Shown: positions 1 through 64,000 of the stretch, in pieces
How positions within the stretch are numbered: the stretch's first letter is position 1
Layout: each line of letters starts with the position of its first letter
Assembly (NCBI GenBank): GCA_039908525.1
Contig: JAMOAY010000006.1
Coordinates: 56,562-120,561 of the forward strand
DNA length: 64,000 nt
Reading direction: 5' to 3'
Source of the DNA: Magnetococcus sp. MYC-9
Lineage (GTDB): Bacteria; Pseudomonadota; Magnetococcia; Magnetococcales; Magnetaquicoccaceae
The notes under the pieces: model-generated
What the model was told of the DNA's origin: nothing
The model's input: the letters and a program-made list of their open reading frames with translations, nothing else
Databases searched by the model: none
Program-made: the position numbers and the translations under genes

Positions 1-2
1 CC

Positions 3-644
3 CTGAACCTCTCCCGATGTGTGGGGGCACGGGATTGTGTCCGGGCCTGTGTGCAGGAGAACAACTGCGGACGCCATGACACCCTGGAAAACATCCGGGT
101 GCTCAGTCTGCCCCGTGGCAGTTGGGCGTTGGCCGAGGCCGATCCCTACTACAACCCCCCCCAGGTCCCGGAGGCAGGACGCTGGTACCTGCCGGTACAG
201 TGCCAACAATGCGACGATCCTCCGTGTGTGCAAAACTGCCCTGTCCGTGCCACCTGGAAGGAGCCGGATGGGGTGGTCGTCATCGACTATGACTGGTGCA
301 TCGGTTGCCGGGCCTGCGCCGTCGCCTGCCCATATGGCGCACGCCACTTCAACTGGCAGAAACCCGCCATTCCGCACGGGGAGATGACCACGGAGACCCA
401 CTACCTGGGCAATCGACCCCGACCGATGGGGGTGATGGAAAAGTGCACCTTTTGCATCCAGAGAACCCGCAACGGTCTGCAGCCCGCCTGCCTGGAGGCC
501 TGCCGCACGGGGGCCCGGATCTTTGGCAATCTGTTGGACCCGGCCAGTGAGATTCGTCACATCCTGGCCACTCGCCCCATCTATCGGTTCAAGGAAGATC
601 TGGGCAGCAAACCCCGGTTTTTTTACTTTGTGGATGCGGCATGA
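3..644 (+). CDS. 4Fe-4S dicluster protein, NrfC/DsrO/TtrB-like (5' end truncated by window)
   Basis: Frame open from base 3; ferredoxin motifs CVGARDCVRAC, CQQCDDPPCVQNCP, CIGCRACAVACP, KCTFC..PACLEAC; stop overlaps the next ATG (ATGA). Confidence 0.9.
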   Translation: MNLSRCVGARDCVRACVQENNCGRHDTLENIRVLSLPRGSWALAEADPYYNPPQVPEAGRWYLPVQCQQCDDPPCVQNCPVRATWKEPDGVVVIDYDWCIGCRACAVACPYGARHFNWQKPAIPHGEMTTETHYLGNRPRPMGVMEKCTFCIQRTRNGLQPACLEACRTGARIFGNLLDPASEIRHILATRPIYRFKEDLGSKPRFFYFVDAA

Positions 645-1711
645 AAAGGCGGCTGTGGTGGGGGATATGGCTGACGGCCCTGCTGCTCGGTCTGCAGGGT
701 TACACCGAGCAGTGGCGTTCGGGGTTGGCGGTGACCGGCCTCAGCGATTCCGTGCTGTGGGGGTTGTATATCAGCCAGTTTGTCTTTCTGGTCGGGGTGG
801 CGGCCTCGGCGGTGATTCTGGTCATCCCTGTCTGGCTGTTTGATCACCCGACTGCCCGTGCCCTGCTCCGTCTGGCCGAGTCCCTGGCCCTGACCGCCGT
901 GGTCATGAGTCTCCTGTTTGTGACCGTCGATCTGGGCCAACCCGCCCGGTTGTGGCATGCCCTGCCGGTGGTGGGGCAGTTGCAGTTTCCCCAGGCCATC
1001 ATCGTCTGGGATCTTCTGGTCCTGATCGCCTACCTGCTGCTGACCCTGCTGCTGTGGGCAGGTTGGCGGCACCCCGCCGGCATCCTGCTGGCGGCAGTTC
1101 TGGGTGTGGCCATTCACACCGTCACCGCATTCCTGCTGGCCGGGCATCCTGCCCGGCCCTTCTGGCACACCGGGGTCATGGCGCCGCGGTTTATCATGTC
1201 GGCCTTCGCCTCGGGAGCGGCTCTGCTGCTCCTGCTGCAGCGCTTCTGGCCGGCTGGTACGGCGGCATGGGGAGAGATCTACCTGCGTCGTCTGTTTCTC
1301 GCCTGTCTGGGCATCGACTTTTTTTTATGGATTTCCGAGGGATTTGTCTGGTTCTACCGGGTAACGGCCGATGGGGAGTCCGCCCGCCTGCTCTACGGGG
1401 GAGGATTGGGCTTCTGGAGTCTCTGGGTGTGGACAGGCATCGGTTTGAAAGGGGTGGCCCTGTGGACGGCATGGCGACATGGTCGCGGGTATGGGTGGGG
1501 CGTGCTGGGGGTATGGATGGAGAAAGGGCTGGGCCTGATCGTGCCGGGCTTCATCCCCACCCCCCTGGGGGAGGTGGTCCACTACTGGCCCAGCCGGGTG
1601 GAGTTGCAAGTTACCCTGGGGATCTGGGCTTTGGGGTTGTGGCTGCTGAGCCGACTGCTCCGACCGACCGGCCCGGAGCATGGCCAGACGCAGGAGAGGA
1701 TCCCTCCATGA
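641..1711 (+). CDS. NrfD/PsrC/DsrP-family polytopic membrane anchor
   Basis: Highly hydrophobic; WGLYISQFVFLVGVAASA and DLGQPARLWH motifs of the NrfD family; follows the Fe-S subunit. Confidence 0.9.
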   Translation: MKRRLWWGIWLTALLLGLQGYTEQWRSGLAVTGLSDSVLWGLYISQFVFLVGVAASAVILVIPVWLFDHPTARALLRLAESLALTAVVMSLLFVTVDLGQPARLWHALPVVGQLQFPQAIIVWDLLVLIAYLLLTLLLWAGWRHPAGILLAAVLGVAIHTVTAFLLAGHPARPFWHTGVMAPRFIMSAFASGAALLLLLQRFWPAGTAAWGEIYLRRLFLACLGIDFFLWISEGFVWFYRVTADGESARLLYGGGLGFWSLWVWTGIGLKGVALWTAWRHGRGYGWGVLGVWMEKGLGLIVPGFIPTPLGEVVHYWPSRVELQVTLGIWALGLWLLSRLLRPTGPEHGQTQERIPP

Positions 1712-3294
1712 GCATGATATGCCATTCTCCCGGACGCCGACATTTTTTGCGCACGCTCGCCTCCGTGGCGGCCGTTTTGGCGGTACCGAAGGTCACCCTG
1801 GCCGGGGCGCTCTCCCTGCATCCAAAACGGTCACCCTTCACCCTCGGCGTGGCCAGCGGCTCGCCCACCAGCGACGGCTTTGTCATCTGGACCCGCCTTC
1901 TGGGCGATGAGATACCTGCCGACCAGGCCGTGCAGGTGGCCTGGGAGCTGTTTGAGCCCGATACACCAGAGCAGCCCATCCTCCAGGGACAAACGGCGGC
2001 CATTCCCGCATTGGGCCATTCGGTGCACGTGGAGGTGGCGGGATTGGCGGCCGACCGCTGGTATGGGTATCGTTTTCGGGTCGGGAATGTCGTCAGCGGC
2101 AGTGGCAGGGCCCGAACCTTGCCGCCCTCCCAGAGCCTGCCCGCACAACTGCGCTTTGCCTACGCCTCGTGCCAGCATTGGGAATCCGGATTTTACGCGG
2201 CCTATCGTCACATGCAGGAGGAAAACCTGGATCTGGTTGCCTTTGTGGGGGATTACATCTACGAGGGCGGCTCCAGTCAGGATCCCCGGGCCGTGCGCCG
2301 CCATGGACTACCGAAGGCACGCACCCTGCAGGATTTCCGTGCCCGCTACACCCTGTACAAAAGCGATCCCCTGCTGCAGGCCATGCACGCCCGCTGCCCC
2401 TGGCTGCTGATCTGGGACGATCACGAGGTGGAGAATGACTACGCAGCCACCCATTCCATTTATGGTACCGAACAGTTCAGTCAGCTGCGTGCAGCCGGCT
2501 ATCAGGCCTATTACGAACACATGCCCTTGCGGGCCTCTGTTCTCCAGGCAGGTGTGGAGGGTCTGTTGCGCGGGGAAGAGCTGCGCCTTTACGGGCGCGT
2601 CGATTTTGGCCGCCTGGCCACCTTTCACCTGCTGGATTGCCGCCAATACCGGGATCCTCCTTTGTGCCCGAACGGCAAACAGGTTGATCCCCCATCCGGC
2701 TGCATGTCGGCGGATGCGGCACGCAGCATGCTGGGGTTGACACAGGAGAGGTGGCTGGAAGAAAGCTGCCGGCAGAGCACCGCACAGGGTACCCACTGGA
2801 ACCTGTTGCTGAGTCAGAGCCGCCTGACCCCGGCCAACTATCACGACGGCGCGGGCCATCGTGTCACCGTGGACCGCTGGGACGGTTATCCCGATGCCCG
2901 CCTGCGCCTGCTGCAATCGATTGTCCGCCACCGGCCACGCAACCCATTGATCGTGGGGGGAGACATCCATCAGAACTGGGTGGCCCGTGTGCATCAGGAT
3001 CCCTACGACATCCGCTCACCCGTGGTGGCCAGTGAGTTTATCGGTACCAGCCTCTCTTCACGCATGGGGCGCACTCAGGAGGCCGCCGAACGCCATGCCG
3101 CGCAAAATCCGCACTGCCTTCTGTCCAACACGGAAAAGCGCGGCTATGGCGTGGTGACGGTGACCCCGTCCCTTGCGCAGGTCGATTTGCGGGTGTTGGA
3201 CAACGTGCGAGACCCGCACTCCGACATCACAACGCTGGCGCGCTTTGTGGTGGACACCGACAGACCGCTGCGTCGGGTCGGACCGGCAGAGTGA
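1708..3294 (+). CDS. phoD: PhoD-like alkaline phosphatase with Tat signal peptide
   Basis: Start reassigned to ATG 1708 (GGAGAGGA upstream; overlaps NrfD stop). GRRHFL twin-arginine motif; FTLGVASG, GDYIYE, WDDHEV, WDGY, GGDIH motifs. Confidence 0.9.
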   Translation: MSMICHSPGRRHFLRTLASVAAVLAVPKVTLAGALSLHPKRSPFTLGVASGSPTSDGFVIWTRLLGDEIPADQAVQVAWELFEPDTPEQPILQGQTAAIPALGHSVHVEVAGLAADRWYGYRFRVGNVVSGSGRARTLPPSQSLPAQLRFAYASCQHWESGFYAAYRHMQEENLDLVAFVGDYIYEGGSSQDPRAVRRHGLPKARTLQDFRARYTLYKSDPLLQAMHARCPWLLIWDDHEVENDYAATHSIYGTEQFSQLRAAGYQAYYEHMPLRASVLQAGVEGLLRGEELRLYGRVDFGRLATFHLLDCRQYRDPPLCPNGKQVDPPSGCMSADAARSMLGLTQERWLEESCRQSTAQGTHWNLLLSQSRLTPANYHDGAGHRVTVDRWDGYPDARLRLLQSIVRHRPRNPLIVGGDIHQNWVARVHQDPYDIRSPVVASEFIGTSLSSRMGRTQEAAERHAAQNPHCLLSNTEKRGYGVVTVTPSLAQVDLRVLDNVRDPHSDITTLARFVVDTDRPLRRVGPAE

Positions 3295-3344
3295 TACCCG
3301 AAGATGTTGCGCAACCGGGACTTGGTTATTGTTCATGCCAAAAT

Positions 3345-3399
3345 GGGGGCTTTGCCCCTGGACCCCACCAGGGGGATAATCCCCCTGGACCCATAATAG
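3345..3399 (+). repeat. Dispersed double-hairpin intergenic repeat, copy 1
   Basis: GGGGC-TTT-GCCCC TGGACCCCACC AGGGGG-ATAAT-CCCCCT GGACCCATAATAG; near-identical to the reverse complement of 20256-20309 and to 31449-31497. Confidence 0.85.
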
Positions 3400-3407
3400 C
3401 CAAGACA

Positions 3408-4343
3408 TTAAAAAGGCTCGGGCAGCAACGCCGCCAAGATCCGTCGTGCCCCCTGCTCGAGCAGCGCCTCTGCCAGGCGCTGGCCCAGGGCCTCCGGCTG
3501 CTCTCTGGAACCCTGCATCTGCTGGGTGATCATCTCACGACCATCCAGGGAGGAGACCCGACCTCTGAGCTGCAGGATATCCCCCTGCAATTGGGCATGG
3601 CCGGCGATGGGCACCTGACACCCCCCCTCCAGAGTGGCCAGAAAGGCCCGTTCCGCGCTGACACACTGCCAGGTTGGCAGATGGTTCAGAGGGGCCAGCA
3701 GCTCGGCCAGTCGCGCATCCTGTTGACGCGTCTCGATCCCGATGGCCCCCTGCCCGTTGGCGGGGATCACGCGCTCCGGGTCCAGATACTCCACCACGTG
3801 CTCGGTGAGCTGCAACCGTTTGACCCCTGCCGCAGCCAACAGGATGGCATCGAACAACCCTTCCGCCAGTTTGGCGATGCGGGTATTGACATTCCCCCGC
3901 AACGACACCACCCGCACATCCGGGCGCAGGTGGAGCAGTTGGCTCTGCCGGCGCAGGGAGGAGGATCCCACCACCGCCCCTGCGGGCAGCGCCGCCAGAC
4001 TGGCATAACGCACGGAGAGCAGCACATCCCTGGGATCCTCCCGTTCCAGGATGGCGGCCAGTCGCAAACCCTCGGGGATGACCGCCGGCACATCCTTCAT
4101 GGAGTGAACCGCCAGGTCGATCTCCTCTGACAACAAAGCCTCTTCCAACTCCTTGACGAACAACCCTTTGCCGCCCACCTTGGCCAGAGGAACATCCAGA
4201 ATCTTGTCCCCCTGGGTTTTGATGATGCGCAACGCCACCTCTTGCCCAGGATGGCGGGTCTGCAACAGGGTTTTGACCCATTCGGCCTGCCAGAGGGCAA
4301 GGGCACTGCCCCGGGTGCCAATGATGATCGGCGGTATTGTCAT
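3408..4343 (-). CDS. hemC: Hydroxymethylbilane synthase (porphobilinogen deaminase)
   Basis: IGTRGSALALWQA, GGKGLFVKELE, AVHSMKD, LEGGCQVPI; start reassigned to ATG 4343 (MTIPPIIIG). Confidence 0.97.
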   Translation of the reverse strand: MTIPPIIIGTRGSALALWQAEWVKTLLQTRHPGQEVALRIIKTQGDKILDVPLAKVGGKGLFVKELEEALLSEEIDLAVHSMKDVPAVIPEGLRLAAILEREDPRDVLLSVRYASLAALPAGAVVGSSSLRRQSQLLHLRPDVRVVSLRGNVNTRIAKLAEGLFDAILLAAAGVKRLQLTEHVVEYLDPERVIPANGQGAIGIETRQQDARLAELLAPLNHLPTWQCVSAERAFLATLEGGCQVPIAGHAQLQGDILQLRGRVSSLDGREMITQQMQGSREQPEALGQRLAEALLEQGARRILAALLPEPF

Positions 4344-4436
4344 CGGAAATCCTCTCGTTGTAACCTTCCCCGGCCCGGTCGGCGGGCGGTCATCCCCTGC
4401 AGAAGGGGCCATTCCGGCTGATGGTCCGCTATTTGA

Positions 4437-7050
<2,614 letters not shown>

Positions 7051-7054
<4 letters not shown>

Positions 7055-8151
7055 AAAGAACCCCGTTGTTTGACCAGCATGTCGCCATGGGGGGTAAAAT
7101 GGTGGACTTTGCCGGCTGGGAGATGCCGCTCCACTATGGCTCCCAGCTGCGGGAACATGCCGCCGTGCGTCGGCATTGCGGCCTGTTTGACGTTTCCCAT
7201 ATGGGGGTCATCGATCTGAGCGGGGCGCGGGTGGAAAAACTGCTGCGCTTTCTGTTGAGCAACGATGTGGCCCGCATTCCGCAGCCCGGCCAGGCCCAGT
7301 ATGGGCTGATGTTGAACAACCAGGGCGGGGTATCCGACGATCTTATAGCCTATCGCATTGACAACGAACATTTTTTCCTGGTGGTCAATGCCGCCAACCG
7401 GGAGAAGGCATTGACCTGGATCCGGGTGCATGCCGCCTCCTATGGGGTGCGGGTGGTGGATCGGCGCGAGTTGATGATACTGGCCGTGCAGGGACCCAAA
7501 GCGGCCAGGCAGCTGCAACTCTGCTTGCCGGATGGCATGGGCAGGGAGGCATTGACACTCAAACCTTTTCATTTCTTGCAGAAAAATGGTTGGCGCATTG
7601 CCCGCACCGGCTATACGGGCGAGGACGGTTTCGAGGTGATGGTGGAAACAGAGGATGGGCTGACCTTGTGGGACAGCCTGCTGCGGGTCGGTGTGGCGGC
7701 GGTCGGTCTGGGGGCTCGGGATACCCTGCGACTTGAGGCCGGCATGCACCTGTACGGCCATGACATGGATGGACACACCTCGCCGTTGGAGTGTGGTTTG
7801 ACCTGGACCATTGCCTGGCAACCCCTGGAACGGGATTTTATAGGTCGGCAGGCGTTGGCCCCCCTTTGGAACCAGGGACCGGCCCGCAAGCGGGTCGGGT
7901 TGATCCTGCAAGAGCGTGGCGTCCTGCGGGACCACCAGGAGATTCTCTGGCAAGACCGACCGGTGGGACAGGTCACCAGTGGCGGCTATTCACCCACCCT
8001 GGAAAAAGGTATTGCTCTGGCGAGGGTGACCCGTGAGGTGCCCATGGGTACGACCTGCCAGGTGGCGATGCGCGGTCGCATGATGGATCTCCTGGTGGTG
8101 CGACCGCCGTTTGTGCGGTTGGGCCAGGTGGCGTTCCGGGTCAACGAGTAG
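7051..8151 (+). CDS. gcvT: Glycine cleavage system aminomethyltransferase T
   Basis: [49 protein letters not shown]. Confidence 0.96.
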
Positions 8152-8172
8152 AGCGGTCATGACAGAGACTCC

Positions 8173-9297
8173 ATGGATCCGGTGACCCACGCCCTTCTGG
8201 GCGGCACGACGGCCGTTCTGTTCACCTCCCGCCACAGGCTGGCCACGGCCGCCGTGGTGGGAGGATGCGCTGCCTTGCTGGCGGACCTGGACGTATTGAT
8301 CCAATCCGATCAGGATCCTTTGCTGCAACTGGAGTTTCACCGTCAGTTCACCCATGCCCTGATCTTCACGCCCGTGGGGGGCCTGGTGGCCACCCTGCTG
8401 CTCTGGTGGTGGGCCAGGGCGCGTGCGACGTTCCGGCAGACCTGGATTATGGCTTGCTGGGGGTATGTGACCGCCGGTCCCCTGGACGCATGCACCAGTT
8501 ATGGCACCCAACTGCTTTGGCCGTTTTCCGACCTGCGTATCGCCTGGAGCATCGTGCCGGTGGTGGAACCGGTGACAACAGCGCTGCTGGCGGTTTTTCT
8601 GCTCCTGACCGTGCTCCGGCATCACAAACGGTGGGCGGTTGCGGGCGGGGTCATGGTGGGGCTGTGGTTCGGTGTGGCATGGTTTCAACACCAGCGGGCC
8701 AGCGACATGGCCATGGTCTGGGCGCAACAACGGGGCGACCAGGTTGAAGCGTTGCACATCAAGCCCACCATGATGAATCTTGTGTTGTGGCGGGCCGTCT
8801 ACAAAATCGGCCCGGATATCCAGAGTGTCGCGTTGCGTCCGGGGCTGTGGGGAGAGGCGCGCCTCTATCCGGGAGAGCGCGCCCGCTGGATCGATCCGGC
8901 CAGACCTCTGCCGGGTATTCCGATGGAGTCGGTTTTGGGTCAGGATGTGCGTCGTTTTGTGCGGCTCTCCGACCATTTTGTTGTGATCCATCCCCGACAT
9001 CCCCATGTGATCGGGGATGGACGGTACGCCTTGCTGCCCCACACCATCGATCCGTTATGGGGCATCACCCTGGATCCGGACCGCAGCGGTCGGCACGCCC
9101 CCTTTGACAGTTTCCGCGCCTGGGGACCGGAGACCGTGGGTGTTCTGCTGCACATGCTGTTGGGCAGAAAGGGCGTGCCTGCTCTCTCCCGCTCCGCAGC
9201 CGGGGATCCACCATCGGCACGCAACCCAAACGGTATCTCCCTTATGCCGAACGCCGCATCCCGGCATGCCCCTTCTCATACTCCTCCAGGAAGCTGA
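8173..9297 (+). CDS. Metal-dependent hydrolase, inner-membrane YbcI/YdjM-like
   Basis: [39 protein letters not shown] motifs; several TM segments. Confidence 0.85.
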
Positions 9298-10918
9298 TCA
9301 CCTCCTGTCGGTACTCGTAATAGCGGGGGTGGTTCAGCAGGTCGGCCCGGGTTCTGGGTCGGGGCAACGCAACCGACAGGATCTTGCCGATGCGGGCATG
9401 GGGGCCGTTGGTCATCATCACCACCCGATCGGCCAACAGAATGGCCTCGTCCACGTCGTGCGTGACGCAGATGGTGGTCACCTGGGTGCGGGACCACACC
9501 TCCATCAACACCTCCTGCAGCTCCCAACGGGTCAGGCTGTCCAACATGCCAAAAGGTTCGTCGAGCAACAACAGCTTGGGAGAGAGGGCGAAGGCGCGGG
9601 CAATGCCCACCCGCTGCCGCATGCCGTTGGACATTTCGGCCGCACGGCGATCCATGGCATCCGCCAGCCCCACCTTGGCGAGATAGTAGCTGACCACATC
9701 ATTCCGCTCGGCCCGACTGGCATGGGGATAGACCCGATCCACCCCCAGGGCAACGTTCTGCCGGGCCGTCAGCCAGGGAAACAGAGAGGGAGATTGAAAA
9801 ACCACCGCCCGGTCCGGTCCGGACCCTGAAACCTCCCGACCGTTGAGGACGATTCCCCCCAGGCTGACATCCGTGAGCCCCGCCACCATGGAAAGTACCG
9901 TGGATTTGCCACATCCGGAGTGGCCGATGAGCGAGACAAACTCCCCCCGGCTCATGTGCAGGTTGAAACCATCCACTACCGTCAGTGGACCCTTGGGGGT
10001 GGGAAAACTCTTGACCACCCCCTCGAATTCCACATAACGGGCCACGCGGAGCCCGCGGGTAACGTCGGTGTAGGCCTTGGGCGGAGCGGCTGCGGCGCTG
10101 CCCGTCAACCGTGGCTGCAGCTCAGGCAATGCCACCTGTGCCTCTCGGGAGGTGGCACGCATCTCCCCGGCCGCCAGCATGAAACGGGTAATCTCAGCGC
10201 GCAATTTCTTGAAATCGGCGCCCCGTTCAATCCTCTTGCGCTCACGGGGACGGGCAAAAGAGACGGAAAAGGAGCGCCCCAGGGTGGCCCCATGGGCACC
10301 CGGCAGGAGGGGAATGACCCGGTCCGCCAACAGCAGGGCCTCATCCACATCGTTGGTGATCAGAATCACCGTTTTGCCGTCCCGTCCGCAGATGCTCTCG
10401 AACTCCTCTTGCAGCCGGGCCCGGGTCAGGGCATCCAGGGCGGACAAAGGTTCGTCCAACAGCAGCAGCTCCGGGTTCAACGCCAGGGCGCGGGCCACCG
10501 AGACCCGCTGCCGCATCCCTCCGGAGAGTTCCGCCGGTCGCCGGTCACCGGCGTGGGCCAGGCCGACCAGGCTGACATACTCCTCCACCAGGGCGGCCTT
10601 GCGTTCGGCGGAGTGCCCGGAGCTGTCCAGGGCCAAAGCCACGTTTTCCCGCACCGTCAACCAGGGCATCAGGGCATAGTTCTGGAAGACCACCCCCCGA
10701 TCGGGCCCCGGCTCGCGAAGCTCCCTGCCCCGCAGGGTGATGCGACCCCGGTCCGGGGTGACCAGACTGGCGATCAGCGAGATCAGGGTGCTCTTGCCGG
10801 TGCCTGAAAAGCCCAGGATGGCCACAAACTCCCCTTCTGCTACCTCCAGATTGATATCCGCCAGCACCGGGGTGCTGCCAAACGATTTACCAACCCCTTT
10901 CAACTCCAGAAATGCCAT
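9242..10918 (-). CDS. Nitrate ABC transporter ATP-binding protein with two fused ATPase domains (NrtC/NrtD-like)
   Basis: Two Walker A motifs ([18 protein letters not shown]), signatures LSGGMRQR and MSNGMRQR, two LLLLDEP motifs. Confidence 0.92.
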
Positions 10919-10969
10919 CTGCCTTCTCCTTGTCGTCTGCCGCGCCCTGTTATGGATCCGATGTCTGTC

Positions 10970-12055
10970 TCAACGCACCGCACTGTGGGTGAACAGGGTT
11001 TGCAGTGCCTGCATGACCCGGTCCAGCAGAAAGCCGATGGCGCCGATGGTCAACACGGCCGCCATGATTCTGGCCAGGGATTGGGAGGAGCCGTTCTGAA
11101 ACTCATCCCAGACAAATTTGCCCAGTCCGGGGTTCTGGGCCAACATTTCGGCGGCGATGAGCACCATCCAGCCCACCCCCAGAGAGAGGCGCAGGCCGGT
11201 GAACATGTAAGGCAGGGCCGAAGGAATCACCAGACGACGCACCTTGGTGCCCCAGGAGAGGCGCAACACCCGCACCACATTCATCAGATCCCGATCGATG
11301 GAGGCGACCCCCACGGCGGTATTGATCAGCGTCGGCCACAGGGAACAGAGGGTGACGGTGATGGCCGAGGTGAGAAACGATTTCTCAAACAGGGGCTGCT
11401 CCGAGACATACGCGGCACTGACCACCATGGTCACCAGGGGCAGCCAGGCCAGCGGAGAGACCGGCTTGAAAAGCTGGATCAGGGGATTCAAGGCGGCGTT
11501 GATGGTGGGGGAGAGCCCACACAACACCCCCAGGGGGATGGCCAACAGACCTCCCAGCAGAAAACCGGCAAACACCGTCTTCAGGCTGGTGACAATCTGG
11601 TCCAGAAAGGTGGCCGACCCGGTATACGGACGACGGCTCGCCGTCAATCCCTGGGCGATACGTTCCTGTGCCAGTTTTTCCTGACGGGCAGAAAAGGCTG
11701 CACGTCTATCCTGTTCCGCCCGATGCTCCTCGTAGAGAATCACGAACTGCTGCCCCACCATGGTCGGCCCGGGAATCTCACCCAGGCTGGTCTTGACCTG
11801 GGGCGCCAGCAGCGACCAGGCGCCCAGAAACAGCCCGATGGCCATGAGCGGAATCAGCAATCCCAACCACAGTGCCTTGATCTGGCTCCTGGGATCCTGT
11901 CCAGACAGCAGACGGAAAAGAGGTACCAGCCAACCCAGGCCCAGCAGGCTCAGGAGGGGGACCAGTTGCATCAGCGCACGGCGCAGGCGCCCCATCCAAC
12001 GGGGCAGCACAGGGTTCAACGCGGGACTCATGGGGAGAGTGGCTTCGTTCTGCAT
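10970..12055 (-). CDS. nrtB: Nitrate ABC transporter permease NrtB
   Basis: PVSPLAWLP, WPTLINTAVGV, TGLRLSLGVGWMVLIAAEML, GLGKFVWDEFQNG; AAGGA 8 nt before ATG 12055. Confidence 0.92.
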   Translation of the reverse strand: MQNEATLPMSPALNPVLPRWMGRLRRALMQLVPLLSLLGLGWLVPLFRLLSGQDPRSQIKALWLGLLIPLMAIGLFLGAWSLLAPQVKTSLGEIPGPTMVGQQFVILYEEHRAEQDRRAAFSARQEKLAQERIAQGLTASRRPYTGSATFLDQIVTSLKTVFAGFLLGGLLAIPLGVLCGLSPTINAALNPLIQLFKPVSPLAWLPLVTMVVSAAYVSEQPLFEKSFLTSAITVTLCSLWPTLINTAVGVASIDRDLMNVVRVLRLSWGTKVRRLVIPSALPYMFTGLRLSLGVGWMVLIAAEMLAQNPGLGKFVWDEFQNGSSQSLARIMAAVLTIGAIGFLLDRVMQALQTLFTHSAVR

Positions 12056-12072
12056 GGGAAATATCCTTATCA

Positions 12073-13467
12073 TCAAACCTTGTCGTTACCCTTCAAGCCA
12101 ATGGCAAACTGGCCGAGATAGGCGTTGGGGGTGCGTCCGTTGTAGAGCATGCCATCGATAAAACCATCCTGTTGTTCGCGGAATCCATCGCTTTTCCAGG
12201 GGAAGGCTGCCTCCGGGGCCTTGCCCTCATCCACCAGGCGACGGGCTGCCTCCAGGTAGATATCGGCCCGGTAGCTCTTGCGGGCCGTTTCATGGTACCA
12301 ATCGTCGCTCTTGGCTTCGGCAATCTGCCCCCAGCGCCGCATCTGGCTGAGATACCAGACGGCGTCCGAAACATAGGGATAGTTGGCAAAATAGCGAAAG
12401 AAAACGTTGAAGTCCGGGGTGGACCGGCGGTCGCCTTTCTCGTACTCAAAAAAGCCGGTCATGGAGTTGGCTATGATGTTGGCATCGGCCCCCACATATT
12501 TGGACAGGGAGAGGATTTTGGCCGCCTCGGCACGGTTGGCGTTGTCGCGCTCATCCAACCAGATGGCCGCCCGGATCAGGGCCTTGATCATGGCGAGATG
12601 GGTCCTGGGATGTTTGTCCGCCCAGCCTTTTGTGACACCCAACACCTTTTCCGGGTTGTTCTTCCAGATTTCGTTATCGGTGACCACCGGCACGCCGATC
12701 CCCTTGAACACCGCCTGCTGGTTCCAGGGTTCGCCCACACAGTAGCCATGGATGGTGCCGGCTTCCAGGGTGGCGGGCATCTGCGGCGGCGGCGTCACCG
12801 ACAAGCGCACATCGGCCTTGATCTGTCCCGAGGTGTCGGCCGGGGAATAAAAACCCGGATGCAGACCACCGGCTGCCAGCCAATAGCGCAACTCATAGTT
12901 GTGGGTGGAGACGGGAAAGACCATGCCCATATTGAAGTTGCGCCCCTGCTTGCGAAACTCCTGCACCACCGGTTGCAAGGCATCGGCCTTGACCGGATGG
13001 ACCCGTTTGCCATCCGGGCCGACCGGCACGTGGGGTTTCATTCCCTGCCAGACATCGTTGGAGACGGTCACGGCATTGCCGTTGAGATCCATGGAAAAGG
13101 CCGTGATCACCTCGGCCTGGGTACCAAAACCGACACGGGCGCCCAGGGGCTGCCCGGCCAACATATGGGCCCCATCCAACTCTCCCGAAATGACCCGATC
13201 CAGCAACACCTTCCAATTGGCCTGCGGCTCCAGGGTGACATACAACCCCTCCTCCTCGAAGTAGCCCTTCTCGTAGGCAACGGCCATCGGGGCCATATCG
13301 GTCAGTTTGATGAAGCCCAACTTGAGTGACTCCTTTTCCGGCAACTGGGTCGCTGCGGCCCGTGCCAAATGGGGAAAACCAGCCATCAAGGTACCCACTC
13401 CCAGAGCACCCAGTACGGTGCGGCGGGAGACAGGGGTGGCCATGGCGCAAGCTGCTTGGCGTTTCAT
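12073..13467 (-). CDS. nrtA: Nitrate ABC transporter substrate-binding protein (NrtA/CmpA family), Tat-like signal
   Basis: LKLGFIKLTDMAP, DGAHMLAGQPL, FPVSTHNYELRYWLAAGG, CVGEPWN, NPEKVLG; SRRTVL signal; start at ATG 13467 after GAGGA. Confidence 0.92.
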   Translation of the reverse strand: MKRQAACAMATPVSRRTVLGALGVGTLMAGFPHLARAAATQLPEKESLKLGFIKLTDMAPMAVAYEKGYFEEEGLYVTLEPQANWKVLLDRVISGELDGAHMLAGQPLGARVGFGTQAEVITAFSMDLNGNAVTVSNDVWQGMKPHVPVGPDGKRVHPVKADALQPVVQEFRKQGRNFNMGMVFPVSTHNYELRYWLAAGGLHPGFYSPADTSGQIKADVRLSVTPPPQMPATLEAGTIHGYCVGEPWNQQAVFKGIGVPVVTDNEIWKNNPEKVLGVTKGWADKHPRTHLAMIKALIRAAIWLDERDNANRAEAAKILSLSKYVGADANIIANSMTGFFEYEKGDRRSTPDFNVFFRYFANYPYVSDAVWYLSQMRRWGQIAEAKSDDWYHETARKSYRADIYLEAARRLVDEGKAPEAAFPWKSDGFREQQDGFIDGMLYNGRTPNAYLGQFAIGLKGNDKV

Positions 13468-13539
13468 GATACGTTCCTCGTCCTTTGAAGTGTGAATAAC
13501 ACCTGCCATCATTGCACTGACATCCTGCCTTTGCTGGCT

Positions 13540-13555
13540 ATCAAGTTCCATACCA
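13540..13555 (-). promoter_or_regulatory. Possible sigma54 promoter (-24/-12, GA variant) for nrtA
   Basis: Minus strand TGGTATGGAACTTGAT = GG-N10-GA; non-canonical at -12. Confidence 0.35.
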
Positions 13556-13606
13556 TATAAAAAAACACAATAAACACAATATTTTATACAGAAAAGCAAC
13601 CCAAGC

Positions 13607-13620
13607 ATGCACAAAAAATA
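13607..13620 (+). promoter_or_regulatory. ATGCACAAAAAATA motif, NtrC-half-site-like, copy 1
   Basis: An identical 14-mer recurs at 17116-17129 upstream of nirB. Confidence 0.45.
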
Positions 13621-13813
13621 AGCAGAGATGGAGCTGTGTTACAGCAGTTGCCAAAAAAAGTTCCTCCACCCAGCGCGGACATGGATCGCCATTTGCGGCA
13701 GATTGTATATTAATTGGGCATTGCATGCATTCAATCACGACTTGTGGTTAAATTTTATGCAATCCCCTCATACCCATTTTTGCCAACAGACGGTCATCTC
13801 ATAAGATTTTGCA

Positions 13814-13829
13814 TGGCACGAATCTTGAG
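13814..13829 (+). promoter_or_regulatory. Possible sigma54 promoter for the narK-type transporter gene
   Basis: TGGCACGAATCTTGAG: perfect -24 element TGGCACG, correct spacing, TTGA instead of TTGC at -12. Confidence 0.5.
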
Positions 13830-13891
13830 GTACGCTCTCGGTGCGAAGAGCGGCCAACCGGAACCAACACACCCATCCAGGGAAGAGCAAT

Positions 13892-15361
13892 ATGAGTGAC
13901 GCCATACGACTGAACATTTTTTCATTCACCGGGAAAATGCGCATCCTGCATCTCTCCTGGATTGCCTTTTTCATCTCCTTTCTGATCTGGTTCAACCATG
14001 CACCGTTGCTGGGGGCCATCAAAAACAGCCTTGGCATGACAAACCAGGAGGTCAACACCCTTTTGATCCTCAATGTGGCACTGACCATCCCCGCCCGGAT
14101 CATCATCGGCATGCTGGTGGATAAATTCGGGCCCCGGGTGGTCTACACCGCTCTCCTCTTTTGCGCCAGCTTCCCCTGCTTCCTGTTTGCATGGGCAGAG
14201 AGCTTCGAGCAACTGGCCATCGCCCGATTTTTTCTGGGGGGGATTGGCGCCGGTTTTGTGATCGGCATTCGCATGGTCAGCGAATGGTTTCCCGCCAAAC
14301 AGGTGGGGGTTGCGGAAGGAATTTACGGAGGATGGGGCAACTTCGGTTCCGCCGCCGCCGCCATGTTCCTGCCGGCATTGGCTTTGCTCTTTGGTGGTGA
14401 CAACGGCTGGCGCTATGCGATCGGCGCCACCGGACTGTTGTCGCTGTTCTACGCCTTTATCTACTACAACACCGTCAGCGATACCCCCAAGGGTTCCACC
14501 TATTTCAAACCCAACAAGTGTGGCGCTCTGGAAGTCACCAGTCGGGGGGATTTTTTCTTCTATCTGGCCATGAAGCTGCCCATGTTTGCCGCTCTGGCGT
14601 TGCTCGCATGGAAACTCTCCCCGGCTGGCGTGGCGCTCCTGCCCGCCCAGGTGGTCCATCTGCTCTATCTGTGTCTGCTCGTGTTGTATGGGGTCGACTG
14701 TTATCGCTCATGGGTCGTCAACCGCGTCAACCTCGCGGCTCCTGTGCCCGAAATCCACCGGTACCGATTCAAGCAGGTGGCCATTTTAAGCATCGCCTAT
14801 TTTGTCACTTTCGGTTCCGAACTGGCGGTGGTCTCCATGCTGCCGCTCTTTTTCACGAATACCTTTGCCCTGACGCCCGTGGTGGCGGGATTGCTGGCGG
14901 CCTGCTTCCCCGTGATGAACCTGTTCGCCCGCCCCGGCGGCGGTTGGCTCAGCGACCGCTTTGGGCGCCGCAAAACATTGGCTCTGATGATCGGCGGGCT
15001 GGCCATGGGATTTTTCGCCATGGGCGGTATCACCTCCCAGTGGCCCGTCCCGGTGGCGGTGTTGGTCACCGTTGTCTGCTCATTTTTTGTGCAGGCCGGG
15101 GCGGGAGCCGTTTTCGCGGTGGTGCCCCTTGTCAAAAGGCGGATTACCGGCCAGGTGGCAGGCATGACGGGGGCCTATGGCAACGTGGGTGCGTTGAGCT
15201 TCCTGGCCGTGCTCTCCTTCGTGGAACCACAGACCTTCTTCATGGTCATCGGCGCCGTCGCCCTGCTCTCGCTGCTGGTGGTGCAGTTTCTGGATGAACC
15301 GGAAGGTTCCATGGCAGAGGTTCTGCCGGATGGTACGGTACACATGATCGAAATGGCCTGA
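13892..15361 (+). CDS. narK: NarK/NRT2-family nitrate/nitrite MFS transporter
   Basis: Nitrate signature motifs GAGFVIGIRMVSEWFP..GGWGNFG and GAGAVFAVVP..GMTGAYGNVG; about 12 TM segments; start at ATG 13892. Confidence 0.92.
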   Translation: MSDAIRLNIFSFTGKMRILHLSWIAFFISFLIWFNHAPLLGAIKNSLGMTNQEVNTLLILNVALTIPARIIIGMLVDKFGPRVVYTALLFCASFPCFLFAWAESFEQLAIARFFLGGIGAGFVIGIRMVSEWFPAKQVGVAEGIYGGWGNFGSAAAAMFLPALALLFGGDNGWRYAIGATGLLSLFYAFIYYNTVSDTPKGSTYFKPNKCGALEVTSRGDFFFYLAMKLPMFAALALLAWKLSPAGVALLPAQVVHLLYLCLLVLYGVDCYRSWVVNRVNLAAPVPEIHRYRFKQVAILSIAYFVTFGSELAVVSMLPLFFTNTFALTPVVAGLLAACFPVMNLFARPGGGWLSDRFGRRKTLALMIGGLAMGFFAMGGITSQWPVPVAVLVTVVCSFFVQAGAGAVFAVVPLVKRRITGQVAGMTGAYGNVGALSFLAVLSFVEPQTFFMVIGAVALLSLLVVQFLDEPEGSMAEVLPDGTVHMIEMA

Positions 15362-15367
15362 GTCGAC

Positions 15368-17089
15368 ATGCCCCCCAAGAATATTGTTCTGACCGTAGGC
15401 TCCTGCAGCGAGCGGGGCGCCAAGGCGGAAAATCAGGATTTTTGCGGCTGGCTGGTTCCCCACGAGCCTCTGTTGACAACCAAGGGGATCGCCGTTCTGC
15501 TGGCAGACGGTGTGAGCGGCTGCGATGCCGGGGCCGAGGCCAGCGAGTATTGCGTCAAAGGGTTCATCAACGACTATTTCAGCACCCCGGACTCCTGGTC
15601 GGTCCGCCTTGCTGGCCAGAAAGTTCTGGCTGCCCTGAACAACTGGCTGTTCGGGGAGGGACAGAAGCGCGCCCTGTCTCGCCGTGGTCTGGTGACAACC
15701 CTGAGCGCTGTGGTCTTCAAGTCGACCACGGCCCATCTCTTCCATGTGGGGGATTCGCGTGTCTCCTGGGTGCGCCAGGGCCGTCTGGAGATCCTGACCC
15801 GTGCGCATCGGGTGCAGATTGCGCCGGATCGGGAATACCTGAGTCGGGCACTGGGCCTGGACTCCTACCTGGAGATCGATTTTCGAACCGTCCCGTTGCA
15901 GGTGGGAGACTGGTTTGTGCTCAGCACCGATGGGGTCAGCGAACATGTGGAGGATAACGTTCTGCTGGAGTTGCTGGGCAGTCGGGAGACTCCCGCCGAT
16001 GAAATCGCCCGGCAAATCTGTGCCGCCGCCATCGCCAATCACTCCCCGGACAATGTCACCTGCGTGGTGGTGCGGGTAGACGCGCTGCCTCTGCAGGAGG
16101 CCGATGAGGTTTTCAGGGAGTTGACCGCACTGCCTTTCCCGCCCGAGCTGGAACCGGGCATGCGCATGGACGGCTATACCATCCAACAGGCCCTGCACGC
16201 CAGTTCCACCAGCCAACTGTATCTGGCCTGGGACGAACAGGATGGTCGCAGGGTGGTGATCAAAACCCCCTCGGTCAACTACGAAGACGATCCTGCCTAC
16301 ATTGAACGCTTCCACCACGAGGAGTGGGCCGGCAAACGGATCCACAACCCCCACGTCCTGAAGGTGTTGGAACCAGGCCACCGTCGGCGCTTCCTCTACG
16401 TGGTCATGGAGCATGTGGAGGGGCACACCCTGCGACATTGGATCGAGGAGCACCCCAATCCGGAGATCCATGCGGTACGGGAGATCCTGGATCAGATCAC
16501 CGCCGGTCTGCGGGCCATCCATCGGATGGATATGCTGCACCGGGACTTGAAACCGGAAAACATCATGATGGATGCCAAGGGACGGGTCATCCTGATTGAT
16601 CTGGGCTCGGTCAAGATCGCGGGGATTGCCGAGCTGTCCACGCCCGTGCAGCGGGCAGAGATCCTGGGAACCCTCGATTACACAGCTCCGGAATATTTCC
16701 ATGGCCAACCAGGAAGCAAGCGCTCCGACATCTACTCATTGGGTGTCATCGCCTACGAAATGTTGACCGGCAAAACACCCTATGGCGAACTGCCCAAGGG
16801 GGGGTGGAAAAAGGCCCCAAACCTGGCCTACACCTCAGCCACCCTGCACAACCCGATGATCCCGCTCTGGATGGATGGCGCCCTGGAGAAGGCGACCCGC
16901 ACCGACCCACACCGGCGTTACGAAACACTGTCTGAATTTCTCCAGGATTTTTCCCATCCCAATGCCGCCTTCCTCAACCAGCTGCCGGCACCGATCCTGG
17001 AGCGCAACCCCCTCTTGTTCTGGCGTTTTTTTTCCCTGCTGATGCTGTTCTGCAACCTGCTGCTGCTCTTCCTCTTGAGCCGTCGCTGA
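15368..17089 (+). CDS. Bifunctional PP2C-type phosphatase / Hanks-type Ser/Thr protein kinase
   Basis: PP2C motifs ADGVSG, HVGDSR, STDGV, SPDN; kinase motifs VIK, HRDLKPEN, DLG, GTLDYTAPE; C-terminal TM helix. Confidence 0.92.
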   Translation: MPPKNIVLTVGSCSERGAKAENQDFCGWLVPHEPLLTTKGIAVLLADGVSGCDAGAEASEYCVKGFINDYFSTPDSWSVRLAGQKVLAALNNWLFGEGQKRALSRRGLVTTLSAVVFKSTTAHLFHVGDSRVSWVRQGRLEILTRAHRVQIAPDREYLSRALGLDSYLEIDFRTVPLQVGDWFVLSTDGVSEHVEDNVLLELLGSRETPADEIARQICAAAIANHSPDNVTCVVVRVDALPLQEADEVFRELTALPFPPELEPGMRMDGYTIQQALHASSTSQLYLAWDEQDGRRVVIKTPSVNYEDDPAYIERFHHEEWAGKRIHNPHVLKVLEPGHRRRFLYVVMEHVEGHTLRHWIEEHPNPEIHAVREILDQITAGLRAIHRMDMLHRDLKPENIMMDAKGRVILIDLGSVKIAGIAELSTPVQRAEILGTLDYTAPEYFHGQPGSKRSDIYSLGVIAYEMLTGKTPYGELPKGGWKKAPNLAYTSATLHNPMIPLWMDGALEKATRTDPHRRYETLSEFLQDFSHPNAAFLNQLPAPILERNPLLFWRFFSLLMLFCNLLLLFLLSRR

Positions 17090-17115
17090 CTCTCGGATCA
17101 CCCTGTGCTGCGGTT

Positions 17116-17129
17116 ATGCACAAAAAATA
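17116..17129 (+). promoter_or_regulatory. ATGCACAAAAAATA motif, NtrC-half-site-like, copy 2
   Basis: Identical to 13607-13620; about 100 bp upstream of a canonical sigma54 motif. Confidence 0.45.
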
Positions 17130-17223
17130 ATCATTTGCTCTCTTTTGCCACACCTGTTGATTAAAAAAGTGACCATCCCGACCGCTGTTTTTAATAAACA
17201 ATTAATAATTATGTAAATATTTA

Positions 17224-17240
17224 TTGGCAAGCAATGTGCA
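17224..17240 (+). promoter_or_regulatory. Sigma54 (-24/-12) promoter upstream of nirB
   Basis: TTGGCAAGCAATGTGCA: GG (17226-27)-N10-GC (17238-39), in an AT-rich intergenic region. Confidence 0.65.
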
Positions 17241-17351
17241 GTAACCTGCTCATCGCCCCTCTGGCCTCGCCACTGCCTATACGGTAGCAGGATGTTCGGT
17301 CGGGTGGCATGAAACGCACCCATTACCCGGTCCTTCAGGAGAGGTCGAACG

Positions 17352-19793
17352 ATGCAGGAATCATTGATAGTGGTCGGCAACGGCATGGCCGCCATGCGCA
17401 CCCTGGAAAAGCTGTTGGAGCTGGCGCCGGACAAGTACCGGATCACCGTATTCGGCGCCGAACCACACGCCGGCTACAACCGGATCCTTCTCTCTTCTGT
17501 GCTGTCCGGGGAGAAGGGGATGGAAGAGATCGTCACCCACTCTCACGCTTGGTTTGCCGAACAGGGCATCGCCCTGCACACCGGGCTGCCGATCACCGCC
17601 ATCGACCGCCGGGGCAAGGCCGTGGTGGATCAGCATGGAGAACGCCACGCCTACGACCGACTGTTGCTGGCCACCGGATCGCACCCCATCCTGCTGCCAT
17701 TGCCCGGCAAGGATCTGCCGGGGGTGGTGCCCTTCCGGGATGCCTGGGATGTGGAACGCATGGTGTCGGCGGCCAAAGAGGGGGGGCAGGCGGTGGTCAT
17801 CGGCGGTGGTCTGCTGGGTCTGGAGGCAGCCGTTGGCTTGAAAAACCGGGGCATGGAGGTAACCGTCGTGCACCTGATGGATACCCTGATGGAGCGGCAA
17901 CTGGATGCGGCGGCCGGGGCCCTGCTCAAGACGGAGTTGAAATCCCGTGGTCTTTCGTTCCGCATGCCGGCAGAGAGCGTCGCCATTATCGGCGAGAGCC
18001 ATGTCACCGGCCTGCAACTCAAGAGCGGCGAACTGCTGCCGGCCGATCTGCTGGTGATGGCGGTTGGCATTCGACCCAACGCCGACCTGGCCAGAGAGGC
18101 CGGTCTGGTCTGCGGCCGGGGTGTGGTGGTGAACGACAGCCTGACCACCTCCGATCCGGCCATCCTGGCGGTGGGAGAGTGCGTCGAGCACCGAGGGGTG
18201 GTCTACGGTCTGGTGGCCCCGCTCTTTGCCCAGGGGGAGGTGTTGGCCCGCCATTTGGCGGACCTGCCGGATGCGGGGAGTTATGAGGGTTCTGTGGTGT
18301 CGACCCGTTTGAAGGTCACCGGGGTGGATCTCTTTTCCGGTGGGGAGATCCATGAAACGGCCATGGATGAGGTGATCCTGTTTCAGGATCCAGCCCGACG
18401 CATCTACAAAAAGCTGCTGGTACGGGACGACCGCATTCGCGGCGTGGTGCTGCTGGGGGATACCCGCGACGGCGCCTGGTATGCGCAATTGATGTACCAG
18501 GGTGAGGATATCGCCCCTCTGCGCAACCACATCCTGTTCGGCGACATCCAGACCGGTGGTACGGATCAACACGATGTGGCCAATCTGGCGGATGATCATG
18601 AGGTCTGCGGCTGCAATGGGGTATCCAAGGGCCACATCGTGGCGACTACATTGGACAAAGGGCTGACCACGCTGGAGGAGGTGCGGGCCCATACCAAGGC
18701 GTCGAGTTCCTGCGGCTCCTGCACCCATATCGTGGAAAAGATTCTGACGGCTGCCTTGGGGGTTGACTACGAGGCATGCAGCGTTAAATCCCTCTGCTGC
18801 TGCACCTCGCTGACCAGCGATGAGGTACGGGAAGCGGTGCGGGATGGGGCCCCGCAAACGGTGCAGGAGGTGATGACCCGGTTGCATTGGAGCACCCCGG
18901 ACGGCTGTCCGAGCTGCCGGCCGGCCATCAACTACTATCTGACCGTATTCCATCCCGAGCATCACCAGGACGAACCGACGGCACGTTTTGTCAACGAGCG
19001 GTTTCACGCCAACATCCAAAGGGATGGCACCTACTCCGTGGTGCCGCGCATCTTTGGCGGCATCACGGCAGCCCAGGAGCTGCGGGTGATCGCCGAGTTG
19101 GTGGAGCGGTTTGCCATCCCGGAGGTCAAATTCACCGGTGGGCAGAGATTGACCCTGCTGGGGGTGAAGCGGGAGCAACTGCCGGAGGTCTGGGGGGAGC
19201 TGGCGCGCCACGGCATGGTTTCCGGTCATGCCTATGGCAAGGCGATGCGCACCGTCAAGACCTGCGTCGGCGACCACTGGTGCCGTTTTGGCACCCAGGA
19301 TTCGGAAAAGATGGGGGTCAAGCTGGAACAACTGCTGTGGAACAGCTGGACCCCGCACAAGGTCAAGCTGGCGGTTTCCGGCTGCCCGCGCAACTGTGCC
19401 GAGGCCACCATCAAGGATATCGGTGTCATCGCTGTGGATTCCGGCTGGGAGATCCATGTGGGCGGCAACGGTGGCATCAAGGTCCGGGTCACAGACCTGC
19501 TGGTCAAGGTGGCCACCATGGAGGAGGTGTGCGAATGGTCGGCCGCCTTCATGCAGATGTACCGGCGGGAGGCCCGCTACCTGGAGCGCACGGCACCCTG
19601 GGTGGAACGGGTGGGGATTGATGCCATCCGGGCCCATCTGGGGAATGATGGCCGACGTCGCGCCCTGGCCGAAAGCTTTCACACTGCCCATGCCGGGCTG
19701 GAGGATCCCTGGCAGGCCAGAAGTCTGGCCCCGGCCGCAAAACGGTTTGCTCCCCTGGCAATCATCCCGTATCAAAAAGAGAGGGTCGCATGA
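17352..19793 (+). CDS. nirB: NAD(P)H-dependent nitrite reductase large subunit
   Basis: VVGNGMAA FAD motif, VIGGGLLGLEAA, BFD-like CGCN..CGSC, siroheme/Fe-S RTVKTCVG..C and AVSGCPRNCAE. Confidence 0.97.
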   Translation: MQESLIVVGNGMAAMRTLEKLLELAPDKYRITVFGAEPHAGYNRILLSSVLSGEKGMEEIVTHSHAWFAEQGIALHTGLPITAIDRRGKAVVDQHGERHAYDRLLLATGSHPILLPLPGKDLPGVVPFRDAWDVERMVSAAKEGGQAVVIGGGLLGLEAAVGLKNRGMEVTVVHLMDTLMERQLDAAAGALLKTELKSRGLSFRMPAESVAIIGESHVTGLQLKSGELLPADLLVMAVGIRPNADLAREAGLVCGRGVVVNDSLTTSDPAILAVGECVEHRGVVYGLVAPLFAQGEVLARHLADLPDAGSYEGSVVSTRLKVTGVDLFSGGEIHETAMDEVILFQDPARRIYKKLLVRDDRIRGVVLLGDTRDGAWYAQLMYQGEDIAPLRNHILFGDIQTGGTDQHDVANLADDHEVCGCNGVSKGHIVATTLDKGLTTLEEVRAHTKASSSCGSCTHIVEKILTAALGVDYEACSVKSLCCCTSLTSDEVREAVRDGAPQTVQEVMTRLHWSTPDGCPSCRPAINYYLTVFHPEHHQDEPTARFVNERFHANIQRDGTYSVVPRIFGGITAAQELRVIAELVERFAIPEVKFTGGQRLTLLGVKREQLPEVWGELARHGMVSGHAYGKAMRTVKTCVGDHWCRFGTQDSEKMGVKLEQLLWNSWTPHKVKLAVSGCPRNCAEATIKDIGVIAVDSGWEIHVGGNGGIKVRVTDLLVKVATMEEVCEWSAAFMQMYRREARYLERTAPWVERVGIDAIRAHLGNDGRRRALAESFHTAHAGLEDPWQARSLAPAAKRFAPLAIIPYQKERVA

Positions 19794-20116
19794 ACGACTG
19801 GCACTGTGTAGGAAATCTGGAGGATCTCACGCCCCTGGAAGGTCGGGTGGTGCGGGTGGAGGGACTGGGGGATCTGGCCCTGTTCCGCACGGCGGACGAA
19901 CAGCTCTATGCCCTGACCGACCGCTGCCCCCACCGGGGTGGACCCCTGTCCGCCGGCATGGTGCACGGTCACAAAGTGACCTGTCCACTGCACGGTTGGA
20001 CTTTGGACCTGGAGACAGGACAGGTGTTGGGACCTGACCAGGGTTGCGTGGAACGTTATCCGGTACGACTGCAGGGCGGGCAGATTTACCTGCAGTTGGA
20101 GGCAAGCCCTGGCTGA
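19790..20116 (+). CDS. nirD: Nitrite reductase small subunit (Rieske-type)
   Basis: CPHRGGPLSAG and CPLHGW Rieske motifs; overlaps the nirB stop. Confidence 0.93.
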   Translation: MNDWHCVGNLEDLTPLEGRVVRVEGLGDLALFRTADEQLYALTDRCPHRGGPLSAGMVHGHKVTCPLHGWTLDLETGQVLGPDQGCVERYPVRLQGGQIYLQLEASPG

Positions 20117-20192
20117 AAGGGTGTTCTGTGTGGTAGTCTGACAGCCTTGGTTTCTTTCCAATTCGGGAATTGATCATTGTTTCGTCCATGCC

Positions 20193-20220
20193 TGGGGGAG
20201 GCGGTGAACCGCCTCCCCCA
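20193..20220 (+). terminator. Perfect 12-bp GC-rich hairpin between nirD and narG (terminator or RNA-stability element)
   Basis: TGGGGGAGGCGG-TGAA-CCGCCTCCCCCA; the T-run lies ~16 nt downstream rather than adjacent. Confidence 0.4.
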
Positions 20221-20255
20221 GACCCCCTCCACCCTTCTTTTTTAATAGTTTTTAA

Positions 20256-20333
20256 CTATTACGGGTCCAGGGGGATACTCCCCCTGGTGGGGTCCAGGGG
20301 CAAAGCCCCTGGGGGGTCGGGGGCGAAGGCCCC
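20256..20333 (-). repeat. Dispersed double-hairpin repeat, copy 2 (inverted), plus an extra GGGGC-GAAG-GCCCC hairpin
   Basis: Reverse complement of 20256-20309 reads GGGGCTTTGCCCCTGGACCCCACCAGGGGGAGTATCCCCCTGGACCCGTAATAG, differing from copy 1 only in a loop and at one base. Confidence 0.85.
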
Positions 20334-20386
20334 AAATAATGGACCGGACAACGATCAAGCCCCCCATTCACAGGGGAATCAGCACG

Positions 20387-23300
20387 ATGAGCCATTTTCT
20401 GGATCGGCTGAAATTTTTCAAACGGCTGGGGCAACCCTTCGCCGACGGACATGGCGTCACCACCCAGGAGGATCGCAGCTGGGAGGACGGATATCGCAAC
20501 CGTTGGCGACATGACAAGGTGGTGCGCTCCACCCATGGGGTGAACTGTACCGGCGGTTGCAGCTGGAAGATCCATGTCAAAGGGGGGCTGGTCGCCTTTG
20601 AGATGCAGCAGACCGACTACCCCGCCACCCGCCCCGAAATGCCCAATCATGAACCGCGGGGCTGTCAGCGGGGAGCGAGCTTTTCCTGGTACCTCTACAG
20701 CCCCCACCGGGTCAAATATCCGTTGATTCGTGGCCGTCTGGTGGAGATCTATCGGCAGATGCGGGCACAAGGCAAGGATCCCGTCGATGCCTGGGCCGCC
20801 ATTCAGGCCGATCCGGCTCTGCGGGCGCGTTATACCGCCGTCCGGGGGTTGGGCGGTTTCGTGCGGGCCGAATGGGATGAGGTGGTGGAGATCATTGCCG
20901 CCGCCAACATTCATACCATTGAAAAACATGGCCCGGACCGCATCTATGGCTTCTCGCCAATCCCTGCCATGTCGATGATCTCCTATGCGGCGGGCTCCCG
21001 CTATCTCTCCCTGATCGGCGGGGTTCCTCTCTCTTTTTACGACTGGTATTGCGACCTGCCTCCCTCTTCGCCACAAACCTGGGGAGAGCAGACCGATGTG
21101 CCGGAATCCGCCGATTGGTTCAACGCCGGCTATATCATCCTCTGCGGCGCCAACCTGCCCATGACCCGCACCCCGGATGCCCATTTCGCCGTGGAAGCAC
21201 GTTACAATGGTACCAAGATTGTCTCCATGGCCCCGGATTACGCCGAATATGTCAAGCTGGCCGACCATTGGCTGCCGGTGCGACAGGGCACCGACGCCGC
21301 CGCCTTCCTGGCCATGGGGCACGTGGTTCTCAAAGAGTTTTTTCTCGAACGGGTCGAGCCTTATTTCTGGGAGTACGCCCAGCGCTACACCGACCTGCCC
21401 ATGCTGGTCACCCTGCGGGCCTACGGGGATCATTGGGTGCCGGACCGCTTTTTGCGCGCTGCGGATTTCGACGACCGTCTGGGGGAGGAGAACAACCCGG
21501 CATGGAAAACGGTGCTGTTCGATGAACGCAGTGGCCAGTATGTCTGTCCCAACGGTTCGGTCGGCTTTCGCTGGGGGGAAGAGGGGCGATGGAACATCCT
21601 GCCCCGCAACGCCCGCGACCAGCAGGAGATTTCGGCCCAGCTCAGTGCCATCGACCGGCACGATGGCGTGGAACGGGTGGCCCTGCCCCACTTCGCCCCC
21701 CAGGAACCACGGGAGAGGATGGTTCAGGTACCGGTGCGCATGATCTCATGCAGCGGCGGGGTGATCCGGGTGGCCACCGTGTTCGATCTGCAGGTGGCGC
21801 AATACGGTCTCGGCCGTGGCTTGCCGGGGGAGGAGAGCGTCGGCTACGACGATGCCGCTCGACCTTACACCCCGGCCTGGCAGGAAAAGATCACCGGCGT
21901 GGCAGCTGCCGACATCATCCGCACGGCTCGAGAGTTTGCCGACAATGCCGCCAAAACCAGGGGCAAGTCGATGGTCATCCTCGGCGCGGCGGCCAACCAC
22001 TGGTATCACAGCGACATGAGCTACCGCTCCACCATGAATCTGCTGCATCTGTGCGGCTGCGTGGGCCAGTCCGGGGGCGGTTGGGCTCACTATGTGGGCC
22101 AGGAAAAGCTTCGGCCCCAGGCAGGGTGGGCACCGATCGCCTTCGGGCTGGACTGGCACAAACCGCCGCGCCTCATGAACGGCACCAGCTTTTTCTATTT
22201 TCATACCGACCAGTGGCGCTACGAGCGGCTGTCGGCAGACGAATTTCTCACCCCATCGGCCAAGGGCAAGTACCGGGGCCATCAACTGGTCGATTACAAT
22301 GTGGTCGCCCAGCGACTGGGCTGGTTACCCTCGGCCCCCCATTTCAACCGCAACCCCCTGGAGATGTGCCGCGCCGCCGTGGCGGAGGGTGCCGGCAGCG
22401 ATGCGGAGATCGTCCAACAGGTGGTGGCGGACCTGAAGAGTGGGCGCACGGCCTTTGCCGCCGAGGATGTGGACGCGCCGGAGAATTTCCCCCGCAACCT
22501 GTTTGTCTGGCGGGCCAATCTGCTGGGCACCAGTGCCAAGGGGCATGAGTATTTCCTGAAACATCTGCTGGGAGCGCAGAACGGTGTCCTGAATCAGGGT
22601 ACCGAGGGGAAGGCCGCCCGGGAGGTCCGCTGGCGCCCGCAGGCCCCCACCGGCAAGCTGGATCTGCTGGTGGATATCAATTTCCGTCTGAACTCCACCG
22701 GTGCCTACGCAGACATTGTTCTGCCCACCGCCACCTGGTATGAAAAGACCGATCTCAACACCACCGACATGCACCCTTTCATCCATCCGCTGAGCGAAGC
22801 GGTGGCGCCTGGTTGGCAGAGTCGCTCCGACTGGCAGATTTTCCAGTCCATCGCCAAGCGGTTTGCCGAGTTGGCCAAGGAACGGCTGGGGGTGTGCAAG
22901 GATCTGGTGGCGGTGCCGTCCATGCACGACTCCCCCGGCGAGTTGGGGCAGCCCTTTGGGGTTTTGGATTGGAAAAGGGGTGATGTGGAGCCGATACCCG
23001 GCAAGACCCTGCCCAATCTCAAGGTGGTCGAGCGGGATTATGGGGCCGTCCACGACCGATTCATCACCCTGGGGCCCTTGCTGGTCAGCGAGGGCAACAA
23101 CGTCAAGGGGCTGGATTGGCAGACCGCAACCGAGTACGAAGAGCTGAAGATTCTCAACGGCACCTACCAGGGGCGTCCCCTGTTGCAACGGGACGAAGCG
23201 GTGTGCGAGGCGGTACTGAATCTGGCCCCGGAGACCCAGGGGGAGGTGGCGCACAAAGCCTGGCAGGCCCTGGAGAAAAAAACCGGCCTCTCCCATACCC

Positions 23301-24139
23301 ACCTGAGCGCGGCGCGCCGGGAGGAGCGGATTCGTCTGGCCGATATTTGTGTTCAGCCGCGCAAGATCATCACCGCCCCCACCTGGAGCGGCATCGAGTC
23401 GGAGCATGTCAGCTATACGGCCAGTTACACCAACATCCATGAGCACATTCCCTTCCGTACCCTGACCGGTCGGGCACACTTTTATCAGGATCATGAATGG
23501 ATGCTGGACTTTGGCGAGGGGTTTTGCACCTACCGCCCCCCTGCCCTGCTCAACGCCCACTTGCATCTTCCGGAGCGGGTGAAACGGGGACCGCATCTGC
23601 TGTTGAACTGGATCACCCCCCACTCCAAATGGGGCATTCACAGCACCTATAACGACAACCTGCGCATGTTGACCCTGTTCCGGGGCGGACCCACGGTCTG
23701 GGTGGCGGAGGCAGACGCCCAGAGCATCGGCCTGGTGGACAACGACTGGGTGGAGGCGGTCAATGCCAATGGGGCAACGGTGGCCAGGGTGGTGGTCTCC
23801 CAGAGAATCCCGAGGGGGATGGCCATGATGTACCATGCCCAGGAGAAGATCATCAACGTGCCGGGCTCCCCCAGCACCGGCAAGCGGGGGGGAATACTCA
23901 ACTCGGTGACCCGGATCGTGGTCAAACCCACCCACATGATCGGCGGCTATGCGCAGCTCGCCTATGGATTCAACTATTATGGTACGGTGGGGTCGCAGAG
24001 GGATGAATTCGTCGCCATCCACAAGATCGAGGCCCCGCGCATGGACTGGCTGGAGAAACCGTTGACGGCCGAGCGGGAGAGTCAGCCCGATCCCCCTGCC
24101 CGACTGCTGGAGACGGCCACTACCCGGAGGCAAGCATGA
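20387..24139 (+). CDS. narG: Respiratory nitrate reductase alpha subunit (Mo-bisPGD)
   Basis: MSHFLDRL start, RSTHGVNCTGGCSW (His-ligated FS0), YDWYCDLPP, TPHSKWGIHS; no Tat signal, so cytoplasm-facing. Confidence 0.98.
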   Translation: MSHFLDRLKFFKRLGQPFADGHGVTTQEDRSWEDGYRNRWRHDKVVRSTHGVNCTGGCSWKIHVKGGLVAFEMQQTDYPATRPEMPNHEPRGCQRGASFSWYLYSPHRVKYPLIRGRLVEIYRQMRAQGKDPVDAWAAIQADPALRARYTAVRGLGGFVRAEWDEVVEIIAAANIHTIEKHGPDRIYGFSPIPAMSMISYAAGSRYLSLIGGVPLSFYDWYCDLPPSSPQTWGEQTDVPESADWFNAGYIILCGANLPMTRTPDAHFAVEARYNGTKIVSMAPDYAEYVKLADHWLPVRQGTDAAAFLAMGHVVLKEFFLERVEPYFWEYAQRYTDLPMLVTLRAYGDHWVPDRFLRAADFDDRLGEENNPAWKTVLFDERSGQYVCPNGSVGFRWGEEGRWNILPRNARDQQEISAQLSAIDRHDGVERVALPHFAPQEPRERMVQVPVRMISCSGGVIRVATVFDLQVAQYGLGRGLPGEESVGYDDAARPYTPAWQEKITGVAAADIIRTAREFADNAAKTRGKSMVILGAAANHWYHSDMSYRSTMNLLHLCGCVGQSGGGWAHYVGQEKLRPQAGWAPIAFGLDWHKPPRLMNGTSFFYFHTDQWRYERLSADEFLTPSAKGKYRGHQLVDYNVVAQRLGWLPSAPHFNRNPLEMCRAAVAEGAGSDAEIVQQVVADLKSGRTAFAAEDVDAPENFPRNLFVWRANLLGTSAKGHEYFLKHLLGAQNGVLNQGTEGKAAREVRWRPQAPTGKLDLLVDINFRLNSTGAYADIVLPTATWYEKTDLNTTDMHPFIHPLSEAVAPGWQSRSDWQIFQSIAKRFAELAKERLGVCKDLVAVPSMHDSPGELGQPFGVLDWKRGDVEPIPGKTLPNLKVVERDYGAVHDRFITLGPLLVSEGNNVKGLDWQTATEYEELKILNGTYQGRPLLQRDEAVCEAVLNLAPETQGEVAHKAWQALEKKTGLSHTHLSAARREERIRLADICVQPRKIITAPTWSGIESEHVSYTASYTNIHEHIPFRTLTGRAHFYQDHEWMLDFGEGFCTYRPPALLNAHLHLPERVKRGPHLLLNWITPHSKWGIHSTYNDNLRMLTLFRGGPTVWVAEADAQSIGLVDNDWVEAVNANGATVARVVVSQRIPRGMAMMYHAQEKIINVPGSPSTGKRGGILNSVTRIVVKPTHMIGGYAQLAYGFNYYGTVGSQRDEFVAIHKIEAPRMDWLEKPLTAERESQPDPPARLLETATTRRQA

Positions 24140-25668
24140 ACATTCGCGCCCAGATCGCCATGGTTCTGAACCTGGATAAATGCATTGGCTGCCACACCTG
24201 CTCGGTGACCTGCAAGAATGTCTGGAGCAATCGCAGAGGGGTGGAGTATGCCTGGTTCAACAATGTGGAAAGCAAGCCGGGCATCGGCTACCCCAAAAAC
24301 TGGGAAGATCAGAGCCTCTGGCGTGGGGGTTGGCAAAGCAAAAACGGCGCTTTACTGCTGCGCACCGGCGGGCGTCTGGCGCATCTGAAAAACATCTTTG
24401 CCAACCCGGACCTGCCGCAGATAGACGATTATTACGAGCCCTTCGACTTCGATTATGCCCATCTGCAAAACGCCCCCCTCTCCGAGGCGACACCCACCGC
24501 CCGGCCCCGTTCCCTGATCGACGGGCTGCGCATGGAAAAGATCCAGTGGGGCCCCAACTGGGAGGATGGACTGGCGGGGGAGTTTGCCAAACGGAGCGAG
24601 GATGTCAACTTTGCGGGCGTCGGCAGGGAGATCTATGCCGAATTCGAGAAATCGTTCCAGCTCTTTCTGCCGCGTCTGTGCAACCACTGTCTGAACCCGG
24701 CCTGTGTGGCCGGTTGTCCCTCCGGCTCCATCTACAAGCGGGTCGAGGATGGCATCGTGCTGGTGGACCAGGAGCGCTGCCGGGGCTGGCGGATGTGCGT
24801 CAGCGCCTGCCCCTACAAAAAGGTCTATTACAACTGGGAGTCGGGCAAGTCGGAAAAATGCCTGCTCTGTTATCCACGCATCGAGTCGGGGATGCCCACC
24901 AACTGTGCGGAGTCCTGTGTCGGTCGCATTCGCTACATGGGGGTGGTACTGTACGATGCCGACCGCATCCGGCAGGCGGCGGTGACCCCGGATGAAAAAG
25001 GGCTCTATCAATCCCAGCTGGATCTGTTTCTGAATCCCCACGATCCCGAGGTGGTGCAGGCAGCCCAGCGGGAGGGGGTTCCGGCCTCCTGGCTGGAGGC
25101 GGCCCGCCGTTCGCCGGTTTATAAAATGGCGGTGGAGTGGAAGATCGCCTTCCCGCTGCACCCGGAGTTTCGCACCCTGCCGATGATGTGGTATGTGCCG
25201 CCCCTGTCGCCGATCCAGTCGCGGCTGGAGGCCGGCCAACTGCCCACCGAGGGAGGGGGTTTCTTCCCGGAGCCCGGCGCCTTGCGGCTGCCGGTGGGCT
25301 ATCTGGCCAACCTGTTCACCGCCGGCGAGGAGAAACCGGTTCTGGATGCCCTCCACCGTTTGCTGGCCATGCGTACCTACCGGCGCTCCCTGAAACGGTT
25401 GGAGGAGGCCGACACGGCCGTGCTGGCCGAATTGGGGCTGACGGTGGCGCAGGTGGAGGAGATGTACCGTCTGTTGGCCCTGGCGGACTACCGGGATCGC
25501 TATGTCATCCCCACCTCGGCCCGGGAGTGGAGTCTGGACGACCCGTCTGCCTTCCAGGGGCACAACGGTCTTTCGTTCGGCCATGAGGGCGCGGCGGACG
25601 CTTTCTCATTGTTTCCGGATCCACGGCGCACGACCCAACCGGCCAAAGGGGACAGGGAAGGGGGATGA
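24136..25668 (+). CDS. narH: Respiratory nitrate reductase beta subunit
   Basis: LNLDKCIGCHTCSVTCK, CNHCLNPACV, CRGWRMCVSACPY. Confidence 0.98.
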   Translation: MNIRAQIAMVLNLDKCIGCHTCSVTCKNVWSNRRGVEYAWFNNVESKPGIGYPKNWEDQSLWRGGWQSKNGALLLRTGGRLAHLKNIFANPDLPQIDDYYEPFDFDYAHLQNAPLSEATPTARPRSLIDGLRMEKIQWGPNWEDGLAGEFAKRSEDVNFAGVGREIYAEFEKSFQLFLPRLCNHCLNPACVAGCPSGSIYKRVEDGIVLVDQERCRGWRMCVSACPYKKVYYNWESGKSEKCLLCYPRIESGMPTNCAESCVGRIRYMGVVLYDADRIRQAAVTPDEKGLYQSQLDLFLNPHDPEVVQAAQREGVPASWLEAARRSPVYKMAVEWKIAFPLHPEFRTLPMMWYVPPLSPIQSRLEAGQLPTEGGGFFPEPGALRLPVGYLANLFTAGEEKPVLDALHRLLAMRTYRRSLKRLEEADTAVLAELGLTVAQVEEMYRLLALADYRDRYVIPTSAREWSLDDPSAFQGHNGLSFGHEGAADAFSLFPDPRRTTQPAKGDREGG

Positions 25669-26192
25669 TGTCGCTCTTTGCCATCCTTTCCGCTCTGCTG
25701 GACTATCCCACGACGGAGTTGCAAGGGGCCCTGGGGGAGATTCGTCTGCGCACCGAGACGGCCAACGATCTGGAAGATGCCGAACGGCAGGCCATTCTGG
25801 CGCTGCTGGCCACCCTGGAGGAGTGTTCCATCGTGGAGTTGCAGAGCCGGTACGTGGAAATATTTGATCTGAACCCGGACCACAGTCTCCATTTGACCCA
25901 TCATCTGCTGGGGGATGACAACCGGGAGCGGGGACCGGCCTTGATCCAGCTGGCCAGCCATTTTTGCCAGCAGGGCTGGGAGATCCACAATGGCGAGCTG
26001 CCGGATTTTCTGCCTTTGTTGTTGGAATTTGCGGCACAGCTGCCGCTGCAGGATGCGGAATCCTTTCTGGCCGAAGCGGTTCCGGCCCTGGCCATCCTGG
26101 CCGGCAATCTGGAGCGGCACGGCCACCCAGCCCATGCGGCGCTGGTCCGTCTGGTGGAACGGCGCGGCAGACGGGCCCTGGCAACCGCCTGA
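25665..26192 (+). CDS. narJ: Nitrate reductase molybdenum cofactor assembly chaperone
   Basis: LLDYP, YVEIFD, RERGPAL, ELPDFLPLLLEF; position in the nar operon. Confidence 0.92.
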   Translation: MMSLFAILSALLDYPTTELQGALGEIRLRTETANDLEDAERQAILALLATLEECSIVELQSRYVEIFDLNPDHSLHLTHHLLGDDNRERGPALIQLASHFCQQGWEIHNGELPDFLPLLLEFAAQLPLQDAESFLAEAVPALAILAGNLERHGHPAHAALVRLVERRGRRALATA

Positions 26193-26209
26193 CATCATGG
26201 AGTCGTGCG

Positions 26210-26914
26210 ATGAACCTCGATCATTTCTTGTTTGAAATCTATCCCTATATGGCCATGAGCATCTTTGTGCTGGGCAGTTGGCTCCGTTACGACCGGGAGA
26301 GTTACAGCTGGAAAACCGACTCCAGCCAACTGTTGGCGCAGGAGCATATGCTGTGGGGCAGCAACCTGTTTCACGTGGGGGTCATTGCCATCTTTTTTGG
26401 CCATGCGTTGGGGCTGCTGACGCCGCACAGCTGGTTGCTGGCGGGGGGAATTTCGGACCTGGCCCATCAGATCGTTGCCATCACGGCGGGTCTGCTGTTT
26501 GGCCTGCTCGCCCTGGCGGGAGGGGGACTGTTGCTGTGGCGGCGTCTGACCAACCGCCGTGTCCGGGCCACGGGACGCAGCCGGGATCTTTTCATCCTGG
26601 GCTGGTTGTTGGCCACCTTGAGTTTGGGCTTGTTGACCATCCCGGTCTCCATGGGCCATGCGGCGCATGGCAATGTGCAGGCGATGCTCTCTCTGGCAGC
26701 CTGGGTGCAAAGCGTGGTGACCCTCCAGGCCGACGCCACGTTGCTGGCCAGGGTGGAGCCGATCTTTAAATGGCATCTGTTCTTTGGCATGACGGTTTTC
26801 CTGCTGTTTCCGTTCACCCGCCTGGTGCATGTCCTGAGTGTACCCATCGGCTACCTGGGCCGCGCCTGGCAGATCAGCCGCGCCTATCGTTCCTCACACA
26901 CCCCACGAGGATAG
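26210..26914 (+). CDS. narI: Respiratory nitrate reductase gamma subunit (cytochrome b)
   Basis: YPYMAMSIF, RYDRESYSWKTDSSQLL, GSNLFHVG, FPFTRLVH; start at ATG 26210. Confidence 0.96.
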   Translation: MNLDHFLFEIYPYMAMSIFVLGSWLRYDRESYSWKTDSSQLLAQEHMLWGSNLFHVGVIAIFFGHALGLLTPHSWLLAGGISDLAHQIVAITAGLLFGLLALAGGGLLLWRRLTNRRVRATGRSRDLFILGWLLATLSLGLLTIPVSMGHAAHGNVQAMLSLAAWVQSVVTLQADATLLARVEPIFKWHLFFGMTVFLLFPFTRLVHVLSVPIGYLGRAWQISRAYRSSHTPRG

Positions 26915-26962
26915 TCCCCCTGAACCCGTCACAACTAAAAACCGCGTCTCGCCCCGGATACA

Positions 26963-26991
26963 TTGACTTTGCAAAAAAAAACCACTATTCT
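26963..26991 (+). promoter_or_regulatory. Sigma70 promoter upstream of infA
   Basis: TTGACT-N17-TATTCT followed by GC-rich GCCCGG. Confidence 0.6.
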
Positions 26992-27091
26992 GCCCGGTCT
27001 ACACGTCTGAAGGGTCCTGGGGACCTGTTTCGGAGATGAATGCGGTGCGCCGGAGTTGCGGCTTCTCGCCCGTTGTACGAAGGAGAATGCG

Positions 27092-27310
27092 GTGAGCAAG
27101 GAAGATGTGATCGAGATGGAAGGGACGGTTCTCGAGAACCTGCCCAATGCCATGTTCCAGGTGGAACTGGAGAACAAACACAAATTGCTGTGCCATATTT
27201 CAGGCAGAATGCGCAAACATTACATCCGCATCCTGCCGGGCGATAAAGTGACGGTACAACTGACCCCCTATGACCTCTCCAAAGGACGCATCTCCTATCG
27301 CCACAAGTAA
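27092..27310 (+). CDS. infA: Translation initiation factor IF-1
   Basis: [44 protein letters not shown]; GTG start after AAGGAG. Confidence 0.97.
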
Positions 27311-29243
27311 GGCAGGTTCTTCCTACGACGCCTCTCACATCGAGGTTCTGGAAGGGCTGGAAGGGGTGCGGCGCCGTCCCGGCATGTATATCGGCGGAAC
27401 GGACGAACGGGCCCTGCACCACTTGGTGGCCGAACTGCTGGACAACGCCATGGACGAGGCGGTGGCTGGTCACGCAGACCGCATCACCCTGGTCATGGCC
27501 GCCGATGGCTCGGTCAGTGTCGGCGATAACGGACGCGGTGTGCCGGTGGATCCCCTTTCCCGCTATCCGGACCGTTCGGCCCTGGAAGTCATTTTCACCA
27601 CCCTGCATGCCGGTGGCAAATTTCATGACAAAGCCTACGCCACCGCCGGCGGTTTGAACGGCGTTGGCGCCTCGGTGGTCAATGCCCTCTCCCTGTGGAC
27701 CGAGGTAGTGGTCGAACGGGATGGCTACAAATGGCGGCAGAACTTCTCCCGCGGCAAGCCCGCCACAGCCCTGGAACAGCTGGCCCCCTCCCGCCATCAC
27801 GGCACCCAGGTCACCTTTCTGCCCGACCCGGAAATATTCCCCGACCCGACCTTCCAGGTGGAACGGGTGGTGGAGATGTGCCGCGCCAAGGCCTACCTGA
27901 ATCGGGGTGTGGTGATTCGGGTCAAAGTGGAACAGAGCGGCGAGGAGATGGCTTTTCATTTCCCCAACGGCCTGGAGGATTTTGTCCGCAATCAGGTGGC
28001 TAGCCAGGAACGGGTGGTTCCCGCCCTGTTTGCCGGCACCATCGTCGAAAACGCGACCGGGTTGTTCCGCATGGAGTGGGCCATGACCTGGACCCAGGGG
28101 GAAGAGAGTCGGCTGCTCTCCTACTGCAACACCATCCCCACCCCCCTGGGGGGGGTCCACGAGAGCGGGCTGCGCGCCGCCCTGGTGCGGGCCATGCGCG
28201 AGTACGCCGAGGCCAAACATCTGCTGCCCAAAGGGGTTGTCCTCTCCATTGAGGATGTGCTGGAGGGGCTGTTCGCCGTGCTCTCCATCTTTCTCGGCAA
28301 CCCGCAATTTTTCGGGCAAACCAAAGAAAAACTCAGCAATGTCGGGGTCTCCCGACGGGTGGAAGGGATCCTCAAGGACCATCTCGACCACTGGCTGTAT
28401 GGCCACCCGGAGCAGGCCACTGCCCTGCTGATGAGCATGGTGGAGCGGGCCCAGCAACGGCTGAATCGCAAAAAGCTGGTGGCGCCTGTCAGTCGCAAGA
28501 CCGCCACCAGTCGCCTCACCCTGCCGGGCAAGCTGACCGACTGCATCAGCTCCGACACCAAGAACACCGAGCTGTTCATCGTCGAGGGGGATTCCGCCGG
28601 CGGATCCGCCAAGCAGGCCCGCAACCGCCACAATCAGGCCATTCTGCCCCTGCGCGGCAAAATCTTGAACGTGGAACAGGCTTCACACGGTAACCAGCTG
28701 GAAAAATTCGAAAAAAACACCGAGGTGCAAAATCTGGTCACCGCCATCGGCACCGGGTACGGAGCACAGTTCGAACTGAGCAAATTGCGTTACGGACGGG
28801 TGATCATCATGACCGACGCCGATGTGGATGGGGCCCACATCGCCAGCCTGCTGCTGACCTTTTTCTACCGTTTTATGCCGGAGTTGATCCGCCAACAGCA
28901 CCTGTTCCTGGCCCAACCGCCCCTGTTCCGGGTGACGGTGGGCAGTGAGAGCACCTATGCCCTGGATGAGGCGGAAAAGGAGCGTCTGGTCGAAAAGATC
29001 CGCCAAAAAAAGAGCCAGGCCAAGATCGAGATCTCCCGCTTCAAAGGGTTGGGGGAGATGGATCCCCACCAACTGCGGGATACGACGATGAACCCCGCCA
29101 GCCGCCATCTGCTGCGGGTCTGTATCGATGACGCCCAGCAGACCGACGACTCTTTCGACCGTTTGATGGGCAAAAACTCTGCCCAACGTTACGCCTTCAT
29201 CCAGGAAAAAGCCCCCTTTGCCCAAAACCATCTGGACATTTGA
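27270..29243 (+). CDS. parE: DNA topoisomerase IV subunit B
   Basis: [62 protein letters not shown]; 657 aa without the GyrB insertion. Start uncertain (lies inside infA). Confidence 0.9.
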
Positions 29244-29268
29244 ATACCCGTTCAAGCGAGAGCCTGCC

Positions 29269-30555
29269 ATGCCCCTGAAACTGCTTTGTCTGCTCTGCCT
29301 CTGGCTGTTACCCCACACGCCCCTGGCCGCAGGGGAGGATGCCTTCCTGCAAGCTCTTCAGCAGGCACTGACCGGCAATCCCGAGATCAAGGCGGCCCAG
29401 GCCAATCTGGTGGCAGCCCAGGAAAAGCTGCCGCAAAGCCGGGCGGTGCTGCTGCCCAGTGTGACTCTGAATGTGACCCCCACCCATACCCAAAGCCGCT
29501 GGCAAAACGGGGAACTCACCGAGCACTCGCTGGCGGGTGGGATAAGCCTGTCGCAGATCCTCTACAACCGACCGGCGTTGATTGCCTTCACGCAGACCGA
29601 ACCCTTCGTTGCCGCCTATGTCGATGAACTGGACGGCGCGGTGCAGGGGATCCTCTTCAAGATGGCTCAGGCTGCGGTGGCGTTGCTGCAGGCCCGGGAG
29701 ATCGCCCGTCTGGCCGGCAACAATCAACACGTGATGCAGCGCCACCTGTCGGCCACCCAGGCCCGTTACCAGGTGGGCGAGATCACCCGCACCAATGTCA
29801 GCCAGGCAGAGGCGCGGCTGGTCTCGGCACAGGCGGAGCAGGTCAAGGCCGACAACGATCTGGCGGTGGCGCAGGCCCACTATTTCGAGGTGGCGGGCAG
29901 CCCTGCCCCAGAAAAACTCACTCTGCCGGGCTTTCGCCATTCGCCGGGGGAGGGATCCCTGGAGAGTTGGCTGGCACAACTGGAACAGCGCCCCGATGTG
30001 CGGGCCGCCAGCAAACGGTTGAGCATCGCCGATGCGGCCATCGCCCAGGAACAGGCCGGCCACTGGCCCACGGTGGCTCTCACCTCCAGCGCCAACCACA
30101 CCTGGCAGAGAGGCAACATCGAAGAGGTGGACAAGTACAACCTGGGCATGAAGATGGAACTGCCTCTCTACAGCGGTGGCATGACCCTTTCCAAGACCGC
30201 CGAGGCCCAGGCTCGCCGGGATGCCCAGTGGGCACAACTGGACCGCTTGCGCCGCCAGGCCTATCGGGAGGTCGAGAAGGCCCGTCTGGACCTGCACAGC
30301 AGCCAGGTGTTGCTCAACTCTTTCAACAGCATCGTGGCGGCGGCCCAGATGGCCCGGGATGGGGTCGAACGGGAGTTCCGCGTCGGCACCCGTACCGCCC
30401 TGGAGCTTCTGGATGCCGAGCATGAGCTGTTCGCCAACCAGACAGAGCTGGCCAAAAATCGTTATGCCTGGGAACTGGCCCGTTTCCAGATGTTGCTGGT
30501 TGTGGGCCGTTTGACGATGGAGGAGCTTGTCTTTCGCCCCACCTCCACCCCATAA
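29269..30555 (+). CDS. TolC-family outer membrane efflux protein
   Basis: Signal peptide; two OEP halves ([18 protein letters not shown]; RPDVRAA..GHWPTV); [12 protein letters not shown]. Confidence 0.9.
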
Positions 30556-30604
30556 TGGCGCGGAGGGGTCAGGGGGTTCATTTCATGAGAGAGGAGTCTG
30601 TCAA

Positions 30605-30841
30605 ATGCGTGATCAGGTTCAAAAGGTGTTGGATGAAATCCGGCCTTTTTTGCAGAGAGATGGCGGTGATGTCGAGTTGCTGGACGTGACCCCCGACCAT
30701 GTGGTGCAGGTTCGTTTGCGCGGTGCCTGCGGTTCGTGTCCCGGGGCCACCATGACCCTCAAAAACGGGATCGAACGCACCATCAAAGAGCGGATTCCGT
30801 CCATTGTGGCGGTGGAAAACGTACCCCAGTTCGCCGTCTAG
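30605..30841 (+). CDS. NifU C-terminal/NfuA-like Fe-S cluster carrier
   Basis: [31 protein letters not shown]. Confidence 0.92.
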
Positions 30842-30850
30842 TCGTCTTCC

Positions 30851-31447
30851 ATGCCGCCGGCCCCTTTTCGCCTGCTGCCTTCGCCTTTTTTCGATCAGCG
30901 TCCGCCCGGCATGCCCATCGAGCTGCTGGTGGTGCATGCCATCAGCCTGCCGCCGGGCTGCTTTGGTGGCACGGAGATCGACGATCTGTTCCTGGGACGT
31001 TTGGCGCAGCGGGATTGGGGGCCGGAACCTCCCCCTTTTTATGAAGATGTCGCAACCTTGCGGGTCTCTGCCCATTTTTTGATTGACCGTCTGGGCCGCG
31101 TCACCCAATATGTACCGGTGGCGGAGCGTGCCTGGCATGCCGGCGTCAGCCTCTGGCAAGGGCGGCCACGCTGCAATGATTTTTCCATCGGGATCGAGCT
31201 GGAAGGGGATGCCTACAGCCTGTTTGAGCCGATCCAGTATCAGCGTCTGGCCACATTGATCAAAACCCTGCACAAGGGATTGCAACAACGGGGCTGGGGA
31301 GGTATCCCGCGACGACAGATCGTCGGCCATGAGCATATTGCTCCTGGACGCAAGTGGGATCCGGGACCTTTTTTTGATTGGGATGCCCTTTGGGGGGTAT
31401 TGAACCGTGCCAGAGCGGTCAAGTGGCCGCTGGTCTGGCAGGCTTGA
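30851..31447 (+). CDS. ampD: 1,6-anhydro-N-acetylmuramyl-L-alanine amidase
   Basis: VVHAISLPPG, VSAHFLIDR, AWHAG, SIGIELEG, GHEHIAPGRKWDPG. Confidence 0.93.
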   Translation: MPPAPFRLLPSPFFDQRPPGMPIELLVVHAISLPPGCFGGTEIDDLFLGRLAQRDWGPEPPPFYEDVATLRVSAHFLIDRLGRVTQYVPVAERAWHAGVSLWQGRPRCNDFSIGIELEGDAYSLFEPIQYQRLATLIKTLHKGLQQRGWGGIPRRQIVGHEHIAPGRKWDPGPFFDWDALWGVLNRARAVKWPLVWQA

Positions 31448-31448
31448 T

Positions 31449-31497
31449 CCCACCAGGGGGCTAATCCCCCTGGACCCATAATAGTTTAGAGACTATT
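31449..31497 (+). repeat. Dispersed double-hairpin repeat, copy 3 (5'-truncated)
   Basis: CCCACCAGGGGG-CTAAT-CCCCCTGGACCCATAATAGT-TTAGAG-ACTATT between ampD and mpl. Confidence 0.8.
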
Positions 31498-31509
31498 CAA
31501 GGAGACTCC

Positions 31510-32913
31510 ATGACGCATCTGCACATCATCGGTATTTGCGGCACGGCCATGGCCGGTCTGGCCACCATGGCCAAAGAGCAGGGCGTGCAGGTCACGGGCT
31601 CCGACAGCGGCATTTACCCCCCCATGAGCACCCTGCTGGAATCGTTCGCCATCCCGCTCATGGAGGGGTTCCGCCCGGAGAACCTGCTGCCCCGACCCGA
31701 TCTGGTGCTGGTCGGCAATGCCATCTCCCGCGGCAACCCGGAACTGGAGGCGGTACTGGAACAGGGTATTCCCTACCGCTCCGGTGCCCAGTGGCTGTTC
31801 GAACAGGTCCTGGAAGGGCGACATGCCGTGGTGGCCACCGGCACCCATGGCAAGACCACCACCACCAGCCTGCTGGCCTGCATCTGGGAAGAAGCGGGAC
31901 TGCACCCCGGCTTTCTGATCGGTGGCATTCCACTCGATTTCGGTCAGGGCGCCCGCCTGCCCACCGGTCCCTGGGTGATGGTGGAGGGAGACGAATATGA
32001 TACCGCCTTCTTCGACAAACGCCCGAAATTTCTGCATTACCGTCCCAGAACCTTGATCATCAACAACCTGGAGTTTGACCACGCCGACATCTATGCCGAT
32101 CTGGAGGCCATCCGCCGCCAGTTTCGCCTGCTGCTGCGCTCGGTACCCGCTTCCGGCCACCTGATCGTCAACGGCGATGACCCGGAGGTGGAGGCACTGC
32201 TGGCCCATGCCCACAGCCAAGTGTTCCGCTATGGCCTGGCGGCCCACCACCCCTTCCGGGCCACTCTGGAGAGCGACGACGGTCGGCATTGGACCCTGCA
32301 TCGGGAGGGAGAAGCGCTCTTTTCGGTACACTGGAATCTGTTGGGAGTGCACAACGTAACCAACGGTTTGGCGGCGGCCACTGCGGCGTTGGTCAACGAC
32401 ATTCCACCTGCCCAAGTCAGGGCAGGGCTGGAAAGGTTCCAGGGAGTGGCCCGCCGGCTGCAGTTGCGTTTCGAGGTCAACCAGGTGGCGGTCTATGATG
32501 ATTTTGCCCATCATCCCACCGCCATCGCCACCACTCTGGCGGGGATGCGGGCAGCCATTGGCGGAGCCCGTCTGTGGGTGGTGTTGGAGCCCCGCTCCAA
32601 CACCATGCGCGGTCGTGTGCATCAGGAGCGGTTGGCACCGGCCTTTGCGGCGGCCGATCGGGTCATTCTCTGCCATCCGCAAGCCCGGGGCATGGCGGCA
32701 GAGAGGTTGCTGGATGTCGATGCCGTGGTGGCACAACTCAATCAGCGAAACACGACCGACACCTCTCCCGTCGGCAAGGTGGTGGCCGATGCCAACGAGG
32801 CGGTACAGTGGCTGGGTCGCCACTGTCGGCCTGGGGACCATGTGGTGATCATGAGCAACGGCGGGTTCGATGGCATCCACCAAAAGCTGCAACAGGAACT
32901 CCTCCCCCGATGA
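31510..32913 (+). CDS. mpl: Murein peptide ligase (UDP-MurNAc:L-Ala-gamma-D-Glu-mDAP ligase)
   Basis: HIIGICGTAM, YPPMST, GTHGKTTT, EGDEYDTAFFDKRPKF, DDFAHHPTAI, MSNGGF. Confidence 0.95.
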   Translation: MTHLHIIGICGTAMAGLATMAKEQGVQVTGSDSGIYPPMSTLLESFAIPLMEGFRPENLLPRPDLVLVGNAISRGNPELEAVLEQGIPYRSGAQWLFEQVLEGRHAVVATGTHGKTTTTSLLACIWEEAGLHPGFLIGGIPLDFGQGARLPTGPWVMVEGDEYDTAFFDKRPKFLHYRPRTLIINNLEFDHADIYADLEAIRRQFRLLLRSVPASGHLIVNGDDPEVEALLAHAHSQVFRYGLAAHHPFRATLESDDGRHWTLHREGEALFSVHWNLLGVHNVTNGLAAATAALVNDIPPAQVRAGLERFQGVARRLQLRFEVNQVAVYDDFAHHPTAIATTLAGMRAAIGGARLWVVLEPRSNTMRGRVHQERLAPAFAAADRVILCHPQARGMAAERLLDVDAVVAQLNQRNTTDTSPVGKVVADANEAVQWLGRHCRPGDHVVIMSNGGFDGIHQKLQQELLPR

Positions 32914-33497
32914 ACGGAAGACGCCAACCGATACCGACGATGGGACAGGGGCTGGCGGGCAAGTTTTTGATCGCCATGCCGGGTTTGCAGGATCCGAACT
33001 TTGAAAAGGCCGTGTTGTTTGTTTGCACCCACAACAAGGCAGGGGCCCTGGGCCTGGTGATCAACCAGCCCCACATCGCCGAGATGGCCGAAGTCCTGCT
33101 GCCGTTGGGCATGGCGTGGGACCGCCCGGAACCGCCCCAGGTTTTTCAGGGGGGACCGATGGCGATGGACCGGGGTTTCATGCTCTACGAAAGCGACCTG
33201 GACTACCCCGGCCACCTGCGCATCTGCGAAGATCTTTTCCTGGGTACCAATCCTGAAATTTTGCGTCATCTGGTACAGGCAGATGATCGGGGACGCCTTC
33301 TGTTTGCCCTGGGCTACTCGGGCTGGGGCAGCGGACAGTTGGAGATGGAATTGCGGGAGAATGTGTGGCTGGTCAGCGCCCTGGACCGCCGGATCCTGTT
33401 TGATCTGCCGATCCCCTATCGGTGGGAATCGGCCATCCGTCTGCTGGGCGTCGATCCCCGTCATCTGGTGGATCCGGGCCGGGGCTCGGTTCACTAG
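32910..33497 (+). CDS. YqgE/AlgH family protein
   Basis: FLIAMPGLQDPNF, GLVINQP, QGGP, LGYSGWGSGQLEMEL; ATG overlaps the mpl stop. Confidence 0.92.
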   Translation: MNGRRQPIPTMGQGLAGKFLIAMPGLQDPNFEKAVLFVCTHNKAGALGLVINQPHIAEMAEVLLPLGMAWDRPEPPQVFQGGPMAMDRGFMLYESDLDYPGHLRICEDLFLGTNPEILRHLVQADDRGRLLFALGYSGWGSGQLEMELRENVWLVSALDRRILFDLPIPYRWESAIRLLGVDPRHLVDPGRGSVH

Positions 33498-33588
33498 GAA
33501 CTCCACATGAAATTGCAGATCGCCTCTGGGTGAAAGACTCTTTTTGATCTCAAAATTGAGAAACTGCGCATCCCAGGACAGGTACGGT

Positions 33589-34881
33589 TTAGTACAAGCA
33601 TTCACGAACCATACCGAACATGCCAGAGGCAGATGGACGCAGTATCTGTCTATATGCTCTACGTGAATCGGCGTTTGACACAGATATATTTATGCCTAAT
33701 TTATAATTGACGACATCAATTGAGTAAGGCAAAAATTCTTTGGACAGATGCATACGATCATAAAATAAAGACTTGTTGGCAAGCCCATCATCGAGCATCG
33801 TGGCGGACAAGACAGACAATACGGGAACGCCGCTCAATTTACGCAACATCTCTGTAAACATAACAGCTGCATAATTTTTTTCCAATCCTGTTTGTCCGCC
33901 TGCACAAGAGCCAATAGGCGGTCCCCAAACAGCTATTTTATCGTAGACTTGTTTCAATTCTCGGATAAAGGAGATGTAACCGTTGACACTTTCAGTGACG
34001 GTTCCAAGCAGACCAGATTTTCTGGCAGTGGATTTTTTTAAAATATGCCAAGCAATATCGCACGCGCCAAAACTAAGCATGATCCAACCATCAAAACCGT
34101 GAGATAGTGCATGGCGCACACAGTCAAAAGATCTTTCTCTACCCGCATCTCCCTCATTTCGCAAACTCCAGGCATAGGAAGGCCCAACATATTCTGCCAG
34201 AATGCCTGGGATTAAGCTTAAGCCATCCATGTCCCGTCCAGCCCAAAACAAGCTATGACTGTCTCCAATGACTAATAGTGAGGTATGTTTAATTTTTGCA
34301 ACGTTACACTCCCACCTGACAGGTGAAGTGCCATCCCCTACCTTCCAAGTATAGGCCAGCATGATCTCCAACAAAAAACGTTTAATGGAGGCCAAGGAAG
34401 AAGGGTGCCGCACAGCTATGTTGACCATAATGGTCGCAATATAAACAGGCAGCGTCCCAGTTTGTGATAATTCCTGTATAATAGTCTCTGGCGTGGCAGA
34501 AGAAAATCGTTCTTGTATGATTGCGCTGGCACGATCTATGTTTGCGGAGTTATTTTTCGCCCAATTGTATGTCGATTGTAGAAACAAATTCTTATCGTAT
34601 TCTGGGCCCAACCTATCAAGAATGACCGTCGCAAGCTGCGCATGAAAATCACTGGCCGCAGCAAATTTATCGTAAATCTCTTTGTGGGGCTTTTGGTCAA
34701 TCAATCTAAAATTAATATATTCTATTACTGGAATTATCCTATTTACTAGTCGAGCTCTGACGTGCGTGCTGAATCGATGGATCAACTCTTCGCGTGGTAC
34801 TCCTCGGAGCAACATAGTCACCAACCAAGCAACCAAGTCCACGACAGCTACAGGCAATTCTTTTTCCATAGAGCGCGACAT
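33589..34881 (-). CDS. Hypothetical protein: N-terminal helical domain(s) plus C-terminal SGNH/GDSL-like hydrolase
   Basis: 430-aa ORF in AT-rich DNA; SGNH-like blocks VIGDSH, SFGACD, YDRMH; alternative start ATG 34869. Confidence 0.7.
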   Translation of the reverse strand: MSRSMEKELPVAVVDLVAWLVTMLLRGVPREELIHRFSTHVRARLVNRIIPVIEYINFRLIDQKPHKEIYDKFAAASDFHAQLATVILDRLGPEYDKNLFLQSTYNWAKNNSANIDRASAIIQERFSSATPETIIQELSQTGTLPVYIATIMVNIAVRHPSSLASIKRFLLEIMLAYTWKVGDGTSPVRWECNVAKIKHTSLLVIGDSHSLFWAGRDMDGLSLIPGILAEYVGPSYAWSLRNEGDAGRERSFDCVRHALSHGFDGWIMLSFGACDIAWHILKKSTARKSGLLGTVTESVNGYISFIRELKQVYDKIAVWGPPIGSCAGGQTGLEKNYAAVMFTEMLRKLSGVPVLSVLSATMLDDGLANKSLFYDRMHLSKEFLPYSIDVVNYKLGINISVSNADSRRAYRQILRPSASGMFGMVRECLY

Positions 34882-35086
34882 CCTTCAGGCAAAAAGTCAA
34901 CAGGAAAACCATGGATTGGTACATCATACCCGGACAGACCAGCAAAAATTGTAACTGAGTCGCGCACACCCGTTCAATCTCTGTCTCATAATGCTCTGTC
35001 CCATCATGGGGCGTGCTCATCGGAGGTGAACAACAAACAGCCACGCATCCCGGGATCAGGTGCGGTCTAAACCTGCCTGCACACTT

Positions 35087-35309
35087 TTATTTTTCCGAAG
35101 CCTCAAGGATATCCAATAAATCGCCAACGGTTACGATGGATTCCACCTCACTTGGCGCTATTACCACACCGTAGGCTTCCTCAACACCGATTACAAGATT
35201 CATTTGATTGAATGAATCCCAGGCATCCAGTTCCCTGATAACCAATATCTCAACTAAATTAATATTGGCATCCTGAAACGCCTCCTGGAAAATTTTTTCT
35301 TTTTTCCAT
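35087..35309 (-). pseudogene. Acyl carrier protein-like gene with a 1-nt frameshift near the start (missed by the ORF track)
   Basis: Hand translation: EKIFQEAFQDANINLVEILVIRELDAWDSFNQMNLVIGVEEAYGVVIAPSEVESIVTVGDLLDILEASEK*; ATG to TAA spans 223 nt (3n+1); the ATG is out of frame across a G-A6-G-A6 run. Confidence 0.75.
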
Positions 35310-35430
35310 TTCCAAACCCGAAGAGTTATTCGCTGAACGCGACGCCCCCCTGCGAGGGCAAAAAATCAACAACTGTATCGGCTTAGAGTGATAGGGAGTC
35401 TTCGACAACTTCGCCCCGTATACCCCACCC

Positions 35431-35478
35431 GAGGGATTTGCCCTCTGGGCACCCACCGGGGGCCGTGACGGCCCCCGG
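35431..35478 (+). repeat. Divergent member of the double-hairpin repeat family
   Basis: GAGGG-ATTTG-CCCTC TGGGCA CCCA CCGGGGGCCG-TGA-CGGCCCCCGG: same architecture, different stems. Confidence 0.55.
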
Positions 35479-35491
35479 CAAAAAATTTTAC

Positions 35492-35884
35492 TCAGAACGG
35501 CCACACCTTGGCAGACTGCTTTTTCTTCCAGTAGACATAACCGCCTGCGGTCAGCGCAGTGGCCAGCAGGAGCGGTCCCCAGGCACCAAGACCCAGACCC
35601 AACCCCAGACTCAACCCTTTGCCATTCCAGATTGTACCGGCGGCGACCTTGGAACCGGGACCCGCGACGGTGACAAGATTCGGATCCATGCCGGTCACCA
35701 CCACCCCTTTGCCGGTACCTGCACCGATCTGCATCGGTGTGGCGGCCGCAGCGGCCCCTTTGGCGCCAGCCGCCATCTTGGCGGGCACGATCTCCGGCGC
35801 GCTGAACTCGACAAACCCCGGCCCGGCGACTTTCAGGGTCTCTCCTGCCAGCAACTCCACAGCAAAACTTTGAGTAATCGCCAT
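35492..35884 (-). CDS. Mms6/Mms5/MamD-family magnetosome membrane protein-like
   Basis: AGTIWNGKGLSLGLGLGLGAWGPLLL (LG repeat plus TM helix), basic C-terminus; strong [10 protein letters not shown]. Confidence 0.85.
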   Translation of the reverse strand: MAITQSFAVELLAGETLKVAGPGFVEFSAPEIVPAKMAAGAKGAAAAATPMQIGAGTGKGVVVTGMDPNLVTVAGPGSKVAAGTIWNGKGLSLGLGLGLGAWGPLLLATALTAGGYVYWKKKQSAKVWPF

Positions 35885-36029
35885 GATTATTTAAACCTCC
35901 TTATCCAGAAAACGGACCCGAGTGCCTGAGGCACCACCATATAGCCCCCCGACCACTACGCCCGCAGCGTAACATGGACCCCATTCTGTCGCAACGCAGC
36001 AATGCCATTCCATCACAAAAAATTGCCCG

Positions 36030-37805
36030 TCAGGGAATGTTGAGGGAGTCGGCAACCGGTTGCAGTCGCTGCATCTGGCCATTGGCCACCTGGAACAGGT
36101 GATAGAAGCGCCGACTGCGACCATTCTCCAAGAAACGGACCGGCCCATTGGCCCCCTGAAAACCGTTGGCACGGGTCAATCCGCTCTGCCAAGCAATCCC
36201 TCCCTGCCGCTGCTCCTGCAACAACTGGGCGATCACCGCCACGCCGTCGTAGGCCAGGGCGGCCAGAGGGCTGGGATCCTCCTCCCAGCTCTGACGGAAG
36301 GATTGCCGGAACTGCTCCCGGGCTGCCGTGTCCATGTCGCAAAAAATGGCCCCATTCAGGTAGTCTGTCCCCTCACTCAGCAGCTCCGGGCTGTTCCACA
36401 GGGCGGTACCCAGCAGGGTCACCTTGGCCTTCCCGGAACGGACGAGGGCCACCTGCGGTGCGATCAGGCGCACCTGCCTGGCGGGCGCAGGCAGAAACAG
36501 GGCGTCCACCTGGGGGCCCAAGGATTTCAACCAGGGAGAAAAATCGGTGGCTTCCGGGGGGAAATGGTTGCTCTTCACCACTGCCCCTCCCAGTGCCTGC
36601 ACCTCATCTGCAAAACTCTTGGCCACGCCGCGCCCGTACTCCGTCTCCGGTGCCAGGACGGCGATGTGGGCAAATCTTTTCTCCTGTACCGCGTAGCGGG
36701 CCATGATTTTGGCCTGCTGCTCCGGTTGCAGGGCGTTGGAGAACACCCCGGGGTTCGGCGGATCCCCCTCCCGCTGCGGGTTCAGGGTGATGATCGGCAC
36801 ACGACGCGCCACGGCCTCCTCCACCGCAGGCAACACCGTGGCGTAGAACACCGGACCGACGACAACATCGACCTGTTGCCCCAGCAGATCCCGAACGGCG
36901 GCACGTACCGTATCCGCTGTGTCACCGCTGTCGGCGATCTGCAGTTGTATGGAGGCGGCGGGATAGTCGGCCAGGGCCTTCTTGGCGGCACGGCGCAGAT
37001 GCTCGCCCATGCTGGCCGATTTGCCACTCAACGGCAGCAAAAGCCCTACCTTGAGAGCGGCACTGCTTCGTTCACCGACCACAGGCGTGGCAATCGGTGG
37101 TTGTGCCTGCCCGGACGGTGTGAGAAGGGAGGCGGAAGCATCCACCGCAGCGACGGATGGCGCCGTCAGCATGGCCTGCTGGAACAGAGGGGTCAATGAA
37201 GAGCCGGGTGGCTGCAGCTGCAACAACTCCTGAAGCCGGGGCCGGGCTTGCCGCTGCAACAGCTCCTGAAGCCGGCGATGCTGCTGGGCTGTCGGCTCCG
37301 TGTTGGCGATCTCCTGCAAAAAACGCGGGGTGTTATCCCGGTCCCCTTGTTTCAAATAGGACTCAAACAGCAAAACCCAGGCGGTCTCCCCATAGACGAC
37401 CTCTGCCGGGTCCACGCTGCCTTGGGCCACGGGGGCCCACTGTTGCCACGCCTCACGCAGCATGCCCTGGGAAAACAACAGTTGCCCTTGCAGAATGGCC
37501 ACCTCGGCCTGACTCTCCCCCTTGCGAACCTCGCCCTGCGCCGACTGGCCGGCGGAGACTACCGGAACGGCCTCCTTCCCCAGATGGCCTGCCTTGCCGG
37601 CAGCAGGCTCCTGGTTGGCACCCCGCGCAGGCACCAGCTGGGCGGCAGGGACAAGAGGCTTCTGGCCCGCACACCCCCACAGCAGCCCCGCACAGCCCAA
37701 CAGGAGCAAAACCCGCCACCGTACGGACGACCGGTGATGAGAGCAGGATGGCGTTTGGCACAGGATGGGCGTATCCTGTCCGACAGGCGTGGCGTAGTGG
37801 TCCAT
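36030..37805 (-). CDS. LpoA/LppC-like penicillin-binding-protein activator lipoprotein
   Basis: Lipobox LWGC; C-terminal periplasmic-binding type-1 fold (KVGLLLPLSG..LGP..LAYDGV..GANG); divergent from rsmI. True start probably downstream of 37805. Confidence 0.8.
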   Translation of the reverse strand: MDHYATPVGQDTPILCQTPSCSHHRSSVRWRVLLLLGCAGLLWGCAGQKPLVPAAQLVPARGANQEPAAGKAGHLGKEAVPVVSAGQSAQGEVRKGESQAEVAILQGQLLFSQGMLREAWQQWAPVAQGSVDPAEVVYGETAWVLLFESYLKQGDRDNTPRFLQEIANTEPTAQQHRRLQELLQRQARPRLQELLQLQPPGSSLTPLFQQAMLTAPSVAAVDASASLLTPSGQAQPPIATPVVGERSSAALKVGLLLPLSGKSASMGEHLRRAAKKALADYPAASIQLQIADSGDTADTVRAAVRDLLGQQVDVVVGPVFYATVLPAVEEAVARRVPIITLNPQREGDPPNPGVFSNALQPEQQAKIMARYAVQEKRFAHIAVLAPETEYGRGVAKSFADEVQALGGAVVKSNHFPPEATDFSPWLKSLGPQVDALFLPAPARQVRLIAPQVALVRSGKAKVTLLGTALWNSPELLSEGTDYLNGAIFCDMDTAAREQFRQSFRQSWEEDPSPLAALAYDGVAVIAQLLQEQRQGGIAWQSGLTRANGFQGANGPVRFLENGRSRRFYHLFQVANGQMQRLQPVADSLNIP

Positions 37806-37838
37806 TTTTTACCAAGTTTGAGAGTGAATGTGCAAACA

Positions 37839-38738
37839 GTGAGCGTCGGCAAAGTGTACATCGTTCCAACCCCGATCGGCAACCTGGAAGATATGACATT
37901 TCGGGCCGTGCGCGTTTTGCAGAGCGTCACCCGCATTCTGGCCGAGGATACCCGCCACACCCGTATCCTGTGCGCCCATTACGGTATCCAGACCCCCATG
38001 ACCAGTTTCAACGATCACAATGCCGCCCAAAGAGTGCCGGAGATCCTGCGGGCACTCCGCCAGGGGGCAGAGATGGCCCTGGTGACGGATGCAGGCACAC
38101 CGGGCATCAGCGATCCCGGCCTGCCCCTGATACGCGCTGTGGTGGCCGAGTCGATTGCTCTGGAGGTACTGCCTGGCGCCTCGGCGGTGATGACCGCCCT
38201 CTCCGGCTCCGGATTTCCCCTGGACCGTTTCATCTTTGAGGGCTTCCTGCCACGCAAAGGCCGACAACGGGCCGAGCGGTTGGCGCAGATTGCCGCCGAG
38301 GAGCGCACGGTGGTACTGTTTGAATCGCCGGTGCGCCTGCATGCCACCCTGACGGATCTGCAAAAAGTTGGCTGTGAGCAGCGCCCGGCCCTGGTGGCAC
38401 GGGAGTTGACCAAGCTGTTCGAGACTTGGCACCGGGGCAGCGTCATCGAATTGGCGGAGTGGTTCCAAACACACCCGGCACGGGGGGAAATGGTTCTGCT
38501 GCTCCACGGAAGAGAGAGTGCCGCCACATCCCCGGAGGTGGCAGAGGCGTTGCTGGAAAATATTTTGGCCGAGGGGGGCGGCATGAAGGCCGCAACCCAA
38601 CGGATGGCTCAATTGACCGGCCTCTCCAGGGCCCAACTGTACAAAATGGCTCTGGCCAAAAAAAATGCCTGTATGGAAGAGGATGCAGCAAAATCAGGCA
38701 GTCCGGTGCCACCGATGCCAGACAGGACAGAGAGATGA
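37839..38738 (+). CDS. rsmI: 16S rRNA C1402 2'-O-methyltransferase
   Basis: YIVPTPIGNLEDMTFRA, AEDTR, DAGTPGISDPG, FEGFLP, FESPVR, ARELTKLFE; GTG start approximate. Confidence 0.95.
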   Translation: MSVGKVYIVPTPIGNLEDMTFRAVRVLQSVTRILAEDTRHTRILCAHYGIQTPMTSFNDHNAAQRVPEILRALRQGAEMALVTDAGTPGISDPGLPLIRAVVAESIALEVLPGASAVMTALSGSGFPLDRFIFEGFLPRKGRQRAERLAQIAAEERTVVLFESPVRLHATLTDLQKVGCEQRPALVARELTKLFETWHRGSVIELAEWFQTHPARGEMVLLLHGRESAATSPEVAEALLENILAEGGGMKAATQRMAQLTGLSRAQLYKMALAKKNACMEEDAAKSGSPVPPMPDRTER

Positions 38739-39106
38739 CCGATGTACGCAAGCTGTTGGGCACCCAGGCAGAACGGGTTGCGGAACAATATTTGCAGAAG
38801 CAGGGTTATCGCATCCTGGAGCGCAACCTCCGCACCCTGCGCGGGGAACTGGACCTGGTGGCCCTGCACGGAGAGAGTCTGGTCTTTTGTGAGGTAAAAT
38901 CCCGACAGGGCGAGGGAGAGCTCGACCCTGGGCTCTCCCTCCACCGGCGCAAGCAGGCACGTCTGGTGCGCTTGGCGGCGGCCTATCTGCAGCGTCATCC
39001 GGCGCATGCGGAACGTCTCTGCCGCTTTGATGCGGTCCTGGTGTGGAAAAACGGGCCTTCCTGGCGGGTGGAGCTGATTGCCGACGCCTTCCGGCCCGGA
39101 TGGTGA
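38735..39106 (+). CDS. yraN: YraN family protein (UPF0102)
   Basis: GTQAERVAEQYL..GYRILERN..GELDLV..FCEVKSR..RFDAV. Confidence 0.92.
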   Translation: MTDVRKLLGTQAERVAEQYLQKQGYRILERNLRTLRGELDLVALHGESLVFCEVKSRQGEGELDPGLSLHRRKQARLVRLAAAYLQRHPAHAERLCRFDAVLVWKNGPSWRVELIADAFRPGW

Positions 39107-39149
39107 ATGATGACGTGGGGGTGGTCTTATTGTGAGGAGTACACAATTC

Positions 39150-39908
39150 ATGCAAGCAACCGTGTTGCGTCAGGTGGTCTCTCTGTGGGCCCTCTGTTGT
39201 TTGTCCGGCTGCATCCCGGTGGTGGTGGGAGGCGGGGTGGCGGCCACCACCAGCGTGGTGGGCGAGGGGCGGGATCTGACCAGCCAGATGGAGGATTCCT
39301 GGGTGGCCATGAAAATCCGCAGCCGTTTTGTGCAGAACGATCGGGTGCGGGTGGGCAATATCGGCGTCTCGGTCTTCAACGGCAAGGTGCTGTTGACCGG
39401 TTCGGCGATCAATCAGGAAGAGGTGGACGAGGCCGTCCGCATCGCCCGGGAGACCCGAGGGGTGACCGAGGTGCGCTCTGAACTCCGCGTCCAGTATGTC
39501 AGCCCTTCCGAACTGGCCAACGATTCGCTGATCACCAGCAAGGTCAAAAGCCAATTTCTGGTCGATCAGGAGATTCATGGGCTGAACATCCATGTCAAAA
39601 CCACCAAAGGGGTGGTCTATTTGACCGGAGAAGCCCATACCGTCCAGGAAAAGGAGCGGGCCATTCAGGTGGCCCGACAGGTGGCGGATGTGCGTGAGGT
39701 GGTCTCCTACATCGACATCACCCCTGGCGCCTCCGGCCAGGCAGCTTCCCGCGAGTCTGCACCGTTGGCCAACTCCCCCTCCAACCGGTTCGGAACCGGC
39801 GGGGAGTCTGCAGCGGCGCCTGCTGCCACCCTGAGTATAACGCAACCGTCAGGAACCGTGCATGAATCCATCTCCCCCATTGCCCCACCCGGCACCGCGA
39901 CCCCCTGA
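39150..39908 (+). CDS. Dual-BON-domain lipoprotein (DolP/YraP-like)
   Basis: Lipobox LSGC; two BON repeats (EDSWVAMKIRS..GKVLLTG; NDSLITSKVKS..GVVYLTG); GAGGAG RBS before ATG 39150. Confidence 0.88.
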   Translation: MQATVLRQVVSLWALCCLSGCIPVVVGGGVAATTSVVGEGRDLTSQMEDSWVAMKIRSRFVQNDRVRVGNIGVSVFNGKVLLTGSAINQEEVDEAVRIARETRGVTEVRSELRVQYVSPSELANDSLITSKVKSQFLVDQEIHGLNIHVKTTKGVVYLTGEAHTVQEKERAIQVARQVADVREVVSYIDITPGASGQAASRESAPLANSPSNRFGTGGESAAAPAATLSITQPSGTVHESISPIAPPGTATP

Positions 39909-41286
39909 ACGGCTGCCCGCCTTACTGACGGAGCTGGCACGGGCCGTTGGGCCCACCCGTCTGCTCACCGCTGCGGTGGAGCGGGAGGCCTACGCCTGGG
40001 ATAATACCGGTTGCCGCCACCTGCCCTGGGCTGTGGTCCTGGCCGAAAATCGCCTGCAGGTCGAGCAGACCCTGCGCGCGTGCCACGCAGCCGGGGTACC
40101 GGTGATCCCCAGAGGGGCGGGCACCGGCAACGTGGGCGGCGCTTTGGCGGTGCAGGGAGGGATCGTCCTCTCCTTGCAGCGGATGAATCGCATCCTGGAG
40201 GTCTCGGTCGCCGACCGTCTGGCGGTGGTGGAACCGGGTGTTGTCCACGCCACCCTGCAGGCCCACTTGCAACCCCACGGTCTCTGTTGGCCACCGGACC
40301 CCTCCTCCTCCCGCAGCTGTTCCATCGGCGGCAACCTGGCCATGTGCTCAGCCGGCCCCAGCGCCGTGCGCCACGGTGTCAGCCGAGACTGGGTGCTGGG
40401 GGTGGAGGCGGTCCTGGCCGACGGCACCCCCTTTCGTACCGGAGGTCGCACCACCAAAGGGGTGGTCGGCTATGACATGACCCGCCTGTTGATCGGTTCC
40501 GAAGGCACCCTGGCGGTGATCACCCAGGCCACTCTGAAACTGGCTCCCATCCCGGAAGCACGCCGCCTGCTGCGGGCCATCTTTCCCTCTGTCGCCGAGG
40601 CCACCCGCGGGGTATGCGCCCTGATGGCAGAAGGGGATCCCCCGGCGGCCATTGAATTCCTGGATGAGTCGGCATTGGATCTGCTGCGGCAGAATGGCGC
40701 CCTCTCTCTGCCGGCAGGTGGACGGGCCATGTTGCTGCTGGAGGTGGCAGGTAGCGCAGACTCCATCGACACCCTGGCCGCATCCGTCCGGCGCCGTCTG
40801 GCACCCCTTGAACTGGTGGAACTGCTCCAGGCCGGGCCGGAAGATGCCGCTTCCGTATGGGCCGCCCGGTACGCCCTCTCCCCCACCCTGAAAAAATTGG
40901 CCCCCAAACGGATCAACGAGGACGTGGTGGTTCCGGTCTCCCGCCTGCCCGAACTGATGGAAGGGGTGGCCCGGATCTCCAGGCAGCAGCAAATCCCCAT
41001 CGTCAACTTCGGCCATGCAGGGAACGGCAATATTCACGTCAACCTGCTGGTGGACCCGGCCAATGGACCGCAGATGGCCATGGTGCCCTCTGCGCTGGAA
41101 CAGATCTTCCGGCTGGTGCTGGATCTGGGAGGCAGTCTGTCCGGCGAGCATGGTATCGGCATTCAAAAACAGCCCTTTCTGACCTGGGAACTGGACCCCA
41201 CTGCGCTCATGCTGCAGCGGCGCATCAAGGCCGTCTTTGATCCCAAAGCCATTTTGAACCCTGGAAAAATCTTTCCGGAACCGTAA
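39862..41286 (+). CDS. glcD: FAD-linked oxidase, GlcD/D-lactate dehydrogenase family
   Basis: PRGAGTGNVGG, PPDPSS..SIGGN, TTKGVVGYD, FGHAGNGNIH, SGEHGIG. Confidence 0.88.
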   Translation: MNPSPPLPHPAPRPPERLPALLTELARAVGPTRLLTAAVEREAYAWDNTGCRHLPWAVVLAENRLQVEQTLRACHAAGVPVIPRGAGTGNVGGALAVQGGIVLSLQRMNRILEVSVADRLAVVEPGVVHATLQAHLQPHGLCWPPDPSSSRSCSIGGNLAMCSAGPSAVRHGVSRDWVLGVEAVLADGTPFRTGGRTTKGVVGYDMTRLLIGSEGTLAVITQATLKLAPIPEARRLLRAIFPSVAEATRGVCALMAEGDPPAAIEFLDESALDLLRQNGALSLPAGGRAMLLLEVAGSADSIDTLAASVRRRLAPLELVELLQAGPEDAASVWAARYALSPTLKKLAPKRINEDVVVPVSRLPELMEGVARISRQQQIPIVNFGHAGNGNIHVNLLVDPANGPQMAMVPSALEQIFRLVLDLGGSLSGEHGIGIQKQPFLTWELDPTALMLQRRIKAVFDPKAILNPGKIFPEP

Positions 41287-41349
41287 AGCGCATCACAATC
41301 AACCACTAACCCCTGCCAGGGTTCCCGGTCGGCAGCAGGCTTTTAATGT

Positions 41350-41379
41350 TTGACAAACACGTTTTTTTTCTTATAGAAT
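41350..41379 (+). promoter_or_regulatory. Sigma70 promoter upstream of dksA
   Basis: TTGACA-N18-TAGAAT followed by GCCGC. Confidence 0.65.
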
Positions 41380-41439
41380 GCCGCTTTTTCAGTGGTTACA
41401 TGAAGAAGATGGTCGGAAACATGTGATAGGGGGTCCATT

Positions 41440-41892
41440 ATGAGCAAAATTGCCGATATAACATTGCCGGAGCGCTACAGACCCTCGGAAGACGAGGAGT
41501 ACATGTCACCCAGGCAGCGTGCCTTTTTCAGTCGCCTGTTGCTGGAGTGGCGTGCGCAGTTGATGGAGGAGGCGGACAAAACGCTGGCCGCCATGACCGA
41601 GGAAAAGGCCATTTTTGCCGACCCGACCGATCGGGCCGCCCTGGAAACCGATCGCAACTTTGAGTTGCGCACCCGGGACCGGGAGAGGAAACTGATCGCC
41701 AAGATCGACCGCACCCTGGCCGTCATTGAGGCCGACGAGTACGGTTACTGTGAAGAGTGCGGGGTGGAAATCGGCCTCAAAAGATTGGAGGCCCGTCCGG
41801 TCACCGATCTGTGCATCGGGTGCAAGACCCGGGCGGAGCGACGGGAGAAAATCAACCTCTCCGAGGAGGAAGAGGTGATGGAGGAGCCGTGA
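41440..41892 (+). CDS. dksA: RNA polymerase-binding transcription factor DksA
   Basis: EEYMSPRQRAFF, ADPTDRA, RDRERKLIAKI, CEECG..RLEARP..LCIGCK. Confidence 0.97.
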   Translation: MSKIADITLPERYRPSEDEEYMSPRQRAFFSRLLLEWRAQLMEEADKTLAAMTEEKAIFADPTDRAALETDRNFELRTRDRERKLIAKIDRTLAVIEADEYGYCEECGVEIGLKRLEARPVTDLCIGCKTRAERREKINLSEEEEVMEEP

Positions 41893-41964
41893 CCCTCCTG
41901 CATGGCGGGCACCCACCCACAACATGCCTGCCACAACAGGCTTGACCGGCGGCGCACCTCCGCG

Positions 41965-42690
41965 TCAGCGTGGCTTCTCGTCGCACCCCTGGCACGGCAC
42001 GCCCTCCTGCCACTCTTTGCTGGCTTGTTGCAGTCGCTGCGGCCAACTCTCCCTGTCCCACAGACCGCTGATCATCGCCGCCGCCGCCGCCCCGGCGGCG
42101 GCGACCTGCCCGATCCGGGCCATTCCTATCCCGCCGATGGCAACCACCGGCAACCCTGCGGCACGGCAGACCCCAGCCAGCTGAGACAGCCCTTGTGTCG
42201 CCTGTACATCCGGTTTGGTGCGGGTGGCAAACACGGGGCCAAAACCGACATAGTCGACACCTTCCAAACGGGCCAAACGCACCTCTTCCAGGGAGTGGGT
42301 AGAGAGGCCGACCATCCGCTCAGGCCCCAACAGGTGTCTGCACTGGGCCACCGGCATATCTCCCTGCCCTACATGCACCCCATCGACCGCCAACGCCACG
42401 GCCAGATCGACATGATCGTTGATGACAATGGCAACCTGGGGACTGAAGGTGCGCAGAGCCTCCACCCATACAGCAGCAAACGGGGCCGCACGCTGGCTGC
42501 TCCCCTTGCAGCGCAGCTGCACACTGGCGATGGAGCACTCCCCCAGAAAACGGGCAATGCTGCCGATTGTGGATGGCCGACCCACCCGCAAGCGGCGGAT
42601 ATCCGCCAGCGTGACCAACCCGCTCCGATCCAGCCAGTCGGCATCCAGAATGGGCAGCACACCACGGATCGCCTCAGCGGCCCGGTTCAC
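41965..42690 (-). CDS. thiE: Thiamine-phosphate synthase
   Basis: VQLRCK, VINDHVDLA, GVHVGQGD, VGLSTHS, DYVGFGPVFATRTK, VAIGGI. Confidence 0.9.
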   Translation of the reverse strand: MNRAAEAIRGVLPILDADWLDRSGLVTLADIRRLRVGRPSTIGSIARFLGECSIASVQLRCKGSSQRAAPFAAVWVEALRTFSPQVAIVINDHVDLAVALAVDGVHVGQGDMPVAQCRHLLGPERMVGLSTHSLEEVRLARLEGVDYVGFGPVFATRTKPDVQATQGLSQLAGVCRAAGLPVVAIGGIGMARIGQVAAAGAAAAAMISGLWDRESWPQRLQQASKEWQEGVPCQGCDEKPR

Positions 42691-43061
42691 AGGGATGCGA
42701 AAAATTCTTTGTCGATGGTCTCCGAGTCGCCCATATTGAGGGAGACCAGACGCCGCAGATGGCTGAAGCTGTCCACGTCCATGCCCTGAAAACGGATGGC
42801 AGCCCCCCGTTTCAGATCGGAATGAACCACAACCCCTATCACCTGCATCTCAATCTCCCCCAAAAACAGGGTACCGGAGAGCTTCTCCCCCTGTTCGGGC
42901 AGAGGATCGCTCCAGAACAGTATCCCGCTCAAGCTGATGTCGTCGAAAGCACCGTCATAGGTGTCACCCGCCTCGTTGAGGAGGGTCAACTGGTGACGAA
43001 AACCGACCCTGGAAAATGTGCGGCGCTCCTGTGGGGATGCTGCCGTCGGTGTGGTTGCCAT
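42687..43061 (-). CDS. Stand-alone PilZ-domain (c-di-GMP-binding) protein
   Basis: ERRTFSR (RxxxR) and DISLSG (DxSxxG); ATG 43061 overlaps the upstream stop. Confidence 0.85.
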   Translation of the reverse strand: MATTPTAASPQERRTFSRVGFRHQLTLLNEAGDTYDGAFDDISLSGILFWSDPLPEQGEKLSGTLFLGEIEMQVIGVVVHSDLKRGAAIRFQGMDVDSFSHLRRLVSLNMGDSETIDKEFFASL

Positions 43062-44056
43062 TACGCATGCTCCTGAAGATCCAGAATGGTGGCAGCCTGG
43101 CCGGCCTGAAGGCGTGCACCCGACTGGGTGACCAGCACGGATGCGGCGTGACAGGCAAGCTGGCCGGCCATGGCCAAAGAGTAGCCGTGGGTGATCCCGA
43201 ACAGAAAGGCCCCGGCAAACAGATCCCCCGCGCCGTTGCTGTCCACGGCCTGCACAGACCGGCCCGGAATATCGATCCACCGTTCGCCAGTATAAATGGT
43301 CGCACCCTGTGCGCCAAGGGTCAGCCCGATGATCCTCGCGAGAGGGGTCAGAGCCTCCTTGGCCTGTTCCAGTGTCTGGCTGTTGGTGAAGGCCATGGCT
43401 TCACTCTCGTTGCAAAACAGCAGATCCAGCCCGTCGCCGATGATGGCCTCCAACCCTGGACGAAAGTAGGTGATCATGCTGGTATCCGAGAAGGTGAGGG
43501 CCGTCTTGACCCCCTGTTGGCGTGCCAGACGGGCAGCCTCCGCGCACGCAGCCTGCCCCGACGGGGCAGAGACCAGATAGCCTTCAACATAGAGATATTC
43601 CGCCTGCCCCAGCAGGGTTGGCGAGATCTGCTCGCTGGAGAACTGTTCCGAGATGCCCAGATGGGTACACAGGGTCCGCTCGGCGTCCGGGGTGATGAAT
43701 ACCAGGCAACGACCGGTCGTTCCCGAATAACGGGTCTCCTGCAGAGCGTTGTCCACCCCATGGAGCCGCATATCCTGGGCAAAGAAGGCACCCGCCTCGT
43801 CATCCGCCACCTTGCAGGCATGAAAACCCCGACCGCCGAACTGGGCCAGGCCGATCAGCGTGTTGGCCGAGGAGCCCCCACAAGAACGGTGGTGAGGCAG
43901 GCCGGCCACCTGCTGCAACAGCCTGTTCTGAAAGGAGTCATCCACCAGGGACATGCTGCCTTTCTGCAGGCCGGCCTGGGACAGAAACTCGTCGGTGACG
44001 TGCAGCTCCATATCCACCAGGGCGTGGCCCATACCGTAGACGTCATAAGGGTTCAT
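43061..44056 (-). CDS. PfkB-family carbohydrate/adenosine kinase
   Basis: GGSSANT, TPDAERTLCTHLG, FCNESEA, DSNGAGDLFAGAFL. Confidence 0.92.
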   Translation of the reverse strand: MNPYDVYGMGHALVDMELHVTDEFLSQAGLQKGSMSLVDDSFQNRLLQQVAGLPHHRSCGGSSANTLIGLAQFGGRGFHACKVADDEAGAFFAQDMRLHGVDNALQETRYSGTTGRCLVFITPDAERTLCTHLGISEQFSSEQISPTLLGQAEYLYVEGYLVSAPSGQAACAEAARLARQQGVKTALTFSDTSMITYFRPGLEAIIGDGLDLLFCNESEAMAFTNSQTLEQAKEALTPLARIIGLTLGAQGATIYTGERWIDIPGRSVQAVDSNGAGDLFAGAFLFGITHGYSLAMAGQLACHAASVLVTQSGARLQAGQAATILDLQEHA

Positions 44057-44109
44057 ACCTGTTTCCTGTACAAGAAGAGGGAAAATTCATCCATCCGGCA
44101 ATTCACATT

Positions 44110-44940
44110 TCATGCCACCGCCTGCCTGTCGGGTGACAGGGGGGTGTGTTTGAGATAGTTCAGCAAGGCGGCGTGCAACCGCCCATTACTGGCCAGTACG
44201 GAGAGCACGCGAGGATTTTTTTGGTTGAAAAGACACGGCTGACCATCCTTGTGAGTGACCCGGCCGCCCGCCTCCTGCAATAACAGGGTGCCGGCACAAA
44301 AATCCCATTCGTTTTTTGGAGTCAGAGTAAAAGTTAAATCGAATCTGCCGGCTGCCACCAGGGCCAGCTTGTAGGCAATCGAACCCATGGGGGTGATGAC
44401 CAGTTCCTGGTTGAAACGGTCCCACTCCCCGTGACGGGTTTCAGAGCGACTGGCCAGACAGGAAGCGCCCACCAACTTCTCCTGTCCGGAGACCTGAATC
44501 GATTGGCCATTGCAACGAGCCCCACCCCCCTGGATGGCCGAGAAAAGCTCCCGGCTGGCCGGGTTGTAGATGCAGGCCGCAACGGGCCTGCCCCGCTCCA
44601 CCAGACCGATGGAGATGGCAAACTGCGGCAGTCCACGGATGAACTCCTTGGTGCCATCCATGGGATCGACGATCCAAACCCGTGGGCGATCCAGGCGCGC
44701 GGCATCGTCCAGAGACTCTTCGGAAAGCCAGCCGTAGTCGGGTCGCCCACCCTGCAGCTGCTGCCGCAGCAGCCGATCCGCCTCCAGGTCGGCCTTGGTG
44801 ACCGGATTGTTGAGCCCTTTTTCCTTAAGGCGGACATGGGTCGCAACCGGCGCGCCGGGTTGAAAATAGCCCATGATGCACTCCCCGGCCAACCGGGCTG
44901 CCGTCTCCATGAGGGCAAGATCAGTGTGAAGATCGGACAT
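44110..44940 (-). CDS. cysQ: CysQ / inositol monophosphatase family phosphatase
   Basis: PVTKADL, LSEES, WIVDPMDGTKEF, EWDFCAG; start at ATG 44940. Confidence 0.82.
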   Translation of the reverse strand: MSDLHTDLALMETAARLAGECIMGYFQPGAPVATHVRLKEKGLNNPVTKADLEADRLLRQQLQGGRPDYGWLSEESLDDAARLDRPRVWIVDPMDGTKEFIRGLPQFAISIGLVERGRPVAACIYNPASRELFSAIQGGGARCNGQSIQVSGQEKLVGASCLASRSETRHGEWDRFNQELVITPMGSIAYKLALVAAGRFDLTFTLTPKNEWDFCAGTLLLQEAGGRVTHKDGQPCLFNQKNPRVLSVLASNGRLHAALLNYLKHTPLSPDRQAVA

Positions 44941-45061
44941 AATAGCTGGTACCGCCATGCCTTGTCTGGGAGCGAGTGCCGATGGCATAATGGTACAACG
45001 AAAGGGTTGGCCGGGTCCAGCCCTGTTGTTTGACCCGCCCTGCCAGGCTGCTTCTGCCGAG

Positions 45062-46600
45062 ATGACCGATATCCTCCTCGCCACCCTTAACGCCCGTTAT
45101 CAGCACACGGCGTTCGGTCTGCGCTGTCTGCTGGCCAATCTGGCGGAGCTGCGACCACACACCCTGTTGTTGGAGTTCGAATGCAGTGACCCCCCGGAAG
45201 AGGTGGCGGAGCGTCTGCTTGCCCACGCACCGCGCATCGTCGCGTTGGGCATCTACGTGTGGAATGTGGCGGGGTCTACCCGATTGGTGCACCTGTTGAA
45301 ACGGATCCGACCGGAGTTGATGGTGGTCCTGGGTGGACCGGAGGTCTCTTTCGAAACCGACGGACAGGCCATCGTTCAGCTGGCGGATTATGTCATCTGC
45401 GGGGAGGGAGAACAGCTGTTTCCTACCCTCTGTCGCGCCCTGCTGGCGGGAGAGCGGCCGGTTGACAGGATCCAGAGGGCCCCTCCCCTCGAACTGACCA
45501 CCATCGCCATGCCCTATGACACCTATCTCGACCAGGATCTGAAGCATCGCCTGCTCTATGTGGAGCGCTCCCGCGGCTGTTCGTACCGGTGCAGCTTCTG
45601 CCTCTCCTCCCTGGACAGTGCCGTGCGTCTGTTCCCCCTGGAACCCTTCCTGCGGGCGATGCAGGGTTTGTTGGACAGGGGGGCGAGGCAGTTCAAATTT
45701 GTCGATCGCACCTTCAACCTGAACAGCCGTGAGTGCATCGCGGTTCTGGATTTTTTTTTGCAGCGGATCTCTCTGGGGCTGTTCTTGCACTTCGAGATGG
45801 TGCCCGACCGTCTGCCGGATGGATTGAAAGCGATGATACAACGGTTTCCACCCGGCGCGTTGCAGTTTGAGATAGGCATCCAATCCCTGGATCCTCTGGT
45901 CCAGGCCCGGGTCCAGCGGCGGCAGGATCGGGACAAAAGCCTCGCCAATCTGCTCTGGCTCCGACAAAACAGTGGCGTCCATCTGCATACCGATCTGATC
46001 CTGGGCCTGCCCGGCGAGAACCTGGATGGTTTCGCCGCCGGATTTGACCAGTTGGCCCGTCTTGACCCCCATGAAATTCAACTCGGCATCCTGAAACGGC
46101 TGAGGGGTGCACCGATCCAGCAACATGACCAGGCGTTCGGCATGATCTACAACCCGGACCCACCCTACGACCTGCTGTGCAACAATCTCCTGGACTTCGC
46201 CACTCTGTGCCGTCTCAAGCGTCTGGCCCGCTACTGGGATCTGTTCGGCAACTCGGGACGTTTTCCTGACAGCCGCCGTCTGCTCTTTCAGCAATCCTCG
46301 CCGTTTTTTGCCTTGCTGACTCTGAGCGACTGGCTCTTTGCCGCCATCGGCCGCACCCATGAAATTGCCCTGCGACACCAGTTTGACTGGCTGTATCGCG
46401 GCATGACCGAGGGGCTGGGGCTGGATCCATCGCTGGTCGTGGCGGCGATGGAAGCAGATTTCCGGCGAGGCGCGCTCCGGGAACCCCCGGACTGTCTGCG
46501 CGGCAAAACGGTCTGCCATGGTCTGCCCCAACCGCCACGCACACAGCACAACCTGCCGGCGCGTCAAAGACGGCACGGCCAACGGACGGAGGGCAGCTGA
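45062..46600 (+). CDS. Cobalamin-binding-domain radical SAM protein (C-terminal DUF4080-like)
   Basis: LNARYQH, GGPEVS, GEGE, SRGCSYRCSFC (CxxxCxxC), DRTFN, EIGIQS. Confidence 0.88.
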   Translation: MTDILLATLNARYQHTAFGLRCLLANLAELRPHTLLLEFECSDPPEEVAERLLAHAPRIVALGIYVWNVAGSTRLVHLLKRIRPELMVVLGGPEVSFETDGQAIVQLADYVICGEGEQLFPTLCRALLAGERPVDRIQRAPPLELTTIAMPYDTYLDQDLKHRLLYVERSRGCSYRCSFCLSSLDSAVRLFPLEPFLRAMQGLLDRGARQFKFVDRTFNLNSRECIAVLDFFLQRISLGLFLHFEMVPDRLPDGLKAMIQRFPPGALQFEIGIQSLDPLVQARVQRRQDRDKSLANLLWLRQNSGVHLHTDLILGLPGENLDGFAAGFDQLARLDPHEIQLGILKRLRGAPIQQHDQAFGMIYNPDPPYDLLCNNLLDFATLCRLKRLARYWDLFGNSGRFPDSRRLLFQQSSPFFALLTLSDWLFAAIGRTHEIALRHQFDWLYRGMTEGLGLDPSLVVAAMEADFRRGALREPPDCLRGKTVCHGLPQPPRTQHNLPARQRRHGQRTEGS

Positions 46601-46620
46601 GCCCCTGCCCAGAGCACAGG

Positions 46621-47439
46621 CTATTTCCGCTTGCGCGGCTTGCGCGTTTGAACGACCGTGTCGGCAACCGCACGACTCTCCTCCACCGGCGGCACAGGAA
46701 GCGTTTTCGGGGTTTCGGTCTCTCCCCTCCTGGCCAGGCGCTCCGCCAGGCGGCCCAGGTTGGACAACGAAAGCAGGTGGGCGTAAACCCACCCCAGCTC
46801 CCCGCTGCGAAACAGTGTCAACGTTCTCTCCTGGTCGAGCCCCAGCAGTTTTTTCTCGTCCACCACCTGCAAACCGGCCATGGCAATCTTGCCCATGTTG
46901 GCCACCTCGACCTGGGCCGTCCATTCGCTCAACAGCTCCATCTCCTGCAGGCGGTTGACGAACAGCTCCGTGCGCTGATGCTGCCCCTGAAACTCCTTGA
47001 GAAAATCAATCGCCTTTCCCAGCAACGGAGATTGCTCACCCACCTCATCAAACAGGGGGGTACCGGTGGCGGTATTGAAACCGGCAAACCCTTCATCGAT
47101 GCAAACGGTCAAACGGCCACTCCCCTCATCGGCCAACACAAACGGATAGCGGCGCACGAAAGCCGGCACATAGCGGGCATCCCATTGACCGGTTGTATCG
47201 ACAAACAGATTTTCATCGTTGCGCAACCCCAACAACGCCAATGGGGTGATACGCTCCCCCGTCCTGGCAAAAACCACAGGATACTCCTTGGCAAGGTGGA
47301 TGAACTCTGCACCGGTAACAATCACCGAGTTGGTATGCCGGGCGAAAGAGAGGGTGAAACAGGCAGGATCCATCCTCCATGCCCGATGCTGTTCCCTGTT
47401 GAGTGCCACCGGTTTTTCATAAAACAGCAGCTGCTTCAT
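46621..47439 (-). CDS. SapC family protein
   Basis: PVALNREQH, EYPVVF, ALLGL, YVPAFVRRYPF, IDEKKL-type motif, HLLSL; start at ATG 47439. Confidence 0.85.
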   Translation of the reverse strand: MKQLLFYEKPVALNREQHRAWRMDPACFTLSFARHTNSVIVTGAEFIHLAKEYPVVFARTGERITPLALLGLRNDENLFVDTTGQWDARYVPAFVRRYPFVLADEGSGRLTVCIDEGFAGFNTATGTPLFDEVGEQSPLLGKAIDFLKEFQGQHQRTELFVNRLQEMELLSEWTAQVEVANMGKIAMAGLQVVDEKKLLGLDQERTLTLFRSGELGWVYAHLLSLSNLGRLAERLARRGETETPKTLPVPPVEESRAVADTVVQTRKPRKRK

Positions 47440-47518
47440 GTGCGTCACCTCGTCAAACGTTGGCTGTATGCCGTTGTTGTCATCCCACAGACCGCCTGCG
47501 CCACGCATTCACGACCAC

Positions 47519-48781
47519 TCATTCATAGCGCAAGGCGTCCACGGGGTCCACCCGTGCAGCCCGCCAGGCAGGGTAGAGTGTGGCAAACAGGCTGATGGCC
47601 AAACTGACACCGGTGACCCAGGCCACATCCGAGAAGACCACCTTGGACGGCAAATAGTCGATAAAGTAGATCTCTCCCGACAGGATCTGAATGCCGAACC
47701 ATGTTTCGATCATCCCCAGCACCGGCTCCAGATTGTAGGCCAGCGCCAAACCCAGCGCCAACCCGGCCAGGGTGCCGGTCAGGCCGACAATGCCCCCGTT
47801 GATGATGAAGATGGTCATGACCCCCCGCGCCGTGGCCCCCATGGTCTTCAGGATGGCGATCTCCTGAGCCTTCTCCATCACCGACATGATCAGACTGGAA
47901 ACGATGTTGAAGGCAGCCACCACCACCACCAGAAAGAGAATCACAAACATGGTGGCCTTCTCCAGACGCAAGGCACGGAAAAAGTTGTGATTCATCTCCA
48001 TCCAGTTCTGGATCCAGAAACCGCCATCGGCCTGGGCCAGATGGGCCAGGCGCTGCTCCAACAGCTTGTGAATGGACAAGGCCGATTCCGGATCGGGGGT
48101 CTTGACCTCAATGCCGGTAACCGTCTGGTGCATGCGCAGCAGCGCCTGGGCATCCGGCAGATGGATGTAGGCCAGGGAGCTGTCGTACTCGTACATGCCG
48201 GAACTGAAGGTGCCCACCACCGTAAACCGCTTCATGCGGGGCACGGTACCCATGGCGGTGACGTTGGCGGTGGCCACCATCAGGGTGACCGGATCCCCCA
48301 GGACGACGCCCAGATTGGCGGCGAGATTCTTGCCCAGGATGACGCCAAACCCTGACAACTGCTCCAGCTTGCCGCTCTGCAAATTTTTCTCCAGATCGGA
48401 AACGCCCCGTTCCCGTTGGATGTCCACCCCCCGCAACGTGATACCGATCGCCCTTCCCCTGGCCTGCGCCATGGCGTGACCGGCCACAAACGGGGCCGCG
48501 CCGGAGACACCCGGCGTCGAAGCGGCAATCTCCAGGACGGTGGAAAACTGACCGACTTCACCGACATAGGAACGGATGGTGACATGGCTGGTGACCCCCA
48601 GAATCTGATTCTGCAAGGTTTCCCGAAAGCCGGTCATCACGGCCAGCACCACGATGAGGGCCGCCACCCCCAAGGCGATGCCCCCCATGGAAAGAAAGGT
48701 GATAACGCTGATAAAATGCTGGGTTCGTTTGGCTCGCAGGTAGCGCAGACCGATCAGCCACTCATAACGGTTGGCAAGCAT
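47519..48781 (-). CDS. lolE: Lipoprotein-releasing ABC transporter permease LolC/E
   Basis: IGLRYLRAKR, GVAALIVVLAVMTGF, VAAFNIVSSL, EIAILKTMGA, YPAWRAARVDP. Confidence 0.93.
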   Translation of the reverse strand: MLANRYEWLIGLRYLRAKRTQHFISVITFLSMGGIALGVAALIVVLAVMTGFRETLQNQILGVTSHVTIRSYVGEVGQFSTVLEIAASTPGVSGAAPFVAGHAMAQARGRAIGITLRGVDIQRERGVSDLEKNLQSGKLEQLSGFGVILGKNLAANLGVVLGDPVTLMVATANVTAMGTVPRMKRFTVVGTFSSGMYEYDSSLAYIHLPDAQALLRMHQTVTGIEVKTPDPESALSIHKLLEQRLAHLAQADGGFWIQNWMEMNHNFFRALRLEKATMFVILFLVVVVAAFNIVSSLIMSVMEKAQEIAILKTMGATARGVMTIFIINGGIVGLTGTLAGLALGLALAYNLEPVLGMIETWFGIQILSGEIYFIDYLPSKVVFSDVAWVTGVSLAISLFATLYPAWRAARVDPVDALRYE

Positions 48782-49047
48782 GAACTGGCAGATGCCCCCT
48801 CACTCTCTTTGGGATGGAATAGACACACGTCGTAGCAAGCAGGCGTGGAACTTGGCAGGCTGCGACGAGCAACAGCAGATGGACAAGCATCAAAGACGGC
48901 TCATTCTGACTATCTACTTTCGAAAAATCAAGTAATTATGGTTAAAATACAGACAAAATTTCTTTTTTGAGTGGATTTTTTTGACAATTTCCCGTAGGGT
49001 GGAAAACTTGCGCGTAGTCGGCAAGCCAAATCAATTGCCAGGGGGGC

Positions 49048-49986
49048 ATGACGATGTTAACAGAAGGCGACATAAGAATAATAAGGGTTTTTGAAGTTGT
49101 GACAAAACTGCTCCATGCGGGCGCATCTGTGCATGGTGTCGAGGCAGGCTTCAAAAGCGTTGGGCACCTGACGAATGGACAACACTGTCTTTCCTGTGTT
49201 GAATTTATCAGGGCGCGGTTGATTAACGGGTACACCACCGAACAAATTCTGGAACATGTCGTTTACCAGCTCAAGATAAGTCGTCAGGTTGCAAATTTCA
49301 TTGTCGGCCTCGTGGAGCGTCTGCTGTTGCCGGTTGATTCACCATTATTCGACTTTATACGAAATCACGAACACAGGTACATATATAAGCCGTTTCACTT
49401 CCTGGAGATATATGAGCGCCATTTAGCAGGATTTCGCAACAAGGAAGTTTCACTGATGGAGTTCGGGGTGTTCCACGGGGGCTCGTTGCAAATGTGGAAG
49501 CACTACCTTGGGGAGCACGCAAAGATCTATGGTGTCGATATCGATCCAAGGTGCACGGTTGCCAGTGAAGAGCGTATCCGGGTAATTACGGCGGATCAGG
49601 GTGATGTCAGGGCACTGCGCGTCATCAAAAGATTCCTGCCCACATTTGATATCATTGTGGATGATGGTGGTCACTACATGCACCAGCAAATCAATACATT
49701 CGAGGAGATGTTTCCACATCTGAACGATGGCGGAATCTACCTTATAGAAGATATAGGAACAAGTTATTGGAAGAGTTGTGGTGGTGGTTACCGCAACCCA
49801 GGCTCCTTTATCGAATATTCGAAGCATCTGGTTGACCAAATCCACGCCAGACATTCCGATGAATTGTCTGCCGACAAATACACGGATTCCATATTCGCCA
49901 TGCACTATTACGACGGCGTCCTGGTCATCGAGAAAAGGTCTGTAGCACCTCCCATCGAAATGAAGTTTGGTTCCTTGTCTTTTTAA
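49048..49986 (+). CDS. Class I SAM-dependent (sugar O-) methyltransferase with an N-terminal domain of unknown function
   Basis: EFGVFHGGSLQMW, GVDIDP, DIIVDDGGH, GGIYLIEDIGTSYW; AT-rich relative to its neighbours. Confidence 0.82.
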   Translation: MTMLTEGDIRIIRVFEVVTKLLHAGASVHGVEAGFKSVGHLTNGQHCLSCVEFIRARLINGYTTEQILEHVVYQLKISRQVANFIVGLVERLLLPVDSPLFDFIRNHEHRYIYKPFHFLEIYERHLAGFRNKEVSLMEFGVFHGGSLQMWKHYLGEHAKIYGVDIDPRCTVASEERIRVITADQGDVRALRVIKRFLPTFDIIVDDGGHYMHQQINTFEEMFPHLNDGGIYLIEDIGTSYWKSCGGGYRNPGSFIEYSKHLVDQIHARHSDELSADKYTDSIFAMHYYDGVLVIEKRSVAPPIEMKFGSLSF

Positions 49987-50007
49987 CCCCAAGAGAAGGC
50001 TTGAAAC

Positions 50008-50808
50008 GTGATCCAAAACAGCATAACACACCGCAACCGTCACCCGGGCGGCTTCACCCTGATCGAAATCGCCATCGTGATCATCATCATCGGTCTGATC
50101 CTGGGCGGGGTGTTGAAAGGACAGGAGCTGATCCGCAGTGCCCGCACCCACAGCGTGGCGGACCAGGGCAGCGCCGTCAAGGCGGCCATCCTGGGCTTTG
50201 TGGACCGTTATCGGGCACTGCCAGGGGACTACGACAAGGCATCCGCCACCATCGCCGGGGTGGAGAGTGGACAGGACGGGGATGGCAACGGTCGGGTCGG
50301 CTACAACGACAGCGCCACTCCCGGCAAGCCGGATGAGGCCAACCGCCTGTTGGAGAGCGGCCTGGTATGGCTCCATCTGGTCAAGTCCGGCTTTCTCTCC
50401 GGGGGGTCTGATGGCAGACCTCTGCGTCCGGGGGATCTGGGCAGTTGGAGTTGCCCGACAGAAACCTGCATCCTGAACGCCTTCAATGGACCCATGATGT
50501 TCATCTATGCCAACGAACAGACGGGAGTCAACTGGGCCTCGGATTCGGCCTACAGCAATCAGCTGTGGGTGGGTAAAAATATTCCTGCCGAATTGATCGC
50601 CGAACTGGATCGCAAAATGGATGACGGCAGCCCCTCCACCGGCCATTTTCGCGCCGGGGATGGTTTTGTCGAGGGGGCCGCTGCCCTGGTCGGCAACATG
50701 TGTGCGACCGGAGGCAAGCTGCCCAAAAAGGAGCAACCGGAAGGGGTGCCCTTCAAATGGGACAGCAAAACCCAGGCCATCGACTGCGGGGCGGTGCTGC
50801 TGTTCTGA
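50008..50808 (+). CDS. Type IV pilin / T2SS pseudopilin-like protein
   Basis: Prepilin motif G|FTLIEIAIVIIIIGLILGGVLKG; DRYRALPGD; ELDRKMDDG; C-terminal cysteines. Confidence 0.88.
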   Translation: MIQNSITHRNRHPGGFTLIEIAIVIIIIGLILGGVLKGQELIRSARTHSVADQGSAVKAAILGFVDRYRALPGDYDKASATIAGVESGQDGDGNGRVGYNDSATPGKPDEANRLLESGLVWLHLVKSGFLSGGSDGRPLRPGDLGSWSCPTETCILNAFNGPMMFIYANEQTGVNWASDSAYSNQLWVGKNIPAELIAELDRKMDDGSPSTGHFRAGDGFVEGAAALVGNMCATGGKLPKKEQPEGVPFKWDSKTQAIDCGAVLLF

Positions 50809-50814
50809 GGCATG

Positions 50815-51846
50815 TCATGCACAAAGGCCGCGCAACTGTCCACAGGCCGCTGCAATATCCCCACCCCGACTGTCCCGGATCACCGTCACCAGTCCGGCGT
50901 TGCACACCACCTCCTGAAACCGCAGGGTGGTCTCACGGGGGGAGGGCTCAAACGGAGCCCCCGGCCAAGGGTTGAAGGTGATCAGATTGACCTTGGAAGG
51001 AATCCCTTTCAGGAACTCAACCAGCTCTCGGGCATCCTGGGTGGTGTCGTTGATCCCCTTCAACAGAAGATACTCCCAGGTGATGCAGCGTCCGTGTTTG
51101 AGGGGAAACGCCTGAATGGCCTGACGCAACATCTGGAGCGGGAATTTCCGGTTGAGGGGAATGAGCTGGTCCCGCACCGGATCCCGCACGCTGTGCAATG
51201 AAATGGCCATATTGATGCCCAGATCCCAGCCGACCTGCACCAGACGGGGCACGACCCCGGCGGTGGAGAGGGTGATTTTGCGGGTGCCAATCGCCAACCC
51301 GGTGCCGTTCAGCAAGATGCGCACCGCCTTGACCACCGCATCGTAGTTGTACAACGGCTCGCCCATGCCCATCAGGACCACGTTGGTCACCTTCTGTCCC
51401 CGTTTTGCCAGTTCCGAGCGGGCGAAGGTGACCTGTTCGACCATCTCGGCCGCCTCCAGATTGCGCGACAAGGGCTGAGTGCCCGTATAACAAAAGGTGC
51501 AGGCCAGGGAACAGCCGACCTGGGAAGAGAGACACAAGGTGCCCCGGTCGGGATCGGGAATATAAACCGTCTCGATCCTCGCCCCGTCGGCCAATGCCAG
51601 CAGCCACTTTTCGGTACCATCCTGGGAGATCTGATGGGCCAGCGTCCGGGGTACCAGGGGCGGAGAGAGTTCCAGCAGGCGACTGCGCAGGGCTGCGGGC
51701 AGATCGGTCATCTCCTCCACATGGCGCGCCAGTTTGATGTACAGCCAGGACCAGATCTGCTTGGCGCGGTAGGGTCGCTCGCCCCACGCCTCCATCAGAC
51801 CACTCAACTCCTCCCAGGTCAAACCGGTCAAACGCAGCGCACCCAT
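50815..51846 (-). CDS. rlmN: Dual-specificity rRNA/tRNA methyltransferase RlmN
   Basis: ETVYIP, CLSSQVGCSLACTFC, MGMGEP, STAG, SRGGDIAAACGQL. Confidence 0.95.
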   Translation of the reverse strand: MGALRLTGLTWEELSGLMEAWGERPYRAKQIWSWLYIKLARHVEEMTDLPAALRSRLLELSPPLVPRTLAHQISQDGTEKWLLALADGARIETVYIPDPDRGTLCLSSQVGCSLACTFCYTGTQPLSRNLEAAEMVEQVTFARSELAKRGQKVTNVVLMGMGEPLYNYDAVVKAVRILLNGTGLAIGTRKITLSTAGVVPRLVQVGWDLGINMAISLHSVRDPVRDQLIPLNRKFPLQMLRQAIQAFPLKHGRCITWEYLLLKGINDTTQDARELVEFLKGIPSKVNLITFNPWPGAPFEPSPRETTLRFQEVVCNAGLVTVIRDSRGGDIAAACGQLRGLCA

Positions 51847-51942
51847 GACAAACCTTTTGCAGCACACAGTACAAATGCCGGGGAACGGGCGGTTTTCCTC
51901 GATCGTTCCCCGGCCGGAACAGACTCAATGAAAGCAAGGGTA

Positions 51943-52371
51943 TCAAGGCCGACTGTGGATCTCCATACCGCCAAAGAAAAAGGCGATCTCCTGGGCCGCC
52001 GTCTCCGGGGCATCGGAACCGTGCACCGCGTTGGCCTCGATGCTGCTGGCAAAGTCCGCCCGAATCGTACCGGGAGCGGCGTTGGCCGGATTGGTGGGCC
52101 CCATGATCTCCCGATTGCGGGCAATGGCACCCTCCCCCTCCAACACCTGCACCATGATGGGCCCGGAGCTCATGTAGTTCACCAGGTCCGCATAAAAGGG
52201 TCTGCCCCGGTGCACCGCGTAGAAGGCCCCTGCCTGAACAGCGGAAAGGTGCAGCATCTTGCTGGCGACGATCCGCAACCCGGCGGCCTCAAAACGGGCA
52301 TAAATTTGACCGATGACATTCTTGGCAACGGCATCGGGCTTGACCATGGAAAGAGTCCGTTCAACAGCCAT
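51943..52371 (-). CDS. ndk: Nucleoside diphosphate kinase
   Basis: [42 protein letters not shown]. Confidence 0.97.
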
Positions 52372-52388
52372 GTTGTTCTCCTGTTTGC

Positions 52389-52509
52389 TGTGGATAAACC
52401 TGTGGATAAAAGTGGAACAAAACCTGAAAAACATTGCGCAACACACTGAAATAAATAAATAAACATGGATAAAACAACGCCTGTCAGCCCTGTGGCTAAC
52501 TGTAAATAA
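52389..52509 (+). promoter_or_regulatory. DnaA-box cluster in the divergent ndk intergenic region
   Basis: Perfect TGTGGATAA at 52389 and 52401; near matches TGTGGCTAA (52491), TGTAAATAA (52501), CATGGATAA (52464); AT-rich AAATAAATAAATAAA between them. Confidence 0.7.
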
Positions 52510-52610
52510 CTTGCCCTCTCCGCCACCACCTTGTATAGTGCAGGTCTGGGTGGCTCGCTGCCCACCGTCCCTCTATCGTTGACGCATTTTCTTGGAGAGA
52601 GAACCCTGAC

Positions 52611-53534
52611 ATGCCTACCTTCCTGCCACACAAAACCGGCGGCCTGGCCGCTCTTTTGTGCCTGTCCACCCTGTTGCTGCAACCCGGCGTCGCCGGAGCG
52701 GCCGTGTGGTACACCGGGGAGTTCTCCGCAGACATTATCATCACCGATCCCCGCGCGCCAGATGGCAAGGTGCGTGGCAGCTTTTATGTCGGCAAGGACC
52801 GCTTCCGGGCGGAGGGCATCCACCAGGGCAAGAGAAAGGCCCTGATCGTCCATCCCCAGGAGCGCAAGGTCTGGATGCTCCTGCCGGAGGAAAAAAGCTA
52901 CTACGCCGGCGCCGGGGGGGCACCGGTCCCTCCCAAGCCGGACATTGACCGCCTGCCGGGCGACAACGACGGCCCCTGCAGGCAGGATAAGGCCATAAGC
53001 TGCACACGGCTAGGGACAGAAAAGCTCAACGAGGTGGAAACCGAAAAATGGGAGGTGAAAATCACCCCGCCCGGCCCGCCCCCTGGTCAGCCAACGGCAG
53101 GGGCCCCTACTGAGCAACCGGTGCAAAAGGCGACCGTCTGGGCCGATCCCAAGCGGCATATCATCGTTCGCCAGCAACTGGAAGGAGGTCCCGCCATGGA
53201 ACGACTCCTGGTGGCAACGGAGAAGGTGGCCGACCGTGCGACGGAAAAATGGGCGGTCACACAAACTTTCCAGGGCGCCAGTCAAAAATATTTCCGTTGG
53301 GTAGACAGCCGGTTGCGGGTGCCTGTGCGCGAAGAGGAGGATGGCAAGGTGGTCATGGAGCTGGTCAATATCCAGGAAAAACCCCAGGCAGCTGCCCTGT
53401 TTGAGATACCCAAAGAGTACAAGGAGGTCCAACCTCCCGCTCCCCCTGCGGCGGATGCGGGCCCAGGGCAGACCAGACTGGATGAGCTGCCTGCGGCATC
53501 TCCCCCACCGCCTGGCAAGTTGCAATACCGTTGA
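52611..53534 (+). CDS. Exported DUF4412-like / LolA-fold-like protein with an internal repeat
   Basis: Signal peptide; EFSAD..KDRFRAE..KVWMLLP; two TEK..TEKW..WxD blocks; LFEIP. Confidence 0.7.
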
Positions 53535-53622
53535 TCCACACATCTCTCCCCCGACGACCCGGACGCGGGCGGGGAGACGGGGCGGATCTCTGCAACATCG
53601 GGCGTCGAATGAGGAGTCGGTC

Positions 53623-54369
53623 ATGGCAGGACACAGCAAGTGGGCCAATATCAAGATCCGCAAGGGGGCACAAGATGCCAAGCGCGGCAAGATATTTACC
53701 AAATTGATTCGCGAAATCACCACGGCAGCCCGCCTGGGTGGCGCCGATCCCTCTGCCAACGCCCGCTTGCGGGGTGCGGTCATCGCAGCCAGGGGGCAGA
53801 ACATGCCCAAGGACACCATGGAAAAGGCCATCAAACGGGGCGCCGGTGGTCTGGATGGGGCCAACTATGAAGAGGCCCGCTACGAAGGGTACGGTCCCGG
53901 TGGGGTGGCGGTGATCGTACAAACGCTGACCGACAACTACAACCGCACGGTTGCCGATGTGCGTCACGCCTTCAGCAAATACGGCGGCAATCTGGGCACG
54001 GCCGGCTGTGTTGCCTATCTGTTTGACAACAAAGGCGAGCTCATCTTCGAGAACTGCAGTGAAGACCAGCTGATCGAGGCCGCCCTGGAAGCGGGTGCCG
54101 AGGATGTGATGGCGGACGGCACCACCTTTGAGGTGATCACCGCCCCGGACCAACTGCACGCGGTGCAAGAACTCCTGACCCAGGCCGGTTTCAACCCTGT
54201 ACAGGCCGGGTTGATCATGCGACCACAAAACAGTGTCACCCTGGACGAAAAACAGGCCAGCTCCATGCTGAAGTTGATGGACATGCTGGAGGATAATGAT
54301 GATGTGCAAAAGGTATATGCCAATTTTGACATTCCTGACGAGATTCTGGAACGCCTGGCAGGCGCCTGA
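53623..54369 (+). CDS. yebC: YebC/PmpR family regulator
   Basis: [43 protein letters not shown]. Confidence 0.97.
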
Positions 54370-54370
54370 C

Positions 54371-54886
54371 ATGCGCGTGATCGGTATTGATCCCGGCACA
54401 ATAACAACCGGATGGGGCATTGTGGAGGCCCATGGCAGTCGCCTGCGTCATGTGGCCAACGGCTGTATTCGCACGCAACCGGGAGAGTCCCTGCCCACCC
54501 GATTGGGGAAGATTTTTGCGGATCTGAGCAGGATCATCACCGAGCATCAACCGCAAGAGGCTGTCATCGAAGAAGTTTTTGTCTCACACAACGTGCAGAG
54601 TGCCCTGAAACTGGGCCATGCCCGGGGAGTGGCCATCGCCGCTGCCAACCAGCAAGGGCTGCCGATCCACGAATATACGGCGATGCAGGTCAAAAAGACG
54701 GTGGTGGGCTACGGGCGGGCAGAAAAGGGGCAGATGCAGGAGATGGTCCGTATTTTGCTTTGTATGGGGAGAACGGCGCCTCAGGATGCAGCCGATGCCT
54801 TGGGGGTGGCCATCTGCCATTTGAACCATCTCCCCGTCCGGTCACTGCAGGGGACCGGTTCGGTTCGTGCGGGTGTGCTGCCGTGA
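54371..54886 (+). CDS. ruvC: Holliday junction resolvase RuvC
   Basis: RVIGIDPG, IEEVF, LKLGHARG, GYGRAEK, DAADALGVAICH. Confidence 0.97.
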   Translation: MRVIGIDPGTITTGWGIVEAHGSRLRHVANGCIRTQPGESLPTRLGKIFADLSRIITEHQPQEAVIEEVFVSHNVQSALKLGHARGVAIAAANQQGLPIHEYTAMQVKKTVVGYGRAEKGQMQEMVRILLCMGRTAPQDAADALGVAICHLNHLPVRSLQGTGSVRAGVLP

Positions 54887-55530
54887 TTGCCATGTTGCGC
54901 GGGGTTCTGGAGGAGAAGCAACCGGACCAGATCGTGCTGGATGTGGGCGGCGTGGGGTATCGGCTGTTCATACCCCTCTCCAGCTACGAAAAGCTGCCGT
55001 CGGTGGGAGAAAAGGTGCGTCTTCTCACCGTGACCCATGTGCGAGAAGATGCCCTGCATCTCTACGGCTTTGTCACTCAGGAAGAGCGGCAGCTGTTTGT
55101 ATTGCTGAACAATGTCAGTGGGATCGGCACCCGACTGGCCACCTCAGCCCTCTCTGCCTTGAGTGCCTCTGCCTTGGCTGCAGCGATTGCCGGCGAGGAT
55201 CTCCACACTTTGTGTCTGATTCCCGGTGTCGGTCGCAAAACGGCACAACGACTGGTCATTGAATTGAAAGACCGTTTGCCGGCCAGGAGCTTCCCGGCCA
55301 CCGGAGGTGAGCACGAAGGGGGCCCGGTGGCATCGGATCTGTCGGTCGTCTCTCCTCCCTCCCATGCGCAGCTGCGCGGGGAGTTGAGTTCGGCGTTGAT
55401 GAATCTGGGCTACAAGCGGCCGGAGGTGGAACGGGTGCTGGAGCAGCTGTTCCGTGGCGCCCGGATCGCCAGCGTCAGCGAGGGGCTGCGGGCCGCCCTT
55501 AAAGCGTTGGCCCGCCCGGTGTCCGAATGA
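54883..55530 (+). CDS. ruvA: Holliday junction branch migration protein RuvA
   Basis: [47 protein letters not shown]. Confidence 0.96.
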
Positions 55531-56564
55531 GCTCCGCAGGCGAGCCGCAGCGCCTGTTGTCGGCTGCGGCCGAGTGGGGCGAGCCCCCTCTGGATCCGGC
55601 CCTGCGTCCCCGACAGCTGGTAGAGTTTATTGGGCAAAGCAAACTGAAAACCAATTTGATGGTTTTCCTGCAGGCCGCCAGGAATCGTGGCGAGGCGATG
55701 GATCATGTGCTGCTGCACGGTCCGCCGGGTCTGGGCAAAACCACGCTGGCCCGCATCATTGCCGCCGAACTGGGTGTGGGGTTGCGCACCACCTCCGGTC
55801 CCATCATCGAAAAAGCGGGGGATCTGGCCGCGCTGCTCACCAACCTGGAGCGGGGTGATCTGCTGTTCATCGACGAGATCCACCGGCTCAGCCCCTCGGT
55901 GGAAGAGATTCTGTACCCGGCCATGGAAGAGTACCAGCTGGATATTCTGATCGGTGAAGGACCATCGGCCCGCTCCATCAAGATCGACCTCCCCCCGTTT
56001 ACCCTGGTGGGGGCCACGACCCGGATCGGCCTGTTGACCAACCCTTTGCGGGACCGGTTCGGTATTCTGGCACACATGGAGTTCTATCGACCGGAGGAGC
56101 TGACGGCCATCTTGCGTCGTTCTGCCCGCCTGTTGCGGGTCACCCTGGACGATTCGGGGGCCGAGGAGATTGCCCGTCGCTCCCGTGGCACCCCACGGAT
56201 TGCCAACCGCCTGCTGAAACGGGTACGTGACTTTGCAGAGATCATGGGCCGGGGCCACATCGATCAGGAGATGGCCGGCCATGGGCTGGAGTTGCTGGAG
56301 GTGGACCATCGCGGACTGGACAGCATGGATCGGTTTTTCCTTACCACCCTCATCGACAAGTTTGCCGGGGGTCCGGTGGGACTGGATACCCTGTCGGCGG
56401 CCATCAGCGAGACCCGTGACACCCTTGAGGATGTGGTTGAGCCCTATCTGCTGCAGGAGGGGTTCCTGGATCGTACCCCGCGGGGGCGCCGGGCAACGGC
56501 GCTGGCCTACGGCCATCTGGGTCGAACGGCGGCCTTGCCCGGTGGACAAGGATCCTTGTCGTGA
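55527..56564 (+). CDS. ruvB: Holliday junction helicase RuvB
   Basis: [45 protein letters not shown]. Confidence 0.98.
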
Positions 56565-57064
56565 CGGAAGAGGCTTTTCTTTGGCCGGTTCGGGTCTACT
56601 ATGAGGCGACAGATGCCGGTGGCGTGGTCTACCACAGCCGCTATCTGAACTTCATGGAACGGGCCAGAACCGAGTGGTTGCGCCACATGGGTTTCAACCA
56701 GGAGCAACTCCATCGGGAACAGGGAGTGCTGTTTGCCGTTACCCGGATGGAGATCCGGTTTTTGGCCCCGGCCCGATTGGACGACACCCTGTTGGTCTCT
56801 GTGGCGCTCCAAAGCCACAAACAGGCCAGCCTGCTCCTGCAGCAGGGAATCCATCGCGTACACGATCAACGACCCCTGATCCGGGCCACGGTGGAGATCG
56901 TTGCCTTGAATCACCGCTTCAAGCCGACCCGCTTGCCGAGCGGCTTGTTGCACCGGATGCGGCACCCGGAACAGAGCGGCGGCGCTCATGCCGTCTCCGA
57001 GCGGGATACGTCGGCAAACGCAGGATATTTCGGTCAACCCTTTACCAATGGTCCAACTCAATGA
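56561..57064 (+). CDS. ybgC: Tol-pal-associated acyl-CoA thioesterase
   Basis: [34 protein letters not shown]; position before tolQ. Confidence 0.9.
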
Positions 57065-57771
57065 ATGAAACTCTCGCATCCCACAACCCCTGGGATCTGG
57101 TCAGCCAGGCGGGGCCCGTGGTCAAGATGGTCATGCTGCTCCTGCTGGGGGCCTCCATTTGGTCCTGGAAAATCATTATCGAAAAGTGGATGCTCTTCCG
57201 CCGGGTCACCCAGGAGGCCACGGCCTTCGAGGAGCGGTTCTGGAGCGGTGGCAGCATCGCCAAGCTCTATCAATCGGCGGCGCGAGAGTGGCCGGACAGT
57301 CCCCTGGTCAACGTCTTCACCACCGGTTTCCGGGAGTGGAAACGTTGGGAGGGGGAGGATGGCGTACCCGCCGCCGGCGAAGCCGGGGATCTGCTGCCCA
57401 ACATTCGCCGGGCCATGACGGTCGCTCTCAACCGGGAGATGGACAACATGGGGCGGGGTCTGACCTTCCTGGCCACCACCGGCTCGACCAGTCCCTTCAT
57501 CGGCCTGTTCGGAACCGTCTGGGGGATCATGAACTCCTTTCTGGGGTTGGCGGGTGCGAAAAACACCACCCTGACCATGGTGGCTCCGGGTATTGCAGAG
57601 GCACTGATTGCCACGGCCATGGGTCTGGTGGCCGCCATTCCGGCGGTGATCGCCTACAACAAATTTGCCACCAACTTGCGTCGTTTCCATCAAAAACTGG
57701 ACAATTTCGGCGCCGAGTTCCTGAACATTCTGGAGCGGCAGAGCGCGCGCCGGGGAGGAAAAACCTCATGA
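57061..57771 (+). CDS. tolQ: TolQ
   Basis: SIWSWKII, LATTGSTSPFIGLFGTVWGIM, PGIAEALIATAMGL..AIPAV. Confidence 0.95.
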   Translation: MNETLASHNPWDLVSQAGPVVKMVMLLLLGASIWSWKIIIEKWMLFRRVTQEATAFEERFWSGGSIAKLYQSAAREWPDSPLVNVFTTGFREWKRWEGEDGVPAAGEAGDLLPNIRRAMTVALNREMDNMGRGLTFLATTGSTSPFIGLFGTVWGIMNSFLGLAGAKNTTLTMVAPGIAEALIATAMGLVAAIPAVIAYNKFATNLRRFHQKLDNFGAEFLNILERQSARRGGKTS

Positions 57772-58193
57772 GCATGGGTGTCAATTTCAACAGTCAAGGT
57801 TCAGAACATGGCACCATGAGCGACATCAACGTCACACCCATGGTAGACATCATGCTGGTTCTGCTGGTCATCTTCATGGTAACCGCCCCTCTGCTGACCC
57901 AGGGGGTCGAGGTCAATCTGCCCTCCACCCATGCTGCGCCCCTCAACTCCAAGCAGGAACCGGTGATCATCACGGTCAATCAGGATGGTCTGGTCTATAT
58001 CGAAAAAAATCTGCTCAATACCGCGCAACTGATCGAACGGGTATCCGCGATGCGCAAAAGCAACCCGGATCTGCCCATCTTTGTGCGGGGTGATCGCAAG
58101 TCGGCCTATGGATCCGTCATGATCGTGATGTCCCAGTTGCAACAGGCTGGCGTGGATCGTATTGGTCTGGTCACTGAGCCACCTGCGCAATAA
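57768..58193 (+). CDS. tolR: TolR
   Basis: [35 protein letters not shown]. Confidence 0.95.
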
Positions 58194-58197
58194 GTTC

Positions 58198-59541
58198 ATG
58201 GCACCCAATCGCAAACCGCTGATTGTTTCGGTCGTCGGCCACCTTCTGTTGCTGGCCATGGCGTTTCTTATGCCCTTCTCTCCGCCAGAGAAGGAGCCGA
58301 CGCCGCCCGTGATGGTCAGTCTGGTACAGTTGCCGCCGACTGACAAGGCCAAGCCCAGCGCCCTCCCGAAACCTGAGGAGGAGACTGTCGCGGAAACTGC
58401 GGAGCCTGCAGAGACGACTCCGATTGTGGAGCCTGTCAAGGTTCTTCCGCCCATGGCGCCCCTCAAGCCGGCCTTGCCTCCCCCGCCGCCCGTCACGGAA
58501 CCGATCAAACTGCCCCCTCCTCCCCCGGAGAAAGCAGTGATGGAGCCCAAGCCAGAACCTGAGCCAAAACCTGTACCCAAGCCGGAGCCCAAACCGGAGC
58601 CCAAACCCGCGCCCAAACCGGAACCCAAGCCGGAACCCAAGCCGGAACCCAAGCCCGCACCCAAACCGGAACCCAAACCGGAACCCAAGCCCGCGCCCAA
58701 GCCGGAACCGAAACCGGAACCCAAGCCCGCGCCCAAGCCGGAACCCAAGCCGGAGCCCAAGCCCGCGCCTAAACCAGAGCCCAAGCCGGAACCCAAACCG
58801 GAGCCCAAGCCCGCGCCCAAACCGGAGCCCAAACCAGAGCCCAAGCCCGCGCCCAAGCCGGAACCCAAGCCGGAGCCCAAGCCAGAACCGAAACCTGCGC
58901 CCAAATCGGAACCCAAAGCGGAGCCCAAGCCCGCGCCCAAACCGGAGGCCAAGCCCACGCCCAAGCCAGAACAGAAGGCGGAGCCCAAGGTCGTAAAAAA
59001 GGAGGAACCGACCAAGAAGGAGAAGGGCTCGGAGGCGCAAAAGCCGACCGAGGACAAAAAAAGCAGGAGCGAGCCCACAAAGCCTGTAGAACCGGTCAGG
59101 AAACAGTCTGAAGAACCGGATTTCTCTTCGATCACGGCAGCCATTGCCAAAACCCAACCCGCACCGCGGGCTCCGCAACCGCCTGCGGCGCGACCGACTC
59201 CGGCCGTCCCGGCTCCGGCCCAACCGGCTGCGGCCAGCCAAGAGCCACGGGCATCCAGCTTGACGGTCTCGCTCTGGCAACGCAAAATCCACAGCAAGAT
59301 TTATGAAAGCTGGAACAAACCCAGCGGGTTACCCAATGAAAACAGCCTGGTGGTAACCGTGGTGGTGGCTGTGGGACCCGATGGCACCTTGATGAACCCC
59401 CGCATTATGCGAACCTCCGGCAATGCCGTGTTTGATCGTTCGGTGGTTGGAGCCGTTCTGAAAACTTCCATGGTGGAACAACCGCCAGCCGGTTGTCCCG
59501 AGTGCCGCGAGCTGGAAATCAATTTCCGACCGCAGCGATGA
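58198..59541 (+). CDS. tolA: TolA/TonB-like energy transducer with a long Pro-Lys-Pro-Glu linker
   Basis: N-terminal TM with SVVGH (SxxxH), Pro-rich linker, TonB-C-like domain ([15 protein letters not shown]); follows tolQR. Confidence 0.85.
58543..58989 (+). repeat. 12-bp coding tandem repeat (~37 units, consensus CCCAAGCCGGAA) encoding (PKPE/PKPA)n
   Basis: Directly visible tandem array inside tolA. Confidence 0.95.
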
Positions 59542-60854
59542 CCCATGCTCCCGCCATGAACAAGGGAACTGGTCCTCTCGCCAATGCCGAACTGTGCACG
59601 CAGTGTGGTTACTGTCTGCCGGTGTGCCCCACCTATCGGGTGGAAAACAACGAAATGCATTCGCCCCGCGGTCGGGTTTCCATTGTCCTGGCGCTGCAAG
59701 CCGGCACGGTAACCCCCGAAGAGGCGGCAACGGCCCTGGACCACTGTCTGCTGTGCAGGGCCTGTCATAATGCCTGCCCGGCCGGAGTACGACCGGCCAA
59801 ACTGGCCATGCTGGTACGCAGGATGGCCCCTCCCCGACCCAGCCCGATGGGACAACTCCTGCACCGTATCACCAACAGTGCACCCTGGACGGCGCGTTTC
59901 AGTACCCTGCTGGGCTTGTACCAACACTCCGGGGCGCAGGCTGCGGTGCGGCGTCTGGGACTGCTGCGACCTCTGCCGGCCCTGGCCCGTCTGGAAGCAT
60001 TGCTGCCCCGTTACCGACCCGGCGCATCCATCCCCCCGTTTCCATCGCGCCACACCGCCATACCGGGAGTGCTGCGGGTTGGCTTGCTGAGTGGCTGCAT
60101 GGGTCGTCTTTTCATGCCGGGCATTGCGCCCTCCTCCGGCCAATTGTTGGCGCACGGGGGGAGAGAGGTGGTCCCGCTGGAGGGGTTTGGCTGCTGTGGC
60201 GCCCCGTTCCGGGAGGGAGGGGACAAAAAGGCTTTTCTGCGGCAGGCCCGGCGCACCCTGGATGCCTTCCTGGCCAGTGGGCCTCTGCAAGCCGTGGTGT
60301 GTGACAGCAGCGTCTGTGCGGTGACGATAAAAGGTTATGGACATGCCCTGGCCGACGATGCGACCTATGCAACCCCGGCCCGGAACTTCTCCGCGCAGGT
60401 ACATACCCTCAGCCAGTTTCTGGCCAAAAACCCTGCCTGTGAGGCAGAAACAACCATCGATCCCGGTTTCGGCAGCCTCGCCTATATTGACCATTGCCAA
60501 ACACGGTTTGGTTTGGGTATCATAAATGAACCCAGGTTTCTCTTGGCCTCCCTGCCCGTTGTCTGCCACGAGTTGTGGCAGGGCACTTCCTCTGCAGCAG
60601 AGGGGTGTTGTGGCGCCGGCGGAGATTATCAGCTGCGCCATCCTGAGCGCAGTCAAGAGATCAGGGCCGCCCAATTGGCAGCCCTTTGCGCCACGGGAGT
60701 CGATACGGTCGTCGGTGAAAATCCCGGCTGCTTGATGAATATCGCGGCAGGGCTGGAACATATGGGCTCCGCCGTCCAGGTACGCCACTTGGCGGAGGTG
60801 TTGTGGGCTGCCCATTCTCTGCAACAACCAACCATTCACAAGGTGCACTCATGA
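59538..60854 (+). CDS. GlcF-like Fe-S oxidoreductase (two 4Fe-4S plus CCG domains)
   Basis: [29 protein letters not shown], two CCG motifs, ENPGC; ATG overlaps the tolA stop. Confidence 0.88.
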
Positions 60855-61975
60855 ACAGGACAGCTTTTTTTGCCCTCATCGCCACTTGTCTGACGGTCGG
60901 CCTGGCCACCGTGACCCTCTGGCCGGAGGATGCCGATGCGGCCCGCGCCGGGAGCGGCAGCTCCGTGGGCAGCCGCGGATCCCGGAGTTTCTCCACCCCC
61001 CGGCAGGCAACCCCGGCTCCGACCAGCACCGCCCCCATGCGCCAAAGCACCCCTGCCGCTGCGGCACCGGCCACAGCCGCCGCGCCCCGCCCGGCACCGG
61101 CCATGCCTGCTCCCTCCATGCCCGCCCCCGTCTCCTCCGGTATGAGTTCGGGCCTGATGGGTGGACTGGGCGGTTTGGCCTTGGGTGGCCTGCTGGGCGC
61201 CACCTTGTTCGGTGGCAGCAACGGCACCACAACAGGTGGTAGCGGTACGGAGGCTGTGACAGGCGCCGCCCATACCGCCGGGGCCACCGGCGGCGTAGGG
61301 GGTAGCGGGATTGGCCTTCTGGAAATCCTGCTGATTGGTGCCGTGATCTGGTTTGCCGTGCGTTGGTTCAGGCAGCAAAAAGAGAAGGCCATCGCACCCG
61401 TGGGCTCGTATGGCAACATTGCCCGGGAAGGTATGGCAGAATCCTTTCTCGGCAAGCCGGCCATGCATATGCCCAATACCATCTCCACAGGTCCGACGGA
61501 CGATCTGGCCCAGGGATTGGCCAACATTGCCAGCATGGACCCCCATTTTGACGAAGGCCGCTTCCTGGAAGGGGCAAAAATGGCCTTCCAGCATATCCAG
61601 GGCGCCTGGGCCGACTGGAGCGTCGAGCGGTTGCGTCCTCTGCTCACCGAACGCATGTGGCGTTTGATCGAGGCCCAGGCCATCAGCCGCAAGGCGGAGG
61701 GAAAACGGGATATCATTGAGAAAATTCGCTTTACCCAGGCGGAGATCACCGAAGCCTGGCAGGAGGCGGGCGAGGACTGGCTGACCGTCCATTTCCTGGT
61801 GGAGATGGTGGATTATACCACCGATTTCCAGGGCAATCTCCTGGAAGGCAACCCCAACGTCAGCACCACGGTGGAGGAGTATTGGACCTTCTGCCGTCCT
61901 GTGGGCAGTCGGGAACCCGGCTGGTTCCTGTCGGCCATTCAGCAACCCGGAGAGGTGGCAAGAAGTGCGGCTTGA
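60851..61975 (+). CDS. Tim44/TimA-like membrane protein
   Basis: ARAGSGSSVGSRGSR, Gly-rich TM region, DPHFDEGRFLEGAK, EEYWTF. Confidence 0.88.
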   Translation: MNRTAFFALIATCLTVGLATVTLWPEDADAARAGSGSSVGSRGSRSFSTPRQATPAPTSTAPMRQSTPAAAAPATAAAPRPAPAMPAPSMPAPVSSGMSSGLMGGLGGLALGGLLGATLFGGSNGTTTGGSGTEAVTGAAHTAGATGGVGGSGIGLLEILLIGAVIWFAVRWFRQQKEKAIAPVGSYGNIAREGMAESFLGKPAMHMPNTISTGPTDDLAQGLANIASMDPHFDEGRFLEGAKMAFQHIQGAWADWSVERLRPLLTERMWRLIEAQAISRKAEGKRDIIEKIRFTQAEITEAWQEAGEDWLTVHFLVEMVDYTTDFQGNLLEGNPNVSTTVEEYWTFCRPVGSREPGWFLSAIQQPGEVARSAA

Positions 61976-63323
61976 TCGTTTGCGGCGCTTCGTGGCCGGG
62001 GGCATCTCCCCGGTGGGGCTGTGGAGAGGGGTTCTCCATAGCCCCACCGGGCAGCGCGACACCCATCAGCCCCCCGCATACATCAACCGTCATTTTGCCC
62101 CGCTGTTGGTTGCCCTTTTGCTTCTGTCCGGTTGCCAGGGTGTGCCCTGGCAAGGGGCGGTTGTCGACAAATCCCGCCACCGGGTCGGAGAGGCCACGGC
62201 GACGACCAGCCTGGAGGCGGTCTCCTGGTCGGAAATCCCTCCGGGCTTGGTGCAGGATCGGACGACGCTGCCCTGGGCAGAGGCTCTGGAGCAGAGCGCC
62301 CACTACTATCGCCGACTCCCCCCGCAACAAACATTTCAGTTCGGCCCCGCCAAGGTCACCGCCGTGGCCATGGCCAGGGCCTGTACCGAGCTGGCGGATG
62401 TGGCCCGCACGGGAGATGTGGATCGGTTGCAGAGCCTCCTGCAACAGCGATTCCGTCTGTACCGGGCGGTTGGCAACAACGAAGGTGATGTGATGGTAAC
62501 GGCCTACTACGAACCGCTCCTGCACGGTTCGTTGCGGCGTTCCAACCGGTATTACTATCCCATTTATCGCCGTCCCCCGGATCTGCTGGAATCGGGCGCC
62601 AGCGGCCAACGCACCGTCCGCCGCAAAGAAAAAGGCAGGCTGGTGCCTTACTACGATCGCCAGCAGATCGATGGCACGTTTTTCTCTCCTGAGCTGCTGG
62701 GCAAACTGGCCAACCGCGGTCTGGAGTTGGTCTGGGTGGACAGCGCCATCGACGCCTTTTTTCTGCATATACAAGGTTCCGGTCGGGTCTTGCTGGAGAA
62801 TGGTCAGATCCTGCGTCTCGGCTATGACAGCAACAACGGTCGTTCCTATGTGGCCATTGGCAAGATACTGATCGATGAGGGCAAGATTGCCAGGGAAGAG
62901 ATGACCATGCCGCGCCTGCGCCAATGGCTGTTGGACAATCCATCTGAAAACCAGCGGTTGTTCTTTGCCAATCCCTCCTATGTGTTTTTCCGCGAGCTGC
63001 ACGGCGACCCGGTAGGCAACATCAGCGTGCCTCTGACCCCTCAACGGTCGATTGCCACCGATCACCGCCTGTTTCCCAAGGGTGCACCGGCCATCCTGGT
63101 GACCACAGTGCCCTTGTTGGCCGAAGATGGCAAACAGGTAACGGGTTGGCAACCCGATGCGCGGTGGGTGGTCAATCAGGACACGGGTGGGGCCATTCGA
63201 GGTGCGGGACGGGTGGATCTGTTTGTGGGTTTCGGAGAAAACATCGAGTACCAGGCGGGCGTGATGAAGCAACCCAACTCCCAACTCTATTTTATCGCGC
63301 CGCTGTATGGCCTGCGTGAGTAA
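61965..63323 (+). CDS. mltA: Membrane-bound lytic murein transglycosylase A
   Basis: VTAYYEP, FFLHIQGSG, NGRSYVAIG, NPSYVFF, SIATD, QDTGGAIRG..DLF; lipobox LSGC suggests a later start. Confidence 0.93.
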   Translation: MRLDRLRRFVAGGISPVGLWRGVLHSPTGQRDTHQPPAYINRHFAPLLVALLLLSGCQGVPWQGAVVDKSRHRVGEATATTSLEAVSWSEIPPGLVQDRTTLPWAEALEQSAHYYRRLPPQQTFQFGPAKVTAVAMARACTELADVARTGDVDRLQSLLQQRFRLYRAVGNNEGDVMVTAYYEPLLHGSLRRSNRYYYPIYRRPPDLLESGASGQRTVRRKEKGRLVPYYDRQQIDGTFFSPELLGKLANRGLELVWVDSAIDAFFLHIQGSGRVLLENGQILRLGYDSNNGRSYVAIGKILIDEGKIAREEMTMPRLRQWLLDNPSENQRLFFANPSYVFFRELHGDPVGNISVPLTPQRSIATDHRLFPKGAPAILVTTVPLLAEDGKQVTGWQPDARWVVNQDTGGAIRGAGRVDLFVGFGENIEYQAGVMKQPNSQLYFIAPLYGLRE

Positions 63324-63350
63324 GGTGCCCGCTCGACCCAAGGAACGCCC

Positions 63351-63845
63351 ATGAATCATCTGCCCATCTCTTCACACCCCGCCCGCAGCGACCGCCTGCC
63401 GTGGCTGGTCGGCTTGGCCACCCTGTTGTCCATCGGAATGGGCTGGTCGTTCATGCAGGCGTCTGAGAAACCGGTGCCCATCACCGTCTTCAAATCCCCC
63501 TCCTGCGAATGCTGTACCGCCTGGATTCAGCATTTGACCCGTCACGGTTTTGCCGTCACGGTGGAAAACCGTGAGGATATGATGGCGGTCAAGCGCACCC
63601 TGGGCGTGCCGGATGGCATGGCATCCTGCCACACAGGAGTTGTGGATGGCTATGTGGTTGAAGGTCATTTGCCGGCCGGGGATATTCACCGTCTGCTGCG
63701 GGAACGCCCCTCCGTCTTGGGCATCGGGGTTCCCGGCATGCCCATCGGCTCCCCCGGCATGGAGCTCCCGGGTGCCAAACCGGAGCCCTATGTCGTGTTT
63801 GCGTTCGGTCAGGATGGTCGCAGCCAGCCGTTTGCCAACCATTGA
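63351..63845 (+). CDS. DUF411 family metal-binding protein
   Basis: KSPSCECCTAW, SCHT, YVVEGHLPA, PGMPIGSPGME. Confidence 0.9.
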   Translation: MNHLPISSHPARSDRLPWLVGLATLLSIGMGWSFMQASEKPVPITVFKSPSCECCTAWIQHLTRHGFAVTVENREDMMAVKRTLGVPDGMASCHTGVVDGYVVEGHLPAGDIHRLLRERPSVLGIGVPGMPIGSPGMELPGAKPEPYVVFAFGQDGRSQPFANH

Positions 63846-64000
63846 TGTCACAATCCAACGAGTTTTGTGTGCACATGGATCCACCCCTGAATGTATACAT
63901 CGTCGACGACAACCCCGTGGAACGGGCCCTGCTGACCGGCCTGTTGAGGAAGGTGCGTCACTGGCAGGTCTCCTGCGTACAGTGTGCCACCGGCGACGAG
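63845..64000 (+). CDS. Response-regulator receiver-domain protein (3' truncated by window)
   Basis: Hand translation MSQSNEFCVHMDPPLNVYIVDDNPVERALLTGLL..; ATG overlaps the DUF411 stop (TGATG). Confidence 0.75.
   Translation, partial: MSQSNEFCVHMDPPLNVYIVDDNPVERALLTGLLRKVRHWQVSCVQCATGDE

Follow-up and report, generated by a model that had tools for sequence, protein, structure and literature searches.

The gene under study is an open reading frame at positions 35492-35884, minus strand, of the window, by which we mean the whole 64-kb stretch of DNA that was analysed, from an uncultured freshwater Magnetococcales bacterium. It starts with ATG and encodes 130 amino acids, the translation being identical to the peptide quoted in the initial annotation. 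Upstream lies lpoA (36030-37805, minus strand), which belongs to the LppC family (PF04348), specifies a penicillin-binding protein activator and, as the conserved neighbour, anchors the locus; the names of its orthologues agree with this assignment. A ribosome-binding site, AAGGAGG (35896-35902, minus strand), is placed 11 nt before the ATG, and its (A)GGAG core recurs in five of the six orthologous loci, L002 having GGGG. The 145-bp spacer after lpoA also holds a candidate promoter of the gene's own (35966-35994, minus strand), made up of TTGCGA at 35989-35994, a 17-nt spacer and TG-T-TACGCT with the -10 element at 35966-35971. It falls in invariant alignment columns, the positions TTGC-N17-TG.TA being unchanged in six genomes; its match to the sigma-70 consensus is weak (7/12), and a consensus promoter scan made no call at this site. 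A sigma-54 promoter in the same spacer was considered and rejected, the GGCA...TTGCA elements being separated by some 2 nt more than a strict GG-N10-GC arrangement allows. Downstream, two tandem GC-rich hairpins (35428-35478, minus strand; -39.8 kcal/mol, z = -2.2) begin 13 nt past the stop codon and have no U-tract. Homology between the loci ends at the stop codon, where each orthologous locus has a GC-rich hairpin of its own, in several cases followed by a T-run. With its promoter-like element, ribosome-binding site and terminator-type hairpin, the gene in this clade looks like a stand-alone monocistronic cassette; an operon with lpoA is disfavoured by the 145-bp spacer with its conserved promoter-like element and by the existence of lpoA genes that lack this neighbour.

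On its other side, the gene borders a patch of low GC content (approximately 33500-35450; 41-49% versus 61% for the window), so that the order is AT-rich patch, LG-repeat gene, lpoA. The patch is apparently foreign and carries a possibly frameshifted ACP gene. Beyond lpoA come a divergent rsmI, yraN, a BON-domain gene, glcD, dksA, thiE and pfkB and, farther to the right, a radical-SAM gene, sapC, a lolE-like gene, rlmN, ndk, yebC, ruvAB, ybgC, tolR/tolA, a glcF-like gene, a Tim44-like gene and mltA. To the left of the gene are nrfCD-like genes, phoD, hemC, pyrG, kdsA, gcvT, a nitrate/nitrite block (nrtABC, narK, a PP2C-kinase fusion, nirBD and narGHJ), infA, parE, tolC, nifU, ampD, mpl and algH. 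Compared with Pfam, the roughly 50 genes called in the window show housekeeping functions only and none of the Mam-type combinations (CDF transporters, LemA, MamK-type actin, PDZ/trypsin, magnetochrome), at a resolution that tiny Mam proteins without a model would escape, and a sensitive tblastn search with the LG core found no second copy within the 64 kb. A weak self-match at 58.6-58.9 kb is no second copy; it stems from low-complexity sequence rich in Ala, opposite the TolA-like gene. The initial annotation, which had described a strong ribosome-binding site, a flanking lpoA-like gene, an AT-rich patch and no other mam or mms gene in the 64 kb, is therefore borne out on all four points, small unmodelled Mam proteins excepted for the last.

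The encoded protein is built of four parts. The N-terminal module, MAITQSFAVELLAGETLKVAGPGFVEFSAPE (residues 1-31; 35792-35884, minus strand), includes G14, E15, G21, P22, G23 and F27, all invariant in a 35-sequence alignment. It is followed by a hypervariable linker rich in Ala, Gly, Thr and Val (residues 32-82; 35639-35791, minus strand), which differs widely in length among homologues and is modelled as disordered. The LG-repeat core, GTIWNGKGLSLGLGLGLGAWGP (residues 83-104; 35573-35638, minus strand), is the sole part that matches the Mms6, MamD and MamG models; within it, residues 88-104 read GKGLSLGLGLGLGAWGP, a Gly-Leu repeat that adjoins the C-proximal hydrophobic transmembrane (TM) segment, the latter spanning approximately residues 99-118 (35531-35590, minus strand) and overlapping the end of the repeat. 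This segment was recognized by reading the sequence and agrees with the AlphaFold2 model, which, computed from the 35-sequence alignment and of low confidence (pLDDT 51), shows a single helix at residues 102-126. The C-terminal tail, WKKKQSAKVWPF (residues 119-130; 35495-35530, minus strand), contains no acidic residue, ends in the W-P-F that is the usual signature of the subfamily described below, and in its KKKQSAKVWPF stretch carries four positive charges and no negative ones. Hence, the LG motif with a TM helix and the basic tail, both noted at the outset from the sequence, hold up, the former through GTIWNGKGLSLGLGLGLGAWGP, the one modelled helix and three NCBIfam matches. By the positive-inside rule, so strongly basic a tail would favour a cytoplasmic C-terminus, the predicted topology being ambiguous. 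The gene is under strong purifying selection, with pairwise dN/dS of 0.04-0.12 at dS of about 0.8-2.0 among six orthologues. An opposite-strand reading frame of 163 amino acids (35438-35929, plus strand) overlaps the gene, and was dismissed on codon usage, a model trained on the long genes of the window favouring the minus-strand frame.

The NCBIfam models for Mms6, MamD and MamG match the protein with E-values of 2e-13, 5e-13 and 6e-7, respectively, all of them over the LG/TM core only (within residues ~34-124; 34-122 for Mms6) and below the thresholds set for equivalogs: 50.7 bits against a curated cut-off of 200 for Mms6 (NF040917), 48.9 against 100 for MamD (NF040916) and 29.7 against 100 for MamG (NF040985). 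The Pfam family PF28196 ('Magnetosome_regulatory') is recorded for the protein's own database entry (P0001) and for 53 of 53 other database homologues; these assignments were taken from precomputed records, the Pfam set used for the window scan being one without the PF28196 model. Judged by its sequence, the gene is a genuine member of the LG-repeat magnetosome family (PF28196) that comprises Mms6, MamD and MamG.

Within this family, the protein belongs to a well-delimited subfamily. All homologues at 38-84% identity share the four parts, namely the N-terminal module, the variable linker, the GKGLSLGLGLGLGAWGP/TM core and the basic tail. The module follows the consensus M..T..F.V.LLAGE.LKVAGPG.VEF.APE (in short form, LLAGE-x6-GPG-x3-F), and the tail, 11-16 residues long, the consensus GGYVYW[KR]KKQ..K.WPF, with W-P-L, L-P-F and W-S-F as variants of its end. 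In a survey of 192 family sequences, the module and a net basic tail occurred together in all 46 proteins with the N-terminal motif, and the homologues with acidic tails of the Mms6 type had no such module; an acidic residue was present in one of the 48 listed W-P-F-type tails (P0209). Among the sequences outside the subfamily with a recognizable LG core, 82 tails were acidic, 41 basic and 17 neutral, so that 58 of the 140 (~40%) were non-acidic. Absence of the acidic tail, which had been taken for a peculiarity of this gene, is thus a signature of the whole subfamily, and one that is not rare across the family. We also considered that the N-terminal module might be a shortened MamD repeat; hhalign placed the two in the expected register, albeit at a probability of 0.5% and E of 0.12, and the idea was abandoned.

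A profile search of 1.84 billion representatives yielded 196 family clusters at 50% identity, about a dozen of which match the subfamily end to end. The named family matches come from Magnetococcales or MTB-type MAGs only, further metagenomic matches carrying no taxonomy. Among its named members, the subfamily has been seen only in Magnetococcales, a magnetotactic order; they include ABK44771 of MC-1, WP_143814572 of IT-1 and H7833_10040 of DMHC-1. The first two have been labelled 'MamD-like'. The subfamily profile matches the MC-1 protein (P0247) over positions 1-130 at E 2e-11 and the IT-1 protein (P0212) at E 1e-23, and these two are 43% identical over their full length. This agrees with the published observation that the IT-1 'MamD-like' protein matches only its MC-1 namesake (42% identity, 97% coverage), with MamD aligning over just 23% of its length (PMC3934378), and we therefore equate the subfamily with the published 'MamD-like' label. 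The 'MamD-like' proteins of MC-1 and IT-1, encoded within or close to magnetosome gene clusters (MGCs), are thus closer relatives of the window protein than Mms6 is.

The proteins of MC-1 (ABK44771, about Mmc1_2270) and IT-1 share with the window protein an N-terminal module (M..T.LNA.L.EGE..TL.GPG.V.F), a linker, here rich in Ala and Thr, the LG/TM core and a basic tail, which ends in W-(P/S)-F and thus resembles the W-P-F of the window protein; the subfamily profile covers them from end to end. They resemble MamD across the LG region only (PMC3934378). They differ from the window copy in their position, in or near the MGC as opposed to beside lpoA in a housekeeping region, and the MC-1 protein also in a partly degenerate LG repeat; in a pairwise BLAST, it aligns with the window protein over the last 40 residues only, at 33% identity.

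With Mms6 of Magnetospirillum, the window protein has in common its small size, an N-terminal region of about 90-100 residues and a GL/LG repeat overlapping a single C-proximal TM helix. However, it lacks the acidic magnetite-interacting C-terminus, and its N-terminal part is unmatched by the Mms6 model. Mms6 is composed of four domains, namely an NTD without which neither retention in the cytosol nor conditional sorting takes place, a GL repeat on which localisation to the membrane depends, the TM segment and the acidic MIC, and its topology is disputed (PMC11332177). Genomic settings differ as well, Mms6 proper being located in the mms6 cluster by mmsF and the window gene by lpoA and the AT-rich islet; of the subfamily, only a distant member (P0029) adjoins mmsF. 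MamD/Mms7 shares the LG/TM core with the window protein, but it is approximately 310-360 residues long with four N-terminal repeats and, in the MamD of this clade (L010), has an acidic tail, as compared to the 130 residues and basic tail described here. MamD is conditionally sorted, restrains membrane growth and is a regulator rather than a simple iron binder (PMC11332177), a role that offers a plausible functional analogy. MamG/Mms5 likewise is a small LG-repeat membrane protein, although without the N-terminal module or the W-P-F tail, and is considered specific to Magnetospirillum (PMC3934378). Finally, Liu et al. (2022) described 'Mms6-L', an extra protein with an Mms6-homologous region in some Pseudomonadota MTB, including Etaproteobacteria (PMC9840458). 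The paper shows a model of the THC-1 protein with 'Fe binding residues' and gives no locus tags, in the supplement either, so that 'Mms6-L' and the subfamily can be compared by description only, and we did not equate the two.

The closest homologues, at 60-84% identity, all derive from uncultured Magnetococcales (Magnetococcus sp. XQGC-1, DMHC-8, nWRX1bin1, HCHbin5 and an Umea bin). Each of the five genome loci (L001-L005) has the gene immediately 3' of lpoA, and on the far side of lpoA the rsmI/yraN/BON/glcD/dksA/thiE/pfkB block recurs in every one. A sister group, recognizable by its N-terminus MPITQSF... and 59-65% identical, is also lpoA-linked, with lpoA lying upstream in L012, and in four more assemblies linkage is suggested by LpoA and the LG protein being assigned to contigs of matching length. 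Altogether, the linkage extends to at least 13 assemblies, and the LpoA proteins of the clade have diverged to 43-61% identity. In this clade, the gene has thus become fixed just behind lpoA and has been kept there while the MGC sits elsewhere. The same junction is reproduced in independent assemblies; the locus is therefore not part of a split island, a possibility that the initial annotation had held open together with that of a genome without core mam genes and of homologues in non-magnetotactic bacteria, whereas the named homologues come from Magnetococcales and close relatives possess MGCs.

An empty counterpart of the site exists. 'Ca. Magnetaquicoccus inordinatus' UR-1 and one further MAG share the dksA-glcD-BON-yraN-rsmI/lpoA block and show no LG coding potential after lpoA; instead, a convergent AsmA-like gene and gatCAB begin within 50-75 bp of its end. 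The 3' end of lpoA is therefore a rearrangement breakpoint, which one clade has filled with the cassette and another has not. The UR-1 LpoA is 53% identical to that of the window, compared to 43-48% for the sister group, and the empty site in UR-1 may reflect either one insertion followed by a later loss or uneven rates of LpoA evolution.

Elsewhere, the location of the subfamily varies by lineage, from in or near the MGC to scattered sites. The copy in a PEAM01 MAG (P0037) is located inside mamAB, between mamB and mamS, and P0029 is the first gene of a small cluster that also holds mmsF and mamK. The DMHC-1 copy lies 23 genes from mamS on one contig, the MC-1 copy 21 genes from mamS as judged from consecutive accession numbers, and the IT-1 copy shares a contig with mamS. 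Other members adjoin hemerythrin and che genes (P0035), follow gidAB-parAB (P0034, from DMHC-6) or sit next to two-component regulators (P0039). As the gene is found near regulators, parAB or lpoA rather than mam genes in many lineages, guilt by association is weakened. For the clade of the window, the presence of an MGC is documented by the genomes of relatives: MamS was found in DMHC-8 and in the HQL87 MAG, and an MGC contig of the latter encodes mamM, N, O, P, A, Q, S, T and F along with a 357-residue protein (L010) that passes the MamD cut-off (268 bits against 100). Because HQL87 holds this canonical MamD in its MGC together with the lpoA-linked gene, the latter is an additional, dispersed family member, as had been proposed from the sequence of the window. 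The accompanying description of the gene as 'lone' is accurate for the window; as an oddity it does not stand, since scattered accessory genes and 'Mms6-L' have been published for these strains (PMC9840458).

Considering the family and subfamily membership, the selection acting on the gene, its conserved position and its MGC association elsewhere, we think it probable that the protein serves as an accessory component of the magnetosome membrane, modulating or scaffolding crystal maturation or membrane growth and having no iron-binding tail of the Mms6 type. Its localisation, topology, partners and phenotype would then be as follows. The protein, small and held in the membrane by a segment close to its C-terminus, would rely on the GL/TM core for membrane insertion or for sorting to the magnetosome membrane, by analogy with the Mms6 domains. 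The same core might associate with other LG-repeat proteins, such as the MamD of this clade, and the N-terminal module and linker might provide a handle for sorting or for binding a partner. A sorting role of the N-terminal module would be pure analogy, given the 0.5% hhalign probability to MamD and the lack of a match to the Mms6 model. Binding of iron or of the crystal through a tail of the Mms6 type is not expected, because the acidic magnetite-interacting segment is absent. A more far-reaching proposal, which we put forward tentatively and regard as possible rather than likely, is that the basic-tail 'MamD-like' proteins form a distinct functional class, in which the sorting and oligomerisation core was kept, the mineral-binding tail was swapped for a membrane-interface tail and an N-terminal interaction module was gained, and whose members would regulate in trans either proteins of the MamD/Mms6 type or the growth of the magnetosome membrane.

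An alternative explanation, which we consider unlikely, is that the protein is a functional equivalent of Mms6 that shapes magnetite directly, touching the crystal or binding iron, despite the missing acidic tail, through a lumen-facing segment, for instance its Lys/Trp/Phe tail or the linker. The LG/TM core that it shares with the crystal-associated Mms5, Mms6 and Mms7 would fit such a role, as would P0029, which heads the mmsF/mamK mini-cluster and bears the NCBI name 'magnetic particle specific iron-binding protein', and the part in crystal size and morphology that Liu et al. ascribe to 'Mms6-L' (PMC9840458). However, it is the acidic MIC of Mms6 that binds iron and magnetite (PMC11332177), and among the listed W-P-F-type tails the single exception mentioned above is the only one with an acidic residue. 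The Mms6 model, moreover, is matched in the core only and far below its cut-off, and the linker is hypervariable, unlike a conserved binding surface.

Somewhat less probable still is a co-opted general function in the cell envelope that has nothing to do with magnetosomes and may be connected with LpoA and peptidoglycan synthesis, where the family likeness would amount to a common membrane-anchoring motif. The position immediately downstream of lpoA, retained in the at least 13 assemblies despite the divergence of LpoA, would be in line with such a function, and so would the absence of mam genes within 64 kb and the parAB, two-component or che neighbours of other members. Nevertheless, the gene appears to be a transcription unit independent of lpoA, and UR-1 and the related MAG keep lpoA without it, which shows that LpoA does not need the LG-repeat gene. 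Furthermore, the neighbours vary in every lineage, as expected of a passenger gene rather than a functional link, and the named members of the subfamily all come from a magnetotactic order, in several lineages of which the gene resides in MGCs. That the gene is non-functional, be it a decaying relic of a translocated island, a spurious reading frame or an assembly or binning artefact, as the adjoining AT-rich patch with its possibly frameshifted ACP gene and the overlapping 163-residue frame might suggest, is effectively refuted by the low dN/dS at saturating dS, the intact full-length frame in dozens of assemblies, the same lpoA junction in independent MAGs from different studies and the codon-usage preference for the minus strand.

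Much of the background to the favoured reading, that of an accessory magnetosome-membrane protein, is already published, including the family itself, the 'MamD-like' genes of MC-1 and IT-1, 'Mms6-L' in Etaproteobacteria and the scattering of accessory magnetosome genes outside MGCs, the last two reported in the paper in which XQGC-1 and DMHC-8 were sequenced (PMC9840458). With the family, the MamD-like and Mms6-like genes and their scattering in the literature, the gain here is incremental. In the searchable literature, we found no explicit definition of the subfamily by its N-terminal module and basic W-P-F tail, no account of its lpoA-adjacent fixation in the freshwater clade and no functional test, nor any experimental data on the subfamily in terms of localisation, magnetosome phenotype or proteomics; the public sequencing runs that were checked for the locus do not contain it.

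Magnetosome gene inventories and transplantation attempts centre on the MGC, and this LG-repeat gene, long preserved outside it by purifying selection in an entire clade of freshwater magnetococci, warns that accessory factors may be overlooked. The definition of the subfamily provides a handle for annotation and, for experiments, a natural 'Mms6 without the iron-binding tail', which could help to distinguish mineral binding from what the GL/TM core contributes to sorting and scaffolding. If the basic-tail proteins did constitute a distinct class, magnetosome formation in magnetococci would depend on, and be separately regulated through, genes outside the MGC, and both MGC-only transplantation and MGC-based annotation would miss the copies at lpoA, parAB, two-component and che loci. 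A related observation concerns the family Magnetaquicoccaceae, from which Koziaeva et al. reported mms6 to be absent (PMC6783814). XQGC-1 and DMHC-8, both of which carry the lpoA-linked gene, were later assigned to this family (PMC11950176), and a small LG-repeat gene has thus, arguably, been overlooked there.

Comparison of the sequence downstream of lpoA in 'Ca. Magnetaquicoccus inordinatus' UR-1 (L015:6094-6143) and the JADGBY MAG (L016:7906-7978), both of which represent empty sites, with positions 35885-36029 of the window marks the 3′ end of this gene as a hotspot of rearrangement. In the two former genomes, the lpoA 3′ end is followed by a convergent asmA-like gene and gatCAB, whereas in the clade of the window it carries the LG cassette, beyond which the gene content differs from genome to genome: XQGC-1 has HK/RR, Usp and TauE genes, and the sister-group locus L012 encodes a 495-aa protein of unknown function and an Aas-like fusion.

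Directly 3′ of the LG gene, the window contains an AT-rich islet (33500-35450; 41-49% GC versus 61%), which is missing at every orthologous locus compared and looks like a horizontally gained insertion at the synteny breakpoint. Within it lies a 430-aa ORF on the minus strand (33589-34881), with a weak match to SGNH/GDSL hydrolases confined to its C-terminal half, as well as an acyl-carrier-protein-like frame on the same strand (35087-35365; NCBIfam ACP, E = 4e-7) that is open for ~90 codons. Because the sole in-frame start of the latter is a TTG that would yield 52 aa, and a plausible ATG, situated at an A6-G-A6 run, is shifted by one frame, the sequence suggests a 1-nt frameshift, caused either by an assembly error or by pseudogenization. 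The order of the ACP-like frame and the SGNH-like ORF resembles that of dltC-dltD; however, neither dltA nor dltB is present.

The subfamily also occurs within magnetosome gene clusters. In the PEAM01 MAG, a 108-aa member (L007:10001-10327) resides inside the mamAB operon, flanked by mamB and mamS, whereas the corresponding mamB-mamS position in MC-1 (L011) lacks a subfamily gene. Since the homologue P0041 and the MamS match P0058 share a 3477-bp contig, the same gene order is suggested for a second genome. In the magnetosome gene cluster of HQL87 (L010), a member of the window's clade, the mamAB layout is unusual, with a fusion of a DtxR-type Fe-dependent repressor and FeoA (L010:9048-9710) between mamD and mamS, and no mamB in the mamQ-mamS interval.

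Two MAGs carry paired subfamily copies, namely HQL80 (P0011 and P0013; 76-77% identity to the window protein) and HQM02 (P0036 and P0039; 45%), reflecting either recent duplication or bins with mixed strains. The additional 50-residue N-terminal extension of P0039 is probably a mis-called start. The metagenomic 262-aa P0213 is a hybrid, in which an N-terminus similar to the MamD N-terminal repeat (LTGKTFSLEG...) is combined with the subfamily LG core and its RKRQAQKFWPF tail, a hint that domains may have been shuffled between MamD and basic-tail proteins. The divergent members P0266, P0286, P0322 and P0247 (MC-1) retain the N-module and the basic aromatic C-terminus (KKKRFSFF, RFWSF), and their LG repeat is degenerate (LGLSLGALNPW); judging from these sequences, the N-module and tail seem to be under tighter constraint than the repeat that gives the family its name.

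A tblastn search of the window with the LG protein returned a weak self-match at 58584-58952 (~35% identity), which consists of Ala-rich, low-complexity sequence antisense to the TolA-like gene and is not a paralogue. The window further harbours a large nitrogen-oxide block (9242-26192) comprising an nrtABC-type transporter, a narK-like MFS gene, a PP2C phosphatase/Ser-Thr kinase fusion, nirBD and narGHJ. Magnetite biomineralisation in Magnetospirillum is known to be influenced by the denitrification pathway.

Follow-up and report, generated by a model that had tools for sequence, protein, structure and literature searches.

A candidate DnaA-binding module, probably not a replication origin, between the divergent ndk and DUF4412-yebC-ruv genes of Magnetococcales

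The 239-bp intergenic gap at positions 52372 to 52610 of the window (the whole 64-kb stretch of DNA that was analyzed) separates two divergent genes, ndk on the minus strand and a DUF4412 gene on the plus strand, and is probably a non-origin DnaA-binding module in a divergent promoter region. This module would regulate both the ndk and the DUF4412-ruv-tol units and would also titrate DnaA. Judged by its sequence, the gap most likely links genes for nucleotide supply and DNA repair to the replication cycle. The original prediction had proposed that the gap is an origin, a datA-like site, or a DnaA-controlled ndk promoter, and a DnaA-controlled promoter is the best supported of these three readings, although it is clearer on the ruv side than on the ndk side. 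The anatomy of the gap supports such control most clearly for DUF4412-yebC-ruv-tol, but for ndk itself no convincing promoter could be defined.

The DnaA regulon has been characterized in few species and differs between them (PMC8203912), and this locus is a clean, phylogenetically footprinted candidate target in the Magnetococcales, a deep-branching, hard-to-culture proteobacterial order. Neither PMC8203912 nor PMC11317965 names ndk, ruv, or tol as a DnaA target. As putative targets, these genes would couple replication initiation to NTP/dNTP balance, recombination repair, and envelope division.

Boxes and promoter elements of the ndk/DUF4412 gap

The gap has an A+T content of 53.6%, compared with ~39% for the window, and its description in the original prediction as an A/T-rich divergent gap of 239 bp was exact in its coordinates. 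Its features and those of the neighboring genes are listed in Table 1, together with the loci of relatives that are discussed below. The relatives' loci (designated by L numbers) come from 11 species-representative genomes, with more loci found via ndk and YebC homologues, and their synteny was checked. The gene order rlmN-ndk/DUF4412-yebC-ruv is kept in the 8 closest genomes, in which the DUF4412 protein is 64 to 74% identical, and rlmN-ndk synteny is retained in relatives. The DUF4412 homologues that carry names are all from Magnetococcales, and an exact-sequence look-up of the window's ndk and DUF4412 proteins returned no identical entry on record. A scan of the gap against Rfam gave no match, and no public sequencing runs are listed for the locus. 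Between DUF4412 and yebC, neither a terminator nor a promoter was detected on the plus strand, and therefore the plus-strand promoter in the gap probably drives at least DUF4412-yebC-ruvCAB. To the right of the gap the genes are all on the plus strand, as had been noted at the outset, but the 10 kb to the left are mixed rather than mostly minus, and from 13.8 to 33 kb the genes are almost all plus.

Table 1. Features of the ndk/DUF4412 region of the window and of related loci
Feature	Positions	Strand	Remarks
rlmN	50815-51867	-	Pfam RlmN_N and Radical_SAM; 3' of ndk, same strand
ndk (nucleoside diphosphate kinase)	51943-52371	-	Pfam NDK, E=4.4e-56
ndk leader	52372-52388	-	Ribosome-binding site GGAGA at 52377-52381, read from sequence; conserved in gap alignment
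Perfect double DnaA box (block 1)	52389-52409	-	Minus strand reads TTATCCACA-ggt-TTATCCACA; starts 17 nt upstream of ndk ATG
Inter-block spacer	52410-52490	.	Length 78-80 bp across 9 genomes in the register used; sequence variable
Putative DnaA box TGTGGCTAA (plus-strand reading), 1 mismatch	52491-52499	-	~-55 to -47 of plus-strand promoter
DnaA-like box TGTAAATAA, 2 mismatches	52501-52509	-	~-45 to -37; 1 nt from -35 hexamer
Sigma-70-type promoter TTGCCC-17-TATAGT	52511-52539	+	Inferred transcription start near 52546
DUF4412 protein gene	52611-53534	+	Pfam DUF4412; signal-peptide-like N-terminus; first gene 3' of plus-strand promoter
yebC	53623-54369	+	Followed by ruvC, ruvA, and ruvB, ending at 56564
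yebC-ruvC-ruvA-ruvB	53623-56564	+	
ybgC-type thioesterase, tolQ, tolR, tolA-like gene	56561-59541	+	Extends the same-strand gene string
L014 (intermediate relative)	4780-4870 (ENA ERZ24794644 contig)		ndk-proximal array of 7-8 tandem co-oriented boxes, 11-12 bp period
L015 (intermediate relative)			Two double boxes; yebC present, ruvCAB absent downstream
L016 (intermediate relative)			One perfect box and one decayed
L144 (WYHC-3)	3368-4000		Double box in A/T-rich gap (633 bp), beside ndk
L010	9432-9995		Double box in A/T-rich gap (563 bp); GAPDH in place of ndk
L009, L011, FCR-1 (L012), L142, L143 (deeper relatives)			Same ndk/DUF4412 junction, recognizably the same promoter, no boxes
MC-1, Magnetofaba australis (marine)			yebC-ruv located elsewhere; no boxes upstream

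Block 1, on the ndk side, consists of TGTGGATAA at 52389-52397 and again at 52401-52409, co-oriented, with a spacing of 3 bp and no mismatch in either half. The original prediction had reported exactly this pair, and no other perfect DnaA box occurs in the 64 kb, for which the expected number is 0.18. We counted as a double box any two boxes 2 to 3 bp apart with ≤3 mismatches in total; composition-preserving shuffles give an expectation of 0.01 per window for such pairs. The sequence at 52389-52409 is also a double DnaA box as the term is used in PMC11317965 (two co-oriented 9-mers with 2- to 3-bp spacing). In ~260 kb of Magnetococcales DNA, double boxes are confined to the ndk/DUF4412 gap or to the gap upstream of the DUF4412 homologue of L010. 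The gap alignment places block 1 at the same position in L001 to L008, 17 to 19 nt from the ndk ATG and directly past the ribosome-binding site. Its repeat unit is actually 11 nt long (CTGTGGATAAA), and a third copy, CTGTGGCTAAC, is found at 52490. When the aligned relatives were scanned with a position weight matrix (PWM), no conserved sigma-70 promoter could be defined for ndk. The candidates are weak and partly conserved, and they would place the double box at ~+17 to +37 of the transcript. Since no ndk promoter is definable, any mode of action of block 1 on ndk is a guess.

Block 2 (CCTGTGGCTAAC-TGTAAATAAC) comprises the boxes at 52491 and 52501, which are spaced by 1 bp, and it is invariant in 8 of the 9 aligned sequences, with a single change in the remaining one. 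The 52491 box is TGTGGCTAA in 8 of the 9 closest genomes and TGTGGCTGA in L004, while the 52501 box is TGTAAATAA in all 9 and TGTGAATAA, with 1 mismatch, in L015 and L016. In L003, L005, and L006, TGTGGCTAA is preceded at a distance of 3 bp by one more box, GGTGGATAA, so that block 2 forms a double box of its own in these genomes. Three further near-consensus boxes had been proposed for the gap. The two in block 2 are real and conserved, but the third, CATGGATAA at 52464 (2 mismatches), is not conserved in the gap alignment and was rejected as a box; it is probably due to chance. The same probably holds for TGATCCACA at 53532-53540 (1 mismatch, overlapping the DUF4412 stop codon), since none of the 11 relatives checked has it.

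The sigma-70-type promoter beside block 2 is the sole promoter-like match in 52200-52800. Of the 9 aligned relatives, 8 have it as their top PWM match, and in L005 it ranks second by a small margin (12.4 versus 12.5). Twelve loci have conserved it in the form TTGATC-17-TATAGT/TATATT. The distance from the end of block 2 to the -35 hexamer is 1 nt in 12 loci. Both blocks are therefore found, and conserved, on or beside core promoter or leader elements, block 2 at the -35 hexamer and block 1 at the ndk leader.

In the gap alignment, blocks 1 and 2 stand out as two conserved islands; the -35 and -10 hexamers, the ribosome-binding sites, and the spacer length are conserved as well, and the remainder is free to vary. 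The block-to-block distance is ~102 bp, or ~10 helical turns, and is conserved. The A+T content of the spacer ranges from 49 to 66% across 9 genomes and is 49 to 53% in L003, L005, and L006. The A/T stretch to which the original prediction had drawn attention is present (AAATAAATAAATAAA, 52449-52463), but it is specific to the genome of the window. Also within the spacer is the palindrome TTGCGCAA at 52434-52441, which may be a second regulator site or an ndk -35 element. Related forms occur in L008 (TTGTACAA), in L016 (TGCGTAACATTACGCA), and past the double box in L144 (TGCGCAA). Consensus scans of the gap found no GATC, GANTC, CtrA, or IHF motifs; for IHF, the scan by consensus only (WATCAANNNNTTR) gave no match on either strand.

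Distribution of the boxes among relatives

The number of ndk-proximal boxes ranges from 2 to ~8 among relatives (Table 1), and this range between species offers a natural experiment in the evolution of operator or titration capacity. The arrays of L014 and L015 indicate that the copy number of the 12-bp unit evolves quickly. In the box-less deeper relatives, the same promoter is present without boxes, which suggests that the boxes are an add-on to an older promoter. By this comparison, the boxes have been gained and lost on a promoter region that is older than they are. Gain and loss of sites on an older promoter is how operators behave and is generally not how origins behave.

The marine Magnetococcus marinus MC-1 differs in other ways at these genes. 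An IS66-family element (TnpB and transposase) splits ruvA from ruvB (L139 12751-15067; CP000471 ~573-575 kb), and Fer4/CCG, Tim44-like, and MltA genes are divergent upstream of yebC; in the window, these genes are downstream of tolA (59493-63323).

A putative DnaA operator compared with known systems

According to ChIP-seq data from Escherichia coli, nearly all DnaA binding is at double boxes with 2- to 3-bp spacing (Stringer, Fitzgerald & Wade 2024, PMC11317965). The E. coli DnaA regulon is compact and includes genes for nucleotide synthesis (nrdA, nrdD, and purH), DNA repair (uvrB and polA), and RNA metabolism (PMC11317965). At nrdAB, which has boxes in its promoter region, the level of DnaA and its bound nucleotide decide between activation and repression (PMC8203912). 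By analogy, a DnaA dimer or oligomer on the double box of the ndk gap would repress ndk-rlmN, either as an obstacle to RNA polymerase or by covering a weak promoter. As at E. coli nrdAB, DnaA bound at -37 to -55 would either activate the plus-strand promoter, when occupancy is low, or repress it, when occupancy is high. With their fixed spacing of ~10 helical turns, the two blocks may act cooperatively. Genes for nucleotide supply, Holliday-junction processing, and Tol-dependent division would then follow the initiation potential of the cell, and a site of such affinity would also titrate or sequester DnaA.

Some observations count against a DnaA operator. The two boxes of block 2 are 1 bp apart, not the 2 to 3 bp preferred in E. 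coli. There are no boxes upstream of yebC-ruv in MC-1 and Magnetofaba australis, and many relatives are box-less at the junction. The box-less relatives indicate that any regulation by these boxes would be dispensable and clade-specific.

The closest parallels are the E. coli double-box sites at nrdA, polA, purH, and nrdD (PMC11317965), in which pairs of co-oriented 9-mers with 3-bp spacing likewise precede genes for nucleotide supply and DNA repair. In contrast to these sites, both halves of the double box are perfect at the ndk gap, which is the case at no E. coli site, and the ndk gap has two blocks ~102 bp apart, serves divergent units, and varies in box copy number by species. Its predicted targets are also different (ndk-rlmN and DUF4412-yebC-ruvCAB-tol). 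In Caulobacter crescentus, DnaA ties S-phase entry to genes for nucleotide supply and division (gcrA, ftsZ, podJ, and nrd; Hottes 2005 per PMC8203912). This regulon resembles the proposed one in that respect, and the lineage is related to the Alphaproteobacteria, but the genes are others and the ndk gap is without CtrA or GANTC motifs.

Replication origin and other alternatives

The gap could instead be the oriC of this Magnetococcales clade, with DnaA on the co-oriented boxes opening the A/T-rich inter-block spacer, but we consider this quite improbable. It is true that co-oriented boxes are clustered in an A/T-richer divergent gap, that the box array reaches 7 to 8 boxes in L014, and that the double boxes of L010 and L144 are in long A/T-rich gaps. 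However, an origin has little support here: there is no compositional switch at 52.4 kb, no conserved unwinding element, and no box at the same junction in five relatives. The tests of asymmetry were local and covered the window and flanks of +/-10 kb. Within the window, the GC, AT, RY, and MK disparity curves have no extremum at 52.4 kb, and the AT and MK curves rise monotonically from 27 to 60 kb. An origin should show opposite skew signs on its two flanks. In 8 of 9 box-bearing loci, read in window orientation, the +/-10-kb flanks have the same GC-skew sign, both negative in some and both positive in others (L010 is positive on both), and the sum of the two flank skews is far above their difference. 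Opposite signs are found only in L008, for which the flanks are short. The implied replication component of the flank skew is ~0.06, and a 20-kb MC-1 segment that is inside a replichore, according to the positions of dif and of the skew maximum, has a value of 0.066. The flank-skew pattern is that of a locus within a replichore. The polarity of the KOPS-like motif GGGNAGGG does not flip at the site, although its counts are low, and the genes at 13.8 to 33 kb point toward the site. As the original prediction had correctly stated, origin genes are absent nearby: there is no dnaA, dnaN, gidA/B, parA/B, or hemE among the scanned ORFs of the 64-kb window, and the relatives' flanks are also without them.

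Origins with a basal unwinding system (BUS; Pelliciari 2021, PMC8287927) share tandem co-oriented boxes with the ndk gap, which also has an A-rich stretch 5' of block 2, but the ndk gap is without trios at its strong boxes, a conserved unwinding element, a compositional switch, and origin-linked genes. The BUS rule (PMC8287927) looks for an unwinding element or DnaA-trios ≤16 bp 5' of TGTGGATAA, and the E. coli control was detected with it. DnaA-trios are beside the perfect double box in 0 of 14 loci; the 5' side of this box is the start of ndk, and the box is directed toward the coding sequence of ndk rather than toward the A/T tract. Beside block 2, 9 of 14 loci have minimal permissive matches (3 NAN triplets), which count in favor of an origin; the sequences of these matches are not conserved, and L008, L014, L015, and L144 have none. 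The A/T tract is not conserved either, and the low A+T content of the spacer in L003, L005, and L006 and the lack of GATC, GANTC, CtrA, and IHF motifs also count against an origin. The cluster as a whole has a low count, with two perfect boxes and another with one mismatch within 110 bp. For calibration, we used the exact 21-mer TGTGGATAAACCTGTGGATAA, which has >120 metagenomic matches. These are in unrelated bacteria, and no ndk locus of Magnetococcales is among them. The 21-mer is too generic as a probe for the Magnetococcales locus, and its matches served only to calibrate box counts and neighbors. Of 100 such sites with adequate flanks, 72 have 2 to 4 boxes within +/-300 bp, and the ndk/DUF4412 gap has 3. 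Nine sites among the 21-mer loci L019 to L138 are near a dnaA 3' end, and the majority of the dnaA-linked sites have 12 to 18 boxes in this interval, compared with 3 here. Twenty neighboring genes that were sampled include 3 dnaN genes, 1 parA-like gene, and 1 gene for an HNH endonuclease. Some of the 21-mer sites resemble mobile elements.

A variant of the origin reading is that a freshwater Magnetococcales clade has its working origin in the gap, moved to or retained at ndk/DUF4412-yebC-ruv with promoters embedded in it, and that the MC-1 site predicted by DoriC is homologous to it. This, too, is quite improbable. The DoriC element of MC-1 (ORI50040081) is 5'-AATTAGAAAAAGGTGC-TGTGGATAA-CTGGAATAA at 26.9 kb of NC_008576, and yebC-ruv is at 577 kb. 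This element loosely resembles block 2 of L003, L005, and L006, but an ungapped comparison of the MC-1 34-mer with all fetched loci gave no match at ≤10 mismatches. As the ndk gap shows, an origin should not be assigned just because a perfect double DnaA box separates two divergent genes.

Another alternative is that the gap is purely a site of DnaA management, either a datA-like one, for titration or hydrolysis, or a DARS-like one, for reactivation, and that its position at promoters is incidental. We regard this as rather unlikely. E. coli datA (PMC11317965, Table 1) and the non-origin clusters of Bacillus subtilis (PMC2533591) are also intergenic, with high-affinity boxes able to sequester DnaA, and E. 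coli datA and DARS are likewise upstream of genes and contain double boxes (PMC11317965). The affinity predicted for the ndk gap is very high, with both halves perfect, and none of 16 E. coli DnaA-bound regions matches it (PMC11317965). The variable tandem copy number would fit a role in dosage or titration. However, the ndk gap has fewer boxes (3 to 4) than those clusters and no IHF consensus site, which datA needs for its function, and the site has been lost in many relatives. Its boxes are also in precise register with promoter elements: block 2 is locked to the -35 hexamer with 1-nt precision in 12 genomes, and block 1 is locked to the ndk ribosome-binding site. Titration would not require such a register, which therefore counts against titration alone. 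By sequence, a putative datA-like titration role is inseparable from that of a DnaA-controlled promoter. Least probable, in our view, is that the CTGTGGATAAA and CTGTGGCTAAC repeats are bound by another, lineage-specific regulator, or that TTGCGCAA marks the real regulator, and that the match to the DnaA box is a coincidence. The conserved unit of 11 nt does exceed the 9-mer box, the promoter-proximal pair has a noncanonical 1-bp spacing, and a palindrome, TTGnnCAA, recurs in the spacer. Yet coincidence would hardly produce two exact universal 9-mers with the canonical spacing of 3 bp, the same 21-mer is found beside dnaA or dnaN in unrelated bacteria, and the predicted MC-1 origin has the same standard box.

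Several other parts of the window have distinctive features. Three extrema of the cumulative curves, the GC maximum (26795), the AT minimum (26894), and the MK minimum (26841), coincide at 26500-27300, in the interval from narI to a parE-like gene; this compositional switch is terminus-like or rearrangement-like, and no dif-like site was found in the window. The stretch at 48800-50810, between an FtsX/MacB-type permease and rlmN, has a lower GC content (~0.53) and contains a methyltransferase gene (49048-49986) and a gene for a pilin-like N-methyl protein (50008-50808), and the region past rlmN varies among relatives. A low-GC island at 33000-36000 (0.485 to 0.50, versus ~0.61), which may be acquired DNA, includes a 430-amino-acid ORF on the minus strand (33589-34881) that has no Pfam match. 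Finally, a single ORF at 15368-17089 combines a PP2C-type phosphatase domain with a Ser/Thr protein kinase domain and adjoins a nitrate/nitrite cluster consisting of a nirB-like gene (17352-19793) and narGHI (20339-26914).
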